A model generated the notes under the pieces. The model worked only from the letters and a program-made list of their open reading frames with translations. It made no database searches and was not told the origin of the DNA. The translations under genes were made by a program, and so were the position numbers. Below, one piece after another: positions 1 to 64,000 of a stretch of DNA of 64,000 nt. Every line of letters begins with the position of its first letter. Positions within the stretch are counted from its first letter, which is position 1. This DNA is from a virus. The stretch covers positions 29,022 through 93,021 of the IMG/VR virus record IMGVR_UViG_3300037722_001025; one strand, 5' to 3'.

Positions 1-218
1 ATTCAACTTGGCCCTATTTTTGTTAAGTTCCAAGGTCGGTGTGCGACTCGACCTATTTTAGATTCAGTATCTACGGTTACTGGTTCATATCCATCATACC
101 CATAAATACCAACTACAACTCCCTCCATATAATGACGAACTATTTCCCCTTCAATGCATTCTAGATACCATACCCATTTAACTTTGTCTCCTATAGAAAA
201 TCTAAGTTTTGGGGACAT

Positions 219-656
219 TTAGTTCTCCATTTTAATTTCTTGGTAACTTTTACCTAACCATCTTTTAACAGTATGCTTGTGAAAATTATATTTTCCCATC
301 AATTCCTTTAGTGAAGATGAAGCCAATACAACTGCCCTTACTGCTTCTTCAGTCCACGTAACTCCTGCAATTTGTCTATCTGGTAATGAAAATATTGGAT
401 CTTCTGTAACTTCCCTTTCAGAAAGAAAAGTAGAAAAACTTGGAGTTTTGACACCATTGATTTCGATTACAGCCAAACAGTTTGCACAGGAGGGTGATTT
501 TATACTTTGGTAAAAAGAGCATTGCTCAGAGGTAATTCTGGCACTGAGGGAACATCTCTTGCGCTCCTTGAGTAAAGTTGGGCAATGTTCATGGATTGCT
601 TCATAAGCTATTGGATCCATTACTTTATCCCTCCTTAAAAATTTTGGAAATATCAT
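219..656 (-). CDS. Hypothetical protein, Cys-rich N-terminal half with a possible C-terminal HTH (real start may be 620)
   Basis: 145-aa ORF in the leftward operon; AGGAGGG RBS before MDPIAY. Confidence 0.5.
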   Translation of the reverse strand: MIFPKFLRRDKVMDPIAYEAIHEHCPTLLKERKRCSLSARITSEQCSFYQSIKSPSCANCLAVIEINGVKTPSFSTFLSEREVTEDPIFSLPDRQIAGVTWTEEAVRAVVLASSSLKELMGKYNFHKHTVKRWLGKSYQEIKMEN

Positions 657-1256
657 TTACACTAGCAAATTCACCGTGATATTTTAAGGCAGCTTCATTA
701 TATACTTTTGCTGCTTCCTCCTTATTTTGAAAAAATCCTAAATTTATTCTTCTTCTTTCAATACTGATGCTAGCACACCATTTTCTTCTTTGATTATCCC
801 AAACAACTCCCTTGTAACCAGAAGTATTATTTTTATTAGTTGTTTTATTGTATAAATTTTCAGACCTAGTGCAAAATCTGAGATTTTTCTTCCTATTATC
901 TAGCCTATTTTTGTTAATGTGGTCAATTTCTAATTTACCAGCTATGGGTGTAAAATCCATTATTAAATTGTGTAATTTACCAATTATGTGATTAGATAGA
1001 TACCCTTGATCAATACACCATTTAAACCCTTACATTGTTCTAAATCCTCTAAATCTATAATACCATAACCTGTTATATTTCCGTGTATGTCATAACATTC
1101 AATATTTATAAAATCCTCTCTGATCAGAAAATTATTAGGATCCCGAATTGTTCTTTCTAATATTTTACCATGGTATTTAATTTGGTCATAATGCTTTTGG
1201 CAATAACCTTGAGTTCTGCTTTTATTATTGCATTTTTCAACTTTACAAAATTTCAT
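625..1256 (-). CDS. HNH homing endonuclease with AP2 domain, split into two frames (984-1256 and 625-960) at a -1 shift
   Basis: IDHINKNRLDNRKKNLR HNH motif and TSGYKGV...W.A.I....I.LG.F...EEAA..YN.AA..YHGEFA AP2 motif; the -1 frame from 1029 reads GFKWCIDQGY...KLHNLIMD straight into the HNH ORF. Confidence 0.85.
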
Positions 1257-1259
1257 GGT

Positions 1260-2255
1260 TTAACACTTGACCCCATGAACATAGTCACTAAGTTTCAGAC
1301 TCCCAGATTTCACACCATGAGCATCGATATGATGTGACCACACACATCCTGTACATTCAAATAGAGATTTAACCCCCCAATATTCGGAGAATTCCTCAAA
1401 TCTTTCATGCAATTCATTCAGGTAAAAATTTTTCTCCCCTTTTCTGTCCTGATAATCGTCGCAACAATATACTCGACCATCACAATCGACAGTTACCCAG
1501 GCAGGGAAGTCTGGCTCTTTTGCACAATGCCAATCATAATTTCGAATCAGTTGGTGATCATTTTCTTTGAGCATGGAGAGATACTTCTTGCTGGAATGAC
1601 AAAGGAAACCAGCATTTTTCATTTCCTCAACCTCTTCTAAAACTTCATCAAGAGCTGAAAAATCAGTAGGTCGGAAACTCAAATCCAAATCAACCGTCCT
1701 GACTTTGCTACCAGGTTGGCCCCTATCGTGATGAATGAGATCGAAGAATGTCCAGATGCCCATTTCTGACATCTGGTGAATTGTGAATGGTAAACTCATG
1801 AAATTATTTCTCGTAAGAGTGACAATTATGGCAACGTCTCTCACCCTACCCAGACGTTGGAAGAATTGGAGACCTCTTATTGCTTTGCTTGATTTTAAGG
1901 CACTATGCTGGTCAAGAGCAATCATGTCATAACTCATGGTAAGAGATTTTGCACCAGCCTTATGAAGTATCTCCAGCTTTCGCTTGAAGTCAGCAACAAT
2001 ACCACTTGATATGATGGTAGTGTGGATGCCTTGAGATTCTGTGTACCCTACTACTTCAGGAAGATTCTGAAAATCAGTCAGACATTCAGCTCCACAGAAG
2101 GCGGCGAAACCTGCCCCTAAAGCTTTGAGATTGTCTATCCCAGATTTCCAGAATTCAAGATTCTGGGAATTTCTTCTCCCATCTGCCATTGCACAATAGG
2201 AGCAGTGAACATTACAGGTTCGAGTCCACAGGATTTCAGCCTTAACTATCTGCAT
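1260..2255 (-). CDS. Radical SAM enzyme with SPASM/twitch-like C-terminal Cys cluster
   Basis: CNVHCSYC (CxxxCxxC) near the N-terminus; C-terminal HC...VDCDGRVYCC...CTGC; lies just downstream of folE. Confidence 0.85.
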   Translation of the reverse strand: MQIVKAEILWTRTCNVHCSYCAMADGRRNSQNLEFWKSGIDNLKALGAGFAAFCGAECLTDFQNLPEVVGYTESQGIHTTIISSGIVADFKRKLEILHKAGAKSLTMSYDMIALDQHSALKSSKAIRGLQFFQRLGRVRDVAIIVTLTRNNFMSLPFTIHQMSEMGIWTFFDLIHHDRGQPGSKVRTVDLDLSFRPTDFSALDEVLEEVEEMKNAGFLCHSSKKYLSMLKENDHQLIRNYDWHCAKEPDFPAWVTVDCDGRVYCCDDYQDRKGEKNFYLNELHERFEEFSEYWGVKSLFECTGCVWSHHIDAHGVKSGSLKLSDYVHGVKC

Positions 2256-2273
2256 AATAATTATCCTTTGGAT

Positions 2274-2876
2274 TTAAAGAGGTTTCATAGAGAGATGAAT
2301 GAGGGCCATTCCTTCAGCTCTAGTCACTCCATCCTCAAAAGAACCGTATACAGCAGAACTCACCATACCGGAATTATTGTATTGGCAAATTCCTCTGTTA
2401 GCCATACAACCATGAATAGCCCTCATAACTAGCATGGCTCCTCGGGGTTGCATGACTTCAACAAACCTATTAATTACTTGGTGACAGAGATTTTCTTGTA
2501 ATTGGGGGCGTGCTGAATAGTGAGCAATTAGTCTTGCAGGCTTAGAAGCACCGACCAATTCTGATCGAACATCAATAATATAGTCGCCGGGAATATATAA
2601 GAACCAAGCCTTACCTGAGAAGGGCAAGAAGTGATGAGAACAGACAGAGGAAAAATGAATATTATCCATCATTGTTATTTGATTGTATTTTTCAGAATTT
2701 GGGAATTTGGAGAACGATTCTTCGGGGAATTCTTTGTTGACCGTATTAAACAACTCGTTGCAGTACATTTTGGCTATTCGTTTAGGTGTGTCAATGAGGT
2801 TGGGATCCTCCATATCAAAACCTAATCCTTCAGACATAAGCAAACCAAAATACTTTTCAACTAAAGCTTGATTCAT
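2274..2876 (-). CDS. folE: GTP cyclohydrolase I
   Basis: DTPKRIAKMY, SVCSHHFLPF, GASKPAR, RPQLQE, HGCM..RG motifs. Confidence 0.95.
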   Translation of the reverse strand: MNQALVEKYFGLLMSEGLGFDMEDPNLIDTPKRIAKMYCNELFNTVNKEFPEESFSKFPNSEKYNQITMMDNIHFSSVCSHHFLPFSGKAWFLYIPGDYIIDVRSELVGASKPARLIAHYSARPQLQENLCHQVINRFVEVMQPRGAMLVMRAIHGCMANRGICQYNNSGMVSSAVYGSFEDGVTRAEGMALIHLSMKPL

Positions 2877-2958
2877 TTATTCCTCCAATATATTTAAATT
2901 CTCTTCTATTTTGATCATAACACGAAAAATAAAAACCTTGAAATTATTTTTTTTCCAC

Positions 2959-2993
2959 AAAAAGAGGTCAGAGTTGGTGTACTCTGACCTCTT
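2959..2993 (-). terminator. Rho-independent terminator
   Basis: 13-bp perfect stem AAGAGGTCAGAGT/ACTCTGACCTCTT ending in a T run on the minus strand, downstream of the 3020-3682 gene. Confidence 0.75.
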
Positions 2994-3019
2994 ACATTCA
3001 TGAGTTGCAAGTTAAATAC

Positions 3020-3682
3020 TTACTCGGCAGGCGCCGGATCAGCAGGGGCCGGGGCAGCAGGGGTTTCTTTCGTTCCGACGATACGCTCGACCTCGACAGC
3101 CGCTTCACCTTCGCCGACTTTCTCCTTCGTACGGGTGATCTTGACGCCTCTGTTGGCCTCGATAAATTTCACATGATTCGAAGCCCTGGACTGGGATACA
3201 CCAGCTTTTTCGACCATCTCAGCGATGGTGGTACCAGCGGCAACCAGTTCGTCCATCGTATTGGACAGGGAGCCTTTGACGGAGCCGAAGATGCCTTTTT
3301 CAATCGAAGAAGGCTTGCGCTCTTTGGGAGCTTTCGGGGGTTTCGGCTCTTTGACCGGCTTCGGTTCTTTGCCAGGTTTGGCTGCCTTCGGGGGTTTCGG
3401 CTCTTTGGCCGGTTTGGCTCCAGGAGAAACATCAGCTTTCACTTCGGGTTCCGGAGCAGGTGCTTCGTCGCCGAAAAGAAAATTGTACTGCTCAATCAGA
3501 TTGGTAGTCAGTTTTCCAGCAGCTTCTTCGCTGAGGGCATCGACAGCACTACCGAAAGACTGGGCAAGAACTTCCTTGCTGACGCCGATGACTTTCAGTT
3601 TTTCTTCAATAAGAGCTAGTTCGTTGAATTCCTTGACAGTTTCTTTTAGTTTGACGAAATCGATTTTGTCGGGGGCTACCAT
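3020..3682 (-). CDS. DNA-binding protein with histone-H1-like PAKEPK repeats and a C-terminal winged-HTH-like domain
   Basis: KEPKPPKA repeats; TIAEMVEKAGVSQSRASNHVKFI helix-turn-helix pattern; next to HU. Confidence 0.6.
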   Translation of the reverse strand: MVAPDKIDFVKLKETVKEFNELALIEEKLKVIGVSKEVLAQSFGSAVDALSEEAAGKLTTNLIEQYNFLFGDEAPAPEPEVKADVSPGAKPAKEPKPPKAAKPGKEPKPVKEPKPPKAPKERKPSSIEKGIFGSVKGSLSNTMDELVAAGTTIAEMVEKAGVSQSRASNHVKFIEANRGVKITRTKEKVGEGEAAVEVERIVGTKETPAAPAPADPAPAE

Positions 3683-3740
3683 AAAGCACTTCCTTTCTTA
3701 GATAGTTGTTGGGGTTAATAGAATACCGACAGAAAAATGA

Positions 3741-4016
3741 TTAATCCTGAACGTATTCTTTCAATTCTTTGGACGCCTTGAAATACGGTGCATTTTTGGC
3801 AGGAATCGTGAGAGCCTCTCCGGTCTGCGGATTTCGACCAGCTCGTTCTTCCCGCTTCTTGATACCGAAGCGACCGAAGCCGGCGACGTTTACATCTTCT
3901 TCTTGGTACATGCGCTCTTTGAGGACTTCAAAAACGGTGTTCACTACCGGGGTGACATCGACTTGAGTCCTGCTGGTAAGCTCAGCCACCTTTGCAATCA
4001 GTTCCGCTTTGTTCAT
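3741..4016 (-). CDS. hup: HU family nucleoid-associated protein
   Basis: MNKAELI, GFGRF, R.GRNPQTGE..IPA..P.FKASKELK. Confidence 0.95.
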   Translation of the reverse strand: MNKAELIAKVAELTSRTQVDVTPVVNTVFEVLKERMYQEEDVNVAGFGRFGIKKREERAGRNPQTGEALTIPAKNAPYFKASKELKEYVQD

Positions 4017-4160
4017 GTTGGCTCCTTTGGGGTAAATGCAAGTTTATGTTTCTAACTGCCTACATATTTACTATATCACAGAATTGCAGAAAAAAAAGAA
4101 AAAAATGCAATAAACGTTGATTTTTTTAAAAGGGTCTAAAATCTCTATGATTTCAGATAC

Positions 4161-4844
4161 TTAGAGGTCCTGATCTTCTTCCAAGGCAATAATTTTATGC
4201 AATTGGATATTTAGGACAACATCTTCCAATCGATATTTATCTATAAGGAGAACTAATTCCTTAGCTGTGATAGTTCCACCTTCCATCGGAGAGAAAGCAA
4301 ACCGAGCTTTGCACCCTAAAACCTGTAATTGTTGTTTATACCATATTGCTCTATCCATATCATAAAGACTTCCAATAACAAACTTAAAATAATCTTTATG
4401 GGATAAGCACATTTCATGGTAGTGTTTTATAGGTAAGGAGTGTTTTTTCCCTAACTTTATATCCACCACAAAAGTTGCAAGACCGGCTAACCCGAGAGAC
4501 GGTGCCCGAAAAGGAACTTCACCACTTGTTTCGATTGATATATAAAAACCTTCAATTGCAAGAGCTCTGATCAACAAAGTCAACTTTTTCATGTCTTGTT
4601 GAAGTGGTTCCCCTCCAGTTATGGTGATGTTCTTATTTCCTAACGCTATCACTCTAACCATGATATCATGAATACTCATATCTGTTCCTGATGCAGGGGA
4701 ATTGGCGTATTTAGTGTCACAATAAGGACATGCTATGGTACACCCAGCAAATCTGATGAACGTACAAAAACTACCTTGATTTCTATGACATACTTCACCA
4801 TTGATACTGGGAAAAATACTGTAAACCTTCATTATATCTGGCAT
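4161..4844 (-). CDS. queE: 7-carboxy-7-deazaguanine synthase (radical SAM)
   Basis: SIF.SINGE, FIRFAGCTIACPYCDT, TGGEP, IETSG, C-terminal QLHK; adjacent to queD. Confidence 0.9.
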   Translation of the reverse strand: MPDIMKVYSIFPSINGEVCHRNQGSFCTFIRFAGCTIACPYCDTKYANSPASGTDMSIHDIMVRVIALGNKNITITGGEPLQQDMKKLTLLIRALAIEGFYISIETSGEVPFRAPSLGLAGLATFVVDIKLGKKHSLPIKHYHEMCLSHKDYFKFVIGSLYDMDRAIWYKQQLQVLGCKARFAFSPMEGGTITAKELVLLIDKYRLEDVVLNIQLHKIIALEEDQDL

Positions 4845-4846
4845 CA

Positions 4847-5221
4847 CTACACCTCCCCATTCCATTCAGCAAAAGAGCCAGGGGATTCATACAGTCGAAC
4901 TCTTCGGAGAATAACTTCCGGATAACGTCCATTTAAACCATTTTTAAGATGTTCAGCAATGTTAACCAACATGAGTTCTGCTGTGGGATTAGAGTAGATT
5001 TCATTCAGATACCGATGATCCAACGCATCTATAACCAAAGCATAGACCATCTTTTTGAGGACCATAAAATCTAAAACCATTCCAGAATCTTCTTGAACAG
5101 GTCCCCAAACTTCTACTTCGAGAGTCCATTGGTGACCATGTAGATTCGCACAATGACCATCATAATTGGGTAATCTGTGGGCCGCATCAAAGGTGAAAGA
5201 TTTGCATACTGATAGGTTCAT
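4847..5221 (-). CDS. queD: 6-carboxy-5,6,7,8-tetrahydropterin synthase
   Basis: FDAAHRL, CANLHGH, GMVLDF, LDHRYLN, NPTAE, LYESP. Confidence 0.95.
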   Translation of the reverse strand: MNLSVCKSFTFDAAHRLPNYDGHCANLHGHQWTLEVEVWGPVQEDSGMVLDFMVLKKMVYALVIDALDHRYLNEIYSNPTAELMLVNIAEHLKNGLNGRYPEVILRRVRLYESPGSFAEWNGEV

Positions 5222-5232
5222 AATGCCTCCTG

Positions 5233-6756
5233 TTAATGACCTTTGTTAAAGTGAGAATCAAGATGAGTTTGACCAAGAGCCAGAGATTGAAGTATTGTGC
5301 AATTATCACCTTCATGAAATTCTTGGTGACGATGAGCTAATAAGGCAGTTCTAAGAACACCTCTCTTTTTTTCATCTTTCGTTTGATTTAATGCGGCAAA
5401 TACATCAACATGGGCTAACTTACCAATCCATTCTGCTAAGTCACTTTGATCCATATCAGCTTTGTATAATGATCCTCTGTTACCTTGACTTGCAGTAAAC
5501 CATAACATGTGTCTACGGGCAGCAAGCGCAGCATTTTGCTTCCATAAAGCATCGATTCCAAAACGCTCATCCCCACCTTTACTTGAATGTTTACAAATAT
5601 CAACATAGTCGAGAGCACCTACGTCGGGGATGAAGCCCTCCGTTTGCTCCAGTATGTCTAAATCTCTTTCGACATCATCTAAATCAGCAGAAAATCTAGG
5701 ATAACACATTATCCTGATATTATCACCACATGTTTTGACAAACGCCTTGACTTTCTTGTGTACATTCTTGGGGGTGAACTCAGGTTTCTCAATCGTTTCA
5801 AACCAGGTAGACATATCATATTGACCATCTTTTTTATCTTTGCAGTAGCAACAAACTTTATGGTTAATATCAGGTGAATAAGCAGGAATTGATTCTTTAC
5901 TTTCAGCAAGGGCAACACAGGTACCTGTACATGTTTTGAGGCTACAGATACCGAGTTGATTGTTGTAACAGTCAAATACAGGTATTGTTGCTTCAGTGGC
6001 ACCTGTAGGAGCATAGGCGGAGATTCTTTTCAAAATTCTTTCGTCCATTCCTACATCTTGCATCTCTAGAGAAACAAATACAGCCTTTAGTCCCAATACG
6101 GCTGCTACAATGACAGCTTCCTGCAACATCCACGTTTTCCCTCTCTTGAATGGAGCAAGGATAGCAACTAGCCAACCTCTTTGTAGGGGTCCATATAGTT
6201 CTCCTAAAGCCCCTGGGAATGTGAATATCCCTTGATTACGTTCATCAAATATGGCATTGACACTTTCAGTTGTAAGAGGGTTATGCCAGCGAGAAGTAAG
6301 TTTCATAACCTTTTTCATCTGGTTTAATTCTTCTTCTGCTTTATCAACTCTCCCTATATCTAGCATTTTTTGAGCAGTACTAACCCTAACTTCTATCTCC
6401 CTCTTTCTGAAATACAACAAGGCTTGGTCCAGTATGTACTCATCATTTATACCTTGATCTTCGGTGTATTTCTTGCTGAGATTTAAAAGGAATGTTTCGA
6501 TGATGTCAAGTTCAGCATCATCAAGGGTTTGTTTTTCAATAGTGAATATATCTTGGATGTGGTGTTTGGGAGCTTCCCCAAACTTGTCAAAGTAATCAAG
6601 CACCCACTTCATAATTACAGAAGCAAAGGTACTAACCATATATTTTCGGTCATATATGGGATATATTTCCTCAATAAATTTTGTGGAAATAATCGATGCT
6701 GTTAGAATGTTATTTTCAATGGAATTATCCACCGATCTACGAACAATTTTAGCCAT
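5233..6756 (-). CDS. DnaB-like (SF4) replicative helicase
   Basis: Walker A APFKRGKT, FVSLEM, LDYVD, TASQGNR; located in the replication module. Confidence 0.85.
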   Translation of the reverse strand: MAKIVRRSVDNSIENNILTASIISTKFIEEIYPIYDRKYMVSTFASVIMKWVLDYFDKFGEAPKHHIQDIFTIEKQTLDDAELDIIETFLLNLSKKYTEDQGINDEYILDQALLYFRKREIEVRVSTAQKMLDIGRVDKAEEELNQMKKVMKLTSRWHNPLTTESVNAIFDERNQGIFTFPGALGELYGPLQRGWLVAILAPFKRGKTWMLQEAVIVAAVLGLKAVFVSLEMQDVGMDERILKRISAYAPTGATEATIPVFDCYNNQLGICSLKTCTGTCVALAESKESIPAYSPDINHKVCCYCKDKKDGQYDMSTWFETIEKPEFTPKNVHKKVKAFVKTCGDNIRIMCYPRFSADLDDVERDLDILEQTEGFIPDVGALDYVDICKHSSKGGDERFGIDALWKQNAALAARRHMLWFTASQGNRGSLYKADMDQSDLAEWIGKLAHVDVFAALNQTKDEKKRGVLRTALLAHRHQEFHEGDNCTILQSLALGQTHLDSHFNKGH

Positions 6757-6821
6757 TCAAAAATTACTCCTTGACATTGCAGGGGTTTCTATTTCGAGCT
6801 TATCATCAAAATAAAAAACCT

Positions 6822-8195
6822 TTAAATTTTATTTTCCCACTCTTCAGTTAGTTTTACCCATTTGGAATCTAGTTGCCTTTTCAAGGATTTGAGTTTGTTA
6901 TTCTCTTCCTCCTTCGTCAAATTTGCATCATAAATCTTTTTAGCTTCGGCTCTATTCCAAAATCTGAGGTTATCAAATTCTTTCTTTCTTTGCACCTTCA
7001 TATCCTCTGACATCAGATCAGCAGAAGAAGAATGGTGAGCACCTAACATACCTATCTTTTTCAATTGAATGGGCATTCTACTAAGGAAGTGATTTTCAGT
7101 GATAAGCCAAGATACTTTAACAATTGACATATCAGTAACATTGGCTAGCAAGGAATCAATCATGTGGCGGGTAAAGAGTTTGGGATTGTCTCTTTCAAGG
7201 GGGCAGGAACTAAAATTAAGTTTATCCTTAATGTTGTTGAAATAATTAACCATTTTACTGGAAGCTTTAATCAGCATATTGTGTTCTTGAGGAGTAAACT
7301 GACAGTTATTAATTCTTTCTCGGTACTGTTTGGCAAGTTCTTTAGTTACCTCAGGATAAGCATCAAAAGCACATTTGGGCTGTTTGTCAAATTTACCAGT
7401 CAAATATTCCCAGTCATTGCAACATTCTATAAACCAGCTATCTACATCATGGAGTATATCATCCTCAGGCTTTCTGCCTGCATTAGCAACTACAATTCTT
7501 TCATTTATATGTTGGGAAAATTCAAAAAAATCAGGAAGTCCTACAAGATGACCTGGTGCTTTAAAATTCAACAAAGTGTTAGGATAGTTGATTAACCTAT
7601 GGTAGTGATACATTGCTTTCTTTATTTCTTCGATATCATACTTATTGGAGTATTTTACAAGGAGTTTTATTGATGTTTTGAAAACCTTTGTTTCAGGGTT
7701 TTCTTGATGCTTTTTTATAGGATTACCTAGACTGTTCCAATAGTTGAACAAGATTTCAACTTGTTTTGAAGGATAGATAGATTTAACCCGTCTCACAAGA
7801 GTTGGTTTGATTTCTTCTTTAAAAGGCACCCTTCTTCTTAATACCAAGGCATCGCACTTGCTTGTCAAGGGCGATTCTCTTTTGACTATAGAGTCTTTTT
7901 CTATAGGCAAAAGGCCTTGTTTTTTATGATTATATAAAAGCTTTTCAAGATCTGCGCGTATAGTACCATTGTCAGAATTACTGGACGTTTTGTGAGGATG
8001 TGTTGTGTTTTTATAGGGATCGGTTTTATTGGTATTTGAAGGCTTGTCGATTCTGAGGTTGTGGTATTCAAGGTATTCCATGACTTCCTGAGAAATAATT
8101 TCTCTGGTAGCCTGAATTTTTGTAATGGGTTGAAGTTCTTTTGTTATAGCATTTACTAATCCTGCGATTTGATAGTCTTTCAAACCATTAATCAT
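6822..8195 (-). CDS. Putative replication initiator / replisome organiser
   Basis: 457 aa, between primase and DnaB; low-complexity linker followed by a helical domain (VEILFNYWN); positional call. Confidence 0.45.
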   Translation of the reverse strand: MINGLKDYQIAGLVNAITKELQPITKIQATREIISQEVMEYLEYHNLRIDKPSNTNKTDPYKNTTHPHKTSSNSDNGTIRADLEKLLYNHKKQGLLPIEKDSIVKRESPLTSKCDALVLRRRVPFKEEIKPTLVRRVKSIYPSKQVEILFNYWNSLGNPIKKHQENPETKVFKTSIKLLVKYSNKYDIEEIKKAMYHYHRLINYPNTLLNFKAPGHLVGLPDFFEFSQHINERIVVANAGRKPEDDILHDVDSWFIECCNDWEYLTGKFDKQPKCAFDAYPEVTKELAKQYRERINNCQFTPQEHNMLIKASSKMVNYFNNIKDKLNFSSCPLERDNPKLFTRHMIDSLLANVTDMSIVKVSWLITENHFLSRMPIQLKKIGMLGAHHSSSADLMSEDMKVQRKKEFDNLRFWNRAEAKKIYDANLTKEEENNKLKSLKRQLDSKWVKLTEEWENKI

Positions 8196-8210
8196 AAACT
8201 CTCCTTAGGA

Positions 8211-8365
8211 AATAAAATACCCTTTGGTATGAGGACAATAGGGAATTTAGGATCAGCTGGTGATGAGTCAGCCTACAGGAAACCTATTGTCGCTCATATC
8301 AAAAGGCATTTTTATTATGCCTAAATTTTTAATCCTGTAGTGGTAGAAACATCAGGTCATCACTC
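8211..8365 (-). ncRNA. Structured RNA leader: long stem with inner hairpin, plus upstream complementary boxes (C4/CI-like)
   Basis: About 30-bp imperfect stem 8211-8242/8283-8316; loop segments are complementary to 8320-8327, 8333-8340 and 8357-8363. Confidence 0.55.
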
Positions 8366-8502
8366 CCGATAAAGTTGTATCTTTTCATGGTTAAAATAGT
8401 AATGTCAAGTAAAATATTTTTACCCTAATTTAATCATTGCCTAAGAAGTTAATCCGTATCACACCACATGATGACGAGAACTATTTCTCGTGGCTTCTCC
8501 TC

Positions 8503-9450
8503 TTAGGCAATATTCATTCCTATATCTCTTCTTAATTCCCATATTTCATCATCAGTCATTTTGTCTGGATCCCCATCAGATAATTCTAATACTTCTACTT
8601 CGGGAACGATACAAGAGACTTCATTTGCCATTTTGTGAGCATGTGTAATTGCCTCACCATCATCCTCTTCTCTACCATCAAAAAGAATAAATAATCTCCT
8701 TATTCCTTTTAGGAGGATTAATTGTTCAGTAGTGAATTGTGTTCCAAAGGTGCAAATGCCACCATCTCCAAATCTCCATACATCTAATAATCCCTCCATA
8801 GCCACAGCAGTATCCTTCACACTATCTATGTTATATAGGCAGTGTTTGGCTTGTAGAACACTTTTTTCAATTGGTGCATTTTTATAGGGAACCTCAAGTT
8901 TTCCCGTCGTGTCTCTCCCTACATACGTTACCAATTCCCCCTTCATGTAGACAGGAATAATCAATCTGAATTTCCAATCATCCAGAGTAGGTCCAACACC
9001 TAAAACATCATACTTTCTTTGAATTTTTATAGGGTCGTAACCTCTCCCTATGATGAATTTTTCATGAATAGGGAGAAGTTTTTCATTGGTGCAAGATGGG
9101 AATAAAACTTTTTCGGAAGGAGTCCTTATTTTCTTCACTAAATGTGCAAAGTTAGTTCGGACATATTTAGGCAGTGTAGTTATAGCCCTTTTAAAAGAGC
9201 AATTATCAATAGCCATTATGAGGTTAAGAACAGTGCCTTTCTTTTTACATTTCCAACAACTAATCTTCATTGTTTCCATGTTGACCCCGAAGTGATTCGA
9301 GGCATCTCGACAGAAAGGACAATTCATTCCAATCCATCCTGGTGAGATGTTCTTGCCTTCTGATGCCCAAATTACACCTCTATCATCAAGGTATTCTTGG
9401 ACATCGAAGAAATCTAGTTCAATGTCCTCATATACAGGTTTCTTTTCCAT
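8503..9450 (-). CDS. DNA primase (zinc finger + TOPRIM)
   Basis: CPFC....H......SCWKC zinc finger; MEGLLD, LFDG, DGDPD TOPRIM motifs. Confidence 0.9.
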   Translation of the reverse strand: MEKKPVYEDIELDFFDVQEYLDDRGVIWASEGKNISPGWIGMNCPFCRDASNHFGVNMETMKISCWKCKKKGTVLNLIMAIDNCSFKRAITTLPKYVRTNFAHLVKKIRTPSEKVLFPSCTNEKLLPIHEKFIIGRGYDPIKIQRKYDVLGVGPTLDDWKFRLIIPVYMKGELVTYVGRDTTGKLEVPYKNAPIEKSVLQAKHCLYNIDSVKDTAVAMEGLLDVWRFGDGGICTFGTQFTTEQLILLKGIRRLFILFDGREEDDGEAITHAHKMANEVSCIVPEVEVLELSDGDPDKMTDDEIWELRRDIGMNIA

Positions 9451-9833
9451 TTTCTTCAGATTATTCCCAAGAGGTTAATTCATAATCCTCATCATTATGT
9501 AATAAATCTACAAGTCCTTTATCAGTTCGAACTACTGCCCAATCATAACCAACAGCTTCAACTCTACCACACCTAGCAAAATCATAATGTCTTAGGTAAT
9601 TCAGATTCACTACACATCCTACCTTCAACTCATTTACTTTCATTTAATTTTCTCTCCAGATATTTTTTAATCCAATCAAGTCGAACTTGTTGACCGTACA
9701 ACTGACTTGTAGCCATAAATAGTCGTTTTTCATGTAATTTTATTTTTCCTTTTATATGACTAATATAAATTTCTGTATCCACTTTTGCCTTCTCAAGCTG
9801 TTCTTTATTTAGATGTTTTAGGTCACTCATAAT

Positions 9834-10148
9834 TTAATCCTTAAGTATGTAGTGAGGATTCATTCTAAAAAATAAGGAAACTATTATTTTAGCTTCAGCC
9901 AAAGTTTTTGCTCTTTTCTTCAAAGTTCTCCATTGCCAGGGGGTTACTGAATGATCAGCAACCCTTATTTTTAATTCAGGGTGATTACCTACTCTAGCAT
10001 CACAAGGATAATATCCCTTTTCACAATAAATTTTTGCCGCACATGTACCATCTTCGTATTCAGCAGAAGGCCATCCTCTTTTGTGAAAACTTCTGTATCT
10101 ACCAGTTTCGGGAGGATCAACTTTCCATTTATATTTTTTCATATCCAA
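9834..10148 (-). CDS. Hypothetical protein
   Basis: 104-aa ORF overlapping the helicase stop. Confidence 0.55.
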   Translation of the reverse strand: MDMKKYKWKVDPPETGRYRSFHKRGWPSAEYEDGTCAAKIYCEKGYYPCDARVGNHPELKIRVADHSVTPWQWRTLKKRAKTLAEAKIIVSLFFRMNPHYILKD

Positions 10149-11506
10149 CCTGACTCCATATAAAGAATTAATCGGAGAGCAAAATGCTCTATGAGATATC
10201 GGTTACTAGGATCAAAGATGTCATAAATCCACACCTCATCCTTATCAACTGTTTTTCTCAAACCTCGACCAATCTTTTGTAAAGCTGCTCTTTCGGTTTT
10301 ACCACCCGAAGCGTTGATGACTACATTCAGAGAAGGAATGTTAATACCCTCAATCCAAACTACACTGCAAATTGTACAACATGTTTCTTTTGCTTTCAGA
10401 GCATTAACCTCATTCGTCCTTGAGTCGGACTTAGTAGCTCCGTAGATAAATTCTGCTTTTATGTCTAGAGCTTGCAAAGCTGTTTGGATGTTATGTCCGT
10501 GTTCGGTCTGAACAACCATAATCAGAACAGATTCACCTTTATCTATATGTTTTTTGGCAGTAGCCGCAATAAGGTTATTGCGTTCGACATTATTGACTAC
10601 GCCTACATTGTAGGCTTCTGGGTACTTTCGGATAGCTTTTACGTCATAATCTATGGAGGTTTTTAACAGCTTGATTTTGGGTGTAGCCAGAATACCTAAA
10701 TTATTTGCTTCATTGATTGAGAGTTCTCCTACTACAGGTCCAAGTAAACCAGTACAGGCAAGAAAGCCTTCACCGTCTGATTCTTTCATGGGTGTAGCTG
10801 TCAACCCCAATCTAAATGGAGCTGGAATCATTCTTAAAATTTTGGCATACTGAGAATCTAAACCTTTGCTTACATGGTGGGCTTCATCGACTACCACAAT
10901 GTCATACAAATGACCAAATTCTTCTGCAAGACGAATAAAACTTTGTCTGGTAGCTATGGTAATATCTTTGCCACATTCGTTAAAACCGTCTCCTACTCTA
11001 CCTACACTTTTGAACCCCAATTTAATAGCTTCTTCGTAGGCTTGTTTCATCAGGTCTTTTGTGTGGCACATCCATAAAACCATTATACCTGGTAATGCTG
11101 ATAGACAACCAAAACCCAGAATCGTTTTTCCTGATCCTGTAGGAGATACAATGATGCCTCTGGGGCTGTCTAACCAAGAATCGATTAATTTAATCTGATC
11201 TTCCCTAAAAATTATGCCAGGGAGTTCAGGTTCATACATGGTAAAATCTTCTTTACTCCGATCCTCTACTTCTACCTCAAGATTTAAATCCTTACATTTT
11301 TCAAGTACATGGGATAGGAGGCCAGAATAGAAAATAAAACCTTCTTTGATTCGATATAAGGTGCTTTTTTGGGTTTCTTTCCTTATCTTCTTGTGAGGAC
11401 CTTGAATGTAGTAAGCAGAGGAAAAAGATAAATAAGGTCTAACCATTTCAGCCAGATCTGGACTTATAAGAGTTTCCACAGGATTTAAGACGACGATTTT
11501 GTGCAT
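10139..11506 (-). CDS. SF2 DEAH-box helicase (UvsW/XPB-like)
   Basis: SPTGSGKT, VVDEAHH, GLTATP, EGINIPSL, QKIGRGLR. Confidence 0.92.
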   Translation of the reverse strand: MHKIVVLNPVETLISPDLAEMVRPYLSFSSAYYIQGPHKKIRKETQKSTLYRIKEGFIFYSGLLSHVLEKCKDLNLEVEVEDRSKEDFTMYEPELPGIIFREDQIKLIDSWLDSPRGIIVSPTGSGKTILGFGCLSALPGIMVLWMCHTKDLMKQAYEEAIKLGFKSVGRVGDGFNECGKDITIATRQSFIRLAEEFGHLYDIVVVDEAHHVSKGLDSQYAKILRMIPAPFRLGLTATPMKESDGEGFLACTGLLGPVVGELSINEANNLGILATPKIKLLKTSIDYDVKAIRKYPEAYNVGVVNNVERNNLIAATAKKHIDKGESVLIMVVQTEHGHNIQTALQALDIKAEFIYGATKSDSRTNEVNALKAKETCCTICSVVWIEGINIPSLNVVINASGGKTERAALQKIGRGLRKTVDKDEVWIYDIFDPSNRYLIEHFALRLILYMESGWI

Positions 11507-11819
11507 TAATCCGACGCTTTCTCCAGATTGTATCCTTTAGCGGGAGATACATCACCACCAAGGATTACTTTTGTTTCCCACCAAGTTTTAGATCCATCAT
11601 CACAACGAACAATTCCTTCAAAGGTATAACCTAGAGGAATTTTACCTGTACAACGACCGAATGTTTTGCGTAAAGCATTCAGCAAAGCAAGCTTGGTAGG
11701 AGTTTCATATTCGATTATGGCTTCTTCTTTCCATTTTTGGGAACGAGTAGTTTTGGGGACATACTCACGGGCTATGACACGGGCTTTAATTGAATACATG
11801 TGGTTAAATCCTTTTCAAG

Positions 11820-12134
11820 TTAGGAACATAGTGCGTTGGCTATTTCATCCCTGACTATCAGGGTTTTTTGAGCAGACCAGTTAAAGTGTTCTTTCATGTA
11901 TTTTATCAGGTCTTTTTGAATTACTCTGCCAGTTTGAGTGAACATTTCATCGGGTAGGGTCATCAGAACTCGGGTGAATGTATAAGCTTCATCACTAAAG
12001 GAAGATAGGATTTGATTAAATATTGCTTTGCTTTCAGGATTATCTGGTGCAATTAAGATACAATCACTGTGATCCACATATTCACCCCAAAATACTTCAC
12101 AAGCTAACTCTAGGTTAGACTTACCCTTAGCCAT
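11820..12134 (-). CDS. Hypothetical protein
   Basis: 104-aa ORF with AAGGAG RBS. Confidence 0.55.
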   Translation of the reverse strand: MAKGKSNLELACEVFWGEYVDHSDCILIAPDNPESKAIFNQILSSFSDEAYTFTRVLMTLPDEMFTQTGRVIQKDLIKYMKEHFNWSAQKTLIVRDEIANALCS

Positions 12135-12175
12135 TCTGCCGCTCCTTCAATAAGTAAGGGATTAAATGTAAAGGT

Positions 12176-12544
12176 TTAAGTTGTTTTTCTCCTGATCAGT
12201 ACAAGAGGAGCATCAGCCAACTCTCTTTCTTCCTTCCTTTTTTCAAAAGCAATGGCTCTCTTAACGTCCACAATAGTTTTATATTGGAAACATCTTATAC
12301 AATATTCATCAGTTCCTTTAGAATAGCAGGAAACACAAGCTTCTACCGAAATAAAGTGATCTTTCTTGTTGCACCAGAAGATATGATGAGGATAGAATTT
12401 TTCACAGGTTTTTCTGTTTCCATCAATGTACTTCTGAACTTCAGGGCAATGACGGAGATCAGGTTTCTTTTTCTTGCTTTCGTCTTTATCAGCAGAAATT
12501 CGCCATTTAGCTTCAACAAATCTCCTACAGTATCTACAATCCAC
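12176..12544 (-). CDS. Cys-rich, probably zinc-binding hypothetical protein
   Basis: Multiple CxxC motifs (CRYC, CVSC, CIRC). Confidence 0.55.
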   Translation of the reverse strand: MDCRYCRRFVEAKWRISADKDESKKKKPDLRHCPEVQKYIDGNRKTCEKFYPHHIFWCNKKDHFISVEACVSCYSKGTDEYCIRCFQYKTIVDVKRAIAFEKRKEERELADAPLVLIRRKTT

Positions 12545-12548
12545 AGGT

Positions 12549-12734
12549 TCATCTCCTTTGGTTGATAGCTTGAATTTTCTCTTCCTCTTCCAGAAATTTA
12601 ACTATTGCCATTTTAGTGAAAGCAGCCTGTGTGATATTCAACCTTTTACACTGATCATTGATGCGATCCTTCAAGTGACTGTCCATCCGAACGTACAATA
12701 CCTTGTTTGAATCTTCGGGAAAAGTGGTTGCCAT
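12549..12734 (-). CDS. Ribbon-helix-helix DNA-binding protein
   Basis: KVLYVRMDSHLKDRI...LNITQAAFTKMAIVKFLE RHH pattern; first gene after promoter 12773-12802. Confidence 0.7.
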   Translation of the reverse strand: MATTFPEDSNKVLYVRMDSHLKDRINDQCKRLNITQAAFTKMAIVKFLEEEEKIQAINQRR

Positions 12735-12772
12735 ACTGTGTTACTCCTTGTTTGTTTGCTTTTTATATTGTT

Positions 12773-12802
12773 ATTATATCAACTAAATAGCACAATGCAA
12801 GC
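12773..12802 (-). promoter_or_regulatory. Conserved phage sigma70-like promoter
   Basis: GCTTGCAT-N16-TATAAT with TG extension. Confidence 0.75.
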
Positions 12803-13352
12803 GGAAAGTTAAGCTCTTTTTGAGGAAAAATCACTTTCCTTCAAAGATTCTTTCGAGAATAGCAATTTGTTTTTCCGATAAATACTTACCATATATTTCA
12901 GATCGGTTAATTTGGACATTGATGGATTCTAGAAAAGTTTTTTCCCAATCTGAGAGTTTGTCCTCAGAATATAGCATTAGCCGATTAATCATAAACCTGT
13001 GGGATTCTTTTAATTTTTCGTGTTTTTGGTGTTCTAATTCTGCTTCCTTCCTTTCTCGTTCCCTTTTCTCCTTATATTCAGGAGTATTCATTTTGTTAAA
13101 ATCAACCATTTTTTATATCCTTTTCTACAATAAAAGGAAGAACAGAAATACATGGAACTTTCGCATCACCGATTTCTGCACAAAGATGGTCACATCGGCG
13201 GCTCCAATCATGGACTTTGGAATGTTCTGAGCAGGGGTTTCCACATTTGTAAGTTCTTTTACAAATTACCTTTCTCGGAATACTCCAATCATTCATGATC
13301 ACCTCCTTAAGTTCTTCTCACATCAGTTTATATGCAATCTGTTCCTCAGGTG

Positions 13353-13664
13353 TCATTCCCAACGTTCCTTTTCATCAAGAACCTCCCGTTCAAATTCTTC
13401 GGCAGATTTATTTTCCACATTCGGGGTACCTTTCTGAATAATTTCTTCAACCTCTTCATCAGTCAAAAAATCTAAAAATCTTTGCATAGCATCTGGGAAA
13501 CCTTCTTCTTTTACAGCACCACAAATGGTACAACTTTTTTCTGCTTTAGAGTGGATATACTGGGGCAAAAAAGGACAGTCACATTCCCAGAAATTCGGAT
13601 TGGTATAAAAACTATTAGTCTCACTTTTGTGGAGTTCTAAATTTTGTTTGTATTCTTCTTTCAT
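13353..13664 (-). CDS. Zinc-ribbon hypothetical protein, paralogue of 23228-23524
   Basis: FYTNPNFWECDC...C..C...EEGFPD. Confidence 0.65.
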   Translation of the reverse strand: MKEEYKQNLELHKSETNSFYTNPNFWECDCPFLPQYIHSKAEKSCTICGAVKEEGFPDAMQRFLDFLTDEEVEEIIQKGTPNVENKSAEEFEREVLDEKERWE

Positions 13665-14333
13665 GGATAAGTTCCTTAAAGATGAGGATTTTAAAAACCT
13701 TTTGTTCTTTTATGATAAAGTTTTCAGTATTGAAAAACAAGTATCTTTTGATGTTTTGGAACAGTATTTCTTAGTGTCTACCTTGCTCTACCGTGTATTA
13801 CAAATCGTAACGAATATCAGAGCGACAATGAGCAAATTTGAGCATGTGGTAGAGTGTTCCTAATTTTGATGCCAAGGTTTTCTTTTGCCTTTTTCTTCAA
13901 GTTGATTAGCAGTGTTCCGCAAAGCGTTGATGCAATCCTCTCGGTTAGCATTACTGATATAATTCCCAAATGTATTTTCAGGGGTTTTCTCAAATTCAAA
14001 AGTAACCAAGAAAAACCCCATCTTTTTACCAGCAACCATTTTAAGAGTTTCGTCAATTACATTTGCAAGAGGTTGTAAAATATCGTGGATTTCAAGTTTA
14101 CTCATTAGGTGCTCCTTCATATTCAAAATCTTTGTATTTGTGTTGGGACTTACTTTTGGCAATGGGTTGAACCGTTACTAATTCAACACTGAGGTGCTCA
14201 TCTGGAGGTTTACTACCTTCATTAGAGCCAATATCCTTTGTTATCATTTCCGCGATTGCTATTATTGAATTTTTGGATTTTACGGTAACCAGAAATTGGT
14301 GCACCATAATTTTGTACTCCTATTAAAGCAGAG

Positions 14334-14648
14334 TTATTTTAACCAAGTATCCATACAGGTTGAATAAATAGCATTGGATACACGGAGTCGTTCTTCTTCC
14401 CAATCTGTTTCATCGAATTCTCCATGATTACGATAAACAAACTGGATAGTAGGAGCTAGCATTTCTACTCCTTCCTGCCCTTCAATCATGCCCATAAGTT
14501 CGTGTAAACTGATTCCTGTTTTTCTGGCTATTACAACTGTTTCACCAGCAATGGCGGCTTCTCTGCAAGCTTGATGCTTGGTTATTTCTTCTCCATAAGA
14601 AGTCGTGGCAAACAGCATGAAAGTCAACAAACCGATTATTTTCTTCAT
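14334..14648 (-). CDS. Small secreted protein
   Basis: MKKIIGLLTFMLFATTSYG signal peptide; one Cys pair. Confidence 0.6.
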   Translation of the reverse strand: MKKIIGLLTFMLFATTSYGEEITKHQACREAAIAGETVVIARKTGISLHELMGMIEGQEGVEMLAPTIQFVYRNHGEFDETDWEEERLRVSNAIYSTCMDTWLK

Positions 14649-14782
14649 GATTTCTCCTTTTCCTCCTCTTTTTGAGTTTCCCTCCTAATATAGTTCCAAC
14701 AATATTTAGGAATCTTGATTCGGTATTCTTTAGGACACCATGTGGAACAACAAGTGGAGCAAATTGTTTTCACCCTATAACT

Positions 14783-15115
14783 TTATTCCTTTACAATGAG
14801 TAAAGTCTTATTAGCTTTGACCCACAAAACAGTCCCCATGTTGATCATTCGATAAGATTTGTTCCAGGCTTCTTCTTTGGGTAGAGTCATCAGGTATTTT
14901 CGATAAAGAAGCATGTCACCAACAAGAACATAGGAATTGCTAGGTTGTGCTGGAGATGGGCGTTTAGCGTTTTCTTTTGGTTTCCGAATGTGGGCGAGAA
15001 TCTTCCGCACACTTCCATCCTTCTCTATGAATTCAGCAGAGAAGAGTTGACCCCTAGTGGCTTTCACTATGGGGTAGATTTTGAACCTTGAAATTTCTAT
15101 TTCTCTGATATCCAT
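14783..15115 (-). CDS. Phage protein with an Sm/SH3-like (WYL_2-type) fold
   Basis: FSAEFIEKDGSVRK ... YRMINMGTV pattern. Confidence 0.4.
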   Translation of the reverse strand: MDIREIEISRFKIYPIVKATRGQLFSAEFIEKDGSVRKILAHIRKPKENAKRPSPAQPSNSYVLVGDMLLYRKYLMTLPKEEAWNKSYRMINMGTVLWVKANKTLLIVKE

Positions 15116-16038
15116 GATTTTCTCCTTTATTTTGATTTAACTAACAAGTTTAAAAAATCTAGGATTAACGTGATTAATAATACCACGCCAATGGATTTAT
15201 CTACCATACTATCAACCTCTCCAGAATGGATCGCGTTAGCTATCAAAACACAACCAAAAACAAAAGCGAAATTCATGAGTTTTCTCCTCTCCTTTCAAAG
15301 CCCTCGTCGGATTATTTCCTTCAGAACTTGTGGAGCTTCTTCAGCAATATTGCTTTTGGTTTCTTCATCGATGGGATATTCAATAAAACCAGATTCTTCA
15401 TCCTCAGTATCCCAACTTGGATCATTTTTCTCAAGCCATTGTTTGAGCAATTTGATTTTTTCCTCTTCGATCAGCATACAGAAAAGGTATTCTTCAGGGT
15501 TACAACAACCACATCCAGAGTGATAACCCTCCTGAATTATTGTGTAAAATTCCACACCTTCTTGGAGAAGGTTTTCAATGCATTTGATATCATCTCTGGG
15601 AATCTTGGTAACATATTCACAATATTTTTCCATAGTTTTCCCCTTTAATGTTCGATAAGGTTTCTTCCACAATAAGGGTATCTACGCCAGCTACTTTGTA
15701 TGAGACGGCGACGATTCGATAGGATGAGACAAACACAATCAACTATAGTTTATCTCCTATTCCAATCTACTTTAATAAGTTCGACTTTGGCTCCGTCATA
15801 CCATTCAATCAAGGTTTGTTTCAGGTGTTCTTCAAATTCTCCAACATCTCCTCCAGGATCACCACTTTCAATTTCAATAGTAATTGTATCAGAGAAAGAT
15901 CGAATACCAGCACCTGATTCTCCAGGATGATTAATTTTGAAAGTTACCTGTTTCATTCTTTCCCCCTTTTGAGAAAGTTTGACTTACTCAAGTTGAGGCT
16001 GGGATTCTGCACCCAGCCTCGCTTTCAACAGTCAAGCT

Positions 16039-16908
16039 TTATGTAGCCCTTCGGTTCTTGTGTTCGAAGGCTTTCGTAATCGCCGGCTGAATTTCGATGC
16101 GGCGCAGTTCTGACTTGATTTCATGGGTAGCATATTGGGTAGCTACACTATAGAACATCCAGCGATTCAGCTCACCGCTCTTGAGAGCAGTGGGGAGAAT
16201 CAGGGAAGTGCTGGCTTCCGGAAGAGCTTCGATCTTTTCACGTTCGGGTTGAGAGAACGGAAGCTCGGCCCAGAGTTCCTCGTATTGATTCGGGAGCATC
16301 TTTTCTTCGGCCCATTCACGCCACAGCCCGGTCTGTTCGGAGAACTTGTTCATACCGTTGGTGATAGTTGCAGAGAGTTCATTCGGATCGAGGGATACAA
16401 GATGACGTTTTTTGAAGGAGTCGAAAGTCTGACCGACTTTCAGACCATTCGAACAGACGAGACGGAAAGCTCCGAAAGCTCCGCTGTATTTCCAACCCAG
16501 ATCATATGAGCTGAAAACGTCGATGGTGGGGTTGACAAGATCATGGACTTTCGGATTGATGTCGAACAGAACTTCCGCAAACTTTGCCTCGACTCGCAGT
16601 TTGCCCCCGTCAGACAGAAGCTGGACGCTGATGGTGGGCTTGCCGAATTCAGGAAGTTTGTTGGCTGCTTCTTCGACCAGGTGAATCACTTCTTCATGCA
16701 GAACAGGTTGATAGGCGCTGGTGCAGACGTTGAATGCTGAACCAGTGTTCTGGTCAACAATCGCAAAGCGATCAGGAATCCGATTCGCACTGCTGGGACG
16801 ACGACCGTACCAGAGGGGTTCGAGAACGACGTTGGGAAACACTAGATTGTACCTGGTTTTCACGTCCTCACGAATTTCTTTGACTTCCTCAGGCGTTCTT
16901 TCTTTCAT
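16039..16908 (-). CDS. DUF932 family early protein
   Basis: SAYQPVLHEE, GAFRLVCSNGL; GAGGAGG RBS; directly after a conserved promoter. Confidence 0.8.
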   Translation of the reverse strand: MKERTPEEVKEIREDVKTRYNLVFPNVVLEPLWYGRRPSSANRIPDRFAIVDQNTGSAFNVCTSAYQPVLHEEVIHLVEEAANKLPEFGKPTISVQLLSDGGKLRVEAKFAEVLFDINPKVHDLVNPTIDVFSSYDLGWKYSGAFGAFRLVCSNGLKVGQTFDSFKKRHLVSLDPNELSATITNGMNKFSEQTGLWREWAEEKMLPNQYEELWAELPFSQPEREKIEALPEASTSLILPTALKSGELNRWMFYSVATQYATHEIKSELRRIEIQPAITKAFEHKNRRAT

Positions 16909-16960
16909 GTTGCCTCCTCTCCCTTTTTCTCGGGATCGATTAGTGTTTGCTGCTATGATA

Positions 16961-16990
16961 ATTATATATGACCAATAGCAGTTTGCAAGC
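16961..16990 (-). promoter_or_regulatory. Conserved phage sigma70-like promoter
   Basis: GCTTGCAA-N16-TATAAT. Confidence 0.75.
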
Positions 16991-18090
16991 AAAATAATTA
17001 TTTTTTATCTTTTATTTTCCTTTTACCACTGAATTGTCTCGGGTGTCTCCCGAAAAAGGTTTTATCTTTCCAAGGTTTTATTTTCTTTAAAGTGGAATGA
17101 ATTTCTTTCTTGGGGGAAAATTTTTCTTTTGTTGACATAAAAAAGAAAAATTTTTTATATTTCCTTTGGTAGCAAAGGGTGCAAATGTATCCAGGACTAG
17201 GATCAACATCGTCATCAAAAGCACCTTTAACATGAATGTCAGCCCAGTTAGTGCAGCCTAAAACTTCACACCTGAAACCTTCTTCTTCACCGTTAACAAT
17301 TCTAAGAATTTCAAGGCTCATAACTTAATCCTTTCATAATCTAATTTGTTCGGAGCCTCAGTTGAAACACAAGTAATAGCAGAGTATAGCTTGATACTAT
17401 GGAATAACGTCCTGACTGCGGTAGAAGCTCAAAAATATTTGGTTCGTTGTTTACTTGACACATAATAATATAGATGATCCCAAGGATCATCTTCGTATTG
17501 GAAAGATTTCTGTTTGGGCAAAATCTTATCAATAGGCTTTTTAGAATTAATTTCTTTTCGGCAAGCACCACACGATTTATTAATCTTGATACCGTGTTTA
17601 CATGTAGGTATGAATTTGGACATAAGGTTATCTCCTCAATATTCATTCTTGAAAAATTTTAATTCCTCGTGTATTAAGATTACTCCATCTTCATCGATTA
17701 AGGCAAAGAAGGTACCAGCCATGCATTCACAAACAAATATTGGGTAATCAGTGGAATGCTCAAGGATTTCTTCCGTCTTTAGTCCCTCTATGGAAGACAG
17801 TTTTTGGATACCATCATCCATATTATCCTGATTTTCACTGAACAGAGTAGCAGAACTATCATCATTTATGCTGAATCCAGCTTTCCAATTTAGAAAATCA
17901 AGTATTTCTTTTTTCATGGTTTCACCTCAAGGTAGAGATACTTAGGAGTATGAAAATCACACCTACCAATAAAGTCAAGGGGTTTGTCGAATTTGTAATC
18001 ATTAGTATACCGATTATAAAACTTACTCCTTTTATAAAATTCATTATGTATCCTATAAAGTAAGGGGTAGATTTCTCTACCCCTTACTGA

Positions 18091-18792
18091 TTACTTAATT
18101 TGAGTTTTCCCACCGTTGGGACCAGCAAGTGGTCTGGAGATATTCACCTTCTTACCTGCTTCAACTCCTGCTCGGTGAGCCTCGTAACTCCCGGTCAGTT
18201 TCACTCCTCGACCGCGTCGAAGATTGGGAAATTGTTGTTGAACGAAAGTGGATAACCCTTGATTTTTGATGACCATCAGGGCTGATCCAGCTTCATCGAA
18301 AGAAGCATTTCGACGGTCATAAAGATCCTTCATGCGGCGACCAATCTCGTTGACCATCGCATAGGCGAAAGTGTCCCTGTCAGCTTTTTTGGAGAATTTG
18401 TGATTTGCCTGCATCCCGACAGACCGGCGCAGATATTGGAAGAAAAAGACGGTGATTTCGATATCCGTCTTGGTACCGCAGTACATGAGAACCCAGGGTT
18501 TAGTTCGTTGAACAACCTTGACATCGAAAGCTTCTGAAATGACAAGAGCGAGGGATCCTTCCCAATTCACAGGTGCCTGTTTGTTCATGTCCACATCGAT
18601 TCGGGAGAACATATCTTTAGACTTGCCAGCTCTGAGGTCAGCAAAATCGATGCTGTATTTTGCCATCAGTTTGGCAGCCATTGCATTGGCAGCCTCACGT
18701 TCACCTGAGAGACCATTGTTGCTGTCTTTCCCAAGTTCCATGAGCTTGAGAATCTTGTCAACCATTGCTTTTTGTTCAGTGGAAAGTGCCAT
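18091..18792 (-). CDS. DUF2786-domain early protein
   Basis: DKILKLMELG....GEREAANAMAAKLMAKYSI; C-terminal AG.EAGKKVNI. Confidence 0.75.
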   Translation of the reverse strand: MALSTEQKAMVDKILKLMELGKDSNNGLSGEREAANAMAAKLMAKYSIDFADLRAGKSKDMFSRIDVDMNKQAPVNWEGSLALVISEAFDVKVVQRTKPWVLMYCGTKTDIEITVFFFQYLRRSVGMQANHKFSKKADRDTFAYAMVNEIGRRMKDLYDRRNASFDEAGSALMVIKNQGLSTFVQQQFPNLRRGRGVKLTGSYEAHRAGVEAGKKVNISRPLAGPNGGKTQIK

Positions 18793-19005
18793 TTCTTTTC
18801 TCCTTAAATGGAAGTCCTGCATTTAGAGGGTCTGTTGCAACGGGAACAAGGGTGGGCCTTCGTGGCGTTGTAGATGAGGATCCCTTTCTCGGGGTTCAGT
18901 TTGAATTGAGGGCAAAACTGCTTGAATTTCTCGTCAGGGGTGTAGGTCTTTTTAATCAGACCACCCAAGGCTTTAAATGGCTTGTTCATCAAAACCTCCA
19001 GGAAG

Positions 19006-19042
19006 CGTCTGGGGTCGATGTCTCAAGCATCGACCCCAGACG
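19006..19042. repeat. Perfect 15-bp inverted repeat (hairpin)
   Basis: CGTCTGGGGTCGATG-TCTCAAG-CATCGACCCCAGACG between early genes. Confidence 0.85.
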
Positions 19043-19049
19043 GTTGTGA

Positions 19050-19802
19050 TCAGATAAGTTCGAAGTGGATTTTACCGTCAGCTTCAATCTTCTTGCACTT
19101 GTCGGCGCGATTTTTGATCAACCAGGCAATGTGGCTTTTGACACGACTGACGGTAGTTTCGGTGTCTTCAGCGTGCTTTGTGAGGGTCTTGTGAGATTCC
19201 AGAGACACATCGATTTTGCCGTTCTGCATCGTGAGGTAAGATTGGGAGAATTTGCTGACGGGGCCAGTTTTCGGACGAGCCGCTCGGGCAGTACCGCCGG
19301 AAGCAGAACTGGACTTCTTGCCCTGGGGGGCCTGGGCTTTCCGATGCTCGGTCAAAGTTTTGCAGGCTTCAGCACAGTCCTTGAACTGCTTGACGCAATC
19401 CTGGCAGTAGTCGGAATTCAGATCGAACGAGCCGAAGATTGCCGGGTCACATGCGTCGGGGTGTGATTCAGCGAGAACCTTGACGGCTTCAGCGACCGCT
19501 TTTTCTTTTTCAGCATCAGCGGCGCCGACTTTTCCAGCTTCTTCTGCCACGATCTGAGCATCTTTGGCGAGAGCGGCCGCCTCTTCTGCGAGAGCAGTGG
19601 CATCTTTGGCGAGAGCAGTACCAGCACCGTTCATTTCAACGACTCGACGTTCTTCGTTTTGCCGACGTTCTTCAGCGGCGTCCTGTTTCAATTCCTCCTG
19701 GTATTTCTCTTCGTCACTTTTCAGAGCGACGGGATTGGGGGTTTGGGACTTCTGATCTTTCTCAGCGGAACGACGTTGGGAAGCTGAAGTTCTTTTTGCC
19801 AT
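19050..19802 (-). CDS. Early protein: coiled coil, Cys cluster and C-terminal winged-HTH-like domain (paralogue of 28573-29067)
   Basis: Ala/Glu/Lys-rich coiled coil, C..FG...CQDC...C...C, then SKF...QNGKID..LE...TETTVSRVKSH. Confidence 0.7.
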   Translation of the reverse strand: MAKRTSASQRRSAEKDQKSQTPNPVALKSDEEKYQEELKQDAAEERRQNEERRVVEMNGAGTALAKDATALAEEAAALAKDAQIVAEEAGKVGAADAEKEKAVAEAVKVLAESHPDACDPAIFGSFDLNSDYCQDCVKQFKDCAEACKTLTEHRKAQAPQGKKSSSASGGTARAARPKTGPVSKFSQSYLTMQNGKIDVSLESHKTLTKHAEDTETTVSRVKSHIAWLIKNRADKCKKIEADGKIHFELI

Positions 19803-19861
19803 GATACTCTCCTTTGCAAGTTGCGCCCTTTTACTCGGGCTGTTGAATTACTCTTGTATAT

Positions 19862-19891
19862 ATAATAGCAGTTAGAAATAAGAATGCAAGC
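19862..19891 (-). promoter_or_regulatory. Conserved phage sigma70-like promoter
   Basis: GCTTGCAT-N16-TATTAT with TG extension. Confidence 0.75.
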
Positions 19892-20893
19892 AGGAAATAA
19901 CAAATTTTCATCCGAAGTGCATTTATTTTCCCCTCATTCTGAAAGTGAGGATGATAGCATCACCTTCGGCACTTATACAGTTGAAATTGGGGTGATCGGT
20001 AATTCTACACACGGCACTTTTCAGGATGAGGGTGTTTTCAACTTTGGCTTTTACCACCATCCCATAATCATATTCCAACCATACATTTGCCTTCAGCCCA
20101 AGATTGGGAAGGAATTTATTTTCGATTTCTTCAAGTAAGGATTCATTTGTCTTCGAGGTGTCAGTTGACAGAGCAAGAAGGCGGTTGAATTCTGCGGAAG
20201 GCATTACTTTGTGATCGGAAGCGCCCATGATGTGTCTCCTTTAATGACGACAAAACGTATACAAGAAAGTTGGTTCTCCGTGAAAGGCGCAAAGTTCTCA
20301 AATTCTTTGTTGGGTATTTTGAGGGAAATGTAAGCATGTCGGTAATAGCAACCTGATACACCATATTCAAGTTCAGCATAATCCCAACAGTTAAGAAAAC
20401 TACGTATATAATCAGCATTTTTTGGGGTGATAGTCAAACCCCTAAACCATTTAAACCGCACATATTTCGTTCTCTTTTCATTGTAATCGGGACTTGCACC
20501 CAATAAAATGGAGACGATATGAACAGCAGGATGACGGGTTCTTGGTATTTTTTTCATAGTTTTAATCCCCGAAAACGTAAGCGAGGTCATCGACAATCTG
20601 GAGCACTTGGGCTATCCCACATAACCCGAGTTTGGCATACATGTGATTGCACTCCAATTCTAAATAAACTCCAGTGAGTTGTGTCTTGTTCTTCCACTGG
20701 GGCCTGCCTTTGATCATAAGCTCTGGCGCCCATGTTCTGCCTTCATCACCTGTAACTAGAACAGGTGTAGCCTTTTGTGTAACACCGTCGAGGACAACTT
20801 CTGTGCTGGGGAGGAAGAGAAACCCTACACCATTAGATACGGTGCGGAATTGAAGATTGTTCTCTTCGGCAAATTGGTGGAGCTTTTTATTCC

Positions 20894-21190
20894 TCAAGTG
20901 TGAACTCCCCAGCTGTTTGAATGTTGGTGAAAAATAACAGCACCATTGAACCAGATACCTTCTTCTTTGCCCCATTTGTTGATGTGGCAGACTGAGAAGC
21001 CGAAGTCATGGTTATCATTATTGTCCTTGTAAAGCCTCACCTTGATGTCCTCATCAGAATACTTACAGAGGTAGGTAAAAGACTTCATGAGTTCGGGTAA
21101 GCAGCCTTTTTCTTGAGCGAAAGCTACCACCTCAGCAAAATGGATGGCGTCGATGATCTCCAGATTGTGGATAGGATTTTTGACTGGCAT
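20894..21190 (-). CDS. DUF4120-like phage protein
   Basis: VRLYKD...DFGFS...WFNGAVIFH...SWGVHT terminal motif. Confidence 0.5.
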   Translation of the reverse strand: MPVKNPIHNLEIIDAIHFAEVVAFAQEKGCLPELMKSFTYLCKYSDEDIKVRLYKDNNDNHDFGFSVCHINKWGKEEGIWFNGAVIFHQHSNSWGVHT

Positions 21191-21838
21191 AGATTATACT
21201 CCTTCTTTTAAAGCGAGGGTAGATACTTCTTTAATCACCGCAGTTTCGGCAGACATGCCATACCCTGCGTCCGAATAAGTGTCGATGAATTTCTGGGCAA
21301 TAGGTTTGGAGTTGAATTTCAGGACATACTTAGGATCCTTAGTGATCTGAACACACTGATGGGCTCTTGAGAAACCACGCACTTTGCCGCATGGTAATTC
21401 GATGTAGAATGGCATCCTCTTTGTTCCTCTCTTGTTTGGGTTGACTCTTCGAATCTGGGCTGGATATACTCCAGCCCATCTTCCAAAAATCAGTCATCCT
21501 GAGTGATCATTCTCGTGGGTGCAAGTGCGATCTGGGAAAACACCGTGTTGTGGAAAGGACAGTTGTAGACGCAAACCTCGAAAACGGTATCCTCAGGCCA
21601 TTCTTGATTCCAGACAGTAGTTTCGGTAATTTCGGTGACAATCACATTCTTGGTGAAATGAGAAGGAATGGCAATTACGGTATCCGTCTTTGAGAGATAA
21701 AACCCAGGACCGTTGAACGCCACGTTCAATTCTTTTTCAAACTGTTTCTTGGTCATGAACTGTCGCCAATCTGGCAATAGTTGGTGCATAACTACTACTC
21801 CTTCTTTCGAGGGTTGGTGTTGCTGATCTGCTATCTAT

Positions 21839-21868
21839 ATAATAGCAAAAATACAGTACCTTGCAAGC
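21839..21868 (-). promoter_or_regulatory. Conserved phage sigma70-like promoter
   Basis: GCTTGCAA-N16-TATTAT with TG extension. Confidence 0.75.
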
Positions 21869-22903
21869 GAAAAACTATCATTTGTACCCCTCCCAATGAA
21901 ATAATTTACCCTCTTTTAGCCTATGATCTTACCGAAATTGTAAGACATTTTGAATGACCGACCCGCTTTCAGATATCGATCTATGAGCCAAGTGTATTGG
22001 GAATTAACGCCTTCAGGTAACGGCTCTAAATCTTCGTCAAGAAAGACGATAGCTTGGTGACCCATATTCTGGCATTTTACGATTTCAGCGAGAGCTGAGT
22101 GGATATTCAGTCCAGAAACCCAAGTCTCTCGTTTCACTCGACCAGGTACGTAGTGAACAACATTCAACCTGGATCCGAATTCATCGAATTCTTCTTGAAC
22201 CTGGGCTTTGGGGATCTTGTATGCACGGCGTTTCATTTCGGATTCCTTTCAAGGGCTTTTTCGTAAGAGAATATCATCCAGAACCAATTCTTTGTCTTTA
22301 CTGAATATTGCAGCAAATATGGAACTTGCTGCAATTGCGAGTACAGGACTGATACTCACCACTCTCTCAAGAGCTTTCTCGTAAGAGATGACTCCACCAG
22401 GAAGACCAGATTCAAGGTCAGATTCGAGGATCTCAGTTAAGAGGACAGGGTAAGCAGTTTTTCCAGTCTTCTTGAGGAGTTTTGTTCTTGCAAGCGAACG
22501 GACAGCAGAGGGAGGATATTTGTCGGGATTCTCTCCGGTCCATTCGTCAAGCTGTCCGTTTACAATGATGGTTACATACTTGTTCCGAAGCATAAATTCC
22601 TCCTTTAGTCGTTTTTGATTTCGATTACGGGACACCCATGATGGACAGAAACACCAGTCATACTGGGGTATGTCTGCATCATGTATTGGATAAACGTTTT
22701 AGGGAAACGCCCCATATACTTGATTCGAATCAAGGTGTAGGTAGAAGCTCCAGGACCAAAAGTAAATTGTTTGTCAGTACAAACAACTTCTCCTTGTTGG
22801 GTCAGCATGATTTTGAGGATTTGCTCGTCGCTGGTCATACTCGTTTTCTTCATAACGGTTCTCACTTTCTCTGAGGGTTGATAAGATATTCTTTAGTATT
22901 ATG

Positions 22904-22933
22904 ATAATAACATCGGCATATATACCTACAAGT
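22904..22933 (-). promoter_or_regulatory. Variant of the conserved promoter
   Basis: ACTTGTAG-N16-TATTAT with TG extension. Confidence 0.6.
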
Positions 22934-23227
22934 GAAAATATCAGAGGTGTTTATTTTTCTTTTCCGAAGTTTCACATTCGGATGGTTATGGTTACCTACG
23001 GCCCAACCTAAATAATTTCAAGGATCTACCTTATAGGTAATTATCACGGCAGGCTCCTGGTGGTCAGAAGGCAATACAAAGCCCAAAGGAATGGGGAGAA
23101 CTCTCGTCCTCCCCTAATGAATCAGACTTTCTTCAGTGCGGCAGCCAGGATTCGTTTCTGTCGCCGATTGATCGGAAGCTTCTGCTGTTGACGTTCTTCG
23201 ATGGCTTCAGCCAGTTTCAGCACCTTC

Positions 23228-23524
23228 TTACTCAGTTTCATTTGATCCTCCTCTGTGGATGATAGATTCGATTTCTTCGTCGGTCAACTTCTCTAGGTCA
23301 GACTGTCTTACATCTGGATAACCTTCTTTTTCAACACAATTACATCTGGGACAGGACAGTTCACTCTTGTGGTGAATAAACTCGATAGGAAAACAACAGT
23401 CACACTCCCAGAACAGGGGATTAGTATAAAAACCCTTTCTTTTATGGGAGATTCCACATATTGAACACATTGTAGAATTTCCAGGATGAAAATCTAACTT
23501 CTTGCTATAGAATTCCTTTTTCAT
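23228..23524 (-). CDS. Zinc-ribbon hypothetical protein, paralogue of 13353-13664
   Basis: FYTNPLFWECDC...CPRC...EGYPD...LTDEEIE. Confidence 0.65.
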   Translation of the reverse strand: MKKEFYSKKLDFHPGNSTMCSICGISHKRKGFYTNPLFWECDCCFPIEFIHHKSELSCPRCNCVEKEGYPDVRQSDLEKLTDEEIESIIHRGGSNETE

Positions 23525-24826
23525 GATTTCTCCTTACACCGTGTTGATTTCGAAGAGAACAGCCATCATCAGGGTCAAGATCAATAAGATCAGTATCCAG
23601 GCGAGTCGGATATTCTCCTGACGATCTTGCTCCTTGTCGCCCAACTGTTTCTCAAGAAAACGCTCTTCCATGATTATTTTCCTTTCTTTGTGTGAACTGC
23701 CCTATGACCTGACACCCATCCTAATTCCCACTCTTTCCACTCTTTACTATATTTTTTATAAGGGTTAATTGCTTCATAACCATCATTTACCCATCCCTCC
23801 CATCCATCCTTATACGCTTTGTTTATTGCTTTTTCCATAAATGGATTCCTTCCTTAGTTATTCAATCTTTTTACCACACATAGCACAAGTTATATGTGGT
23901 CCCACTTTGGTTTCAAAATAGTGTTTACATGTCGTCTCCCCAAATAGAATATTCTGATCTAATACTATTATGCATAGGTATCAGATACTTTCAAGTAAAA
24001 ATCAAGAGGAATACAAATAATTTGACCTACAGGGGGTTTTCTCTCAGAGCGTGAAGAGATAGAGTATGAGGGTGTATTTACCGCTCTCAGATTTGCTCTC
24101 TCCGCTGTTCCAAATGCTCTTGTGTCGATTCGTACAATGAGAGATTCAACGTTGGTGCCGACGAGATTTGAAAAGCCTAGGGACCGCCTAGATTATATAA
24201 TAAGGAAGGGAGCCTATACCGACTCCCTTCAATGTTTATTCAAATTCAACGCAAGAGGAGGCACGATCGAAGGCGAAAATGATTTCAATCTCGACGCTTC
24301 CGGGAGCCCAGGTCCATTTGCAGACAATGAAACCACCACTTGAACTGCGGGTATTATCCCGATCACTTGCCATCACCGAATTAAACAGGTCACCGACAGT
24401 GGCTTTCAGTTCGGCGACGGAAGGAAACCCATTGGGGTCCTCGACGCCAATCCATGTACGGTTGGTTGCTTTCATGTGCTCCGCAATCTTTTCGTAATCG
24501 ATGCGGGCATTGGCTCGAAGAAATGCTTGGTACATAGAAACCTCCGTTGTGAAAGTTACCTGCGGAAAAGAATGTTACAACACCACAACAACCACACCAG
24601 GTGTATTGTGAAGAGTCCGAGTCCGACAACGTTGATTAACAGCATGTTAACCTCCCTTAGGTTGATTTGTATTCTTCCAGAAAAGCTTGCTCCAGTTTCT
24701 GGATCGTTTCTTCATCAGTTATGAGGTATTTCTCCTCAGCATTCACCCATCTACCTGCACAACGATAGAATAGACGACCGTGGAACTTGAGATATTCTTT
24801 TTGCTGGCGTCGGTTAAGTGTCGGTT

Positions 24827-25369
24827 TCATATGTAGTCACTCGGAGAACCGTAAGGATCTTCGTGGTATTCATTATACACGGTAGCATCGAAGGTGTCGA
24901 AAGTTTCCTTCTTGATGAACTGCCCACAAGACAGAAATTCATCGATCATAGATTCAGCTTGTTCACCTACTCCGTGAAGCCAGCCATCTTCTTTCTCACT
25001 GTCCCAGATGAATTCGTATTCCTCACCGGATTTAGCGGTGATTCGAAGTATTGTGACCCAGCAGGGAATGTCGATGACCACTTTGTAAGCATTGGGTCGA
25101 AGGTTATCTAGAGCATCATCGGTACAAGAACAACGACCGTCCTTGACAATATCACCACAGCCAGAATCAATCCCATCAGGATCATCTTCCCAATTATACC
25201 AGCAGACGGTGCCGTCGGGCCGGGGAGGTGTCTCTTCGAAACCTTGTTCCAGCATAATGTAGCCTGTCCAGATATCTTGCTGGGTAGGATCGGCAGGATT
25301 GAACGTCCGACTCTCATGGGTTCCGATGTTTTTCAGAATGTTTTGGAGATAACTCAGATTCTTGGACAT
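24827..25369 (-). CDS. Acidic hypothetical early protein
   Basis: 180-aa Asp/Glu-rich ORF with AAAGGA RBS. Confidence 0.55.
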   Translation of the reverse strand: MSKNLSYLQNILKNIGTHESRTFNPADPTQQDIWTGYIMLEQGFEETPPRPDGTVCWYNWEDDPDGIDSGCGDIVKDGRCSCTDDALDNLRPNAYKVVIDIPCWVTILRITAKSGEEYEFIWDSEKEDGWLHGVGEQAESMIDEFLSCGQFIKKETFDTFDATVYNEYHEDPYGSPSDYI

Positions 25370-25560
25370 AACAGTGATCCTTTCATCTTCTAGAGGAAAA
25401 AGAAAACATCTCTTTACATTGTTATGATATCAGAGGCAGCTATCACCGCAACAATAAAAGCGAGGTGACAGCATTTTTCTCAGCCTTACAAAACAGTGAA
25501 ATGAAACGTTATATAGAGTAGATACCAGGTCAAACAAAATGATGCAACCACACAATATTG

Positions 25561-25588
25561 TTGATATCCTTGTAAATCGTGCTATAAT
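25561..25588 (+). promoter_or_regulatory. Plus-strand sigma70-like promoter
   Basis: TTGATA-N16-TATAAT with TG extension, upstream of 25636. Confidence 0.7.
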
Positions 25589-25635
25589 CAAAACAGTAGA
25601 AGAGACACAACTAACCACGAAGGGAGACAAGGATC

Positions 25636-25824
25636 ATGGGACAGAAAGAAATTGATACTTACAAGGCTATAGGATACACGGAAGAACAAGCCAACCTCCT
25701 TGACAAGATCGATGATTGCTTCGAGGAAGCTGTCAAGCTGGATATGTTGACAGGTGATGAAGCAGAGGAAATTGGCAGATTCTGCGGCAAGATCATGGGT
25801 CCCAGGCTGCTCACCAAGCAATAA
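25636..25824 (+). CDS. Small hypothetical protein (counter-oriented island)
   Basis: RBS plus ATGGGACAGAAA start, after the promoter. Confidence 0.6.
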   Translation: MGQKEIDTYKAIGYTEEQANLLDKIDDCFEEAVKLDMLTGDEAEEIGRFCGKIMGPRLLTKQ

Positions 25825-25838
25825 GAAAGGATAAGAAC

Positions 25839-26087
25839 ATGGGACAGAAAAGGATAAACAAATTAGGGGTGGATTGTGAAACTCATGATAAAAAAGAATT
25901 AATTGGTAGGTTAGGTAAATTAAAAACAACAGTTACGGTTGAAGATGGTGGAATGTACCATCAGGATAAAGAATATTCTCAAATATGGATAGATACAACG
26001 ATGACGGAAGAAGAATTGGATTGTTGGCTTTTTGAAACCAAATTTAAAGACGCTATTCCAATAGGTGTATTTGTCAGGAAAGGATAA
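25839..26087 (+). CDS. Small hypothetical protein (counter-oriented island)
   Basis: RBS plus ATGGGACAGAAA start. Confidence 0.6.
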   Translation: MGQKRINKLGVDCETHDKKELIGRLGKLKTTVTVEDGGMYHQDKEYSQIWIDTTMTEEELDCWLFETKFKDAIPIGVFVRKG

Positions 26088-27138
26088 GGACATGTTGGTA
26101 TGTTCTCAATGCGGAAACACCGAGTTTATTATAACCATAGAGGATAAGGTATTCATAACCGATCTCCTTTTCACCTCTGATAAGAAAAAAGAGATCAGAG
26201 AGGTGGTAGTGGTCACCTGATCAAAATGCAACAGAGAGGAGGATATTGCGGAAGACGGAGAATTGAAGAATTCCTTTCTTGCTAGGATTTAAGAAAATGT
26301 GAGAACAAACAGGGGAACAAGTAGAAGGAGGAATCCACAGGAAAATAAAAAAATTTCAAAACAAACACTCAAACAACCTAGTATACCTACCTTCTTGTAC
26401 TACCCCTGTATGCAAGAGATGAGACTAGAGTATAAGTATACCTATGGGTGGTAAGGTAGTAAGGTATGGGTACTTAGGATATCAAGGCTTTATTGATGGA
26501 TACCAAGGCTTAAATTCTTAACAGGCTTCGACAGGTATCTAATGGAAACACTGGAATTTTCTTCAACAGGTGCTCCTGCCTCCACATATTACATTCGTTA
26601 CGCGCCTACCTGAGGAATAATCTCACATTCGGGGCTATGCGGTCACTCAAGGATATTCGGTAGCGGCTCCTAGGAAGGAGAACGGATATCACACATTCGG
26701 GCGGTCATCGGGACCCTCGGAGCCGCCTGGAGTCCTCCAAGGAGCCACCACCCATTTATATAACATGGAGGTCTCCAGGCGGTGCCTTGGCGGTCAGAAG
26801 GAAGGAGCTATCCTTACACGTTGCTTCTTACATACTCTCAGAGACTTGTCAGACAGGTGGCACCTTGGAGGTCAGGAGGAAGGAGGAGTCCAAAGGAAAA
26901 CCCGGCCTACTGCACCGAGTTCCTTATAGGATATCAGATCAGAGGTCTATCTCAAAGAACGAGGTGCATTCCTCATCCTCTTCAACTTCTTTCAGCTCAG
27001 GGACAGGGGCATAAACAGGGACTCGGTATTCCTCACTTTGCTCACGTTCCTGACGAAAGCGTTTATTCATCTCATCATAGAAGGAACCCGGCACAGGCGT
27101 ACCATCTTCGAATGTAGTAGGGATGTCAGAATAGTCGG

Positions 27139-27354
27139 TCATGACGGGATTCCTTTCTTCTGATTTCTTTGCTCTTCCCGAGCCATGAACTGCATGGTAT
27201 CAAGAGCATCTTGTTTGTCATCGGTGTAGTAGGTGCGATCTTCTTGGTATTTACCGTTAACATACACCTTGATGGAATGTTCATCAAATTCTGTATCATA
27301 GTGGTATAGAAACCTCACATTACCGACAACAATCTTTGCTTTCGTAGAAGCCAT
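27139..27354 (-). CDS. Small hypothetical early protein (MASTKAK...)
   Basis: AAGGAG RBS inside the 43-bp repeat. Confidence 0.6.
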   Translation of the reverse strand: MASTKAKIVVGNVRFLYHYDTEFDEHSIKVYVNGKYQEDRTYYTDDKQDALDTMQFMAREEQRNQKKGIPS

Positions 27355-27642
27355 AACGTTCTCCTTAGGAAAGAGTGATCCGGTGGAAGTGACCTCCCGT
27401 CGTGATTTGTACATACTACATTTCACCTTCCTGTAATTTCATTTATACTCCTCAATAAAAGTGTAGCAGATCGGACAGCACAACCCAAAGGAACGAATGC
27501 TAAGCGGTGGACGTATAAGCTGATCGCGCTTGGTAAACGTTTTACAATTAGGGCAGGTAACGGAGTCCTCGTTCGCGTTATCTGAATCGATCGGTAATTT
27601 AGAAGCCATAACGTTCTCCTTAAGAAAGAGTGATCCGGTGGA
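27345..27642. repeat. 43-bp direct repeat (27345-27387 and 27600-27642, 1 mismatch) containing RBS and start codon
   Basis: Minus strand TCCACCGGATCACTCTTTC(C/T)TAAGGAGAACGTTATGGCTTCTA occurs twice. Confidence 0.9.
27439..27609 (-). CDS. 56-aa zinc-finger protein (below the ORF-track cutoff)
   Basis: MASKLP...TCPNCK...CCPIC; RBS in the second repeat copy. Confidence 0.55.
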   Translation of the reverse strand: MASKLPIDSDNANEDSVTCPNCKTFTKRDQLIRPPLSIRSFGLCCPICYTFIEEYK

Positions 27643-28036
27643 TGTTCAAGTAACAGACATAAGACAGACCCATCAAGGCAACAACTTCATTGTACTGTTT
27701 GACAGTACGTGGGTTAACTTTACCATGTTTGCAACGCAACAGAGCTTTCGAGTAATTGGGACATGCGGAGCAGTTCATGAGGGATTCTCCTTGCTGTTGA
27801 TAACTTCATGATAAATTTGAGCAGCCACAGCGTAAGAACAATTGCCTAGGCGCATGATGAATTGAATCTTTAGATTTCTTAGATCTATGGCTTCAACAAA
27901 TCTTTTGTCTTCATCTGTCATTTGTCAACTCCTTGTCAGTGTTCACGGTGAAAACTTCTTTTACAGTATCAGTATAGCAAAGGTATTTGCTCCTGTCACA
28001 AATAAGTTGATTCCACTGCATTTTTATTCGCCAGCT

Positions 28037-28262
28037 GGCATTCGGAGCCATGCGGTGTAGGTGGGAAGGTTTCACATTCCCACGGGCGGCTCCAGGCATT
28101 CGGAAGGACACGGCCACATTCCCAACCTCACATTCCCACGGACGGCTCCACATTCCCACGGGCACGGCTGGTGGACCCGAGGCTCACATTCCCACGGGCA
28201 TCTCCTCGGGTCCACCGCTCCACACGGCTCCTCCTAGGGTGGCGGCTCCTCGGAGGACATTC
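28037..28262. repeat. GC-rich block of CACATTCCCACGG / CGGCTCC repeats with hairpins
   Basis: CACATTCCCACGG at 28073, 28129, 28149, 28185 (partial at 28115); CGGCTCC x4; 13-bp stem 28170-28182/28204-28216. Confidence 0.85.
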
Positions 28263-28523
28263 AGGCGTTGGCGGTGTAGAGGTACAGTATTCAAAGGAAT
28301 GGCCCCGGAGCAGGCCCGGGGCGAGGGAAAGGGTTCTAGGTGAGGCACTTCAGCAGTGCCAGCAATACGACGAATGCAGATATATGATTAATCATATATC
28401 ACGTCATATCAGTGAAGCAAGAAAAACAAAAAGAGCAGTCTGCAACGAGCACAGAACGAAACAAACAAGCTTGTTTTTGAGAGATTCTTTGCATGTAGTG
28501 ACTTGCATAATTATCATCTTTCT

Positions 28524-28563
28524 ATGCTTGCAAGCTTGATATGTGAATCAAGCTTGCAAGCAT
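28524..28563. repeat. Perfect 17-bp inverted repeat just downstream of the GG/CC-free gene
   Basis: ATGCTTGCAAGCTTGAT-ATGTGA-ATCAAGCTTGCAAGCAT. Confidence 0.85.
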
Positions 28564-28572
28564 CAGATTGTT

Positions 28573-29067
28573 TTATTCAGCGACGACGAACTTGAAACGC
28601 TTGTTATCAGAAGTATCAGTCACACGTTTTGCATGTGTACAGTTTTTCATGATGTAAACGCAGTGTGACTTGATACGTGCTTCTGAACATTCTGTAATTT
28701 TCATCAGCTCTTTCATGCTGTGAAATTCTTCAAGCGCGCGATCAATACGATAATTCTGTCGAGTGCTTTCGAGAAGTCTGCAAAACTTCGAAGTCGTTGA
28801 AGTCGACGCAGATTGATTTCTTTTCACTTGTGCATTGTCAATCATGCGTTGCTCGATAGCTTGCACTTGCTCTTCACGAGTCATGCAAGCAAACTGTTCA
28901 GCGTCGATGTTGAGCAGTTGAGCATGATTTTTTCTGTCGAGTGCTTGAGTATCATAAGCTTGATTCATCTTGAGTGCTTCACTGTGAATCAGATACGAAG
29001 TGATCTTGCAGTGAGCTGAAAGCTTGACAGTCTTCTGAGTGTTGTTCTTTTTAGATTGCTTTTTCAT
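28573..29067 (-). CDS. Gly/Pro/Trp-free early protein with a C-terminal winged-HTH-like domain (164 aa from MKKQSKK)
   Basis: Own promoter at 29128-29157, GAGAGAG-type RBS, clear C-terminal similarity to 19050-19802. Confidence 0.8.
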   Translation of the reverse strand: MKKQSKKNNTQKTVKLSAHCKITSYLIHSEALKMNQAYDTQALDRKNHAQLLNIDAEQFACMTREEQVQAIEQRMIDNAQVKRNQSASTSTTSKFCRLLESTRQNYRIDRALEEFHSMKELMKITECSEARIKSHCVYIMKNCTHAKRVTDTSDNKRFKFVVAE

Positions 29068-29127
29068 TAACAATCTTCTTTCTCTCTCATTAATGAGAGC
29101 TGATTGAAGCATCATTGCTTCATTATC

Positions 29128-29157
29128 AATATAGCATAGTGCAAGCTATGTGCAAGC
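29128..29157 (-). promoter_or_regulatory. Conserved phage sigma70-like promoter (first promoter of the early arm)
   Basis: GCTTGCAC-N16-TATATT with TG extension. Confidence 0.75.
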
Positions 29158-29200
29158 AAACAAATCATTTTTTTCAGAAAAAGAGCAAATCGATTTAAGA

Positions 29201-29306
29201 GCTGTTTTTGTGCGAAATAGAGCTATTTCTAGAAAAGCATAGCAACTCAAGCACATATCACTAATGAGAGCTTAAATTGCTGTTTTTGTGCGAAATAGAG
29301 CTATTT
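29201..29306. repeat. 28-bp perfect direct repeat (29201-29228, 29279-29306) with internal palindrome
   Basis: GCTGTTTTTGTGCGAAATAGAGCTATTT x2; AAATAG-AG-CTATTT palindrome. Confidence 0.9.
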
Positions 29307-29497
29307 TGTGATTTGAGATAGAATCTTTTTTTCACTGCTGAGATCAATCGTAGTTATCATATACAAGCAGATCACGGGATTATATTTGCTTAATAAATAT
29401 AAAAATGTAATGATTTCAAGTACTTAGCCCCCCTCGATCTATCTTCATTAGAAGATTTTTTGATGTGAACGTAGGACCCAACCATAATTTTTTCCAT

Positions 29498-29581
29498 ATT
29501 TACGGAAGTTGGTCACCTTTCCTCTTAAAAGCTCAGTAATTATCATAAATTTACAGAAGTTGGTCACCTTTCCTCTTAAAA
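29498..29581. repeat. 33-bp direct repeat (29498-29530, 29549-29581, 1 mismatch) upstream of terS
   Basis: ATTTAC(G/A)GAAGTTGGTCACCTTTCCTCTTAAAA x2. Confidence 0.9.
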
Positions 29582-29803
29582 TCGCTGATATCTGCCAACT
29601 GTTATCTGGTATCTGAAATCTGCCTCCCTATACAGGTACAAAAATATCGCCGACTCAGATTTCGAATTTATAGCAAAGGTAAGTGTATCGCCTCGAAGCC
29701 CCAACTGTAGGCATTAGCAGAATTCCCAGGTAAAAAGAGCCAAAATAAATATGCTTGACATACATTACAGAACCATAATAGGATGAACCAAAAGGAGGAT
29801 AAA

Positions 29804-30370
29804 ATGGCACTCAAAGAGCCCGAAGAATCTAAAGAGTATCACAAACCAGTAATCGACATTGCTAACAATTCGATGATGAAAGGTGAAGTACGAGAAGGGA
29901 AGCAACTGATAGCTTGGGATTCCATCCAAGATTGTAATACCGAAAGATGCCCCATAGGTAAAACCTGCTTGTATGCGAGGATATCGAAGGAGAAGTGCGC
30001 TTTGCAGGTAGGATACCTGCAAAACCTCACTGATACGATATTCTCTACCTACAGATACCTTGATGAAACCTCGATGTTTAAGATAGGTATGCACCTCATA
30101 CCTTTGTACTCCCAGCTTTGTCGCCAGAAGATAGTTGAAAAATCAGTAGGACGATTAGCATATGAGGACGAGAAGGGACGAACTCATATCCACCCAATAT
30201 ATAAAGAGATACGTGAGACCATGAAGGTCATAACTATCTTGTGGCGGGAAATGGGATTCCCAGTAGCAATGAATCCTGACGTGCCTACAGGTAAAGCAGG
30301 ATTCGGGGATGCCTCACATTATGAGACGATATCTCGGGAAGCTGACAATAAGAGGAACATTGTCCGATAA
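29804..30370 (+). CDS. Probable terminase small subunit
   Basis: First gene of the structural arm; AAGGAGG RBS; HPIYKEIRE...LWREMGF resembles the P27-type TerS C-terminus; positional call. Confidence 0.55.
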   Translation: MALKEPEESKEYHKPVIDIANNSMMKGEVREGKQLIAWDSIQDCNTERCPIGKTCLYARISKEKCALQVGYLQNLTDTIFSTYRYLDETSMFKIGMHLIPLYSQLCRQKIVEKSVGRLAYEDEKGRTHIHPIYKEIRETMKVITILWREMGFPVAMNPDVPTGKAGFGDASHYETISREADNKRNIVR

Positions 30371-30635
30371 CCTCTACACAGGAGAGTTAGAAAATGCGAC
30401 TGGACATCCGGGAAGGGTTTACTGAGGAATGCCTGAAACATGTTGTAGTAGACACTTTGACAAAGCAGATAATTTGGGATGTAGTTGCCGCAGATGATTC
30501 CTTAGGGATGTACCTGATACATAACGATGAAGAAAAGACTATTGAACTGGGGGAATACCGAACAGTTATGAACCCAAACATCAAGATCGTACCTATAAAA
30601 GAAATAATCAACGGTATTTGGATAGGAGGAGAATA

Positions 30636-31073
30636 ATGAGCTTTCCTAGATATCCTGAACGGTGCTTGCGGGGGAATTCAAGATGTCAGCCCTATAGCCA
30701 GATCGCTTCAAACGTAGGACTTGTAGAGGATCAAAGCTTTTTCTGTTGCGGTAAGCATGATGGAACTATGGCACCTGTAGCCCAGGACAAATATACACTT
30801 TGCTTCAAAGGACCTCATCGGGACGACATGGTTTTCATGGATCGTAGGGACTTGGTAGATCAAGCTCATGTAATCCTTGCTGCTCTCAGCTTCATAGAGC
30901 TAGATATGATGGAAGAGAAAGATGAGGAAATAACCCATCTGAAGTCCGTGATATCGGGACAGCGGATAGCAATATCCTATGCCACTATCCTAAATAACGG
31001 ACTTTCAAACAACGAGCCTGTAGATAGGATTCTGAGAGAAGTATACCTTAAATACCAAGGAGAAGACGAATGA
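30636..31073 (+). CDS. Hypothetical protein
   Basis: ORF with AGGAG RBS before MSFPRY. Confidence 0.5.
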   Translation: MSFPRYPERCLRGNSRCQPYSQIASNVGLVEDQSFFCCGKHDGTMAPVAQDKYTLCFKGPHRDDMVFMDRRDLVDQAHVILAALSFIELDMMEEKDEEITHLKSVISGQRIAISYATILNNGLSNNEPVDRILREVYLKYQGEDE

Positions 31074-31636
31074 AGAAAATCTTGCTGTTATTCTCGGTAT
31101 TTCTGTTCTTGACTTCCAGCTGTTTTGCAGAAGGGTATAACCGCGAGGAGTTCGGAGGATGGATTGATGCTGATGGTGACGGACAAGATACCAGAGAGGA
31201 AGTGCTGATAGAGGAATCTCTTATTCCTTTGACTTATTCCTTAAGAAAAGCATGGGAACTCTTCCCTATATTCGGGCTGTTCTATTGTGAACTGACAGGA
31301 CAATATGAGACGGATCCAGGACTTCTGGACATCGATCACCGAGTTCCTCTCAAAGAAGCCTATGAATCAGGAGCCAAGAACTGGCCGAAAGAAAAGAAAG
31401 TTGCCTACGCTAATTATCTAGATAACCCCAATCACCTTGTAGCTGTTATGGCAGGAGCTAATCGATCAAAAGGATCGAAGGACGTAGCTTTGTGGTTACC
31501 TATCGTAAATAAGACGGAATACATGGAGAAGTGGATAGAAATTAAGGAAGAATGGAATCTCTGTTATGACCCTGCCGAAGAAATCGTCTTATCAAATCAT
31601 GGATTTACGGTAACTAACATCTGCTCTGATGAGTGA
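31070..31636 (+). CDS. Secreted HNH-type nuclease (DUF1524-like)
   Basis: Signal peptide; YNREEFGGWID.DGDG.DTREEVL, DIDHRVPLKEA..SGA..W, N..A....NRSKGSK...WLP. Confidence 0.85.
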   Translation: MKKILLLFSVFLFLTSSCFAEGYNREEFGGWIDADGDGQDTREEVLIEESLIPLTYSLRKAWELFPIFGLFYCELTGQYETDPGLLDIDHRVPLKEAYESGAKNWPKEKKVAYANYLDNPNHLVAVMAGANRSKGSKDVALWLPIVNKTEYMEKWIEIKEEWNLCYDPAEEIVLSNHGFTVTNICSDE

Positions 31637-31857
31637 GGATAAATCATGATACGAATAATCCTGGCATATTTCGGTTATGCTAAAATTCCTGTAAAAGTTG
31701 TTCAGCTCTCAATCATGCAAGAGGAATATATTAAAAAATTAATAGATTTGAGGGATTCAGAAGATTGGAAACGACTATTTGAATCCCATTTAGAAGGTCA
31801 AAAGACACTAACTCACTTTCTGAGGTCTTGTAGATTATTAGATAGGGGTAGTAAGAA

Positions 31858-33786
31858 ATGAAACCAGTCCTGCTACGCAGAAAACCAGCACCTATCACAC
31901 AGGAAGAGGTATATGATCCTTCTCTGTATGATCCTGATAAATTACCCCCATATCAGATATATGAACCTTTGGACTATCGTGATGGTCCTGAGGGCTTTAT
32001 CAAGTGGTGTGAAGATAAGGTCTGTATCCCGATCTATCCTGAAGGAAGTGATATTGCCCAATGGGTCAGTATTAAGGATTTGAGTCCTGACATCCACCCT
32101 AAATCAGGAAAAAGCTACGATCATATCTGGCAGATGCAGAAGGTAGAGATTCGTAAGTGCCTGAGAATGGTCAACGGGCGTTTTATTTATCGTCTGATCA
32201 TACTGAGCTGGATGCGGGGGGAAGGAAAGTCACTCCTAGCTTGCCTTATTCAGTTATGGAAGTTTTTTAACTGGCCAAAGCAACAGATTGTCCTCGGAGC
32301 GAATAGTAAAGACCAGATTCGTTTCGTCCATTATGATATTATGAGGGACATCATCAAAAACAGTCCAACCCTGCTTGCAATATGTGGGGATAGGAACGTT
32401 CAGGAGAAAGAAATACGCTTGCGGGATGCTTCAGGTAACGTTTCGTCAGTTTTGCGTCCCATATCGTCTTTTTCGGGTATTGTGTCGAATATTACAGGAT
32501 ACACGTTTTCTGAGATATTTGACATGAAGAATCCGAAGTTTTTTACACAGTTAGACGGGTCTATAAGGAACATTCCGAACGCTTTAGGGGTTATTGACTC
32601 TACAGTTTCCCCAAAAACCCACGTTTTATATAAAATGTACCAATCTTTTGTAGCTAGGCGCACTAAAACGCTCTTTTTCTCGTACCGATGCTCCAAAGAG
32701 GCTTCAATTGCTGATTATTGGAATCCAAATATGGACCAACAGCAGTTGGACGACTATAAAGAGAAATTCCCTCTAGGGGACTTCGAAAAGTATTTCATGA
32801 ATGTCTGGGGAAGTAATGCCCAGCAAGTTTTTACCGCAGAAATGCTTGAAGGGATGAATTATATAGGAATAAATAATAAAGTCACCCCTTACAGCGATAT
32901 TAGAGAACACATTGCAAAGAAACTCAAGCTCAAACAGTCGGTAGAGGATCTAGTTCAGAGAGGAATACCTTGTGATTTTGAGACAGAACTTAAGGAAGTC
33001 AATTTACTGCAATCCCAATTGGTACCCGTAGAAAACATTTACCGACTGCGAGATAAGCATGGAATATCTTGTTCCGCTACTCTTGCAGACCTAGATAAAT
33101 TGGGGGAAATCTATGACACTAACTGGGCCGTCCTCGCAGGAATCGACCGAGCAGATCCACTCAAAAAAGACCGCACGTCGGCGAGAACTATTGTTACGAT
33201 TACGGCAAAAGGTCTACCTGGAAGTAAATCAAATATCTTGGCTGCTGACGGTGGTAACCCTCAGTATATGTATATACTCCTTAATATCGTTCATGTTTCT
33301 GATAGTTTACTTGAGGGAATTAAAGAGGCGATTCTGGAAGCCCATGAAACGTTCGACGGAGTAGATGCAATATGTGGGGAGCGGTGGGGTATCTGGGACA
33401 TGGCTCCTTGGTGTGATGAGCATGGAATTGTGTTTGAACCTATACACCCTTCTTATGATAAGCAGAAAGCCGCGTTTGCAGAGCTTCATGGGGCGATCAG
33501 TACGGGACGATTCAAGACACCACCCATAGCTGTATGGGGAAGCAAGAATGAAGACATTTTGAAGGAAGAAGCAGAAATCTTCTATCATGATGATGAGAAA
33601 AGATGGTTCGGATCACCCGAAAAGATGGAGAAAAATGGAGTACAGGACGATGTTATGTTTGCTGAAGGATGGGGCATCTATGGAGGCCGACTATTCAAAG
33701 CTGACACTTTTAAAGAACGGAACCACAAGATATTTTTTGGTACTATGGTCAGAAACAAAGCACTCCTCACTTCAAATATGAAATAG
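31858..33786 (+). CDS. terL: Terminase large subunit
   Basis: Walker A MRGEGKS, GANSKDQ, nuclease AGIDRA and QDD; upstream of portal. Confidence 0.85.
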   Translation: MKPVLLRRKPAPITQEEVYDPSLYDPDKLPPYQIYEPLDYRDGPEGFIKWCEDKVCIPIYPEGSDIAQWVSIKDLSPDIHPKSGKSYDHIWQMQKVEIRKCLRMVNGRFIYRLIILSWMRGEGKSLLACLIQLWKFFNWPKQQIVLGANSKDQIRFVHYDIMRDIIKNSPTLLAICGDRNVQEKEIRLRDASGNVSSVLRPISSFSGIVSNITGYTFSEIFDMKNPKFFTQLDGSIRNIPNALGVIDSTVSPKTHVLYKMYQSFVARRTKTLFFSYRCSKEASIADYWNPNMDQQQLDDYKEKFPLGDFEKYFMNVWGSNAQQVFTAEMLEGMNYIGINNKVTPYSDIREHIAKKLKLKQSVEDLVQRGIPCDFETELKEVNLLQSQLVPVENIYRLRDKHGISCSATLADLDKLGEIYDTNWAVLAGIDRADPLKKDRTSARTIVTITAKGLPGSKSNILAADGGNPQYMYILLNIVHVSDSLLEGIKEAILEAHETFDGVDAICGERWGIWDMAPWCDEHGIVFEPIHPSYDKQKAAFAELHGAISTGRFKTPPIAVWGSKNEDILKEEAEIFYHDDEKRWFGSPEKMEKNGVQDDVMFAEGWGIYGGRLFKADTFKERNHKIFFGTMVRNKALLTSNMK

Positions 33787-33794
33787 GAGATAAT

Positions 33795-34247
33795 ATGAAC
33801 TTTTGTTGGGTTAAGAAAAAAGTATTACTTCTTATGAAGGAAGAAGGATGGAAGAAGTTTCCAAATGAAACTGGTGGTATTTTGCTAGGTTATCGAAAAG
33901 ATCGTTCAGCCGTAGTGACTCAATTAGTTGGTCCTGGTCCTTTAGCCAAACATGAACAGTTTGGATTTACTCCAGATTATGGATTCCATATGTCAGAAGT
34001 GGATAGAATATTTGTAGAATCAGAAGGAACTGAAATTTATTTGGGTGATTGGCATACCCATCCTAAAGGATCTACAGAATTAAGTGATTTGGATATAAAA
34101 TGCCTTGATACGGTAGCAAAATATAAAGAGGCTTATAATCCCAATCCTCTGATGCTCGTTTTAGGTGGGAATCTAGATCGTTTGGGTGTGTATGGTTACT
34201 CTAAAGAACGAAAAGTGACAGGTTTACCATATGTTCTTTTCAGTTAA
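33795..34247 (+). CDS. JAB/MPN (Mov34) domain metallo-isopeptidase
   Basis: ETGGILLG ... GPGP ... GDWHTHP....LS..D JAMM motif intact. Confidence 0.9.
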   Translation: MNFCWVKKKVLLLMKEEGWKKFPNETGGILLGYRKDRSAVVTQLVGPGPLAKHEQFGFTPDYGFHMSEVDRIFVESEGTEIYLGDWHTHPKGSTELSDLDIKCLDTVAKYKEAYNPNPLMLVLGGNLDRLGVYGYSKERKVTGLPYVLFS

Positions 34248-34626
34248 CAGATATGAGCATTTCACAAATTGGAGTAGCTCACCGCTCAACACCGTGCTTC
34301 TCCGAACTGTTCTTGACACTCAAAATAGACGCAATTTGTGTCAGAAAGACAAATCCCATGAGTGATGATCCCAGAAAAGCTAAAACCTTAGGAGAAGCTT
34401 GTGAAAATGTAGATGGGTCATTTAACGGCATAAAAATGATATCCTGGTTATCAGAAGTGCTAAACCCAGGAAAAGGTATACCTGAAGAAGAAGTGCTTAA
34501 AATATGGGAAGAAGTAAGGGTTAAAAAGAATCAGAAAAAATAATTCTTGGATATCAATATTTTACTTGATATGTCAAAAATTGGGGTGTATTTTTATGAT
34601 AACCAGGTAAACCAAGAGGCTATTAG

Positions 34627-36222
34627 ATGAAAAACAATTCTGAAAAATTGAAGATAGCCATATCAGCTCTTGAGGACCTAAATGATGGTGAGCTTGCGGG
34701 ACTCAAGTTCTCTATGCCTTGGCAGATGGATGAAGAAGAAAGGTCCAAAAGTGATCCTGACTTCAGAAATTCAGCATCCGAAGAAATGAGTAGGGAAAAA
34801 CTTCAGTTGTCTTGTTGGAACAAATTCAATGAAAATCCTCAAGTAGGAACCGCAGTAAAGGGTCAAGTAGGCAGATTAGCCGGCTACGGTTTTGAAGTCA
34901 CCTCAGAAATTCCTGAAATACAAGATGCTATAGAGGAAGTGGAGTTAGATCCTAGAAATCGATTGTATACTTACTGGCCTAAGTATGTGGCCAGATCGAT
35001 TGTCGAAGGAGAGCTTTTCCTCTGTTTGACTGTTCATAAAGATGGTTTTATTGAGGTAGATTTTATTGATCCCAGTAACATCACAGGTGGTGGGGAAGAT
35101 GGAGTAATATACCATCCCAATAAACCCACAATGCCTTTGTTTTATTTTGTTAAACAAGAAGGTGCTCCTGCAAGTCAAAAAACAACTCTTGTTCCTACAA
35201 TATTCATTGCCCGATATCCTGAATTGATCACAATAGCAAAACAAATGTCAAATTTTCAGGAAGCTTTGACAAATTCCAGTAAATCATCAGGTAAAGAATT
35301 TAAAAAATTGGGTGGTTACAACAGATTTATTGTATCTTGGGACAAAGGATTCCTCACCAAACGTAATGTTTCTTATCTCCGGACCATTCTTGAGTGGTTG
35401 AACCACTATGAAAATCTCAAAAAATATGAAATAGATCATAAAAAATCAGCAGGTTCTTATCTCTGGGTTATTACGATGGAAGATCCTAAGGCGTTCAGAA
35501 CCTGGTTGTCTTTGACTGATGCAGAACGAGCAAAAACAGGCATTTTAGCCAAGAAAACTCCTGGTGGAACTCTTATTCTTCCTCCAGGAATGAAGATGGA
35601 AGTTCAAAACCCAAGTTTACCTAATATCAGTGAGTCGGATACTGATATTTTCCATATGATCACTTCAGGACTCAATGAACCTGAAGATGTCACTTCAGGT
35701 CAATCCAAAGGAACTTTTGCTTCTGTTAAAGCATCAAGGGGACCAATGGCTGATAGGACAGCCGATGAAATTTCTTATTTTGAGAAGTTCCTTCGTCATG
35801 ATTTTTATGGTAGCGTCTTTTTCCTTAAATCGGCAGTAACAAAGTTTCCCACTTCATTTGCTCAGAAACAAGCTGTTGATTTTAAAGGACAAGAACCTGT
35901 TTTCAAGCTTGTTAAAAAACGAGCTGAAATGTGGCTTTGTATAGGATTCCCCACTTCTGAAACAAATGATGCAGAAGGTACTGCAAGAGCTTTCCTTGGA
36001 GTCAAGCACGGAAGTACGTTTGAAACTCTGGGAGTACCAAATGAAATTATTGCCAAGAAAATGGGTATGAATAATTACCGAAGACTCAGATTACAACATG
36101 CAACAGAAATGGATAGGTATCCTGAACTTGCTCTTTCCGTCGATCAAGCCGCAATTGAAGCGAAGGGTGACAAAAACCCTGATGCCACTCCAGTAACAAA
36201 ACCAAAAGCAAAGAAATCTTAA
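34627..36222 (+). CDS. Portal protein
   Basis: 531 aa after terL; RSIVEGELFL, FIDPSNI patterns; gene order. Confidence 0.75.
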   Translation: MKNNSEKLKIAISALEDLNDGELAGLKFSMPWQMDEEERSKSDPDFRNSASEEMSREKLQLSCWNKFNENPQVGTAVKGQVGRLAGYGFEVTSEIPEIQDAIEEVELDPRNRLYTYWPKYVARSIVEGELFLCLTVHKDGFIEVDFIDPSNITGGGEDGVIYHPNKPTMPLFYFVKQEGAPASQKTTLVPTIFIARYPELITIAKQMSNFQEALTNSSKSSGKEFKKLGGYNRFIVSWDKGFLTKRNVSYLRTILEWLNHYENLKKYEIDHKKSAGSYLWVITMEDPKAFRTWLSLTDAERAKTGILAKKTPGGTLILPPGMKMEVQNPSLPNISESDTDIFHMITSGLNEPEDVTSGQSKGTFASVKASRGPMADRTADEISYFEKFLRHDFYGSVFFLKSAVTKFPTSFAQKQAVDFKGQEPVFKLVKKRAEMWLCIGFPTSETNDAEGTARAFLGVKHGSTFETLGVPNEIIAKKMGMNNYRRLRLQHATEMDRYPELALSVDQAAIEAKGDKNPDATPVTKPKAKKS

Positions 36223-36248
36223 GGCTCGAAAAAAGAATAATTTTTTAC

Positions 36249-36276
36249 TTGATATTACCCCGTAAAGGGTGATAAT
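36249..36276 (+). promoter_or_regulatory. Putative promoter for head genes
   Basis: TTTTACTTGATA-N16-GATAAT; a similar TTTACTTGATAT lies upstream of the portal gene. Confidence 0.5.
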
Positions 36277-36320
36277 GGTAAACATATAAGCCAATTGAAA
36301 GAACTAAATGGGAGGTATCC

Positions 36321-37469
36321 GTGGCGACTAAAACTGAAAAACTTAGTAAAGCCGCACTACAATTTGTGGATCCCCAGTGTTTTGCAGCTGCTAACACTAA
36401 GGAAGAGCAACCCAAATTGGAAATGACAGTTTATTCTGGTGGTGTGATTCCTAACCATTGGTATTGGGGTGATCTTGCTATTGATCTTTCTGGTATGAGC
36501 TTTCCTAAAGCAAAAACTCCCATACTTGAAGACCACAATACCAGCAAGAAGATTGGGTTTTCCACAAAGATGAGTACTGAAGGGAACAAGCTTTCGGTAG
36601 CTGAGTCAGTCTTTCTAGATACTCCTGAAAGTCTTGTTTTCCGTTCAAATTCTGCTGCTGGGTTTCCTTATGAAGCATCTATGTATGTTCGCCCCACCTC
36701 TGTTGAAGAAGTGGGTAATGGGGTTGAAGTAGATGTTAATGGTTTCAAATTTAAAGGTCCTGGTACCATTTGGAGAAAATCCATATTCAAGGAAGCGTCG
36801 GTTTGTACATTTGGGTATGACCCCAACACCAGATCGGCTGCAATGTCTGAAGGAGAAGAAGAGTGTATTTTTGAGGTCGTAAGTAAATCTGAAGAAAACC
36901 TTGAAACACCTAACAGAGAGGAGAAAACAAGCATGAATCTTGAAAAACTCAAAGCGGAGCACCCGGAACTGTATGCCCAGATCATGGCTGCAGGAGAAGC
37001 CAATGCCAAGGCTCAGTTTTCCGCAGTGCAAGTGACCCTGGAGAAACAGATCACCACTCTTACTGAGGAGAATACGAAACTCTCCCAAGAGAACAAAGAT
37101 GGTGAGAAACGCCTCCTGGCCCTCGAAAAATCGGAAGCCATTCGCACTGAAAAAGCAATTTCTGAATCGGCTGACAACATTTTCAACGCCCAGTTCAAGG
37201 AAACTAGTCTGCCGGTTCGCCTGCATGAAAAGATTCGGAAGCTTGTCAGTCATGAGAAATTCGTGGCTGATGGTGTGTTCGACACTGAAGCTTTCAAGGC
37301 AGCAGTTGATACCGAGCTGACTGACTGGAATCCTTCGAATGAAGGTTCCGTTCTCGGCTTCAGTTCCACCAGCAAAGATTATCAGACCGATGAAAGCAAA
37401 CTGCAGGATAAAGCCTCTGATGCAATTGTTGATCGGATGCTTCGCCACATTGGTCAGGAAGCTAAGTAA
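36321..37469 (+). CDS. Prohead protease fused to scaffold
   Basis: PILEDH, GFPYEAS, EASVCTFGYDPNT protease motifs; C-terminal coiled coil beginning MNLEKLKAEHPELY. Confidence 0.8.
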   Translation: MATKTEKLSKAALQFVDPQCFAAANTKEEQPKLEMTVYSGGVIPNHWYWGDLAIDLSGMSFPKAKTPILEDHNTSKKIGFSTKMSTEGNKLSVAESVFLDTPESLVFRSNSAAGFPYEASMYVRPTSVEEVGNGVEVDVNGFKFKGPGTIWRKSIFKEASVCTFGYDPNTRSAAMSEGEEECIFEVVSKSEENLETPNREEKTSMNLEKLKAEHPELYAQIMAAGEANAKAQFSAVQVTLEKQITTLTEENTKLSQENKDGEKRLLALEKSEAIRTEKAISESADNIFNAQFKETSLPVRLHEKIRKLVSHEKFVADGVFDTEAFKAAVDTELTDWNPSNEGSVLGFSSTSKDYQTDESKLQDKASDAIVDRMLRHIGQEAK

Positions 37470-37512
37470 TCCTGTTCATACATATATAAACATCATTCAG
37501 CGGAGGTAAATC

Positions 37513-38202
37513 ATGAAGGAATTGGGTGGAAGCATTCCAGGTCTTGTCCGTAATGCAGAAGGGCCGGGAATCAAACGGTTGTTTTATTCCCAGAGGGACA
37601 TTGCCCTCATTCTCAACAAAACTCTGGCTCCCGGTTATGGGGTTCTCAAGGCCGGCACCGTCCTCGCTCAGAACATTTCTGCTGCCGGCAACAAAGGTCT
37701 TCTCGTTCCCTATGTTCCGGTCTACGGGGACATGGTTTTCGGCACTGATGCTGCTCTCGGTGTCGCTCCCATGGTGCTCAACGGATCGTCTGCCAAGGTG
37801 TATGTTAGCCTTCAGGATTCTTACAAGTTTGTCGTGGGAGACCAGCTCTATTTCGAGAACACTACCGGCGACGGCTTGGTCGATTGTGGTGTCATTACTG
37901 CAATCACCCGTACTGATGCCCGCTATGCGGAAATCGACTGCGGCGCCTACACTGCGACCAACGCCACCATCGCTAAATCGGCGTATGTCTTCGTGAAGGC
38001 CGGAACGACTCCGTTCTCCCTCGCCAAGTACATTCTCGACAAAGATGTTGACACCGGCAAAGGGGAAGATGCAGCTGGAGGCCTTGCTTCCTGCGTTTAT
38101 TCCAATGCCATGCTGTACTCTGCATCTCTGATCAATTGCACCTCCGAAGCCATTACGTCCCTCGGTGCTGTTGTTGACGGCCAGTTCACCATTCTCAAGT
38201 AA
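37513..38202 (+). CDS. Head decoration protein
   Basis: GVLKAGTVLA motif; between protease and major capsid gene. Confidence 0.7.
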   Translation: MKELGGSIPGLVRNAEGPGIKRLFYSQRDIALILNKTLAPGYGVLKAGTVLAQNISAAGNKGLLVPYVPVYGDMVFGTDAALGVAPMVLNGSSAKVYVSLQDSYKFVVGDQLYFENTTGDGLVDCGVITAITRTDARYAEIDCGAYTATNATIAKSAYVFVKAGTTPFSLAKYILDKDVDTGKGEDAAGGLASCVYSNAMLYSASLINCTSEAITSLGAVVDGQFTILK

Positions 38203-38249
38203 CCAAGGCCGTCAACAGACGGTTAAACCCTTTTCAGGAGGATAAATAA

Positions 38250-39470
38250 ATGAAAGGTATCGAGGGAATCCCGGCATTGCACCTGTCGACCCTTAACAAG
38301 CTGATCTCAAAGCTTGATAAGGTGCCGGCTAACTTTTTCAGCAACCTCTTTTCCGCAGTACAGTATCCATCTGACACGATCAAATGGGAACTGGAATATG
38401 CGTCGGGCGGAATGACTCCGTTCGTAGCACCTGGTACCATCGCTCCGACTGTCGGAATCGATGGAATCAGTCAAGCTGAAGCGCGTTCAGCTTACTGGAA
38501 AGAAAAAATGTACTTCGACGAGGAATTCCTCAACAACATGCGTGAGCCTGGTACTACAGCAACTTATGCGACGGCCGAACGCAAACTTGCTAAAGGGGTG
38601 AGGAAACTCCAATATCGTTGTAATCGGCGCCGTGAGTGGATGTGTTCCCAGATGGTGACCCAAGGATCACTCAACTACGCCACCAATAGTGGCACCAAGT
38701 TTGCTATCAGCTACGGCATCCCTTCGACCCACATCGTCACTCTGGATCAAGCAACCCGCAACTGGAAAACGGGAACTTCCCGCAACCCCGTCGAGGACAT
38801 CTTCGACGCTAAACAGGTTCTTTCGACGGACGCCTCAGTTGTTCCCGAATATGCCATGATGAACAGCGAACTGCTGAAGGTACTTATTCTAGACAGCAAA
38901 ATTCAGGCCCTCCTGGAGAAATCTGCTTTCGGTAACGGCGACCTCTTCTCCAATCCCAATCAGGTCCTCGCCTCTCTGCTCGGAATCGGCAAGCTCACCG
39001 TTTATGATGAGCTGTATGAGGTTCAATCTGGCCTGATCACCACTCCTGGTAGCACCACCATTTATGTCGAAGATTCTACCGATTTCGAAGTAGGCGGAGT
39101 TGCCCGCTTCGTCAATATGGTGCTTTACAACGTCTGGGAAGATGAAACTATCACAGGGGTTGATCCTGTCGCTTCTACTATCACTGTTGCTGCTCAGCCG
39201 AGTGCTACTTTCGTTGGCGGCCGGGACAAGGTCGTTATGCGGAAGAAATTCATTGCCGACAACGAGTTCCATCTGTTCGCTACCAAGGCCGGCGGAGAGC
39301 CCATCGCCGAGTTCATGGAAGCTCCTTACGGCATCGATCGGCGCTGGGGCTTCTTCGCCGACACCAAGCTGGAGTGGGATCCTGAAGGCATCTGGCTGCG
39401 TGTCCAGGATAAAGGTCTTCCCGTTCTGTATCATCCTGATACGACCTTCAAGCTCATCTGCTTCTCGTAA
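38250..39470 (+). CDS. Major capsid protein (lambda gpE-like)
   Basis: MTPFVAP, RRREWMCSQ, WDPEG....LPV motifs; GC-biased codons of a highly expressed gene. Confidence 0.88.
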   Translation: MKGIEGIPALHLSTLNKLISKLDKVPANFFSNLFSAVQYPSDTIKWELEYASGGMTPFVAPGTIAPTVGIDGISQAEARSAYWKEKMYFDEEFLNNMREPGTTATYATAERKLAKGVRKLQYRCNRRREWMCSQMVTQGSLNYATNSGTKFAISYGIPSTHIVTLDQATRNWKTGTSRNPVEDIFDAKQVLSTDASVVPEYAMMNSELLKVLILDSKIQALLEKSAFGNGDLFSNPNQVLASLLGIGKLTVYDELYEVQSGLITTPGSTTIYVEDSTDFEVGGVARFVNMVLYNVWEDETITGVDPVASTITVAAQPSATFVGGRDKVVMRKKFIADNEFHLFATKAGGEPIAEFMEAPYGIDRRWGFFADTKLEWDPEGIWLRVQDKGLPVLYHPDTTFKLICFS

Positions 39471-39523
39471 TGTTACTGGATGGGGAGGGTAACACCTCCC
39501 ACCACTAAACTCTTGGAGGAAAA

Positions 39524-40192
39524 ATGTCTGAACATAATAAAAGGGAAGCAATCAACAGGTTGCAGGCGGCTGTTGCTGAATTGCAAGCTCTTATTCCTGG
39601 ACTTGATCTGGGAGAATTTGCAGTTCTGAATGGGGTTGTTGCTGGAACCGTCACTGCTGGTAAAGCTCTTGTTGTAGGGGATAATAAGGAACTGGACACC
39701 CTCGATCTTACCGAGTTGGTGTTAGGTGGCACCCCTGTCACGTCTTCTGCTGATGAAGTGAATGCCTTGACTGGGATGATAGCAAAGGTTGGTGAATTGA
39801 ACCTTTTGGCTGATACGGTGGCCGCTTTCTCTTTTACTCCTGCTGCAGGAGCTGCAAATGTTTGTGAAGTTACGATTCAGGCGAAGGATGCTCAAGATGT
39901 CAACATGACCCGACCAGTACTGTTCTTGCTTCATCTTTCTGATGATGCCACAGGGCTGGGGTTGACTGCTACGGATGCTTCTGGTACTGTTACTGCAAAA
40001 GCTGCCAGTGGTACTGATTTTGGCGTACTCACCGCCAAAAAGGCACTGCTTGCTCAGACCAAAGCAGATGGTTCTTTCATTCTGGAAATCACCGACACGG
40101 CAAAAACTAGTTTTTACGTCATTGCAACACCTCTTGTCGGTTGTGCTCCTAGTGGTAGTGCCGCTCTCATTACTGCTGATTATGGTGCTTGA
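39524..40192 (+). CDS. Putative head fibre / structural protein
   Basis: GVVAGTVTAGKALVV...VTSSADEVNAL fibre-like repeat; follows the major capsid gene. Confidence 0.55.
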   Translation: MSEHNKREAINRLQAAVAELQALIPGLDLGEFAVLNGVVAGTVTAGKALVVGDNKELDTLDLTELVLGGTPVTSSADEVNALTGMIAKVGELNLLADTVAAFSFTPAAGAANVCEVTIQAKDAQDVNMTRPVLFLLHLSDDATGLGLTATDASGTVTAKAASGTDFGVLTAKKALLAQTKADGSFILEITDTAKTSFYVIATPLVGCAPSGSAALITADYGA

Positions 40193-40474
40193 GAATAATT
40201 CATTTAATTTGTAATCCCAAAAGAAGGAGAAAAGGATGAAAGTCAAACTTCTGGTAAATCTAAAAATTGCCGACAGTTCCATCATTGGTTCAGGATCTAC
40301 CTTTGAAGGGGAAAAACTGGAAGATTTTCCAGATTACATTCGAACTAACCTGAATAATCCTAAAGTGGTCAAGATTCTTCAAGGAAGTTTGTCTATAGAA
40401 AGTGAACTGAAAAAACCAGTTGAAAACCCGAAAAAAGCACCGGCTCTTGCTCGTAGGGCAAAATAAGGAGCATT

Positions 40475-40921
40475 ATGGCTGCCTCTACTGACATCATAAA
40501 TATGGTGAAAGTCTTGTTATCTTCCTCGTCAACATTGTTGACAAGTGATGGTTACGAGGCTGCTGTCCAAAGTGCTGAATCTGAGTTGGGTTGGAGTCTT
40601 CCGGTAACCAACCCAACTCAGATTCAATGGATGGCAAAAAGAACACTCCGACATTGCTTTTTCATTCTTTGGACCGCTTCGGCCCAAAAATTTAAATATA
40701 AGCAGGTAAATCTTCAACAGCGATTTGATCACTATGATAAGCTCATCAGACATATGGATTGGGAGTACGGTAAAGCTCAGGACAGTGACGCCAGTTTGTT
40801 TGCGAACGTCGAGATATACAAGCAATTTGGAACAGCGGTAGGGGCAGGATTTCGATATGATAAAATTGGAAATGATCTTACTTATGAGGATCTGACAAAG
40901 TTTATAAATTCTGAGGTATAA
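40475..40921 (+). CDS. Putative head-tail adaptor
   Basis: Size and gene order. Confidence 0.5.
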   Translation: MAASTDIINMVKVLLSSSSTLLTSDGYEAAVQSAESELGWSLPVTNPTQIQWMAKRTLRHCFFILWTASAQKFKYKQVNLQQRFDHYDKLIRHMDWEYGKAQDSDASLFANVEIYKQFGTAVGAGFRYDKIGNDLTYEDLTKFINSEV

Positions 40922-40922
40922 A

Positions 40923-41552
40923 ATGGCTAGCATTGGTGCAGATATTAAAGAGGTTATGGATGAACTAGGAGTAACCGCTACAATTCTGCGGTCACCAACT
41001 AATATTACGGAAAAAATCACAACTGAAGCAGATTATGTATCCTCAACTAATCCTTTCATGCAGGAACATCATACAAATATAGGTTTGAATTACAATACTC
41101 AAGTTGTAACAGGTGATTTGCTTCAAATCCTCAATGATTATCATCTAGTAATTGCTAAAGTTCCAGATATGTTTGAAGGGGAAATGGTAGAATTTACTGC
41201 CGCCTTATATAAATGTAATGTTTCTGGAGCTGTTCTTTTAATTCCTGTACAAACCCAAGATCCAGATACTTTTAAACTCACCTCTACTTGGAATGTAAGA
41301 AAAACGGGAGTAAGAGGTGTATTACACCAATATAAAAGAAGTGCCCCACTAGAACCAGAAACTTCTGCTGGTAGAAACCCGATTTTTGAATTAGAAATGT
41401 TTGTTCCTGCAAGTTATGGAGCTGTTATAAATGACCGAGTTTATATTTCAGCCACAGAATATTTCAGAATTTTGGATATAGAAAAATACAAATTACCAGG
41501 AATTCATACCCTAACTCTTGTTCAAGATGATAGAGTAGTTTATACACCATAA
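40923..41552 (+). CDS. Putative head closure protein
   Basis: Beta-rich; gene order. Confidence 0.5.
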   Translation: MASIGADIKEVMDELGVTATILRSPTNITEKITTEADYVSSTNPFMQEHHTNIGLNYNTQVVTGDLLQILNDYHLVIAKVPDMFEGEMVEFTAALYKCNVSGAVLLIPVQTQDPDTFKLTSTWNVRKTGVRGVLHQYKRSAPLEPETSAGRNPIFELEMFVPASYGAVINDRVYISATEYFRILDIEKYKLPGIHTLTLVQDDRVVYTP

Positions 41553-41563
41553 GGCGTAAGATT

Positions 41564-42040
41564 ATGGCAGATAATAATCTGGATGAATTCAGCAAGATGT
41601 TATTTGACTTTGCATATAACGAGGTTCCTAGGGAGTTCATTCGTAGGCAAATTGAAATAACCATCTTTTTGTTTAAGAGGTTGCAGAAAAGAACACCAAA
41701 ACCCCCAAGAGGACCAGATGCTCCGTATGTTACAGGACATCTTGCTAGTAACTGGAGGGTAACCAGAAATGAACCGAAAACAAATGTATTAGGATCAAGG
41801 AAAGCTCCTGTTCAAATGCGAACTGAATGGGAAATCAGAAGTTACTTAGGTAAAGGCACTATAAGACAAGGTTCTCGTTCTCCGATTAATGTGGGAGAGG
41901 AAGTGATTCTCATCTATAACAATGTAAGGTATATGAAATACGTGGCAAATGGCAGTAGTAGAAGGGCTCCTGCTGGAAGTATAGTTGAACTTTCCTTAGA
42001 AGAAACTAAAGATTTTATCACTTCAAAAGGGTGGAACTGA
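41564..42040 (+). CDS. HK97 gp10-like neck/tail completion protein
   Basis: RTP...TGHLASNW, IYNNVRY...NGSS..APAG. Confidence 0.7.
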   Translation: MADNNLDEFSKMLFDFAYNEVPREFIRRQIEITIFLFKRLQKRTPKPPRGPDAPYVTGHLASNWRVTRNEPKTNVLGSRKAPVQMRTEWEIRSYLGKGTIRQGSRSPINVGEEVILIYNNVRYMKYVANGSSRRAPAGSIVELSLEETKDFITSKGWN

Positions 42041-42492
42041 TGTCCAATACTGCTACCTACTTAGAACTAAGAAAAAGGTATAGTACTGCATGGACACCAC
42101 CTTCTACTGAGTATCCAAATGAGAAGTTTGTAACACCTACAAATGCTATCTGGGCTAGATTCACCATCATAGACGGTGAAGAAAGACAGATAGATATAGG
42201 GGCTAGGCAAAAAACATTTCGTACTCCAGGACAACTGGTAATACAAATGTTTGCTCCCATAGATCAAGGTATAACTGATGTACTTGAAAAAGCAGATAGT
42301 CTTGCTGATTTGTTTAGAAACTGGAGAGGTTTAGTTGTAAAATGCAAAGAGGTATCTGTAGAAAAGATAGGAAATGATGGAGAGGGGTGGTACCAAGTCA
42401 ACACTACCGTATTTTATACTGTAGAAATGGTAAAGACCGAATTTGCAATTCCTGCAGATACCATCATTGACGGCGGAAACGCTCAGGGGTGA
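42040..42492 (+). CDS. Tail terminator-like protein
   Basis: YPNEKF, WARFTI, GQLVIQMFAP..G, WYQVN; C-terminal IIDGG. Confidence 0.7.
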   Translation: MSNTATYLELRKRYSTAWTPPSTEYPNEKFVTPTNAIWARFTIIDGEERQIDIGARQKTFRTPGQLVIQMFAPIDQGITDVLEKADSLADLFRNWRGLVVKCKEVSVEKIGNDGEGWYQVNTTVFYTVEMVKTEFAIPADTIIDGGNAQG

Positions 42493-42685
42493 TTATGTGG
42501 AGAAATGTATCAACCAACATTGCTGCAATTATTGTTTATGTTCAAACTATGTATCCAGGTCTTGATGCAGAAAGAATCATCCAAGCTTTTAAAGATGGTA
42601 CAATAGTTCCTGCAATAATCAATCTTGCATTGATGTATTTTCTTTATACTGGTCACAAAAATCCATCAGATAAGGGGGAATTAAA

Positions 42686-44674
42686 ATGATTCGTTTATTG
42701 GCCATCATATTTGTTTTACTTTTGGCAGTTTGTGATATACAGGCAGCCACTACTATTTTGCAACGCGGGGACACTTCTGCAAATTGGACTTCTGTAAACC
42801 CGGTACTTGCAGGTCGAGAAGTAGGATGGGAAACAGATACCAGAAAAGCGAAGTTAGGAGATGGTGTTACTTCTTGGAATTCATTGTCTTATATTTATAC
42901 AGGTGATGGAGTAACTGATCATGGAGTATTAACAGGATTAACCGATGATGATCATGCTCAGTATTTGACTAATGCTAGAGGAGATTTGAGGTATAGTCTT
43001 CTTGGACATGATCATACAGCGGGTGATGTGACAGTAACTACCACTTCTTTTGATGGCAACTTGTCGGCCCTAGATGACACTGTTCAGAAGGCGTTAGAAA
43101 CCCTAGATGGTATGATAGGAGGAGAAGCGGAAACAGATCCTGTCTTCGGTGCCTCTGAGGCGGCTAGTTTTGTCGTCGGGGATAAGACGAAGCTCGATGG
43201 AATCGCCACAGGTGCTGAGGTCAATGTCAACTCTGACTGGAACTCTGCTAGTGGTGATTCCCAGATATTGAATAAGCCCAGTCTCGGCACGGCGGCACTA
43301 CTTGATAGTGGGGTAGATATCGGTGATGTAGTTATTTGGGAGGACGACGGGAGTGGAAACGCTTCCATTCCTATTGGGTCAACGGACCTGCCGTTGATGG
43401 GCGATTACAGCGTCAACGGCACACCTTTTGACGGTGATGCTAACGGAAAGATCGATGCTGCTCTATTGGACGCTACCGGAGGTGCTTCAGCTATCGGTGA
43501 TCTGACTGATTGGCCCGCTGGGGTGACACCTACTGAGGTAGGATATCTCGACGGTGTGACTAGTGGGATTCAAGCCCAGATCAACAGCATGTCCTCTGCT
43601 AGCGGCTACGTCTCTCCTCCGACTTATTCAGATGAAACCTGCACAGCAGGGACATATTCTTTTGATTCTGAATATTTCTATGCTTGCAAGACTACGGACA
43701 CCTGGGATCGGGTGGCTTTCATAAGCTGGAGCAATCCTACTCCTACTCCGCCCACTTTGATCTCTGCTACTATCGGTACGGACGGAACGACCTTCACCCT
43801 CGTCACTTCTGAGGCCATCCTTATCGGCTCAGGCGGAAACGACGGATGGGACGTGGACTGTGCAACAGCAGGAAGCGATATAACTGCTACGTACTCAAGC
43901 GGAGACACCACCGACACACTTGTTTACACGCTCGGCACCACGGTCAATTCTGGAGACACTTGCAATGTTGATTACGTTCAGCCGGGGGATGGGTGGGAGG
44001 ATGCGCAAGGGGACGATCTTGCTTCCATCACCAGCGGAAGCGTAACGAACGACAGTACGCAGGGCGGCAGTACTTACGCGGATATAGTCTTCTACGCCAA
44101 TGCCGACACAGCAAGTACCACCCCCCAGAAAGGGACCGGGCCTATGTCACTTAGTGCCGGAATCCTACTCGAAACAACCGACCCCATACTCGGTGCAGGG
44201 TCTTGGGACAATAATAATGATGGATGGGACAGTATTACGATCCCTGCGGCGAACATTAATTGGGGTGATGTGCGGATTGGTTTTTATTTCAGGCCATTTG
44301 AAAATGCCGCTGGTCGTGTCCTTTCGGCCGAAACAAGTGAACCTCTTTTTAACTTAAAGTATTATAGTGCGACCCAAATGTCTTTTACATACAAAGACCA
44401 AAGTACGCAAGTGTCGCATGGGTTGAGCACTTTTGATGGGTCCGTTGTCTCTTACATAGAAGTAGTTTTAACCGGAACCACGGCTGAGTTATTTATAGAT
44501 GGCGTAAGCAAGGGGACATTAACCGGTGCGGGTGGCACTGCTCCATCAGGGTATTTAATGATAGGAGCGACGGACGGGAATCAATGGGACGCACACTATG
44601 ACCAGGTTATAATTTCGGATGACACGGAGAGGGATATCTATGCGGTACGCGATATTACTGATTTTAGCGATTAA
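42686..44674 (+). CDS. Fibre-like protein with signal peptide, Mtd/hyaluronidase-type N-terminal domain and C-terminal lectin-like domain
   Basis: MIRLLAIIFVLLLAVCDIQA; QRGDTSANWTSVNPVLAGREVGWETDTRKAKLGDGVTSWNSLSY; ELFIDG lectin-like C-terminus. Confidence 0.7.
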   Translation: MIRLLAIIFVLLLAVCDIQAATTILQRGDTSANWTSVNPVLAGREVGWETDTRKAKLGDGVTSWNSLSYIYTGDGVTDHGVLTGLTDDDHAQYLTNARGDLRYSLLGHDHTAGDVTVTTTSFDGNLSALDDTVQKALETLDGMIGGEAETDPVFGASEAASFVVGDKTKLDGIATGAEVNVNSDWNSASGDSQILNKPSLGTAALLDSGVDIGDVVIWEDDGSGNASIPIGSTDLPLMGDYSVNGTPFDGDANGKIDAALLDATGGASAIGDLTDWPAGVTPTEVGYLDGVTSGIQAQINSMSSASGYVSPPTYSDETCTAGTYSFDSEYFYACKTTDTWDRVAFISWSNPTPTPPTLISATIGTDGTTFTLVTSEAILIGSGGNDGWDVDCATAGSDITATYSSGDTTDTLVYTLGTTVNSGDTCNVDYVQPGDGWEDAQGDDLASITSGSVTNDSTQGGSTYADIVFYANADTASTTPQKGTGPMSLSAGILLETTDPILGAGSWDNNNDGWDSITIPAANINWGDVRIGFYFRPFENAAGRVLSAETSEPLFNLKYYSATQMSFTYKDQSTQVSHGLSTFDGSVVSYIEVVLTGTTAELFIDGVSKGTLTGAGGTAPSGYLMIGATDGNQWDAHYDQVIISDDTERDIYAVRDITDFSD

Positions 44675-46217
44675 TATACTTTTCCCAAATATTGTTTTTT
44701 CCGCACCGTCTGTTTCTGGGGTATCTGGGACTATCGCAGATGGAGAATCGGTAAACATTGCTGGTTCTTCTTTTGGCACTAAGAGTCCCGCCGCGCCTGT
44801 GATTTGGGCACCTTTTGAAGGGTCTTTAAACCCATCCAATCTAGGGACTGTCACTAGTTGGGCTGAAAACCAAAACGCAGGGTATACGACGGCTGTTAAA
44901 CACGCCGGTAGCGGATCGATGGGTTCAACTTCTGGATGGACTTCTGCCCTTTTTAACGCTGCGGTGAGTACTGGAGTGTCCGGATATAACAAACCTTTTT
45001 ATGTGAATGTATGGAGAAGGGCCACATACTCTGACACACAGGCAAGCATGAATCTGAAGTTTTTCAGGGTTTGGCCTGTCGGACTTGGTTACCCAAACTG
45101 GTATATTTCTAAATCTACTGATTCAGAGGGAGGTAGTGTTTGGTCGCGAAGATATACAGAATCGTGTACGGGCACGGCAGTATCTTTTGATTTTCATGTA
45201 GCGGGTACAACGTTCAGAAACGACGAATATATATGGAAAACCAGTAGTTCAGCCAGTGCTTCAGATGGTATTTTACAAGTTTTGATAGATGGTGTGTCTA
45301 AAGTTGACTCTTCCGCCGTTACATACGATTGTGCCGGGAGTCTGACCCCAGGAGGATTAATATCGATACAAGACGACCCCAGCAACTACACCCCGAGCGG
45401 CGATTCGTGGTATGACGACATTTATGTAGACACCACATGGGCCAGGGTAGTTATCGGCAATGCGTCCACTCTTGCGACAAGCACCCACAGGGAAATACAG
45501 ATTCCATCTGCGTGGTCAGCAAGCAGTATTGACGTAACGGTTAACAGAGGAAGTTTCGGAGCAACAGATACCGCCTATCTCTTTGTCGTGGATGCCGACG
45601 GGTCTGCCAGTGCCGGGCAGGAAATCACGTTCGGGGATACCGAGGCAGACACCACTCCCCCCTCCGTCGGCAACGCCTCCCCCTCGGGTGAACTAAACTC
45701 AGGTACCACTAGCACGGCTATCAGTGTTGACGCTACGGACGCAAGTGGCGTGACAGGGTGCAAATACGACACCTCGGATGTCGCCTATGCCTCTATGAGT
45801 GGAACGCTTACCAACACTTCCGGAAATACGTGGGATGACACCGTTTCGGTCAGCGACGGCAACAGTTACACCTACTATGCTCGGTGTATCGACACGGAAG
45901 ACAACGCCAATATGTCTTCAACCACCATTAGCTTTTCAGTAGCCTCAGATACGGTCATGTGTTACCCCGATGTAGACGAAGATACCTATGGCGACATTAA
46001 CGATGCTGGAACCGAAAGGTCGTCCTGTCAGGCCGGGGAGGTTGAAGACAACACAGACTGTAATGATTCGAACGCCTCAATTCATCCCGGTGCAACCGAT
46101 ACATGCGGGGATGGAATTGACCAGAATTGTAGCGGTGGCGATGCTGTGTGTTCAGGTGGGAAAGTCACGAGAGGTAATGGTAAGGTGAAGGTCGGCAGCG
46201 GTTATTTGAAGCGGTAA
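44640..46217 (+). CDS. Secreted lectin/Ig-like protein with MopE-like metal-binding repeat
   Basis: Signal peptide; DGILQVLIDG...YDDIYVD; DTTPP Ig-like domain; DCNDSNASIHPGATDTCGDGIDQNCSG. Confidence 0.75.
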   Translation: MRYAILLILAINILFPNIVFSAPSVSGVSGTIADGESVNIAGSSFGTKSPAAPVIWAPFEGSLNPSNLGTVTSWAENQNAGYTTAVKHAGSGSMGSTSGWTSALFNAAVSTGVSGYNKPFYVNVWRRATYSDTQASMNLKFFRVWPVGLGYPNWYISKSTDSEGGSVWSRRYTESCTGTAVSFDFHVAGTTFRNDEYIWKTSSSASASDGILQVLIDGVSKVDSSAVTYDCAGSLTPGGLISIQDDPSNYTPSGDSWYDDIYVDTTWARVVIGNASTLATSTHREIQIPSAWSASSIDVTVNRGSFGATDTAYLFVVDADGSASAGQEITFGDTEADTTPPSVGNASPSGELNSGTTSTAISVDATDASGVTGCKYDTSDVAYASMSGTLTNTSGNTWDDTVSVSDGNSYTYYARCIDTEDNANMSSTTISFSVASDTVMCYPDVDEDTYGDINDAGTERSSCQAGEVEDNTDCNDSNASIHPGATDTCGDGIDQNCSGGDAVCSGGKVTRGNGKVKVGSGYLKR

Positions 46218-46249
46218 AGTCTAAATCACACCTAACTTTAGGAGGATTT

Positions 46250-46702
46250 ATGATGAAAAAGTTTATGGTTTTTCTGCTTCTCCTTGTACTTGTTTCACCA
46301 TTTGTAGTATTGGCCGATCAATCAACTCTTGATTGGAGTTTGACTTTTGCTCCACCTCATAATGAACCAGTAATTGGGGATAAAGTAGCAAGGTACCGTC
46401 TCCAACTTCATCCTGAATGGTCTTCCAAGTTTGTTCGATTTTCTCCGGAGATCAATGCCTGGGGTGTAAATACTTGGCAAACATCAGATGTAGTCGGACA
46501 TGGGGTACCTGATGCTTGGGAGAACTCAGATTGGTCAGTAGAAACAGTTCGGATTTCCATGACAACTAGGGTCGAGCTTGGTCCTGAATCAATTCATCTT
46601 TATGCCGAACATTACATGCCCATTAATAGAGAATCATGGGGTGGGCATGGTTTAGAACAAAATGTTTACTTTCTTTTAGGAATAGGTGGACGTGTCGAAT
46701 AA
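46250..46702 (+). CDS. Secreted, probable small outer-membrane beta-barrel protein
   Basis: Signal peptide; amphipathic beta strands; terminal YFLLGIGGRVE. Confidence 0.55.
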   Translation: MMKKFMVFLLLLVLVSPFVVLADQSTLDWSLTFAPPHNEPVIGDKVARYRLQLHPEWSSKFVRFSPEINAWGVNTWQTSDVVGHGVPDAWENSDWSVETVRISMTTRVELGPESIHLYAEHYMPINRESWGGHGLEQNVYFLLGIGGRVE

Positions 46703-46768
46703 TATTGGCACGGTCACTTTAGTCAATAATCGGCCCATAAATAGGCCATTTAACAAAAGGAGAATATT

Positions 46769-47953
46769 ATGGCAACTACAGACTATCAAGCGGCAATTGA
46801 CACCTCCGATGTTGTAATGAGCTACGGCCCCGAAGCAACATGGGGTACACTTCCTGAGGTTGCTTTTCAGGACATCCGACTTGATTCGGAAGGTTTCAGC
46901 AGTTCCAAATCCCGTACTCGCCCCAGTGAAATCAATGCTGATGGTCAAGCTTCTGCGGCCATCACTGTCAAAGAGGAATCTCCTGGTTCCTTGAACTTCT
47001 CTGTTTCTGCTGGTACCCATAACGCCCTTATTGCTTCTTCCATCGGTGGAGTTTTTTCAACCCCACTTGCCATCAGTGCAGCTACTATCGCCGCGACTGC
47101 GACTGGCTTCACTGATTCAGGTGATGGATTTGTAAGCGGAGGAATTGTTGTAGGTCAGATGATCAAAGTGTCCGGATTCCTCACCACCGGTCTTCTGGCA
47201 AACGGTATTTATCGAGTTGATACGGTAGCAGCCGGTGAAATCACCACAACTCCCGCACCTGGAGCAACCAAAGTTGCTGGAGACACTGTTGCGATTAAAG
47301 GTTCCATGTGTCGCAACGGCAAGGTCTTCCAGAGCTTTTTTTTCCAGAAAGAGCTTGCAGCCGCTCTTTTCTTGCAGTATGCTGGTGCTTGGCCTACTGG
47401 TGGAAGTCTCGACGTTGGAGTTGGTGACTATCTCAAAGGCACTATGAGCTTCCTGAACAAAGCTGAGACGAAAGCAACTACAGATGGTTCTACAGGAGAT
47501 CATGTTGCGGCGCCCACAGGTCAAGTTGTTGACTCGGTTGATGGTATTGGTGATATTTACCGAAATGGTGCAGTCGTTGATGCCATTATTCAAAAAATTG
47601 GTGTCAAGTGGGATAAGACAGGTGCTCGGGCTCAATATGGTATCGGTTCTGCTTCTGCCAAAGGTATGGGTAATGGATTGCTTACGGTCACTGGTTCTCT
47701 TTCTTCTTACTTTAAGGACTTTGCTCTTTACGACGAATTCCGCGCTGAAACTGGTGGGCCTATCTGGTTCCAGGCTCTTGATGCAGATGGAAAAGGATAT
47801 GTCATCACCTTCTGCTCTGCAAAGATCATGAACCCGAAAATTGTTGCAGGTGGGGCCAATCAGGACATCATGGCTGACTTCGAAATTGAAGGAGAACCTG
47901 GAAGTGTTGCACTTTACGGCGGTAAAACCATTCAGATTGATTACTTCAATTAA
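46769..47953 (+). CDS. Major tail tube protein
   Basis: YGPEATWG, SEI..DGQ, VTGSLSSYF.D..LYD; precedes the chaperone and tape measure genes. Confidence 0.85.
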   Translation: MATTDYQAAIDTSDVVMSYGPEATWGTLPEVAFQDIRLDSEGFSSSKSRTRPSEINADGQASAAITVKEESPGSLNFSVSAGTHNALIASSIGGVFSTPLAISAATIAATATGFTDSGDGFVSGGIVVGQMIKVSGFLTTGLLANGIYRVDTVAAGEITTTPAPGATKVAGDTVAIKGSMCRNGKVFQSFFFQKELAAALFLQYAGAWPTGGSLDVGVGDYLKGTMSFLNKAETKATTDGSTGDHVAAPTGQVVDSVDGIGDIYRNGAVVDAIIQKIGVKWDKTGARAQYGIGSASAKGMGNGLLTVTGSLSSYFKDFALYDEFRAETGGPIWFQALDADGKGYVITFCSAKIMNPKIVAGGANQDIMADFEIEGEPGSVALYGGKTIQIDYFN

Positions 47954-48094
47954 TCTGTTTAATTGGGGCTGGGCGGAGTAGGTCTCTTTCCCTGCGTGTG
48001 GGCTTCCACTTTACCGCCCTCTTTTTAAGAGAGAGAAACAATATTTTGAATTCGTCCCAGGTGGGGACGACATAACCCAAGAAGGAGTATAGAG

Positions 48095-48550
48095 ATGAAA
48101 AAGGAAGAGACCAGAAAAAGCATTGATGAACTGTTTCAGACTGATCAAAAAGCAGAAAAGGATGAAGGTGTTATTCTCGACTACGGGGATTTTCGGGTAA
48201 GAATTGCACGAGCTGGAGGAAACAATACTAAATTTTCCCGTGTTCTCCAGGCCAAGATGAAACCTTTTCGTCGGCAGATCGAAACGGATACTATGGATGA
48301 AGAAGTTGCTACCAAGCTCATGGTTGAAACTTACGCTGAAGCCGTCATTCTGGACATGGACGTGAAAGTAGGCAAAGACAAGTATGAGCAAGGTATTCTT
48401 CGGAAAACAGGTGTTGTTCCTTTTACAAAGGAGAATGTGGTTTCCGTATTTACGGAAATGAAGGAATTTTTCCGGGATGTTCAATCCCAAGCAAATAATG
48501 TGAGTTTGTTTCGAACTCATCAGCTGGAAGAGGACACAAAAAACTCCTAG
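48095..48550 (+). CDS. Tail assembly chaperone (gpG-like)
   Basis: Between tail tube and tape measure; ends in A AAA AAC slippery site. Confidence 0.85.
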   Translation: MKKEETRKSIDELFQTDQKAEKDEGVILDYGDFRVRIARAGGNNTKFSRVLQAKMKPFRRQIETDTMDEEVATKLMVETYAEAVILDMDVKVGKDKYEQGILRKTGVVPFTKENVVSVFTEMKEFFRDVQSQANNVSLFRTHQLEEDTKNS

Positions 48551-48882
48551 ACTGCCTCAACTGGAATCTCACTTGGGGCAGTAGGTTAGGGTTTTTGCAA
48601 GGTATTGAAAAGCGGGAGGGTAAACCACCTCCCGCTTTGCAGAATAGAAAAGTACCGAATCAATGGAGCATTATTTATTGGAAAGCTTATCAAGAACTCT
48701 CAGGTTCACGTACTTGGTCACAAGGAGGTCCTTCAGAAATACCATATACCCCCAAGATTTTGTGGCTCAATGAAAACGGAGTGTTTGATGAAGATGACAG
48801 GAATGATATCCTTCATGTAATACAAAAGTTGGACACTGCGTATTTGGAACATGTTTCCAAGAAACTTGAGAGGACTAAATGA
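48538..48882 (+). CDS. -1 frameshift extension of the tail assembly chaperone (gpGT-like)
   Basis: A AAA AAC at 48538-48544; the -1 frame stays open (KLLDCLNWNLTWG...) to 48882. Confidence 0.85.
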   Translation, partial: KKLLDCLNWNLTWGSRLGFLQGIEKREGKPPPALQNRKVPNQWSIIYWKAYQELSGSRTWSQGGPSEIPYTPKILWLNENGVFDEDDRNDILHVIQKLDTAYLEHVSKKLERTK

Positions 48883-51800
48883 GTGATGCTAATTTAAGAG
48901 TTGGAATTAACGGCACGGGTGCTGTTCAAGGCGCCCGTGTCGTAGTTCGTTCTATGAGAACTATTACTCAAGAGGCTTCCAATGCCATAGGGACTGTTGA
49001 TCGTCTCAGTAAAGCTATCTCTGGGTCAGGTTCGAATAGAGCAGGAATCAAAGCTGCTTCTCGTGGAATCCTTGACATTGCCTTCTCTTCTAAATCGGCT
49101 GTTACCCAAGTTCAGAGTCTTAAAGGACATCTGATGCAAATTGGTATGGCTGCTGTAGGTGTCTATGGTGTAGCTACTGCCATATATAAAATCAAAGAAT
49201 ATGCTATGGAGGTTATAAACTATCTAGCAAAGATAGAAACTGCCACTCTGGGCATTGCTGCATCTTTTTTAGTCAGTGGTTCATATGTTGATAAAATAAC
49301 CGGTAAAGTGCTACAAGGACAAGAAGCTTTGATGGTGTCTCAAAGAGCCTCTAAAGCTGTAATCGATCAATTGAGGGTTGCTAACTACCAAACTGCCGCG
49401 ACATTGGACGAGTTGATCTTTGCTTATGAGGTCACTCTTCCTGTTGCTATGGCTAATGGTTTTAATAAAAAGCAGGTAATGGATTTCACACTTGCAATGG
49501 TTCAGGCTGCAGGGTCCATAGGGCTTGCATATGATCAGATAGCAGAAGAAACTAGGTCCCTGCTTACGGGGAACGTCACCCGCAACTCCCGAATTGCCCA
49601 GATTCTACAGCTCAATAACAATAAAGAGTATTTGGACGCTGCAAAACAGGGCGGTAAAGTTCTTTTTGATTATCTTGATAAACGATTAGCAGGTTTCAAG
49701 CTTGCAGGTCTTGAAGTCATGAATACATGGCAAGGTATGTGGTCTAACTTCAAGGACACAGTTCAGCAAGGTGCCAGTTTTGGTTTTGAAGATCTGTTTG
49801 GAGATATCAAAACCCAAGTAATACAGGTTATGGACAGTATCAGAACTGTCGATCTTATAACTAAAGAAATTCATTGGAATCCTGAATTTCTTGGTGCTAT
49901 GCAGACTCTTGGTACCGCTATGACTGATTTTTTTGAATCTGTTATTGCTGGAATTAAGTGGCTGTATGAGTATGGCAAATACCTGAAAATACTTGTTGAA
50001 TTAATGATTATGTACAAGCTTGCTGTAATAGGTGGATCTATTGCCCAGCAAATTCTGACCCGTACTGTAACCGAAGAAATAGTTGTACAGGAAAACAAAA
50101 GAAAAGCTATTTGGCAAATAGTAGCTGCTAAAAAAGCTGAAAGGGAAGCCAATATAGCCACGACAACTGCTACCGTGGCAGACATTCAAGCAGATATAGC
50201 TTCTATTGAATCAAAACAAGCTCGAATAGCCATGCAACAAGAAGTTAATGTAATGGCTTTAAAGGAAGTAGAACAGAATCTTGCAATTGTGAATTCTAGG
50301 AAAGCTATGAATGCTGGTTTAGTAACTCAGGCTAGAGTTGCTCTTGGGATGCACACCCAAAGAAAAGCCCAGTTGCTGGAAGAATTAGCATTAGTAGAAA
50401 AACAAAATATCAGTATGAATCAACTTGGTAGAATTACAACTTTGAAATACAAAATAGCAGAGGTTACTAAGCTGCAAACCTACACTCAAAACAGGTACAA
50501 TCAAGCCATAGATCGGGAAAATGTTTTAAATCTTCGATCTGAGGCACTTTTAGCTCGACAAGCTTCCCTTAGGAGAACTAAGTCAAGTCTTGATAGGTTA
50601 TCAGCTTCCGCTACTTCTGCCATGACATCAGCAGAGGCAGCAAATACAGCAGCAATTGGTGCAAATACAGCGGCACTCAGGGCGAACCAGATTATGGTCA
50701 GAGCTTGGACAGCAGCAGTAAGTGCATCTAAAGCAGTACTGACTTTCTTTGGTGGATGGATAGGGCTTATCACTACTGCATTATTGCTCGGCTATCTTGC
50801 TTGGGAAAAATGGGGCAATGCCGCAGAAAAAGCTTTAAAACAAGCTGAGAAAGAGGCTAAGAGTTTTGGGCAACTAGGAGAAGAGTTAAAACTTCATAAT
50901 GAATATCTTGACTCTCTAAGCAGGGTTGAGGAAGCCAAGAAAAAAGGAGTAGAAGCTCCTGCCGAAGATAAGTTGAAGGTTGTACTGGGGGAAATGAATT
51001 ACCTAAAATATAATGAATCTATAAAAAAGGAAAAGGAACACCTTGCAGAGTATAATAGAATAAGAAAAGAATATATGGCAGCAGAAGAAAGTAACCACAA
51101 TGGTGATGCCCACAGGGCATTTCAGCACATGATGAGATTGAAAAAAATAATACAGGAAGGAATTTTAGATCGGGAAACAATGCTGTATGAATCTACTAAA
51201 TCTTACAATAGGGATAATGAAATTGAGTATATACCTAACCCTAAGAAAGATAGACAAGATACAATTGATAAGGCTTTGAGGTCTCAAACCAAAAGAGAAG
51301 ATGCTTGGTACCAATACAAGAAGTCTATGAATGAGCTGGAGATAGCTGGACACAAGAACATGATGAACACCTTGATTGCTCAAGAGGAGCAGAGGTATGA
51401 TCTGGGATATATTGGTGCATCCGAGTATTACGAAAAAATTAGGGACATCAGACAAAATGAGTTAGCCCTGAGGATTAAAGATAATAGGAAAAATTTAGAG
51501 GAAGCTGAAAACTCTGAGCTTTTGAAACTGGCAAAGACTGTACCTGCAGATGAACTTGGGGAAGCAGCTAATGCCCTCATAGTAAAACAGCTTACAGAAG
51601 TAAACAAGTTGAGGGCAGAAGGCAAAGAGCTTGTTATGGAAGCAGGTCTTATTGATGCCAGAACAGATAAAGATAAAGCCGTTGCATTGATGAAAGAACA
51701 GAAACAGTTTGAAGAACTTGTTGGTACAATGATTGAATTGAGGAGAATCCAAAGAAGTAAAGATATTGCTGGACACAATGAGCATATGGAGACTCTTCTG

Positions 51801-54800
51801 GACATCGAGAAGAAAAGGTATAAGACTGGTGAAATCACTGCCAAAACATATTATGATAACATCCTGAAGATTCAGCAGGATAACATTCAAGAACAAATCA
51901 ACATAACTAAAGCTAACTTGGCAGAAGCTCAAAAAGCACCTGCCTTAGTGAATGAAAACAGCACAAATAAATCAATGCAGGCTAGAATCAAAGCAATGGG
52001 AGTAGTTGAAAAACTTCAAAAGACTTTGATAGAGCTTGAAAAGGAACTAGGTGCAGTAGCAGCCAAGAACGGAGCTGATTCTGTTAAATCTTTAGGTGAT
52101 TCTTTAGCAGCTAGAACAGCTATGTTTGCGGCACTGCTCAGAGAATCACAGGCTCAAAATGAGTTGGAAATTGCTGGTCACAAACAAAAACTTCGGCAAG
52201 AACTGGAGTTAGAGAAATATAGGTACGACCAAGGTTTGATTGCTGCCAAAGAACATTTTCTTAATGTTAAAGCTTTACAACAGGCTGACCTCAAGCTTCA
52301 GATAGAAGCCATTAAGAAAACTTTGAATACTGCTACTGTAGATAAAGATCGGTTGCTTAAGGAAGACAGTACAGATCCGAAAACTATTGAAAAGCAGTCT
52401 AAGGCTAGAACCAAGGTCATAGAGTTGCAGACCAAATTGAATGAACTTATGGCAGAATATGAGCGGGTAGGAGTTTCTGCCACAGTCAGCATTGCTAAAA
52501 GTTTTGAAGATTTAAATAGGGAATATGAAGGTATTTATAGTGAATTAATAAGACTTTCTGGTGATTATGTAACGGAAATTGATTTAGAAGTTAACTCGGA
52601 AGCCGCTTTGGACCAAATTCAAAAGCTTCAAGTTGAACTCGTCTCAGCATACATAGCTGGAGAAGCTCTCCGTGCTTCTGCGGCTCGTACCGCACTAGAT
52701 CATATTGAAGCAATACAAGCATTTAAAATGAATATGGCGCCTGCTCAAGTGGAACTTGATACTAAGCTTGATGAGGCTGATATTCTTGGTTCCTATAGAA
52801 GAGAGCAAGCTATCCTTGATGCTAACTTCAAATTCAAAAAGAAACTCATTATAGAAGAAATAAAACTTAGGAAAGCTGCTGGTCAAGATTTCTCAGACCT
52901 TAGTAAAAAACAAGCTCTTCTAGGAGAAAAATATCAGAGGGAGAGTTTAAATAATACTCTGAATGAGGTATCAGCTTATGCAAGCATGGCTGGAGAATTG
53001 TTCACCCAATTAGCTTCTACACAAGACCAAACTAGCAAAAGTGGATTTGAATCAGCCAAGGCCTTCAATATTGCTGCTACAATAATGAATACTGCTGCCG
53101 CTGTTATGGCTCAACTCACTATTCCAGGTCCTATAGGGTGGGCTGCCGCTGCTTTGGCTGCCGCAACTGGGGTCATCCAACTTGCCAATATTATGTCCAC
53201 TAGTTTTGGTGGTGGTGGGAGAATAAGTCAACCTGGTAACTTCTCAGCAGGTGGTGGAGGAGGAACTGGTACCGTTCTTGGTGATAGCACTAAAGTAACT
53301 GAATCAATGGGTAACAGTAATGATTTGTTGGAAGAAATCCACGCTGAAGAATACCGAGAGTTACAGAAAATAGCTGATGGTATCAGCAATCTAAATCGGC
53401 TATTTAAAGGTATGGCATCTTCTCTTGTTCGTGCTTTTGGTGGATTCACTTCAGAGGATATGGGAATAAAAGAGTTTTCGAAAGACTCCTTGTTTACAAA
53501 TCTTGGAGAATCTGTATCTGGATTATTCTTTGACACCAAAGACATTGTTCATGATTTATTCACAGGTATCTTTGGAGATACTATAGGAAGTATTTTGAGT
53601 TTACCTTTTGATTTTATCTTAGGAGGCAGTGGGTGGCTTAGTGATAAAATAGGAGATTTAGGAAACTCTATCTTTGGTGGCAAAGTCTCTAAAAAAATGA
53701 TTGATTCTGGTATTGACTTTGGTACCATCTCTGGTTATGACATGTACAGAGGTGATACTGACATTCAGTCTTATGCTCACATCAAAGAAAAGAAAGATGG
53801 TGGATTGTTTGGTTCCGATAAAAAGAAATACTGGTATGAATATCAGGATTTAGACGACAGCACAGCCGCTTTGTTTGATAAGGCATTCAGCAATTTTGGT
53901 GATATTTTGATGGGTTTAGCTACTAGTCTGGGTACAAATACTCAGAAAATCCTCAATTATCAAATGGAAATAGGAAAGGTAAGTTTACAAGGTTTAACTG
54001 GAGAAGAGATATCTAAAAAGATTTCTGAGGTCTTTTCTTATGCTGGGGATAAAGCTGTTGAGGATTTGTTCGGGGATATTTTGAGGGAGTATCAAGAAAT
54101 AAATGAAGGTCTTCTAGAAACTGCTGTTAGAATAGCAGCTACTAAGGAAGTAGTTGTAGCCACTTTAAATGCTACAGGAATAGCAATGGGTAGTCTTGCT
54201 AACCTGACTGCCGAAAAGTGGATTGAAATATCTCAGAATATTACAACCTTTGCAGGAGGTTTAGATAAATTCCAAGAGAGTGCTTCCACTTATTATAATG
54301 CTTTCTTTACTGAGGAGGAGAAACAAAGGGACCTGCAAAATGGGTTGAAGAAATCTCTAGCTGGTATGAATATGATTCTACCTAGTACTAGGGAAGGTTT
54401 CAGAAAGCTTGTAGAATCGATAAACATTCTTACCGAATCGGGTCAAAGTCGGTATGTGCAAATGTTGGAACTTGCTGAGGCAGCAGATCAGTATTATTCT
54501 ACATTGGAGGAAGCTACTACTTCCTATAAAGATATGATTCTGGAAGCCATTGATGTTCAGATAGCGGCAACTCAGGCTCTTAAAGATATTCAACAAGGTA
54601 GTTTGTCCACATTATCCCCAGAACAAAAATATAATCAATTAAAGGACGAGTTTGATTCTCAGAGAGGAAAAGCTCTTTCTGGAGACACTTTAGCCCAACA
54701 AAACATTGTAGAAATGGCTAAAGAGTTTTTAGGGGTTTCACAATCCTTCTACGGTAGTAGTGGTGGATATGTATCTGATTACAATGATGTTACGGCAGTG

Positions 54801-55262
54801 CTTGCTAAGATATCAGGAATGCCTACCCAAGCAGCTACTCAACTGGATCTTTTGCAACTCCAGATTGATAGACTTGTAGAAATACGGGACGCCATTGAAG
54901 AGAATCTCGGAGATGATTATGCTTCAGAAGCTGGAGCACTTGCTTGGATTAAATTCATTAGGGAGAATTTGTACACCAATCCTACAACTGTCATGTACTC
55001 TATTGATAACACCATGCAAAGTTACGCTGTAGGTACTCCTTATGTGGACAGAGATATGCAAGCAAATATTCATGAGGGGGAAATGATAATTGATAGAGCC
55101 TCCGCAGAAGTGTTTCGAAAGTATGGAATAAGTGTAGAAGGCAAAACTTCTGATAATAGAGGTGTAGAGGATCGCCTTGATAAGGTTGTAAACAAACTCG
55201 GGGAAGTTGAACGGAGACTATCTAGCATTGACGCTAAAGCGAGATTGGCAGCTAACTCATGA
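48879..55262 (+). CDS. Tape measure protein
   Basis: 2127 aa, Ala-rich coiled coil, GGWIGL hydrophobic segments, C-terminal YAVGTPYV..DM.ANIHEGEMI. Confidence 0.92.
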   Translation: MSDANLRVGINGTGAVQGARVVVRSMRTITQEASNAIGTVDRLSKAISGSGSNRAGIKAASRGILDIAFSSKSAVTQVQSLKGHLMQIGMAAVGVYGVATAIYKIKEYAMEVINYLAKIETATLGIAASFLVSGSYVDKITGKVLQGQEALMVSQRASKAVIDQLRVANYQTAATLDELIFAYEVTLPVAMANGFNKKQVMDFTLAMVQAAGSIGLAYDQIAEETRSLLTGNVTRNSRIAQILQLNNNKEYLDAAKQGGKVLFDYLDKRLAGFKLAGLEVMNTWQGMWSNFKDTVQQGASFGFEDLFGDIKTQVIQVMDSIRTVDLITKEIHWNPEFLGAMQTLGTAMTDFFESVIAGIKWLYEYGKYLKILVELMIMYKLAVIGGSIAQQILTRTVTEEIVVQENKRKAIWQIVAAKKAEREANIATTTATVADIQADIASIESKQARIAMQQEVNVMALKEVEQNLAIVNSRKAMNAGLVTQARVALGMHTQRKAQLLEELALVEKQNISMNQLGRITTLKYKIAEVTKLQTYTQNRYNQAIDRENVLNLRSEALLARQASLRRTKSSLDRLSASATSAMTSAEAANTAAIGANTAALRANQIMVRAWTAAVSASKAVLTFFGGWIGLITTALLLGYLAWEKWGNAAEKALKQAEKEAKSFGQLGEELKLHNEYLDSLSRVEEAKKKGVEAPAEDKLKVVLGEMNYLKYNESIKKEKEHLAEYNRIRKEYMAAEESNHNGDAHRAFQHMMRLKKIIQEGILDRETMLYESTKSYNRDNEIEYIPNPKKDRQDTIDKALRSQTKREDAWYQYKKSMNELEIAGHKNMMNTLIAQEEQRYDLGYIGASEYYEKIRDIRQNELALRIKDNRKNLEEAENSELLKLAKTVPADELGEAANALIVKQLTEVNKLRAEGKELVMEAGLIDARTDKDKAVALMKEQKQFEELVGTMIELRRIQRSKDIAGHNEHMETLLDIEKKRYKTGEITAKTYYDNILKIQQDNIQEQINITKANLAEAQKAPALVNENSTNKSMQARIKAMGVVEKLQKTLIELEKELGAVAAKNGADSVKSLGDSLAARTAMFAALLRESQAQNELEIAGHKQKLRQELELEKYRYDQGLIAAKEHFLNVKALQQADLKLQIEAIKKTLNTATVDKDRLLKEDSTDPKTIEKQSKARTKVIELQTKLNELMAEYERVGVSATVSIAKSFEDLNREYEGIYSELIRLSGDYVTEIDLEVNSEAALDQIQKLQVELVSAYIAGEALRASAARTALDHIEAIQAFKMNMAPAQVELDTKLDEADILGSYRREQAILDANFKFKKKLIIEEIKLRKAAGQDFSDLSKKQALLGEKYQRESLNNTLNEVSAYASMAGELFTQLASTQDQTSKSGFESAKAFNIAATIMNTAAAVMAQLTIPGPIGWAAAALAAATGVIQLANIMSTSFGGGGRISQPGNFSAGGGGGTGTVLGDSTKVTESMGNSNDLLEEIHAEEYRELQKIADGISNLNRLFKGMASSLVRAFGGFTSEDMGIKEFSKDSLFTNLGESVSGLFFDTKDIVHDLFTGIFGDTIGSILSLPFDFILGGSGWLSDKIGDLGNSIFGGKVSKKMIDSGIDFGTISGYDMYRGDTDIQSYAHIKEKKDGGLFGSDKKKYWYEYQDLDDSTAALFDKAFSNFGDILMGLATSLGTNTQKILNYQMEIGKVSLQGLTGEEISKKISEVFSYAGDKAVEDLFGDILREYQEINEGLLETAVRIAATKEVVVATLNATGIAMGSLANLTAEKWIEISQNITTFAGGLDKFQESASTYYNAFFTEEEKQRDLQNGLKKSLAGMNMILPSTREGFRKLVESINILTESGQSRYVQMLELAEAADQYYSTLEEATTSYKDMILEAIDVQIAATQALKDIQQGSLSTLSPEQKYNQLKDEFDSQRGKALSGDTLAQQNIVEMAKEFLGVSQSFYGSSGGYVSDYNDVTAVLAKISGMPTQAATQLDLLQLQIDRLVEIRDAIEENLGDDYASEAGALAWIKFIRENLYTNPTTVMYSIDNTMQSYAVGTPYVDRDMQANIHEGEMIIDRASAEVFRKYGISVEGKTSDNRGVEDRLDKVVNKLGEVERRLSSIDAKARLAANS

Positions 55263-56923
55263 AATTCTACCAATATCTATTAGAGATTGATGCTTACTCC
55301 GAAACTACACCTACTATAGTAGATGGTGGAGGAGCTTCTATGACCTCTACCGATGTAGTAGATGGTGGGGGAGCTTCTGTAATCCCTACTGAAGTTTTAG
55401 ATGGTCAAGGAATAGTTTCTGGTATTACTACATTCAAGTTATGTGGCAACCCTACATTCGGGGATGGTTGGATTTCCTGTATTGAGAATCCAGGACTTGT
55501 TCGATCTGAGATGTTTGATGGGAATAAAACTTTTGGGGTTTCCAAATACAGTTACGGTGAGATTGTTTTAAACAATAGGGCAGATGAGGCTAATGGTATT
55601 ATTCAAGGCCCATTAGATCATTTCAGGGATTACAACTTTGATGGGAGAGAAGTTCGTTTATATCAAGGTGAGCCTGGAATGGCTTATGAGGATTTTACCT
55701 TGATATACAATGTAACCATTGATCATATATCATTCGATTGGGAGCAGATTACCTTAACTTTGCGTTCTCGACAAGCAGAGTTAGACATCGATCTTGATGG
55801 TGGAACTTTCTTGGGTAATAATGCTCTACCATTAGGAGTAGAAGGTATTGAATCTGATTTAAAAGGTAAACCTAAACCTATACTCATAGGTAGGGTATTC
55901 AATGCCAGCCCGATACTTTGTAATACCAGTAAACTGATTTATGCAGTTTCTCCTGCAACTGGTGTTGATTGTACCTATATGGGTTCTGAATTCAAAGTGT
56001 ATGATAAAGGGATACCACTAACATATTTTGGCACTTATTCAAGTCAATCAGATATGGAACAGAATGCCCCTCCACCTGGTCATTATATGGTGTGGGAAGA
56101 TGGTGGTTATTTCCGAGTAGGTTCCTCACCAGCAGGCAACATAACGTTTGATGGGGCTTCTCGAAATAGGGCAGTCACAGGAAAAGTTGCTAACCTAATA
56201 AAAGATGTATTGACTTTGGCGGGCTTTATAGACATGATAGACACTGTTAGCTCAGATCAATTAGCATCCGTTGCACCATATGAAGCAGGTGTTTACATAA
56301 CGAATAAACAAAGCGTTTCGAATGTGATTGACATGCTGTGTAGCGCGAACGGTGCTTATTGGTACTTCAACATCAATCGCAAGATGATAGTTGCTCAGTT
56401 CACTGATCCTGCTGATGCGGTAGCTGTTGATTATGCTTTCGATTCAGATGACATAGTGGAAAAATTCAAGAGGGAAAAGATCAAAGATACCCAGGGAGGG
56501 ATTCCGATACATACTCTCCAATTGAATTACGCTCAGAATTATACTATTCAAACTGATCCTGCTGGAAGTACTGCCCCTGGAAGAAGAGCCTGGTTGAAAG
56601 AAAAATGGAGAACTATGGAAGTCAAGGATTCTTCCATAAAGACCAAACATCCAGTAGCATCTGTACTCACCATTGATACTACAATGACCAGAAGGGATGG
56701 AGCAGAAGCAATTCGAAGATTTGACTTGTATTCAGTTGATCGGGATTTGATATCTTACGATACACCGTTAGAAACATTCGGAAATGCGAGTGCTTTGAGA
56801 CCTGGTCTTTGTTTCAGTATTGATTTCAATTCCAGATTTGGATTTGCTCAAAAGAAAATGATCTTAGTAGGACACACTGTAAACCATGCTACTGAGGAAG
56901 TTTCTTTAACCTTATGGGGTTGA
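55259..56923 (+). CDS. Tail tip / hub protein
   Basis: Follows tape measure; DLKGKPKPILIGRVFNASP; N-terminal VDGGGAS repeats. Confidence 0.65.
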   Translation: MKFYQYLLEIDAYSETTPTIVDGGGASMTSTDVVDGGGASVIPTEVLDGQGIVSGITTFKLCGNPTFGDGWISCIENPGLVRSEMFDGNKTFGVSKYSYGEIVLNNRADEANGIIQGPLDHFRDYNFDGREVRLYQGEPGMAYEDFTLIYNVTIDHISFDWEQITLTLRSRQAELDIDLDGGTFLGNNALPLGVEGIESDLKGKPKPILIGRVFNASPILCNTSKLIYAVSPATGVDCTYMGSEFKVYDKGIPLTYFGTYSSQSDMEQNAPPPGHYMVWEDGGYFRVGSSPAGNITFDGASRNRAVTGKVANLIKDVLTLAGFIDMIDTVSSDQLASVAPYEAGVYITNKQSVSNVIDMLCSANGAYWYFNINRKMIVAQFTDPADAVAVDYAFDSDDIVEKFKREKIKDTQGGIPIHTLQLNYAQNYTIQTDPAGSTAPGRRAWLKEKWRTMEVKDSSIKTKHPVASVLTIDTTMTRRDGAEAIRRFDLYSVDRDLISYDTPLETFGNASALRPGLCFSIDFNSRFGFAQKKMILVGHTVNHATEEVSLTLWG

Positions 56924-56924
56924 A

Positions 56925-59837
56925 ATGCAAATAGTCCGATTAAAATCAGATGGTTTAGTTACCCATTTTGGTTATACTGACTTGACCCCTACAGAAGAAG
57001 CTAACTTGGGCTCAGGGTGGTGCGATCAAAGAATTTCACCAGCTACAGCGGAAGTTGTAGCTCTTATTGATATAACTTATCTGCCTGATGGTTTTGTACC
57101 AGACTGTTGGCGTTATGTAAACGGTGTATGGATTGTTGTTCCTGGAAAAGAAGCTGAGATAGAAGCTAGAACCAATCTGATTAATGCTTTATCTGTGGGT
57201 ACACCTACTAATTTAGCTGTCATAATCAGTAGTGGTTTCACTGGTCCTGCTTACTATGTCGATCTTTTTGCTACACTCACTTGGCAACATCTTGGAGCCA
57301 TTGTTAAATATTATGAAGTTGGATATCGATTAGCCAGCACTGATAACTGGTCATCTATTCCACCTGTCTATGATCCTGTGGGAGTTATTCATGGATTAGG
57401 AGCTGGACAATATTATTTCCGAGTCAGAGCTATTAGTGTTGAAGGAGTGACTGGAGAATGGGGAATTCTTGGACCTGTTCTTGTTTTCGCTCCTGATCCT
57501 TCTTTGATCGTTCCTACTCCTACAGGATTAGAATTGTGGGGTCAAGGAAATGATTACACATTTGTAGGAAGAGATCCTAGATTTAGATGGAATCAAAGCA
57601 CCAATCTTTATAGTCCCGATCTGGAAGAAGCAGGAAATCCCACTGAATGGCATAAGAATTATAAGGTGCGTATTCTCAATCTTGATGGCACCTTGAGGCG
57701 GGAATTCTATGCTGACATTCCCGAATTCACTTATTCCTATGAGCAAAACACCATAGATGGTAACGGTACTCCAGCACGAGGATTTGAAGTTCTTGTGTGG
57801 GATCGACTTGTTTCTGGTGCTATATCTGAATATCCTGCAAGAATTACTGTATCAAATCCACAAGTAATTGCTTTAGCTAATGTAGTTACTCGTACATTCT
57901 TTGGTGGTTTTGAAATAACATTTGATATACCGTCAGATTTAGATGTTGCTGGGATAAAAGTTTGGGGGGATGCTTTAGGCACTATTATTAAAGGTGTTCA
58001 AAACACCGTTGTGGTAAATTGTGAGAGTGGTTTATATGAAGGATCTATAGCTGCTTTCGACTCTTTTGGTCAAGATAATCTTTCTCCCACTAGTTTTTCT
58101 GTTCAAGTTTCAAATGAAGTTTCTATTACAGATATTACTGATTGGGCAGAAAGGGTAACAGAATATTTTATGGTTCCAGCTCCTATAGGAGATATTTGGA
58201 CTAATAATCAAACAACCGGTTATGTGTCTTGGAATGAGCATTACTTATATTTTGGAGGGATAAAGAATACGATTGCTGCAGGGTCTTCGAATTCTCCTTA
58301 TATTTATTGGGATTCTGCAAATCCTTCAGTGTACCTTTCTACAAGTAATCTTACTGCTTTTAAAGCCATGACAAAATCTGCTACACAATGGCAGATTGGT
58401 TATAATGATAATGGAGTTTTCTCGAAAGCTTGGAATGCCTTTGCAAATGCAGTTGTAGGATCTGCTTGGATTCGAGAATTAGAAGCCGAGAAAATATTGG
58501 CAGGTATAATGCAAGGCCATACTTTAATGTCTCTCAATTGGGGATCAGCAGCAGGTGTAAAAATTGATTTGGATGCCTCTGAGGCTTATTTTGGTGGCCA
58601 AGATAACCCTGCATTATCTTTCACTCAAGCGGAAGGTCTTAAATTACGAAGTCCTCTTATAGTATCTCCTTCAGGAACTGAATTTCCAGTACCCTCTTAT
58701 AGAGGAACTTACAGTGATGTTGCAACATATTATAGAGGTGATGTAGTTGCTTATGGTGGGGGTTCATGGATGTATGTTTCAGCTACCCCAGCATCAGGTC
58801 AAATACCCTCAGATAATGCTTATTGGGATCCTTATGCTCAAGTAGGCACACCAGGTCCTGCTGGCACTGATGGTACCGATGGTACAAATGGTACTGATGG
58901 AGAAGACGGTGCTCCAGGTTCCCCAGGTGTTCCGGGAGAAGATGGAGCTACTGGACCTGGATTATTGTTTAGGGGTAATTGGACTTCTGGTGTACCTTAT
59001 TATCGAAACTTAACAAGAAGAGATGTAGTTAAAAGTGTTCAAGGTAATTATTTTGCTTGTTTGTTGGATAATGTTAATCAAACTCCACCAACTACAGCAA
59101 GCAGTAATATTTACTGGGAGTTTATGAATCAGTTTGCGTCAATAGCCACGGACATTTTGTTAGCCAATGATGTTGTAATTACAAGAACTTTGACTCTGGG
59201 TGCCCCATCTTCTCCTTGTCTCATTAAGTCTTATAATTATGTTCCAGGCAGTGTGGGCTGGGGATTGAATCATGATGGGGTTGCTGATCTTGCTGGAGCC
59301 AGTATAAGGGGGACATTAACTGGAAATACATTACAAACTGCCGCTTCAGGAAAACGATTTGTAGTTAGTGCTTCTACTGGAGAAGCTAGATTTTATGATG
59401 ACCGAGGAGATGGTGTTATTGATGAAATGGCGTCAATTGGCATCAAACTTGTAGGGTCTGATTGGGTAGTAGGTAGTTTTGGGTCTGGTTACACTAATTT
59501 CACAGGTGTATACGGTCGATCTAAAACATCAAAAGGTGTTGTAGGTTTATCAGATTCAAATGTTGCCGTATATGGGTCTTCTACAAGTTGGTATGGTATT
59601 TATGGGCTTTCTGCTTTATCGACAGGAGTAAGAGGTCATAGTGCTACAAGTATTGGAGGAGAGTTTTCGGGTCTTCAGGGCGCTATAAGGTTGATTGCTC
59701 CTGGTAATACACCACCCACCCACACTGCTTGGGGTGGATCTGTAGTTCTGCTTGCTGATGGAAGACTTTATGTTAATAACTCTAGAGATGGTTTCAATAA
59801 TCAAATTCAAGGAAGCAGTTGGAGACTTATTAGTTAA
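56925..59837 (+). CDS. Tail fibre / host-specificity protein (FN3, collagen-like GXY, carbohydrate-binding-like repeats)
   Basis: YYFRVRAIS..G..GEW FN3; GTDGTDGTNGTDGEDG collagen; YRGTY....YYRGDVV.Y.G repeats. Confidence 0.75.
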   Translation: MQIVRLKSDGLVTHFGYTDLTPTEEANLGSGWCDQRISPATAEVVALIDITYLPDGFVPDCWRYVNGVWIVVPGKEAEIEARTNLINALSVGTPTNLAVIISSGFTGPAYYVDLFATLTWQHLGAIVKYYEVGYRLASTDNWSSIPPVYDPVGVIHGLGAGQYYFRVRAISVEGVTGEWGILGPVLVFAPDPSLIVPTPTGLELWGQGNDYTFVGRDPRFRWNQSTNLYSPDLEEAGNPTEWHKNYKVRILNLDGTLRREFYADIPEFTYSYEQNTIDGNGTPARGFEVLVWDRLVSGAISEYPARITVSNPQVIALANVVTRTFFGGFEITFDIPSDLDVAGIKVWGDALGTIIKGVQNTVVVNCESGLYEGSIAAFDSFGQDNLSPTSFSVQVSNEVSITDITDWAERVTEYFMVPAPIGDIWTNNQTTGYVSWNEHYLYFGGIKNTIAAGSSNSPYIYWDSANPSVYLSTSNLTAFKAMTKSATQWQIGYNDNGVFSKAWNAFANAVVGSAWIRELEAEKILAGIMQGHTLMSLNWGSAAGVKIDLDASEAYFGGQDNPALSFTQAEGLKLRSPLIVSPSGTEFPVPSYRGTYSDVATYYRGDVVAYGGGSWMYVSATPASGQIPSDNAYWDPYAQVGTPGPAGTDGTDGTNGTDGEDGAPGSPGVPGEDGATGPGLLFRGNWTSGVPYYRNLTRRDVVKSVQGNYFACLLDNVNQTPPTTASSNIYWEFMNQFASIATDILLANDVVITRTLTLGAPSSPCLIKSYNYVPGSVGWGLNHDGVADLAGASIRGTLTGNTLQTAASGKRFVVSASTGEARFYDDRGDGVIDEMASIGIKLVGSDWVVGSFGSGYTNFTGVYGRSKTSKGVVGLSDSNVAVYGSSTSWYGIYGLSALSTGVRGHSATSIGGEFSGLQGAIRLIAPGNTPPTHTAWGGSVVLLADGRLYVNNSRDGFNNQIQGSSWRLIS

Positions 59838-59865
59838 TTTCAATTCCTAAGAAAGAGGTGTAATC

Positions 59866-60033
59866 ATGACTGACAGAGAATTGGTTCAACAAACACTTTT
59901 GCTAGAACTTTGTTTTGAAAGAAATCAGGAAATTATGCAAATGAGAAGTAACCTCAAACAACTTCAGGAACTAGTCACTAAACAAGATCAAGAACTTAGG
60001 GAACTCAAAGCTGAAAAGAAAGAGGATAAATAA
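59866..60033 (+). CDS. 55-aa coiled-coil protein
   Basis: GAGGTG RBS; MTDRELVQQ...; below the ORF-track cutoff. Confidence 0.5.
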   Translation: MTDRELVQQTLLLELCFERNQEIMQMRSNLKQLQELVTKQDQELRELKAEKKEDK

Positions 60034-60058
60034 AGTTTGGTTTTCTAAGGAGATCACT

Positions 60059-62509
60059 ATGCAATATATAAAAGGCACAGTAGCATTTGTGCAAGATAGT
60101 CCTTATATAGTAGGGACTGGGACCGATTGGGATGCAAGTAATGTTAAGATAGGGCATGAAATTCATCATGCTTCTTATCCTCTTGTTCCTTATATTGTAG
60201 GGTATGTAGATTACAATACCCAACAAATTACACTCACCACTAATTATGCTGGTGCTTCTGATCCTCTTGCTAATTATGTGGTAGCTTCTGAATATACAAC
60301 CAACATAGGTCTTCCTGAACCTGCAGCTGGGGATTTAGATATTCCTGCACTTATTACCAGAGCTTTTCGTAAAATAGATTCGATGTTATCAGAAGCCGGT
60401 TACACTACGACAACTCCTGGTCCTGTTGGAACGACAACTACTCCGGCACCTACAACTACAACTGCTGGTCCCACGACAACTACTCCGGCACCTACAACTA
60501 CCACAACCACCACCACCACAACTTCGACGACTACAACTCTTGGTCCTACTACCACAGTAGCACCAGGTACACTTATGGCTTTTCCTGGTGCTGAAGGATT
60601 CGGAGCAGAAACTCCTCACGGTTCTGGTAGACATGGAGTTCCTACTACAGTTATAAAAGTAACAACTCTCGATCAAGGTGACGTAGCAGGATCTTTGAGA
60701 AGGGCTTTGTCCACTGCTGGACCTAGAATTATTGTATTCGAAGTTAGTGGTGTGATAACTCTAACTACTGATTTGCGGCTTATAGAGCCTTATTGTTGGG
60801 TTGCTGGTCAAACAGCTCCTGATCCTGGCATAACCATCAGAGGCAAAACTTTCATCATTGACACCCATAATGTTTTGATTCAGCATATTAAAGTCAGACC
60901 TGGAGATATCAATCCCACAAATGATCCTAATGATCGTGATGGTTTCCGAATCATGGGGGATGGTGGAAATACTCAGAAGGTTATCATTGATCATTGTTCA
61001 GTTACTTGGTCTGTCGATGAAAATATAAATGCAACACATGGAATAAACAACTGCACCCTAAGCAATTGTTTGGTTGCTGAATGCTTGTTTTATCCAGGAA
61101 TTCGTACAGATGGTGAATTTCATTCAATGGCTATGCTTTTACGTTCAGGGACAACTAACTTTTCTTCCATTAGAAATCTTTTCATTCATAATGCAGATAG
61201 AAACCCTCGTATTACGGATGGCACTTCTGTATTTTATGCCAACAATATTACCTACAATCACAGCAAAAAGCACTATGTTGAAATTGATGGTATACTAGGA
61301 TCAGCTCAACAGTTCACAGCAGTAAATAATAATTGGATTGCTGGAGCAAACACAATTGCAGGTGCTTCTGGTGTCCACATCCAAGTAGAAACCCACGCTA
61401 ACAGTGAAATCTATCAAACGGGTAATATTCTTACTGGTACAGGCCCAATGGTAGAAGATGATACGGCGGAAGGGGTTGTTGTTACTACACCTGCTATTTG
61501 GGATAGTTCTGTCACTCTAAGAACAGCGGCTGAATTGGAAGCTTACTTAGTTCCAAGAGTAGGAGCTAGAGCGGCTGTTCGAGATGACATAGATTCAAGG
61601 ATAATATCTGAATTTTCTACTCGTACAGGAGTGAGAAAAAATACGGTAGAAGGGGCTGGTGGGTGGGATTTGTCTTCTGGATCACATTCTCTCACTCCTC
61701 CTACTGATGTCACTACTGTAGGAGCTTCAGGATATCTATTAGTTGAAGAATGGGTTCATGGCTACTCAGCACTTGTAGAAGTAGCTGAGGTTGGTGCCTC
61801 AACGACCACAACAACTTCTGGGCCTACGACTACCACAACAACTACGACTACAACTGCTAGCTTAATAACCTTCTTGTTTGATGAAAGATTTGAAAGTGGT
61901 TATGATGAAGTATGGTCATTAGGAGAAAATAAGTTGGATGCAGGTTCTTCTTTGAATGAGGATGCTCCTTCTACTTGGGCTACAGATCCTGCTCCATTTG
62001 GATGGGGTGCTAAATGTCTCAGAGCAGAAAACCCAGCAGGAGGTCAATGTTGGATAAAACACCAACCAAGTTGGTCAGGAGCTTTACATTTCAGGTTAGA
62101 GCATGTTTTGGCAGTTGACAATATGTTGCCTGGGGAAGTGAACAGATTCTTTTCTACCAACGTAGGTTCTACTATAGTCTTTATGCTTGAAGCAAGTCGG
62201 GAAGCTGTGACCAATAATCTCAGAGTTCGATTTAATATCAATAATGATGGTTCTGGTACTGATAGCTTCTATTTTTATATAGAGAATAACGTTTTGTATC
62301 GGCATGAAGTCAAGTATGACATGGTTAATGACTTGTGGGAATGGAAAGTAAATGGAGTGACTCAGGCATCTGGTTCGCTTTCCGGCACTCACCCCACTAC
62401 TATAAACAACGTGTTTCTTGGGTCAGGTTTGAGTTCTGATACTCCTCGATGTGTTCATTACTTCGATAGATTTGGGGTCAGCACTGATGGTTGGATAGGA
62501 GATGCTTGA
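60059..62509 (+). CDS. Tail spike / depolymerase with PL1 pectate-lyase-like beta-helix, Thr-rich linkers and C-terminal lectin-like domain
   Basis: AFPGAEGFG, GSLRRAL..GPRIIVFEVSG, IIDHCSVTWSVDE, RNPR; poly-Thr/PAP linkers. Confidence 0.85.
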   Translation: MQYIKGTVAFVQDSPYIVGTGTDWDASNVKIGHEIHHASYPLVPYIVGYVDYNTQQITLTTNYAGASDPLANYVVASEYTTNIGLPEPAAGDLDIPALITRAFRKIDSMLSEAGYTTTTPGPVGTTTTPAPTTTTAGPTTTTPAPTTTTTTTTTTSTTTTLGPTTTVAPGTLMAFPGAEGFGAETPHGSGRHGVPTTVIKVTTLDQGDVAGSLRRALSTAGPRIIVFEVSGVITLTTDLRLIEPYCWVAGQTAPDPGITIRGKTFIIDTHNVLIQHIKVRPGDINPTNDPNDRDGFRIMGDGGNTQKVIIDHCSVTWSVDENINATHGINNCTLSNCLVAECLFYPGIRTDGEFHSMAMLLRSGTTNFSSIRNLFIHNADRNPRITDGTSVFYANNITYNHSKKHYVEIDGILGSAQQFTAVNNNWIAGANTIAGASGVHIQVETHANSEIYQTGNILTGTGPMVEDDTAEGVVVTTPAIWDSSVTLRTAAELEAYLVPRVGARAAVRDDIDSRIISEFSTRTGVRKNTVEGAGGWDLSSGSHSLTPPTDVTTVGASGYLLVEEWVHGYSALVEVAEVGASTTTTTSGPTTTTTTTTTTASLITFLFDERFESGYDEVWSLGENKLDAGSSLNEDAPSTWATDPAPFGWGAKCLRAENPAGGQCWIKHQPSWSGALHFRLEHVLAVDNMLPGEVNRFFSTNVGSTIVFMLEASREAVTNNLRVRFNINNDGSGTDSFYFYIENNVLYRHEVKYDMVNDLWEWKVNGVTQASGSLSGTHPTTINNVFLGSGLSSDTPRCVHYFDRFGVSTDGWIGDA

Positions 62510-63891
62510 TGAAATTAACAATAGGTATGGCCTCTTACAATAATAAATATGAAGTTTGGTCTACAGTCCAAGCACTCAGAATATACCACGATATGCAGGA
62601 TACTGAGATTGTTATTATAGATAATTTTGGAGATCCTTCTTTAGAAAATTGGGCTTCCGGCCAATCAAATGTCAATTATTTCAAAGAAACTGAAGTTGTA
62701 GGCACTGCTTATCCTAGGGATATGATTTTCAAACGGGCTAAAGGGGAATGGGTTCTAGTGATTGATTCCCATGTACTTCTATTCCCAGGAGTAGTAAAAA
62801 GAATTCGAGATTGGTGTGATGCACACAAAGATTGTAAGGATCTTCTTCATGGTCCTATTGTTTTTGATGATCTTACTTCTATGGCTAAAGACATGCACTC
62901 TAAATGGGGAGCCAAGATGTGGGGTGTATGGAATCAAGTCAAAGTTCATCCTGAAGAAGATCCTTTTGAAATTGAAATGCACGGAATGGGGTTATATCTT
63001 TGTCGTAAAGATGCTTGGTTAGGGTATACAAAAGGCGTGAGTGGATTTGGTGGAGAAGAAGGAGTGATCCACGAGAAATTCAGAAGAGTTGGAAGAAAAG
63101 TATTTCTTTTGCCTTGGATGCAGTGGTGCCACTACTTTAGAAACAGTGGTGGTGGCCAAGAAAAAATACCATACCCGCTTCCTATTGGTGATAGAATTAG
63201 AAATTATTATTTAGGGTTCATTGAGGTGGGTTTAGACCTACAACCTCTTATTGATAATTTTGGTGAATCTGAAATAAACAAACTTAGGCATTTAGCACCA
63301 CCAGTTAAATTCTCAGTAGTTTATTACAGTGATCTTCGTAACCCAGAATCAATACGAACATACTGCTTGAATAATTTAAGAGAGTTGGTTACAAAATTAG
63401 GTGGTGAATTTATATCTTCTATCAAGACTGATGGTTCTCCCAGTCATGAGAGATTGTACACCCAGATATTAGAAGGTATAGAACAAGCTGAATCTGACAG
63501 GATATTTTTAGCTGAGGATGATGTCTTGTATCCAGAAGATCATTTTACTAGACCGCCTAAAATTTCTACTTTTGGGTACAATAAAAATGTTTGGCATATA
63601 TCTAAGCAAGGATATTTCGACAATGATTGGACTGGTTCTTTTCTGTCGGCTTGTTTCGGCAATAAGTCGGCTTTACAAGAAGTTATAACTAAAAAACTTA
63701 AGGAGGCAAAATCGGGAAAACTCATTCATGCTGAACCAGAACAAGCCGAGTGTATTTGGCGTACTAGAAATCCCATTTTGGATATTAGACACGGGGAGAA
63801 TTTTACTGGTATGAGAAATTCCAATCAAGTAGTTGACCATCTTCCTTATTGGGGAAACCATCTCGAATTGTGTGATAAATTACAGCTTTAA
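62509..63891 (+). CDS. Two-domain GT-A (family 2-like) glycosyltransferase
   Basis: LTIGMASYN, EIVIIDN, AKGEWVLVIDSH, GFGGEE; second domain IFLAEDDVLYP...H. Confidence 0.85.
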   Translation: MKLTIGMASYNNKYEVWSTVQALRIYHDMQDTEIVIIDNFGDPSLENWASGQSNVNYFKETEVVGTAYPRDMIFKRAKGEWVLVIDSHVLLFPGVVKRIRDWCDAHKDCKDLLHGPIVFDDLTSMAKDMHSKWGAKMWGVWNQVKVHPEEDPFEIEMHGMGLYLCRKDAWLGYTKGVSGFGGEEGVIHEKFRRVGRKVFLLPWMQWCHYFRNSGGGQEKIPYPLPIGDRIRNYYLGFIEVGLDLQPLIDNFGESEINKLRHLAPPVKFSVVYYSDLRNPESIRTYCLNNLRELVTKLGGEFISSIKTDGSPSHERLYTQILEGIEQAESDRIFLAEDDVLYPEDHFTRPPKISTFGYNKNVWHISKQGYFDNDWTGSFLSACFGNKSALQEVITKKLKEAKSGKLIHAEPEQAECIWRTRNPILDIRHGENFTGMRNSNQVVDHLPYWGNHLELCDKLQL

Positions 63892-64000
63892 CTTTCAAAG
63901 TCAGGAGACACCTAATGGAGCCAATGACTGTAATTATTTCCCAAGAAGCAGTACTGTACTTTAAAGTTTTCACCTGGGTATTGGGTGGTTTGTTTGGGCT

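Follow-up and report, generated by a model that had tools for sequence, protein, structure and literature searches.

Gene content and control signals of the island

The uncultured phage studied (G000) is represented by a record of 93,021 bp, and the window analysed here, a stretch of 64 kb, comprises bases 29022–93021 of that record. All positions given below are those of the window. An island free of GG and CC, which constitutes a putative leader cassette, was located at 28361–29375, at the point of divergence between the early genes, which run leftward, and the packaging and structural genes, which run rightward. The island carries one gene on the minus strand (28573–29067), which encodes a 164-aa protein without Gly, Pro or Trp. 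The string GAGAGAG was read from the sequence at 29082–29088 (minus strand), 14 nt before the ATG, as a GG-free stand-in for the Shine–Dalgarno site, whereas the other genes of the phage have AGGAG-type sites. An early promoter-like site resembling the sigma-70 type, GCTTGCAC-N16-TATATT with two tandem GCTTGCAC copies, was found at 29127–29157 (minus strand) as a unique exact match, and GCTTGCAC was confined to the island. The pattern GCTTGCAY-N16-TATNNT was common to the island promoter and two other early upstream regions, namely, those of 12549–12734 and 19050–19802. No fixed GG or CC was seen inside these other early promoters, the cores of which were likewise GG/CC-free. Two 35-nt direct repeats (91% identical) upstream of the promoter, at 29194–29306, are possible operator sites. 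A perfect 17-bp hairpin occupied 28524–28563, 10 nt past the stop codon, and it was not a canonical intrinsic terminator because the sense strand has no U-tract. The promoter copy, the GAGAGAG site, the gene without Gly, Pro or Trp and the hairpin had all been named in the original prediction, and each was found in the sequence. Rfam and tRNA scans of the island region returned nothing.

The 164-aa protein had no match to a Pfam or PHROG family. Long N-terminal helices and a C-terminal winged helix-turn-helix were predicted, and the AlphaFold model (H94–111, H118–125, H129–142, E146–150, E158–162) had pLDDT values above 90 in the C-terminal domain. MarR/ArsR-type winged helices were the weak fold matches, with a best Foldseek E-value of 0.015 and probabilities of 0.97–1.0. 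The homologues were 14–53% identical and mostly free of Gly, Pro and Trp as well, and their C-terminal domain, with an SRIKSH-type helix, was conserved. The island product is predicted to be a basic DNA-binding winged-helix protein, with no evident features of a defence inhibitor. Moreover, an ordinary paralogue of 250 aa, which contains Gly and Pro and shares the winged-helix domain, was encoded at 19050–19802 on the minus strand (phmmer E 4.7e-6; BLASTP 31% over 80 aa). This was the one such paralogue in the genome, and it sits behind a copy of the island's promoter type.

Extent and authenticity of the word-free segment

The dinucleotides were counted along the 64-kb window. Zero GG and zero CC occurred from 28361 to 29375, and the flanking GG at 28359–28360 and 29376 delimited a gap of 1017 bp between flanks that are rich in both words. 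About 72 occurrences were expected from the base composition of the island itself (A297 C181 G200 T337; 37.5% G+C), and the probability of observing none by chance was roughly e^-72. The runner-up gap was 73 bp, whether the search covered the window or all 93,021 bp of the genome. No other strand-symmetric dinucleotide had a comparable gap in a scan of the whole genome. In the pooled islands of 11 genomes, the odds were 1.89 for GC, 1.33 for CA/TG and 0.01 for GG/CC, and this over-use of GC indicated that G and C were retained but never doubled. The ban was a property of the DNA, affecting both strands symmetrically, coding and non-coding parts alike, and independently of the reading frame.

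The island was single-copy in the genome and lay outside any long direct terminal repeat. The record closes into an assembly circle via a 126-bp overlap of its ends, which is distant from the island. A collapse of homopolymers during assembly had been named beforehand as a possible artefact. The A and T runs were intact, the ORF was open and an independent run (X2) reproduced the island with 0 differences, all of which makes an assembly artefact unlikely. A strain co-occurring in X2 differed at 21 of 964 positions left of the island; it had 9 differences and a deletion of 18 bp within the neighbouring repeat block, and the island itself was unchanged. The depth over 28146–29737 was doubled in X2; a terminal repeat was considered as the cause and rejected, because the merging of the two strains explains the doubling.

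Island edges and the putative cos site

A conserved non-coding element of cos-like appearance, ...TGATTTCAAGTACTTA-G-CCCCCC-TCGATCTATCT, was found at 29405–29444 (plus strand) and recurs at the island edge in relatives. A second conserved non-coding motif, AGGNCC...CCATAATTTTTTCC, followed at 29472–29496 (plus strand), and in relatives it lies 30–50 nt beyond the first. In 13 genomes, the island edge adjoined this two-part element on the side away from terS. In G001, G004, L005, L006, L060 and G033, the island ended exactly at the C-run, which supplies the first CC beyond it; in the remaining genomes, it ended at the first or second motif of the element. One IMG/VR contig (L069/L127) begins at GCCCCCCTCG, exactly at the C-run, and another begins 18 nt before its C-run. 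Two 33-nt direct repeats (97% identical), which are possible binding sites of the small terminase, were present at 29498–29581 (plus strand), between the cos-like element and the terS-like gene, and analogous duplicated motifs occurred in G025, G026, L013 and L060. The terS-like protein p195 (29783–30370, plus strand) is encoded by the first gene of the packaging and structural block and stands directly upstream of the large terminase (TerL) in all relatives; it matched no Pfam or PHROG family. TerL itself (31858–33786, plus strand; phrog_9/phrog_2) served as the clade marker. To judge from its sequence and setting, the conserved element with its flanking repeats is probably a cos site. Of the two ends of a lambda-type cos phage, the one lying away from terS goes into the head last and leaves it first. 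By analogy, the island would be the last DNA to be packaged and the first to be ejected.

The far edge of the island adjoined a GG/CC-dense non-coding block of repeats and hairpins (28037–28340), with 83 GG/CC in 400 bp, four CACATTCCCACGG copies and a 13-bp stem. This block was the most variable stretch between strains, and analogous GG/CC-rich repeat blocks were found in G007, L006, L013, L055 and G005. A role as E. coli Chi was considered for GCTGGTGG, which occurs in the block in the active orientation, and it was rejected because four copies per genome correspond to the chance level and the relatives are without it. The left half of the cos-like element, GTAATGATTTCAAGYACTTA, also occurred in about 20 unrelated viral contigs that have no islands, often near the contig ends.

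Conservation among relatives

A total of 78 related loci were found by TerL. Where the upstream DNA sufficed, most relatives had a single island before the terS-like gene that was free, or nearly free, of GG/CC. The normal GG/CC content in homologues that would have spoken against the original prediction was not borne out, since at least 15 relatives (TerL 47–75% identical) each kept a single homologous island at the same place. The islands were between 664 and 1250 bp long, and that of G021 reached about 2.9 kb. Their constant position despite island proteins that are only 14–53% identical indicated that the trait is maintained by selection rather than by frozen inheritance. Exceptions were tolerated at 294 bp from cos at the nearest in G004, and G000 has GGG 50 bp from the presumed tip.

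The island gene faces cos in L013, L018, L051, L055, L074 and G020. T7-type entry driven by transcription was rejected as a general motor because the gene points toward cos in these relatives. The length of the tape measure was likewise rejected as the driver of island length: the two did not track each other, and no GG/CC island accompanies the long tape measures of G008 and G009. The cos-adjacent DNA of these two genomes showed weaker runs, which lack AAGC and ATGC. SSU5 (JQ965645) had only a weak island at 95.1–97.0 kb, for CAGG and CGGC, away from the end of the record. No cultured relatives were found by DNA or TerL protein searches. The only hint of a host was an Ignavibacteriaceae MAG binned with a related contig; Cas1 was not found in it, a result that is uninformative.

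Banned word and DNA-modification genes

The presence of a 7-deazaguanine system, as originally claimed, was established by the full set of FolE, QueD, QueE, QueC and DpdA in G000, accompanied by extra tailoring enzymes. The matches were PF01227, PF01242, radical SAM, PF06508 and phrog_887. Part of the operon (an extra radical SAM, FolE, QueE and QueD) was identified via Pfam and PHROG at 1260–5221 on the minus strand, and QueC and DpdA are encoded just outside the window, on its upstream side. The Pfam TGT profile fails to detect DpdA of the G000 type. Several HNH nucleases are encoded as well, one of them within the deazaguanine operon.

The banned words were obtained from a scan for extreme word-free runs of all 2–4-mers, and the comparison covered all nine DpdA-bearing genomes of the clade, of which G003 is 72% complete and the other eight are complete or nearly so. 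All GG/CC were banned in G000, G001, G002, G025 and G026, which have DpdA of group A (44–68% identical), and in G033, which has a singleton DpdA type; the same ban was found in G004, G005, G007 and G013, where the DpdA region is outside the contig. In G021, which has its own DpdA type, CCA/TGG was absent over 2940 bp and GGA/TCC over 2454 bp, with 14 other CC remaining. Only CCA/TGG was banned in G003 and G020, the DpdA of which belongs to group B (51% identical to each other and 35–39% to group A). The GG/CC content was ordinary in these two genomes, and each has its longest run without CCA/TGG (644 and 771 bp) at the island position. By TerL, G003 nests with G000 and G001 (71–73%), whereas G020 lies outside (55–58%); the CCA/TGG-only ban thus has two origins, both of them accompanied by DpdA of group B. 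In G006, which has two N6/N4 DNA methylases and no deazaguanine genes in 60 kb, GGC, GGG and GGT (GGB/VCC) were banned: 110 of the 111 CC steps in its island of about 2 kb were TCC, so that only GGA is allowed. One of the methylases occupies the syntenic site between DnaB and the polymerase. Hence, which word is banned depends on the lineage and follows the DNA-modification module, a pattern that was not part of the original prediction. A word that changes with the modification genes means that some factor must read it.

The use of the words was also evaluated outside the islands. For eight of the clade's nine DpdA genomes, the odds of GG/CC were 1.0–1.2, i.e., no depletion, and the group-B word CCA/TGG was at most mildly depleted (odds of 1.04 in G003 and 0.90 in G020). 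In G006, the genome-wide odds were 0.81 for GG/CC, 0.55–0.60 for ACC, CCC and GCC, and 2.21 for TCC. This thinning of the banned word, about two-fold, extended over the genome, all three codon phases and both strands, and it suggests that, in the absence of deazaguanine, the word is a liability for the genome as a whole. No island was found in five complete DpdA phages with other terminases, and CAjan had no motif-free island for GA or GGC. DpdA alone, therefore, does not demand an island.

Interpretation of the island

The explanation that ranked first, which we put forward tentatively, is that the kilobase is a first-ejected leader purged of a PAM-like word that is masked elsewhere by 7-deazaguanine. 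The leader cassette would lie at the end of the virion DNA that enters first and would bring in a host-type early promoter and the gene of a winged-helix regulator. A DNA-scanning factor in the infected cell, which would be host-encoded and PAM-like in its reading, might recognise the short word (here GG/CC) on either strand. To our knowledge, CRISPR effectors are the only host systems that read bare GG/CC, as a PAM, without harming the host; the PAMs are CC for type I-F, CCN for types I-A and I-B and NGG for type II-A. In the rest of the genome, 7-deazaguanine would mask the same word, partially, and DNA that enters later would presumably be covered by early functions, so that the leader alone would be vulnerable. 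Whenever a host gained a spacer in the leader, phages without the corresponding PAM would take over, until none was left. The price of this stepwise loss would be Gly, Pro and Trp.

The lineage variants of the word (all GG/CC; CCA/TGG; TGG plus GGA; GGB) favour recognition as a PAM because such variants are expected of PAMs. Furthermore, the thinning of the word in G006 and its normal use in all but one of the DpdA genomes are as expected if modification relieves a genome-wide liability. A hostile reader would also explain the dinucleotide scale of the ban and the lack of islands in other DpdA phages, and further points in its favour are the total ban on both strands, the upkeep of the island by selection and its abutment on the cos-like element. 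The presence of 7-deazaguanine in the PAM destabilises type I-F binding, and dPreQ0 in the PAM lowers Cas9 cleavage by only 75% (PMC10484667). The free cos end that is injected first is the main source of new spacers (Modell 2017, as cited in PMC6546361). The sensitivity of T5 to EcoRI and CRISPR is confined to its first-step DNA (bioRxiv 10.1101/866236). Several observations speak against a leader purged of a PAM. The ban is absolute, whereas the published PAM depletion in phages is mild, and G000 retains the GGG near its presumed tip. The leader gene is predicted to encode a DNA-binding regulator, with no recognisable anti-CRISPR according to Pfam, PHROG and the fold search. Moreover, the co-variation between the word and the DpdA subtype is predicted more directly if the phage's own enzyme is responsible.

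This second explanation, in which the banned word is the target of the phage's own modification enzyme (a DpdA subtype, or the methylases in G006) and the leader must stay unmodified, is a less likely alternative and was ranked behind a hostile reader of the word. An unmodified leader would offer nothing for type IV nucleases on the first DNA, or it would allow unaided host RNA polymerase and the regulator to work. The word shifts with the module, from GG/CC in group A and the two singletons to CCA/TGG in group B and GGB with the G006 methylases, and group B occurs in two TerL-independent lineages (G003 and G020). Known DpdA motifs are equally short and include GG words, e.g., GA, GGC and GGT in CAjan (PMC10484667). 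On templates with 7-substituted 7-deazaguanine, bacterial RNA polymerase is inhibited chiefly at the initiation step (PMC4838386), yet the ban spans the whole gene and its flanks, and the cores of the other early promoters are GG/CC-free too. CAjan and the five other DpdA phages have the enzyme but not the island, the genome-wide thinning in G006 is unexpected for the phage's own motif, unless it reflects decay of methyl-cytosine, and the leader product is no evident nuclease inhibitor. The original interpretation, which is supported in part, offered PAM avoidance and modification of G by the phage itself as its two models. Both survive, but with a word that is not always GG/CC (CCA/TGG and GGB/VCC also occur), and the second, while agreeing with a word that follows the modification module, is weakened as a general rule by the island-free DpdA phages.

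A third possibility, ranked below the two preceding ones and considered rather unlikely, concerns packaging. A nearly full head would arm the terminase nuclease, which would cut at the first short word it meets, and a word-free final 0.7–3 kb would ensure that the cut is made at cos. A stray word would then cost many virions, which would explain why the ban is absolute. The islands of six genomes that end exactly at the C-run, the others that end at the first or second motif of the element, and the contig that begins at the C-run are consistent with such a runway, and the trait follows the TerL clade rather than DpdA, with no host factor needed. Furthermore, the island amounts to about 1–3% of the genome, which is like the imprecision of headful packaging established for P22 and SPP1. 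However, the TerL and terS-like proteins of G003 are close to those of G000 (71% and 54%, respectively), yet the banned word differs. Exceptions are tolerated 294 bp from cos in G004, the GG/CC-dense block stands directly at the far edge, and the genome-wide thinning in G006 is left unexplained. We know of no precedent for a packaging runway of this kind. If the runway were real, cos would be specified by negative design, the unique genome end arising from the total absence of a word in the last-packaged kilobase and not from a long recognition sequence; the genes of that kilobase would have been recoded without Gly, Pro and Trp. Such a design is regarded as doubtful.

It is improbable that the word is the site at which a frequent-cutting nuclease of the phage destroys host DNA, with a leader that is present meanwhile and must be without it. 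The idea has an analogy in T5, for which Davison proposed A1 and first-step DNA in such roles (bioRxiv 10.1101/866236). Among the several HNH nucleases, one is encoded inside the deazaguanine operon, and modification would protect the remaining genome. The leader of the virion DNA would, however, carry the modification as well, so that no ban would be needed; the HNH genes near terS are inserts specific to G000, and no nuclease is conserved alongside the trait.

Finally, a non-functional island produced by chance, assembly artefact or mutational decay (e.g., CC-specific deamination of an exposed end) is effectively refuted and highly improbable: the islands are 3–12 points below their own genomes in G+C, but chance alone would give such a gap with a probability of about e^-72, independent assemblies show the trait repeatedly, the ORF is unbroken and retains a conserved domain, and GC is enriched rather than the deamination products CT/AG and TC/GA.

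Whichever factor is involved, a ban that is absolute across an entire gene unit, and that leaves its proteins with 17 amino acids, shows that the word is read with single-site consequences. Because the word shifts with the modification genes, the island reports a specificity that is otherwise invisible, i.e., a PAM, a DpdA or methylase motif, or the preference of a nuclease. If the leader has been purged of a PAM, 7-deazaguanine would be tied to PAM masking, and phages would have a new means of protection in the first seconds of infection, when they are vulnerable. If the word is instead the motif of the phage's own enzyme, the specificities of DpdA would be readable from metagenomes via the islands. 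In either case, the winged-helix proteins without Gly, Pro and Trp and their ordinary paralogues constitute a natural experiment in protein recoding.

Comparison with known systems

No published description of a word-free island was found in a literature search, and the trait was compared with four known systems. The leading end of T7, with gene 0.3 (Ocr), is a short segment with host promoters that is expressed before the remaining genome is exposed. The island would resemble it as a short leading segment with a host-type promoter; unlike in T7, the island gene points toward cos in several relatives, and its predicted product is a basic DNA-binding protein and not an acidic DNA mimic. The strand-symmetric loss of a GG/CC-type word of 2–3 nt is similar to the depletion of CRISPR PAMs. 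Depletion of this kind in phages, as Kupczok and Bollback reportedly found in 2014, is genome-wide and mild, whereas it is local and total here.

The phage shares with the DpdA systems of other phages the full gene set and a matching motif length, and GG-containing motifs are known among them (GA, GGC and GGT in CAjan; GA in iggy; PMC10484667). CAjan differs in having no motif-free island, and hence the island is no general corollary of DpdA.

The first-step-transfer DNA of T5/BF23 is a defined end segment from which the first genes are expressed, and the island would be comparable if it forms the leading genome end. The first-step DNA of T5 is naturally free of EcoRI sites, and the non-coding block behind it, made up of repeats and palindromes, acts as the injection stop signal (bioRxiv 10.1101/866236). 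The GG/CC-dense block of repeats and hairpins that adjoins the island is similar to it in make-up. Unlike the T5 segment, which makes up 8% of the genome, the island occupies about 1%, is single-copy and is not part of a long terminal repeat. It contains one small regulator gene, and no homologues of A1 or A2 were found via Pfam and PHROG. Moreover, the missing target is a word of only 2–3 nt, and its total absence forces the encoded proteins to be free of Gly, Pro and Trp.

Assembly closure and sequence elements beside the island

The contig ends of the source phage genome (G000; genome positions 1-144, which lie outside the window, versus 92896-93021, at its end) shared a 126-bp overlap, with the first 18 bases unmatched. 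Therefore, the G000 record is a closed assembly despite its linear label. The far edge of the GG/CC-free island was bordered by a GG/CC-dense non-coding block (window positions 28037-28340), which contained four copies of CACATTCCCACGG and a perfect 13-bp stem. This block was the most variable stretch when two co-occurring strains were compared, with 9 differences and an 18-bp deletion. The E. coli Chi sequence, GCTGGTGG, occurred inside the block and pointed to the presumed virion DNA end; its presence was probably a matter of chance. The left half of the cos-like element consisted of the 20-mer GTAATGATTTCAAGYACTTA (29405-29424), which was also found in approximately 20 otherwise unrelated viral contigs (loci L132-L152). 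These copies often lay no farther than 100-260 bp from a contig end, and the downstream sequences were unrelated.

Gene content around the terminase and the island

Four genes in the interval from the terS-like gene to the large terminase gene TerL (30394-31861) were present in G000 only, and one of them encoded a GmrSD_C/DUF1524-like HNH protein, the N-terminus of which resembled a signal peptide. The JAB-like gene after TerL (33795-34247) was likewise restricted to G000. In the relatives, the terS-like gene was followed directly by TerL. Downstream of the island, a few genes away from it, lay the gene for a small, very acidic early protein of 67 aa (26939-27142, minus strand). This protein may act as a DNA mimic or as an anti-restriction factor. 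The ordinary winged-helix paralogue of the island protein was adjoined by DUF2786/DUF7168 and DUF932 proteins (18091-18822 and 16039-16992, minus strand), a pair that was also kept in the relative G006.

Word usage in the relatives

Across the whole G006 contig (L104-L107), GGA/TCC was preferred four-fold over GGC, GGG and GGT. The preference was strand-symmetric, frame-independent and genome-wide, and two N6/N4 DNA methylases were encoded in place of the deazaguanine operon of the relatives. Two distant relatives lacking a GG/CC island had cos-adjacent runs devoid of other words, namely AAGC/GCTT in G008 (26984-29137, 2155 bp) and ATGC/GCAT in G009 (37568-41079, 3513 bp). Hence, the cos-adjacent leader free of a short DNA word may extend beyond GG-type words.

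Follow-up and report, generated by a model that had tools for sequence, protein, structure and literature searches.

The stretch of DNA that we have analysed (hereafter, the window) is 64,000 nucleotides long and corresponds to bases 29022-93021 of a 93,021-bp uncultured virus record of IMG/VR. At positions 28573-29067, on the minus strand, lies the gene of a 164-residue protein, P0001, that contains 0 Gly, 0 Pro and 0 Trp residues, and that is predicted to consist of an N-terminal helical part and a C-terminal winged helix (approximately residues 88-164). A longer version of the same reading frame begins at position 29115; we have favoured the start at position 29067, because its ATG is preceded by a GG-free purine tract (GAGAGAGAAAGAAG) and the same layout occurs in three related loci, L004, L011 and L012. 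The gene forms a small unit of its own, with the GG-free ribosome-binding tract at its beginning and, just past its stop codon, a perfect hairpin with a 17-bp stem that is also without GG and CC (28524-28563); in the window, the sequence upstream of the gene yielded no strong match to a consensus promoter.

AlphaFold2 models P0001 with a mean pLDDT of 85 and with values of >92 over residues 95-164, and the secondary structure elements of the model (H104-111, b116-117, H118-125, H129-142, b146-150 and b157-162) follow the winged-helix order H-b-H-H-b-b. The top 50 structural matches in VIA are all winged-helix domains (Z 5.0-6.2), and the best Foldseek matches are MarR, ArsR and Fur domains, with weak E-values and probabilities of up to 0.99; the similarity with these three folds spans approximately 60-75 residues. 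The matches are generic winged helices, and most proteins of this kind are plain regulators. The model of P0001 shares the fold of MarR, ArsR and Fur, but its N-terminal part differs from theirs, there is no Pfam match, and the family has invariant motifs of its own (Q..ID..L ... R..SH). No Pfam family scores above its curated threshold for any of the three paralogues of this genome that are introduced below, MarR_2 reaching only E 0.27 on the most distant of them; PHROG contains no significant family for the winged-helix proteins; a profile search of all PDB sequences, DpnI included, gives no match below E 0.04; and the Protein Atlas offers weak HTH leads only, with scores of 0.77-0.79. As no sequence family of Pfam, PHROG or PDB is significant, the family is unnamed; P0001 is a winged-helix member of it, for which DNA binding is predicted.

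Two further members of the family are encoded in the same genome, both on the minus strand and both of ordinary composition: a protein of 250 residues (19050-19802, hereafter ORF19050) with 11 Gly, 7 Pro and 1 Trp, whose winged helix is C-terminal, and a more distant protein of 220 residues (3020-3682, hereafter ORF3020), located within a 7-deazaguanine gene cluster, where folE and an HU-like gene flank it. The first-pass annotation of this DNA, which was made by eye, had related the C-terminus of P0001 to that of ORF19050 and, more distantly, to that of ORF3020, and profile comparison bears it out. Direct BLASTP aligns P0001 with ORF19050 over 80 residues (E 3e-8, 31% identity) and gives no significant alignment with ORF3020; however, a family HMM that was built from 58 representatives, the members from this genome being excluded, and run on the 665 six-frame ORFs of at least 50 residues in the whole 93-kb genome matches exactly three of them, i.e. 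P0001 (2e-31), ORF19050 (9.5e-24) and ORF3020 (1e-5), the next best score being 0.65. Moreover, the alignment of ORF3020 homologues is matched by hhalign with the winged-helix family at 90% probability (E 1.7e-6, 61 columns), and the AlphaFold2 model of ORF3020 (pLDDT 82-90) has the same topology as that of P0001, with the elements in the order H-b-H-H-b-b. By sequence profile and by model, the three proteins are thus true paralogues with a winged-helix fold.

The gene of P0001 is located inside a run of 1017 bp (28360-29376) that contains neither GG nor CC on either strand; the next longest such run in the 93-kb genome measures 73 bp, and no other dinucleotide has a run of absence that is comparable. 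Measured from the G-run at 29428-29435, the zone extends for approximately 1.05 kb, with a single exception, the GGG at 29376-29378. Given the amino-acid sequence of P0001 and the codon usage of the genome, 22.5 +/- 4.5 GG/CC are expected within its gene (5000 draws, of which the lowest contained 8), and 0 are observed; the non-coding flanks of the gene are expected to contain 14 and 17 and also contain 0. Likewise, 17-22 GG/CC are expected and 0 are observed in the orthologous genes of L004, L011 and L012. When the zones are pooled, only GG/CC is absent, avoidance extends to no further di-, tri- or tetranucleotide, and GC is enriched 1.8-fold. HindIII-type palindromes are frequent in the zone of the window. 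Everywhere else in the genome, GG/CC per 250 nt is at expectation (8799 GG/CC in 93 kb); no genome-wide under-representation of GG/CC, of the kind that is taken as the mark of CRISPR PAM depletion, is found in the 93-kb genome. Since the non-coding flanks and the synonymous sites obey the ban as the protein does, the ban acts on the DNA and not on protein chemistry, and P0001 is without Gly, Pro and Trp because GGN, CCN and TGG are forbidden; the earlier proposal that the protein was reshaped by selection on the dinucleotide at the DNA level is borne out by these counts. As both GG and CC are absent from the sense strand, we infer that the reader of the ban would act on double-stranded DNA rather than on RNA. 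Our literature searches have returned no account of DNA regions free of GG/CC, nor of phage proteins free of Gly, Pro and Trp.

The family has been assembled by a profile search of 1.84 billion representatives, which gave 57 proteins; 60 representatives have been analysed in all. Gly, Pro and Trp are absent from 25 of them (86-190 residues each), are reduced to only 2-3 residues in another 2, and make up an ordinary 4-16% of the remaining 33, so that the family as a whole is not devoid of these residues; a general lack of them would have spoken against the first-pass reading. The orthologues of P0001, at 49-72% identity, are free of Gly and Trp. In the four loci where the DNA around a free gene has been examined, the gene is always located in a GG/CC-free zone, with runs of 1017 bp in the window, 731 bp in L004, 1056 bp in L011 and 1146 bp in L012, non-coding DNA included, while the ordinary genes (those of L005/L006, L007, L008, L009 and L014, together with ORF19050 and ORF3020) are located in DNA of normal GG/CC density. 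For the other free proteins among the 25, P0002-P0007 included, GG/CC-free surroundings are deduced from the protein composition only. Where the DNA has been examined, the absence of the three residues tracks the surrounding DNA, and the recoded gene is conserved, together with the ban, across many phage lineages. A maximum-likelihood tree requires 8 changes between the two states, and an AU test (p 0.12) does not reject a single clade of free members.

These comparisons also dispose of the reading that selection on protein chemistry has removed Gly, Pro and Trp, or that the frame is not a real gene, to which we attach practically no weight: the composition itself, and nothing more, speaks for it, but the non-coding flanks and the synonymous sites obey the ban, the 33 ordinary relatives use the three residues normally, and the domain, which profile search recovers from many independent contigs, is modelled as a fold at pLDDT >92. 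We regard this reading as refuted by the flanks, the synonymous sites and the ordinary relatives.

The positions at which free and ordinary members differ are located mainly at turns. At the wing turn, Gly occurs in 42-58% of the ordinary members and is replaced by Asn, Asp or Lys in the free ones; at the turn of the helix-turn-helix, Gly (42%) is replaced by Asp, Asn or Glu; in the S-P-F motif, Pro (42%) is replaced by Lys, Thr or Leu; and in helix 3, Trp (36%) is replaced by Phe or Tyr, the aromatic sites of the free members being always Phe or Tyr and never Trp. Within the closest subgroup, which carries the QNYRID motif, IDPAQ becomes IDNAQ, IDSAQ or IDQAQ, and NCP becomes NCT or NCS. The true replacements at turns are those of Gly or Pro by Asn, Asp, Lys, Ser or Thr, with the fold retained. 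The first-pass annotation had described the recoding as a change of Gly to Tyr or Asn and of Trp to Tyr. The aligned pairs Gly/Tyr, Gly/Asn and Trp/Tyr do exist, but the direction from Gly to Tyr and from Trp to Tyr is wrong, because the Tyr of QNYRID and the Tyr or Phe that follows SH are the norm of the family, ordinary members included; the Gly and the Trp at these two sites are traits of the clade of ORF19050. The recognition-helix motif R-I-K-S-H is nearly invariant across the 60 divergent representatives, though the repeats that flank the genes differ.

The zone has a recurrent anatomy. Its outer edge is marked by a conserved non-coding element of approximately 44 bp (29402-29445, minus strand; AAGATAG.TCGAGGGGGG.TAAGTACTTGAAATCATTACATTTT) that contains a run of 5-6 G; the zone begins at this element in all four loci, and the element is conserved in L011, L012 and L004 though the proteins are only 35-66% identical. 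A scan of IMG/VR with the element matches only L011 and L012, and in L012 the element overlaps an 11/12 match to a sigma-70 promoter. We regard it as a candidate for a cos site, for the genome terminus and/or for an end-proximal promoter. A 21-nt inverted copy at 28007-28027, 76% complementary, was considered and judged to be probably due to chance. Between the element and the gene of P0001, within the zone, two 35-bp direct repeats (29194-29306) are candidate operator sites; in L011, the only locus in which such signals were scored inside the zone, a sigma-70 promoter that matches at 11/12 positions is accompanied by a clean intrinsic terminator. The zone of L012 contains two further small ORFs, of unrelated sequence, that also avoid GG/CC, save for two GCC in the last of them. 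On its inner side, the zone of the window borders on a repeat and hairpin block that is dense in GG/CC (28037-28340), with four CACATTCCCACGG-type copies, a perfect 13-bp stem and 23-27 GG/CC per 100 nt; the inner blocks of L011 and L012 contain analogous CCAGGGA...TCCCTGG repeats and palindromes.

Counted in successive 100-nt intervals from the G-run, GG/CC amounts in the window to 2, nine zeros, 5, 27, 26 and 23; in L011 to ten zeros, 7, 12, 18 and 19; in L012 to eleven zeros, 1, 1, 1, 14 and 14; and in L004 to 1, 1, 3, six zeros and 4. The zone thus measures 1.0-1.4 kb from the G-run; in the contigs that continue, i.e. those of the window, L011 and L012, it gives way to a GG/CC-dense block. 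The strictness of the zone has its exceptions between the G-run and the gene, where the window has one GGG and L004 has a few GG/CC.

On the other side of the element lie the packaging genes, on the plus strand and divergent from the zone. Two 33-bp direct repeats (29498-29581), which are candidate terminase-binding sites, separate the element from the first gene of the packaging side (29783-30370), which encodes a conserved protein of 195 residues; this protein has syntenic counterparts of 59-61% identity in L011 and L012 and matches no Pfam or PHROG family, and a small-terminase role for it would be only a guess. The large terminase subunit, TerL, follows (31858-33786, plus strand; phrog_9 at 5e-12), with syntenic counterparts of 74% identity in L011 and L012, which come from related phages with the same divergent gene order at the zone. 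The record of 93,021 bp has no end repeats.

The position of the zone next to a conserved G6 element and the terminase genes, and its similar length in all loci, approximately 1% of the genome, would be expected if a terminase nuclease that is activated by a nearly full head cut at G-runs, and the last kilobase before the G-run were kept free of GG/CC against early cuts. We consider such a packaging runway very unlikely: the few GG/CC of L004 and of the window are found nearest the G-run, where the strictness should be highest, it is over the transcription unit that the ban is most stringent, what would be the runway is immediately preceded upstream by a block dense in GG/CC, and we know of no terminase that behaves in this way.

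The genome carries genes for FolE, QueD, a QueE-like enzyme, a second radical-SAM enzyme, QueC, a methyltransferase and DpdA. The Pfam matches include GTP_cyclohydroI (6e-41), PTPS (1e-32), QueC (1.7e-13) and Radical_SAM; DpdA is recognised by phrog_887 (4e-47), PF01702 giving no match in this genome. The gene complement thus indicates that the phage carries a full set for 7-deazaguanine modification of DNA (FolE, QueD, QueE-like, QueC and DpdA). FolE, QueD, QueE-like enzymes, QueC and DpdA are shared with the described phage DpdA systems, whose enzymes act at short motifs that contain G, so that a rule concerning a G dinucleotide is plausible; the published motifs are GA and GGC in phage CAjan (PMC7544227) and GA in phage iggy (PMC10484667), and no DpdA with a GG motif has been published.

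The region has no megablast match among GenBank phages; tblastn against 50,697 GenBank phage records finds no relatives of TerL, P0001 or P0030; a scan of IMG/VR with the alignment of the orthologues gives no match; and a scan of genome contigs has found no bacterial homologues. A related deazaguanine phage, L014, that encodes an ordinary homologue was considered as a control and set aside, since the end of its contig is GG/CC-free for 117 nt: its zone is probably cut off at the contig end, which would make its ordinary gene an extra paralogue and not an orthologue. No other di-, tri- or tetranucleotide is banned in L014.

Relatives of ordinary composition also occur in cellular or mobile-element DNA, i.e. 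P0008, P0009 and P0055. P0008, the homologue in L006, adjoins a candidate defence system of McrBC-like type (PDC-M26A at 3e-62, DUF2357/PDDEXK_7 and a WYL regulator). P0009 joins a NucS-type PD-(D/E)XK nuclease with the winged-helix domain of the family (NucS_C 2.3e-6, PDC-S11 3.3e-13), and P0055 joins this domain with a McrA-type HNH nuclease (Pfam HNH 1.6e-10, PADLOC mREase_IV 5.5e-29). The nuclease fusions point to DNA targeting and not to the reading of a modification. Modification-dependent enzymes in which a winged-helix reader is fused to a nuclease are known, for example DpnI and the wH-fusion endonucleases (PMC11037411); P0055 and P0009, with their nuclease domains, and P0008, next to a McrBC-like system, resemble these, whereas the phage proteins have no nuclease domain and no member matches DpnI or any solved structure by sequence.

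According to a simpler reading, P0001 is an autoregulated early regulator of transcription, of the repressor or activator type, that binds either the 35-bp repeats close to its own promoter or the repeat block further downstream, and the ban belongs to the place and is unrelated to the function of the protein. The generic winged helix, nearest to MarR, ArsR and Fur structures, and the direct repeats upstream of the gene are in line with this, and the two unrelated small ORFs of L012 that obey the ban argue that it follows the place and not the family. On the other hand, a recognition helix that is nearly invariant in 60 representatives, some of them fused to nucleases, next to repeats that differ by lineage, is unusual for operator-specific regulators, and no Pfam regulator family scores above threshold; we judge this reading possible, if on the whole improbable.

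A further reading relates the ban to host defence: GG and CC would be avoided because a defence system reads them in unmodified DNA, whether as the CC PAM of type I-F, as the NGG PAM of Cas9 or as part of restriction sites, and the kilobase that enters first would give the defence nothing to attack for as long as its product needs to disarm it. The ban applies to both strands alike and concerns GG/CC only, as a two-letter PAM on either strand would require, the zone is located at the probable leading end, and mild genome-wide depletion of CC against type I-F has been published (PMC12174588; PMC4246573). As the ban would be on this reading, that depletion is, like restriction-site avoidance in phage genomes, a case of selection at the DNA level that removes a short word which a defence system reads on either strand; however, it is genome-wide and slight (8.27% versus 8.74%) and not absolute, while the ban described here is local and complete and deletes three amino acids. 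In addition, GG/CC is at normal density in the remainder of the genome, which would be fully targetable once inside, and the frequent HindIII-type palindromes of the zone indicate that restriction sites are not generally avoided. Evasion of this kind therefore seems to us an unlikely cause of the ban.

In phage lambda, packaging finishes with the end that is distal to the terminase genes, and ejection starts with it. If the G-run element were the end of the genome, the zone would by this analogy be the kilobase that is packaged last and that leads the entry into the cell; the layout fits that of a first-entering end. Another point of comparison is T5, whose first-step-transfer segment lacks certain restriction sites. 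In T5 and BF23, this short leading segment carries the genes that are expressed first and an injection stop signal rich in repeats and palindromes (bioRxiv 10.1101/866236; PMC10644984), which makes T5 the closest system described so far; the leading position of our zone, by comparison, is predicted from sequence. The T5 segment is bounded by a non-coding block of repeats, inverted repeats and palindromes, to which the GG/CC-dense block of the window, L011 and L012 may correspond, and it encodes A2, a small pre-early protein that binds DNA, of which P0001 would be the predicted counterpart. The two systems differ in the size of the segment, approximately 10 kb in T5 and approximately 1 kb here, in that the present record has no terminal repeat, and in the absolute ban of one dinucleotide that reshapes the amino-acid make-up, of which none is described in bioRxiv 10.1101/866236. 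A1/A2 and the T5 pre-early families have no match here in PHROG or Pfam; two-step entry is a feature of T5, and the likeness is one of layout.

The account that we prefer, tentatively and at somewhat less than an even chance, is that of a recoded winged-helix gene in unmarked, GG/CC-free leading DNA of a guanine-modifying phage. The G-run element would mark the packaging site or genome end, and transcription of the gene of P0001 by the host RNA polymerase would begin at once after entry, yielding an immediate-early DNA-binding protein. The guanine modification of the phage itself, or host nucleases that read it, would act at GG; a leader without GG/CC would carry no mark and would remain unseen until its product is made. 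P0001, itself without a nuclease, would be related to the DNA-targeting module that is found in bacterial fusions to McrA-type and NucS-type nucleases, and, by binding the phage DNA at the repeat block or at modified sites, it may shield the DNA, release its further entry or switch transcription. The first-pass annotation had named a genome shield, a second-step injection trigger, an anti-defence factor or a transcription factor as possible roles. We favour the link with modification because the gene set of the phage predicts the modification of guanine, a paralogue is located inside the modification cluster, and the same domain occurs in type IV-like nucleases. Set against a modification that acts at GG are the published phage DpdA motifs, GA and GGC; the literature that we have searched holds no description of a modification-free leader.

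In a stronger form of this account, which we find quite unlikely, the winged-helix family itself would read the modified guanine of the phage or the GG step, and the nuclease-less copy in the leader would coat or unlock the incoming genome. Bacteria would then have fused the domain to nucleases, obtaining restriction enzymes against such phages, and the phage would keep copies without a nuclease, one of them in the unmarked leader, where it would be made before the host nucleases read the genome. If this is true, the use of a GG/CC-free kilobase as an "unmarked leader" would be a strategy that base-modifying phages follow in general.

A ban that extends over approximately 1 kb around the gene and is kept by many relatives, in dozens of diverged lineages, implies that something reads the GG/CC step; being local and absolute, and removing three amino acids from a folded protein, it points to a factor of early infection that reads GG/CC on double-stranded DNA. 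The candidates are the guanine modification of the phage, type IV-like nucleases with the same domain, and possibly an entry stop signal. The ordinary paralogues and the nuclease-fused relatives, for their part, constitute a natural control for the survival of the winged-helix fold without Gly, Pro and Trp. The identification of the reader would add a rule to the design of phage genomes, and might reveal a new pair of defence and counter-defence.

The absence of GG and CC is tied to the place in the genome rather than to the protein family, since in L012, one of the related loci with a GG/CC-free zone around a winged-helix gene free of Gly, Pro and Trp, two additional small ORFs of 53 and 97 aa (7864-8381), which are located downstream of the winged-helix gene within the low-GG/CC stretch, are also devoid of Gly, Pro and Trp. 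In this locus, the winged-helix gene and the 53-aa ORF are each followed by a hairpin terminator, and the two hairpins are almost identical. The ribosome-binding sites of the Gly/Pro/Trp-free genes are GAAAGAGAG-like purine tracts without GG (window 29068-29090; L004, another such locus, 718-734; L011, a third, 7870-7888; L012 7335-7352), while AGGAGG serves other genes of the window phage, e.g. 5' of 29783.

At the edge of the zone, the minus strand of the window carries a roughly 44-bp non-coding element (29402-29445) that contains a run of five to six G residues, and the same element occurs in L011 (about 7367-7412), L012 (about 6985-7030) and L004 (about 256-300); between the phages that keep it, the zone proteins are merely 35-66% identical. 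The element may be a cos site, a genome end or an end-proximal promoter; in L012, an 11/12 sigma-70 match overlaps it. Immediately beyond the zone, the GG/CC density rises to two to three times its normal level in a block (window 28037-28340; L011 8560-8800; L012 8400-8580) made up of palindromes and repeats that are specific to each lineage, i.e. CACATTCCCACGG in the window and CCAGGGA...TCCCTGG in L011 and L012; this block appears similar to the injection stop region of T5.

L014 derives from a deazaguanine phage that is related, with 41% identity in DpdA and 64% in FolE, and carries a winged-helix paralogue of ordinary composition amid arrays of CCGACCCATCTCC-type repeats (680-2700); its first 117 nt (1-117), at the contig end, lack GG and CC and close in a GCAAGCTTG-type hairpin, and a zone has probably been cut off there by the assembly. 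The large terminase of the window (31858-33786) has only weak PHROG matches (5e-12) and no tblastn match at E 1e-5 among 50,697 GenBank phage records, a search by which the lineage is judged to have no cultured relatives in that set.

Other relatives of ordinary composition are found in a nuclease or defence context: in P0055 and P0009 (L008 1318-2292), the winged-helix domain is joined to a McrA-type HNH or NucS-type nuclease, and in L006 (9995-14489) another relative adjoins a candidate defence system of McrBC-like type; a WYL regulator and a PIF1 helicase are encoded close by. Of the two ordinary paralogues in the window, the one at 19050-19802 has an N-terminal part rich in Lys, Glu and Ala, and a Cys-rich stretch (C..C..C..C) ahead of the winged helix, while the other has a linker rich in Pro and Lys; neither paralogue matches a Pfam family. 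The latter paralogue, together with an HU-like DNA-binding gene (phrog_379, 4.6e-27), is located at 3020-4016, inside the 7-deazaguanine cluster, where folE and the QueE-like gene flank the pair. TF1 of SPO1 is a DNA-binding helper adapted to modified DNA, and, by analogy, this paralogue and the HU-like protein may be such helpers.
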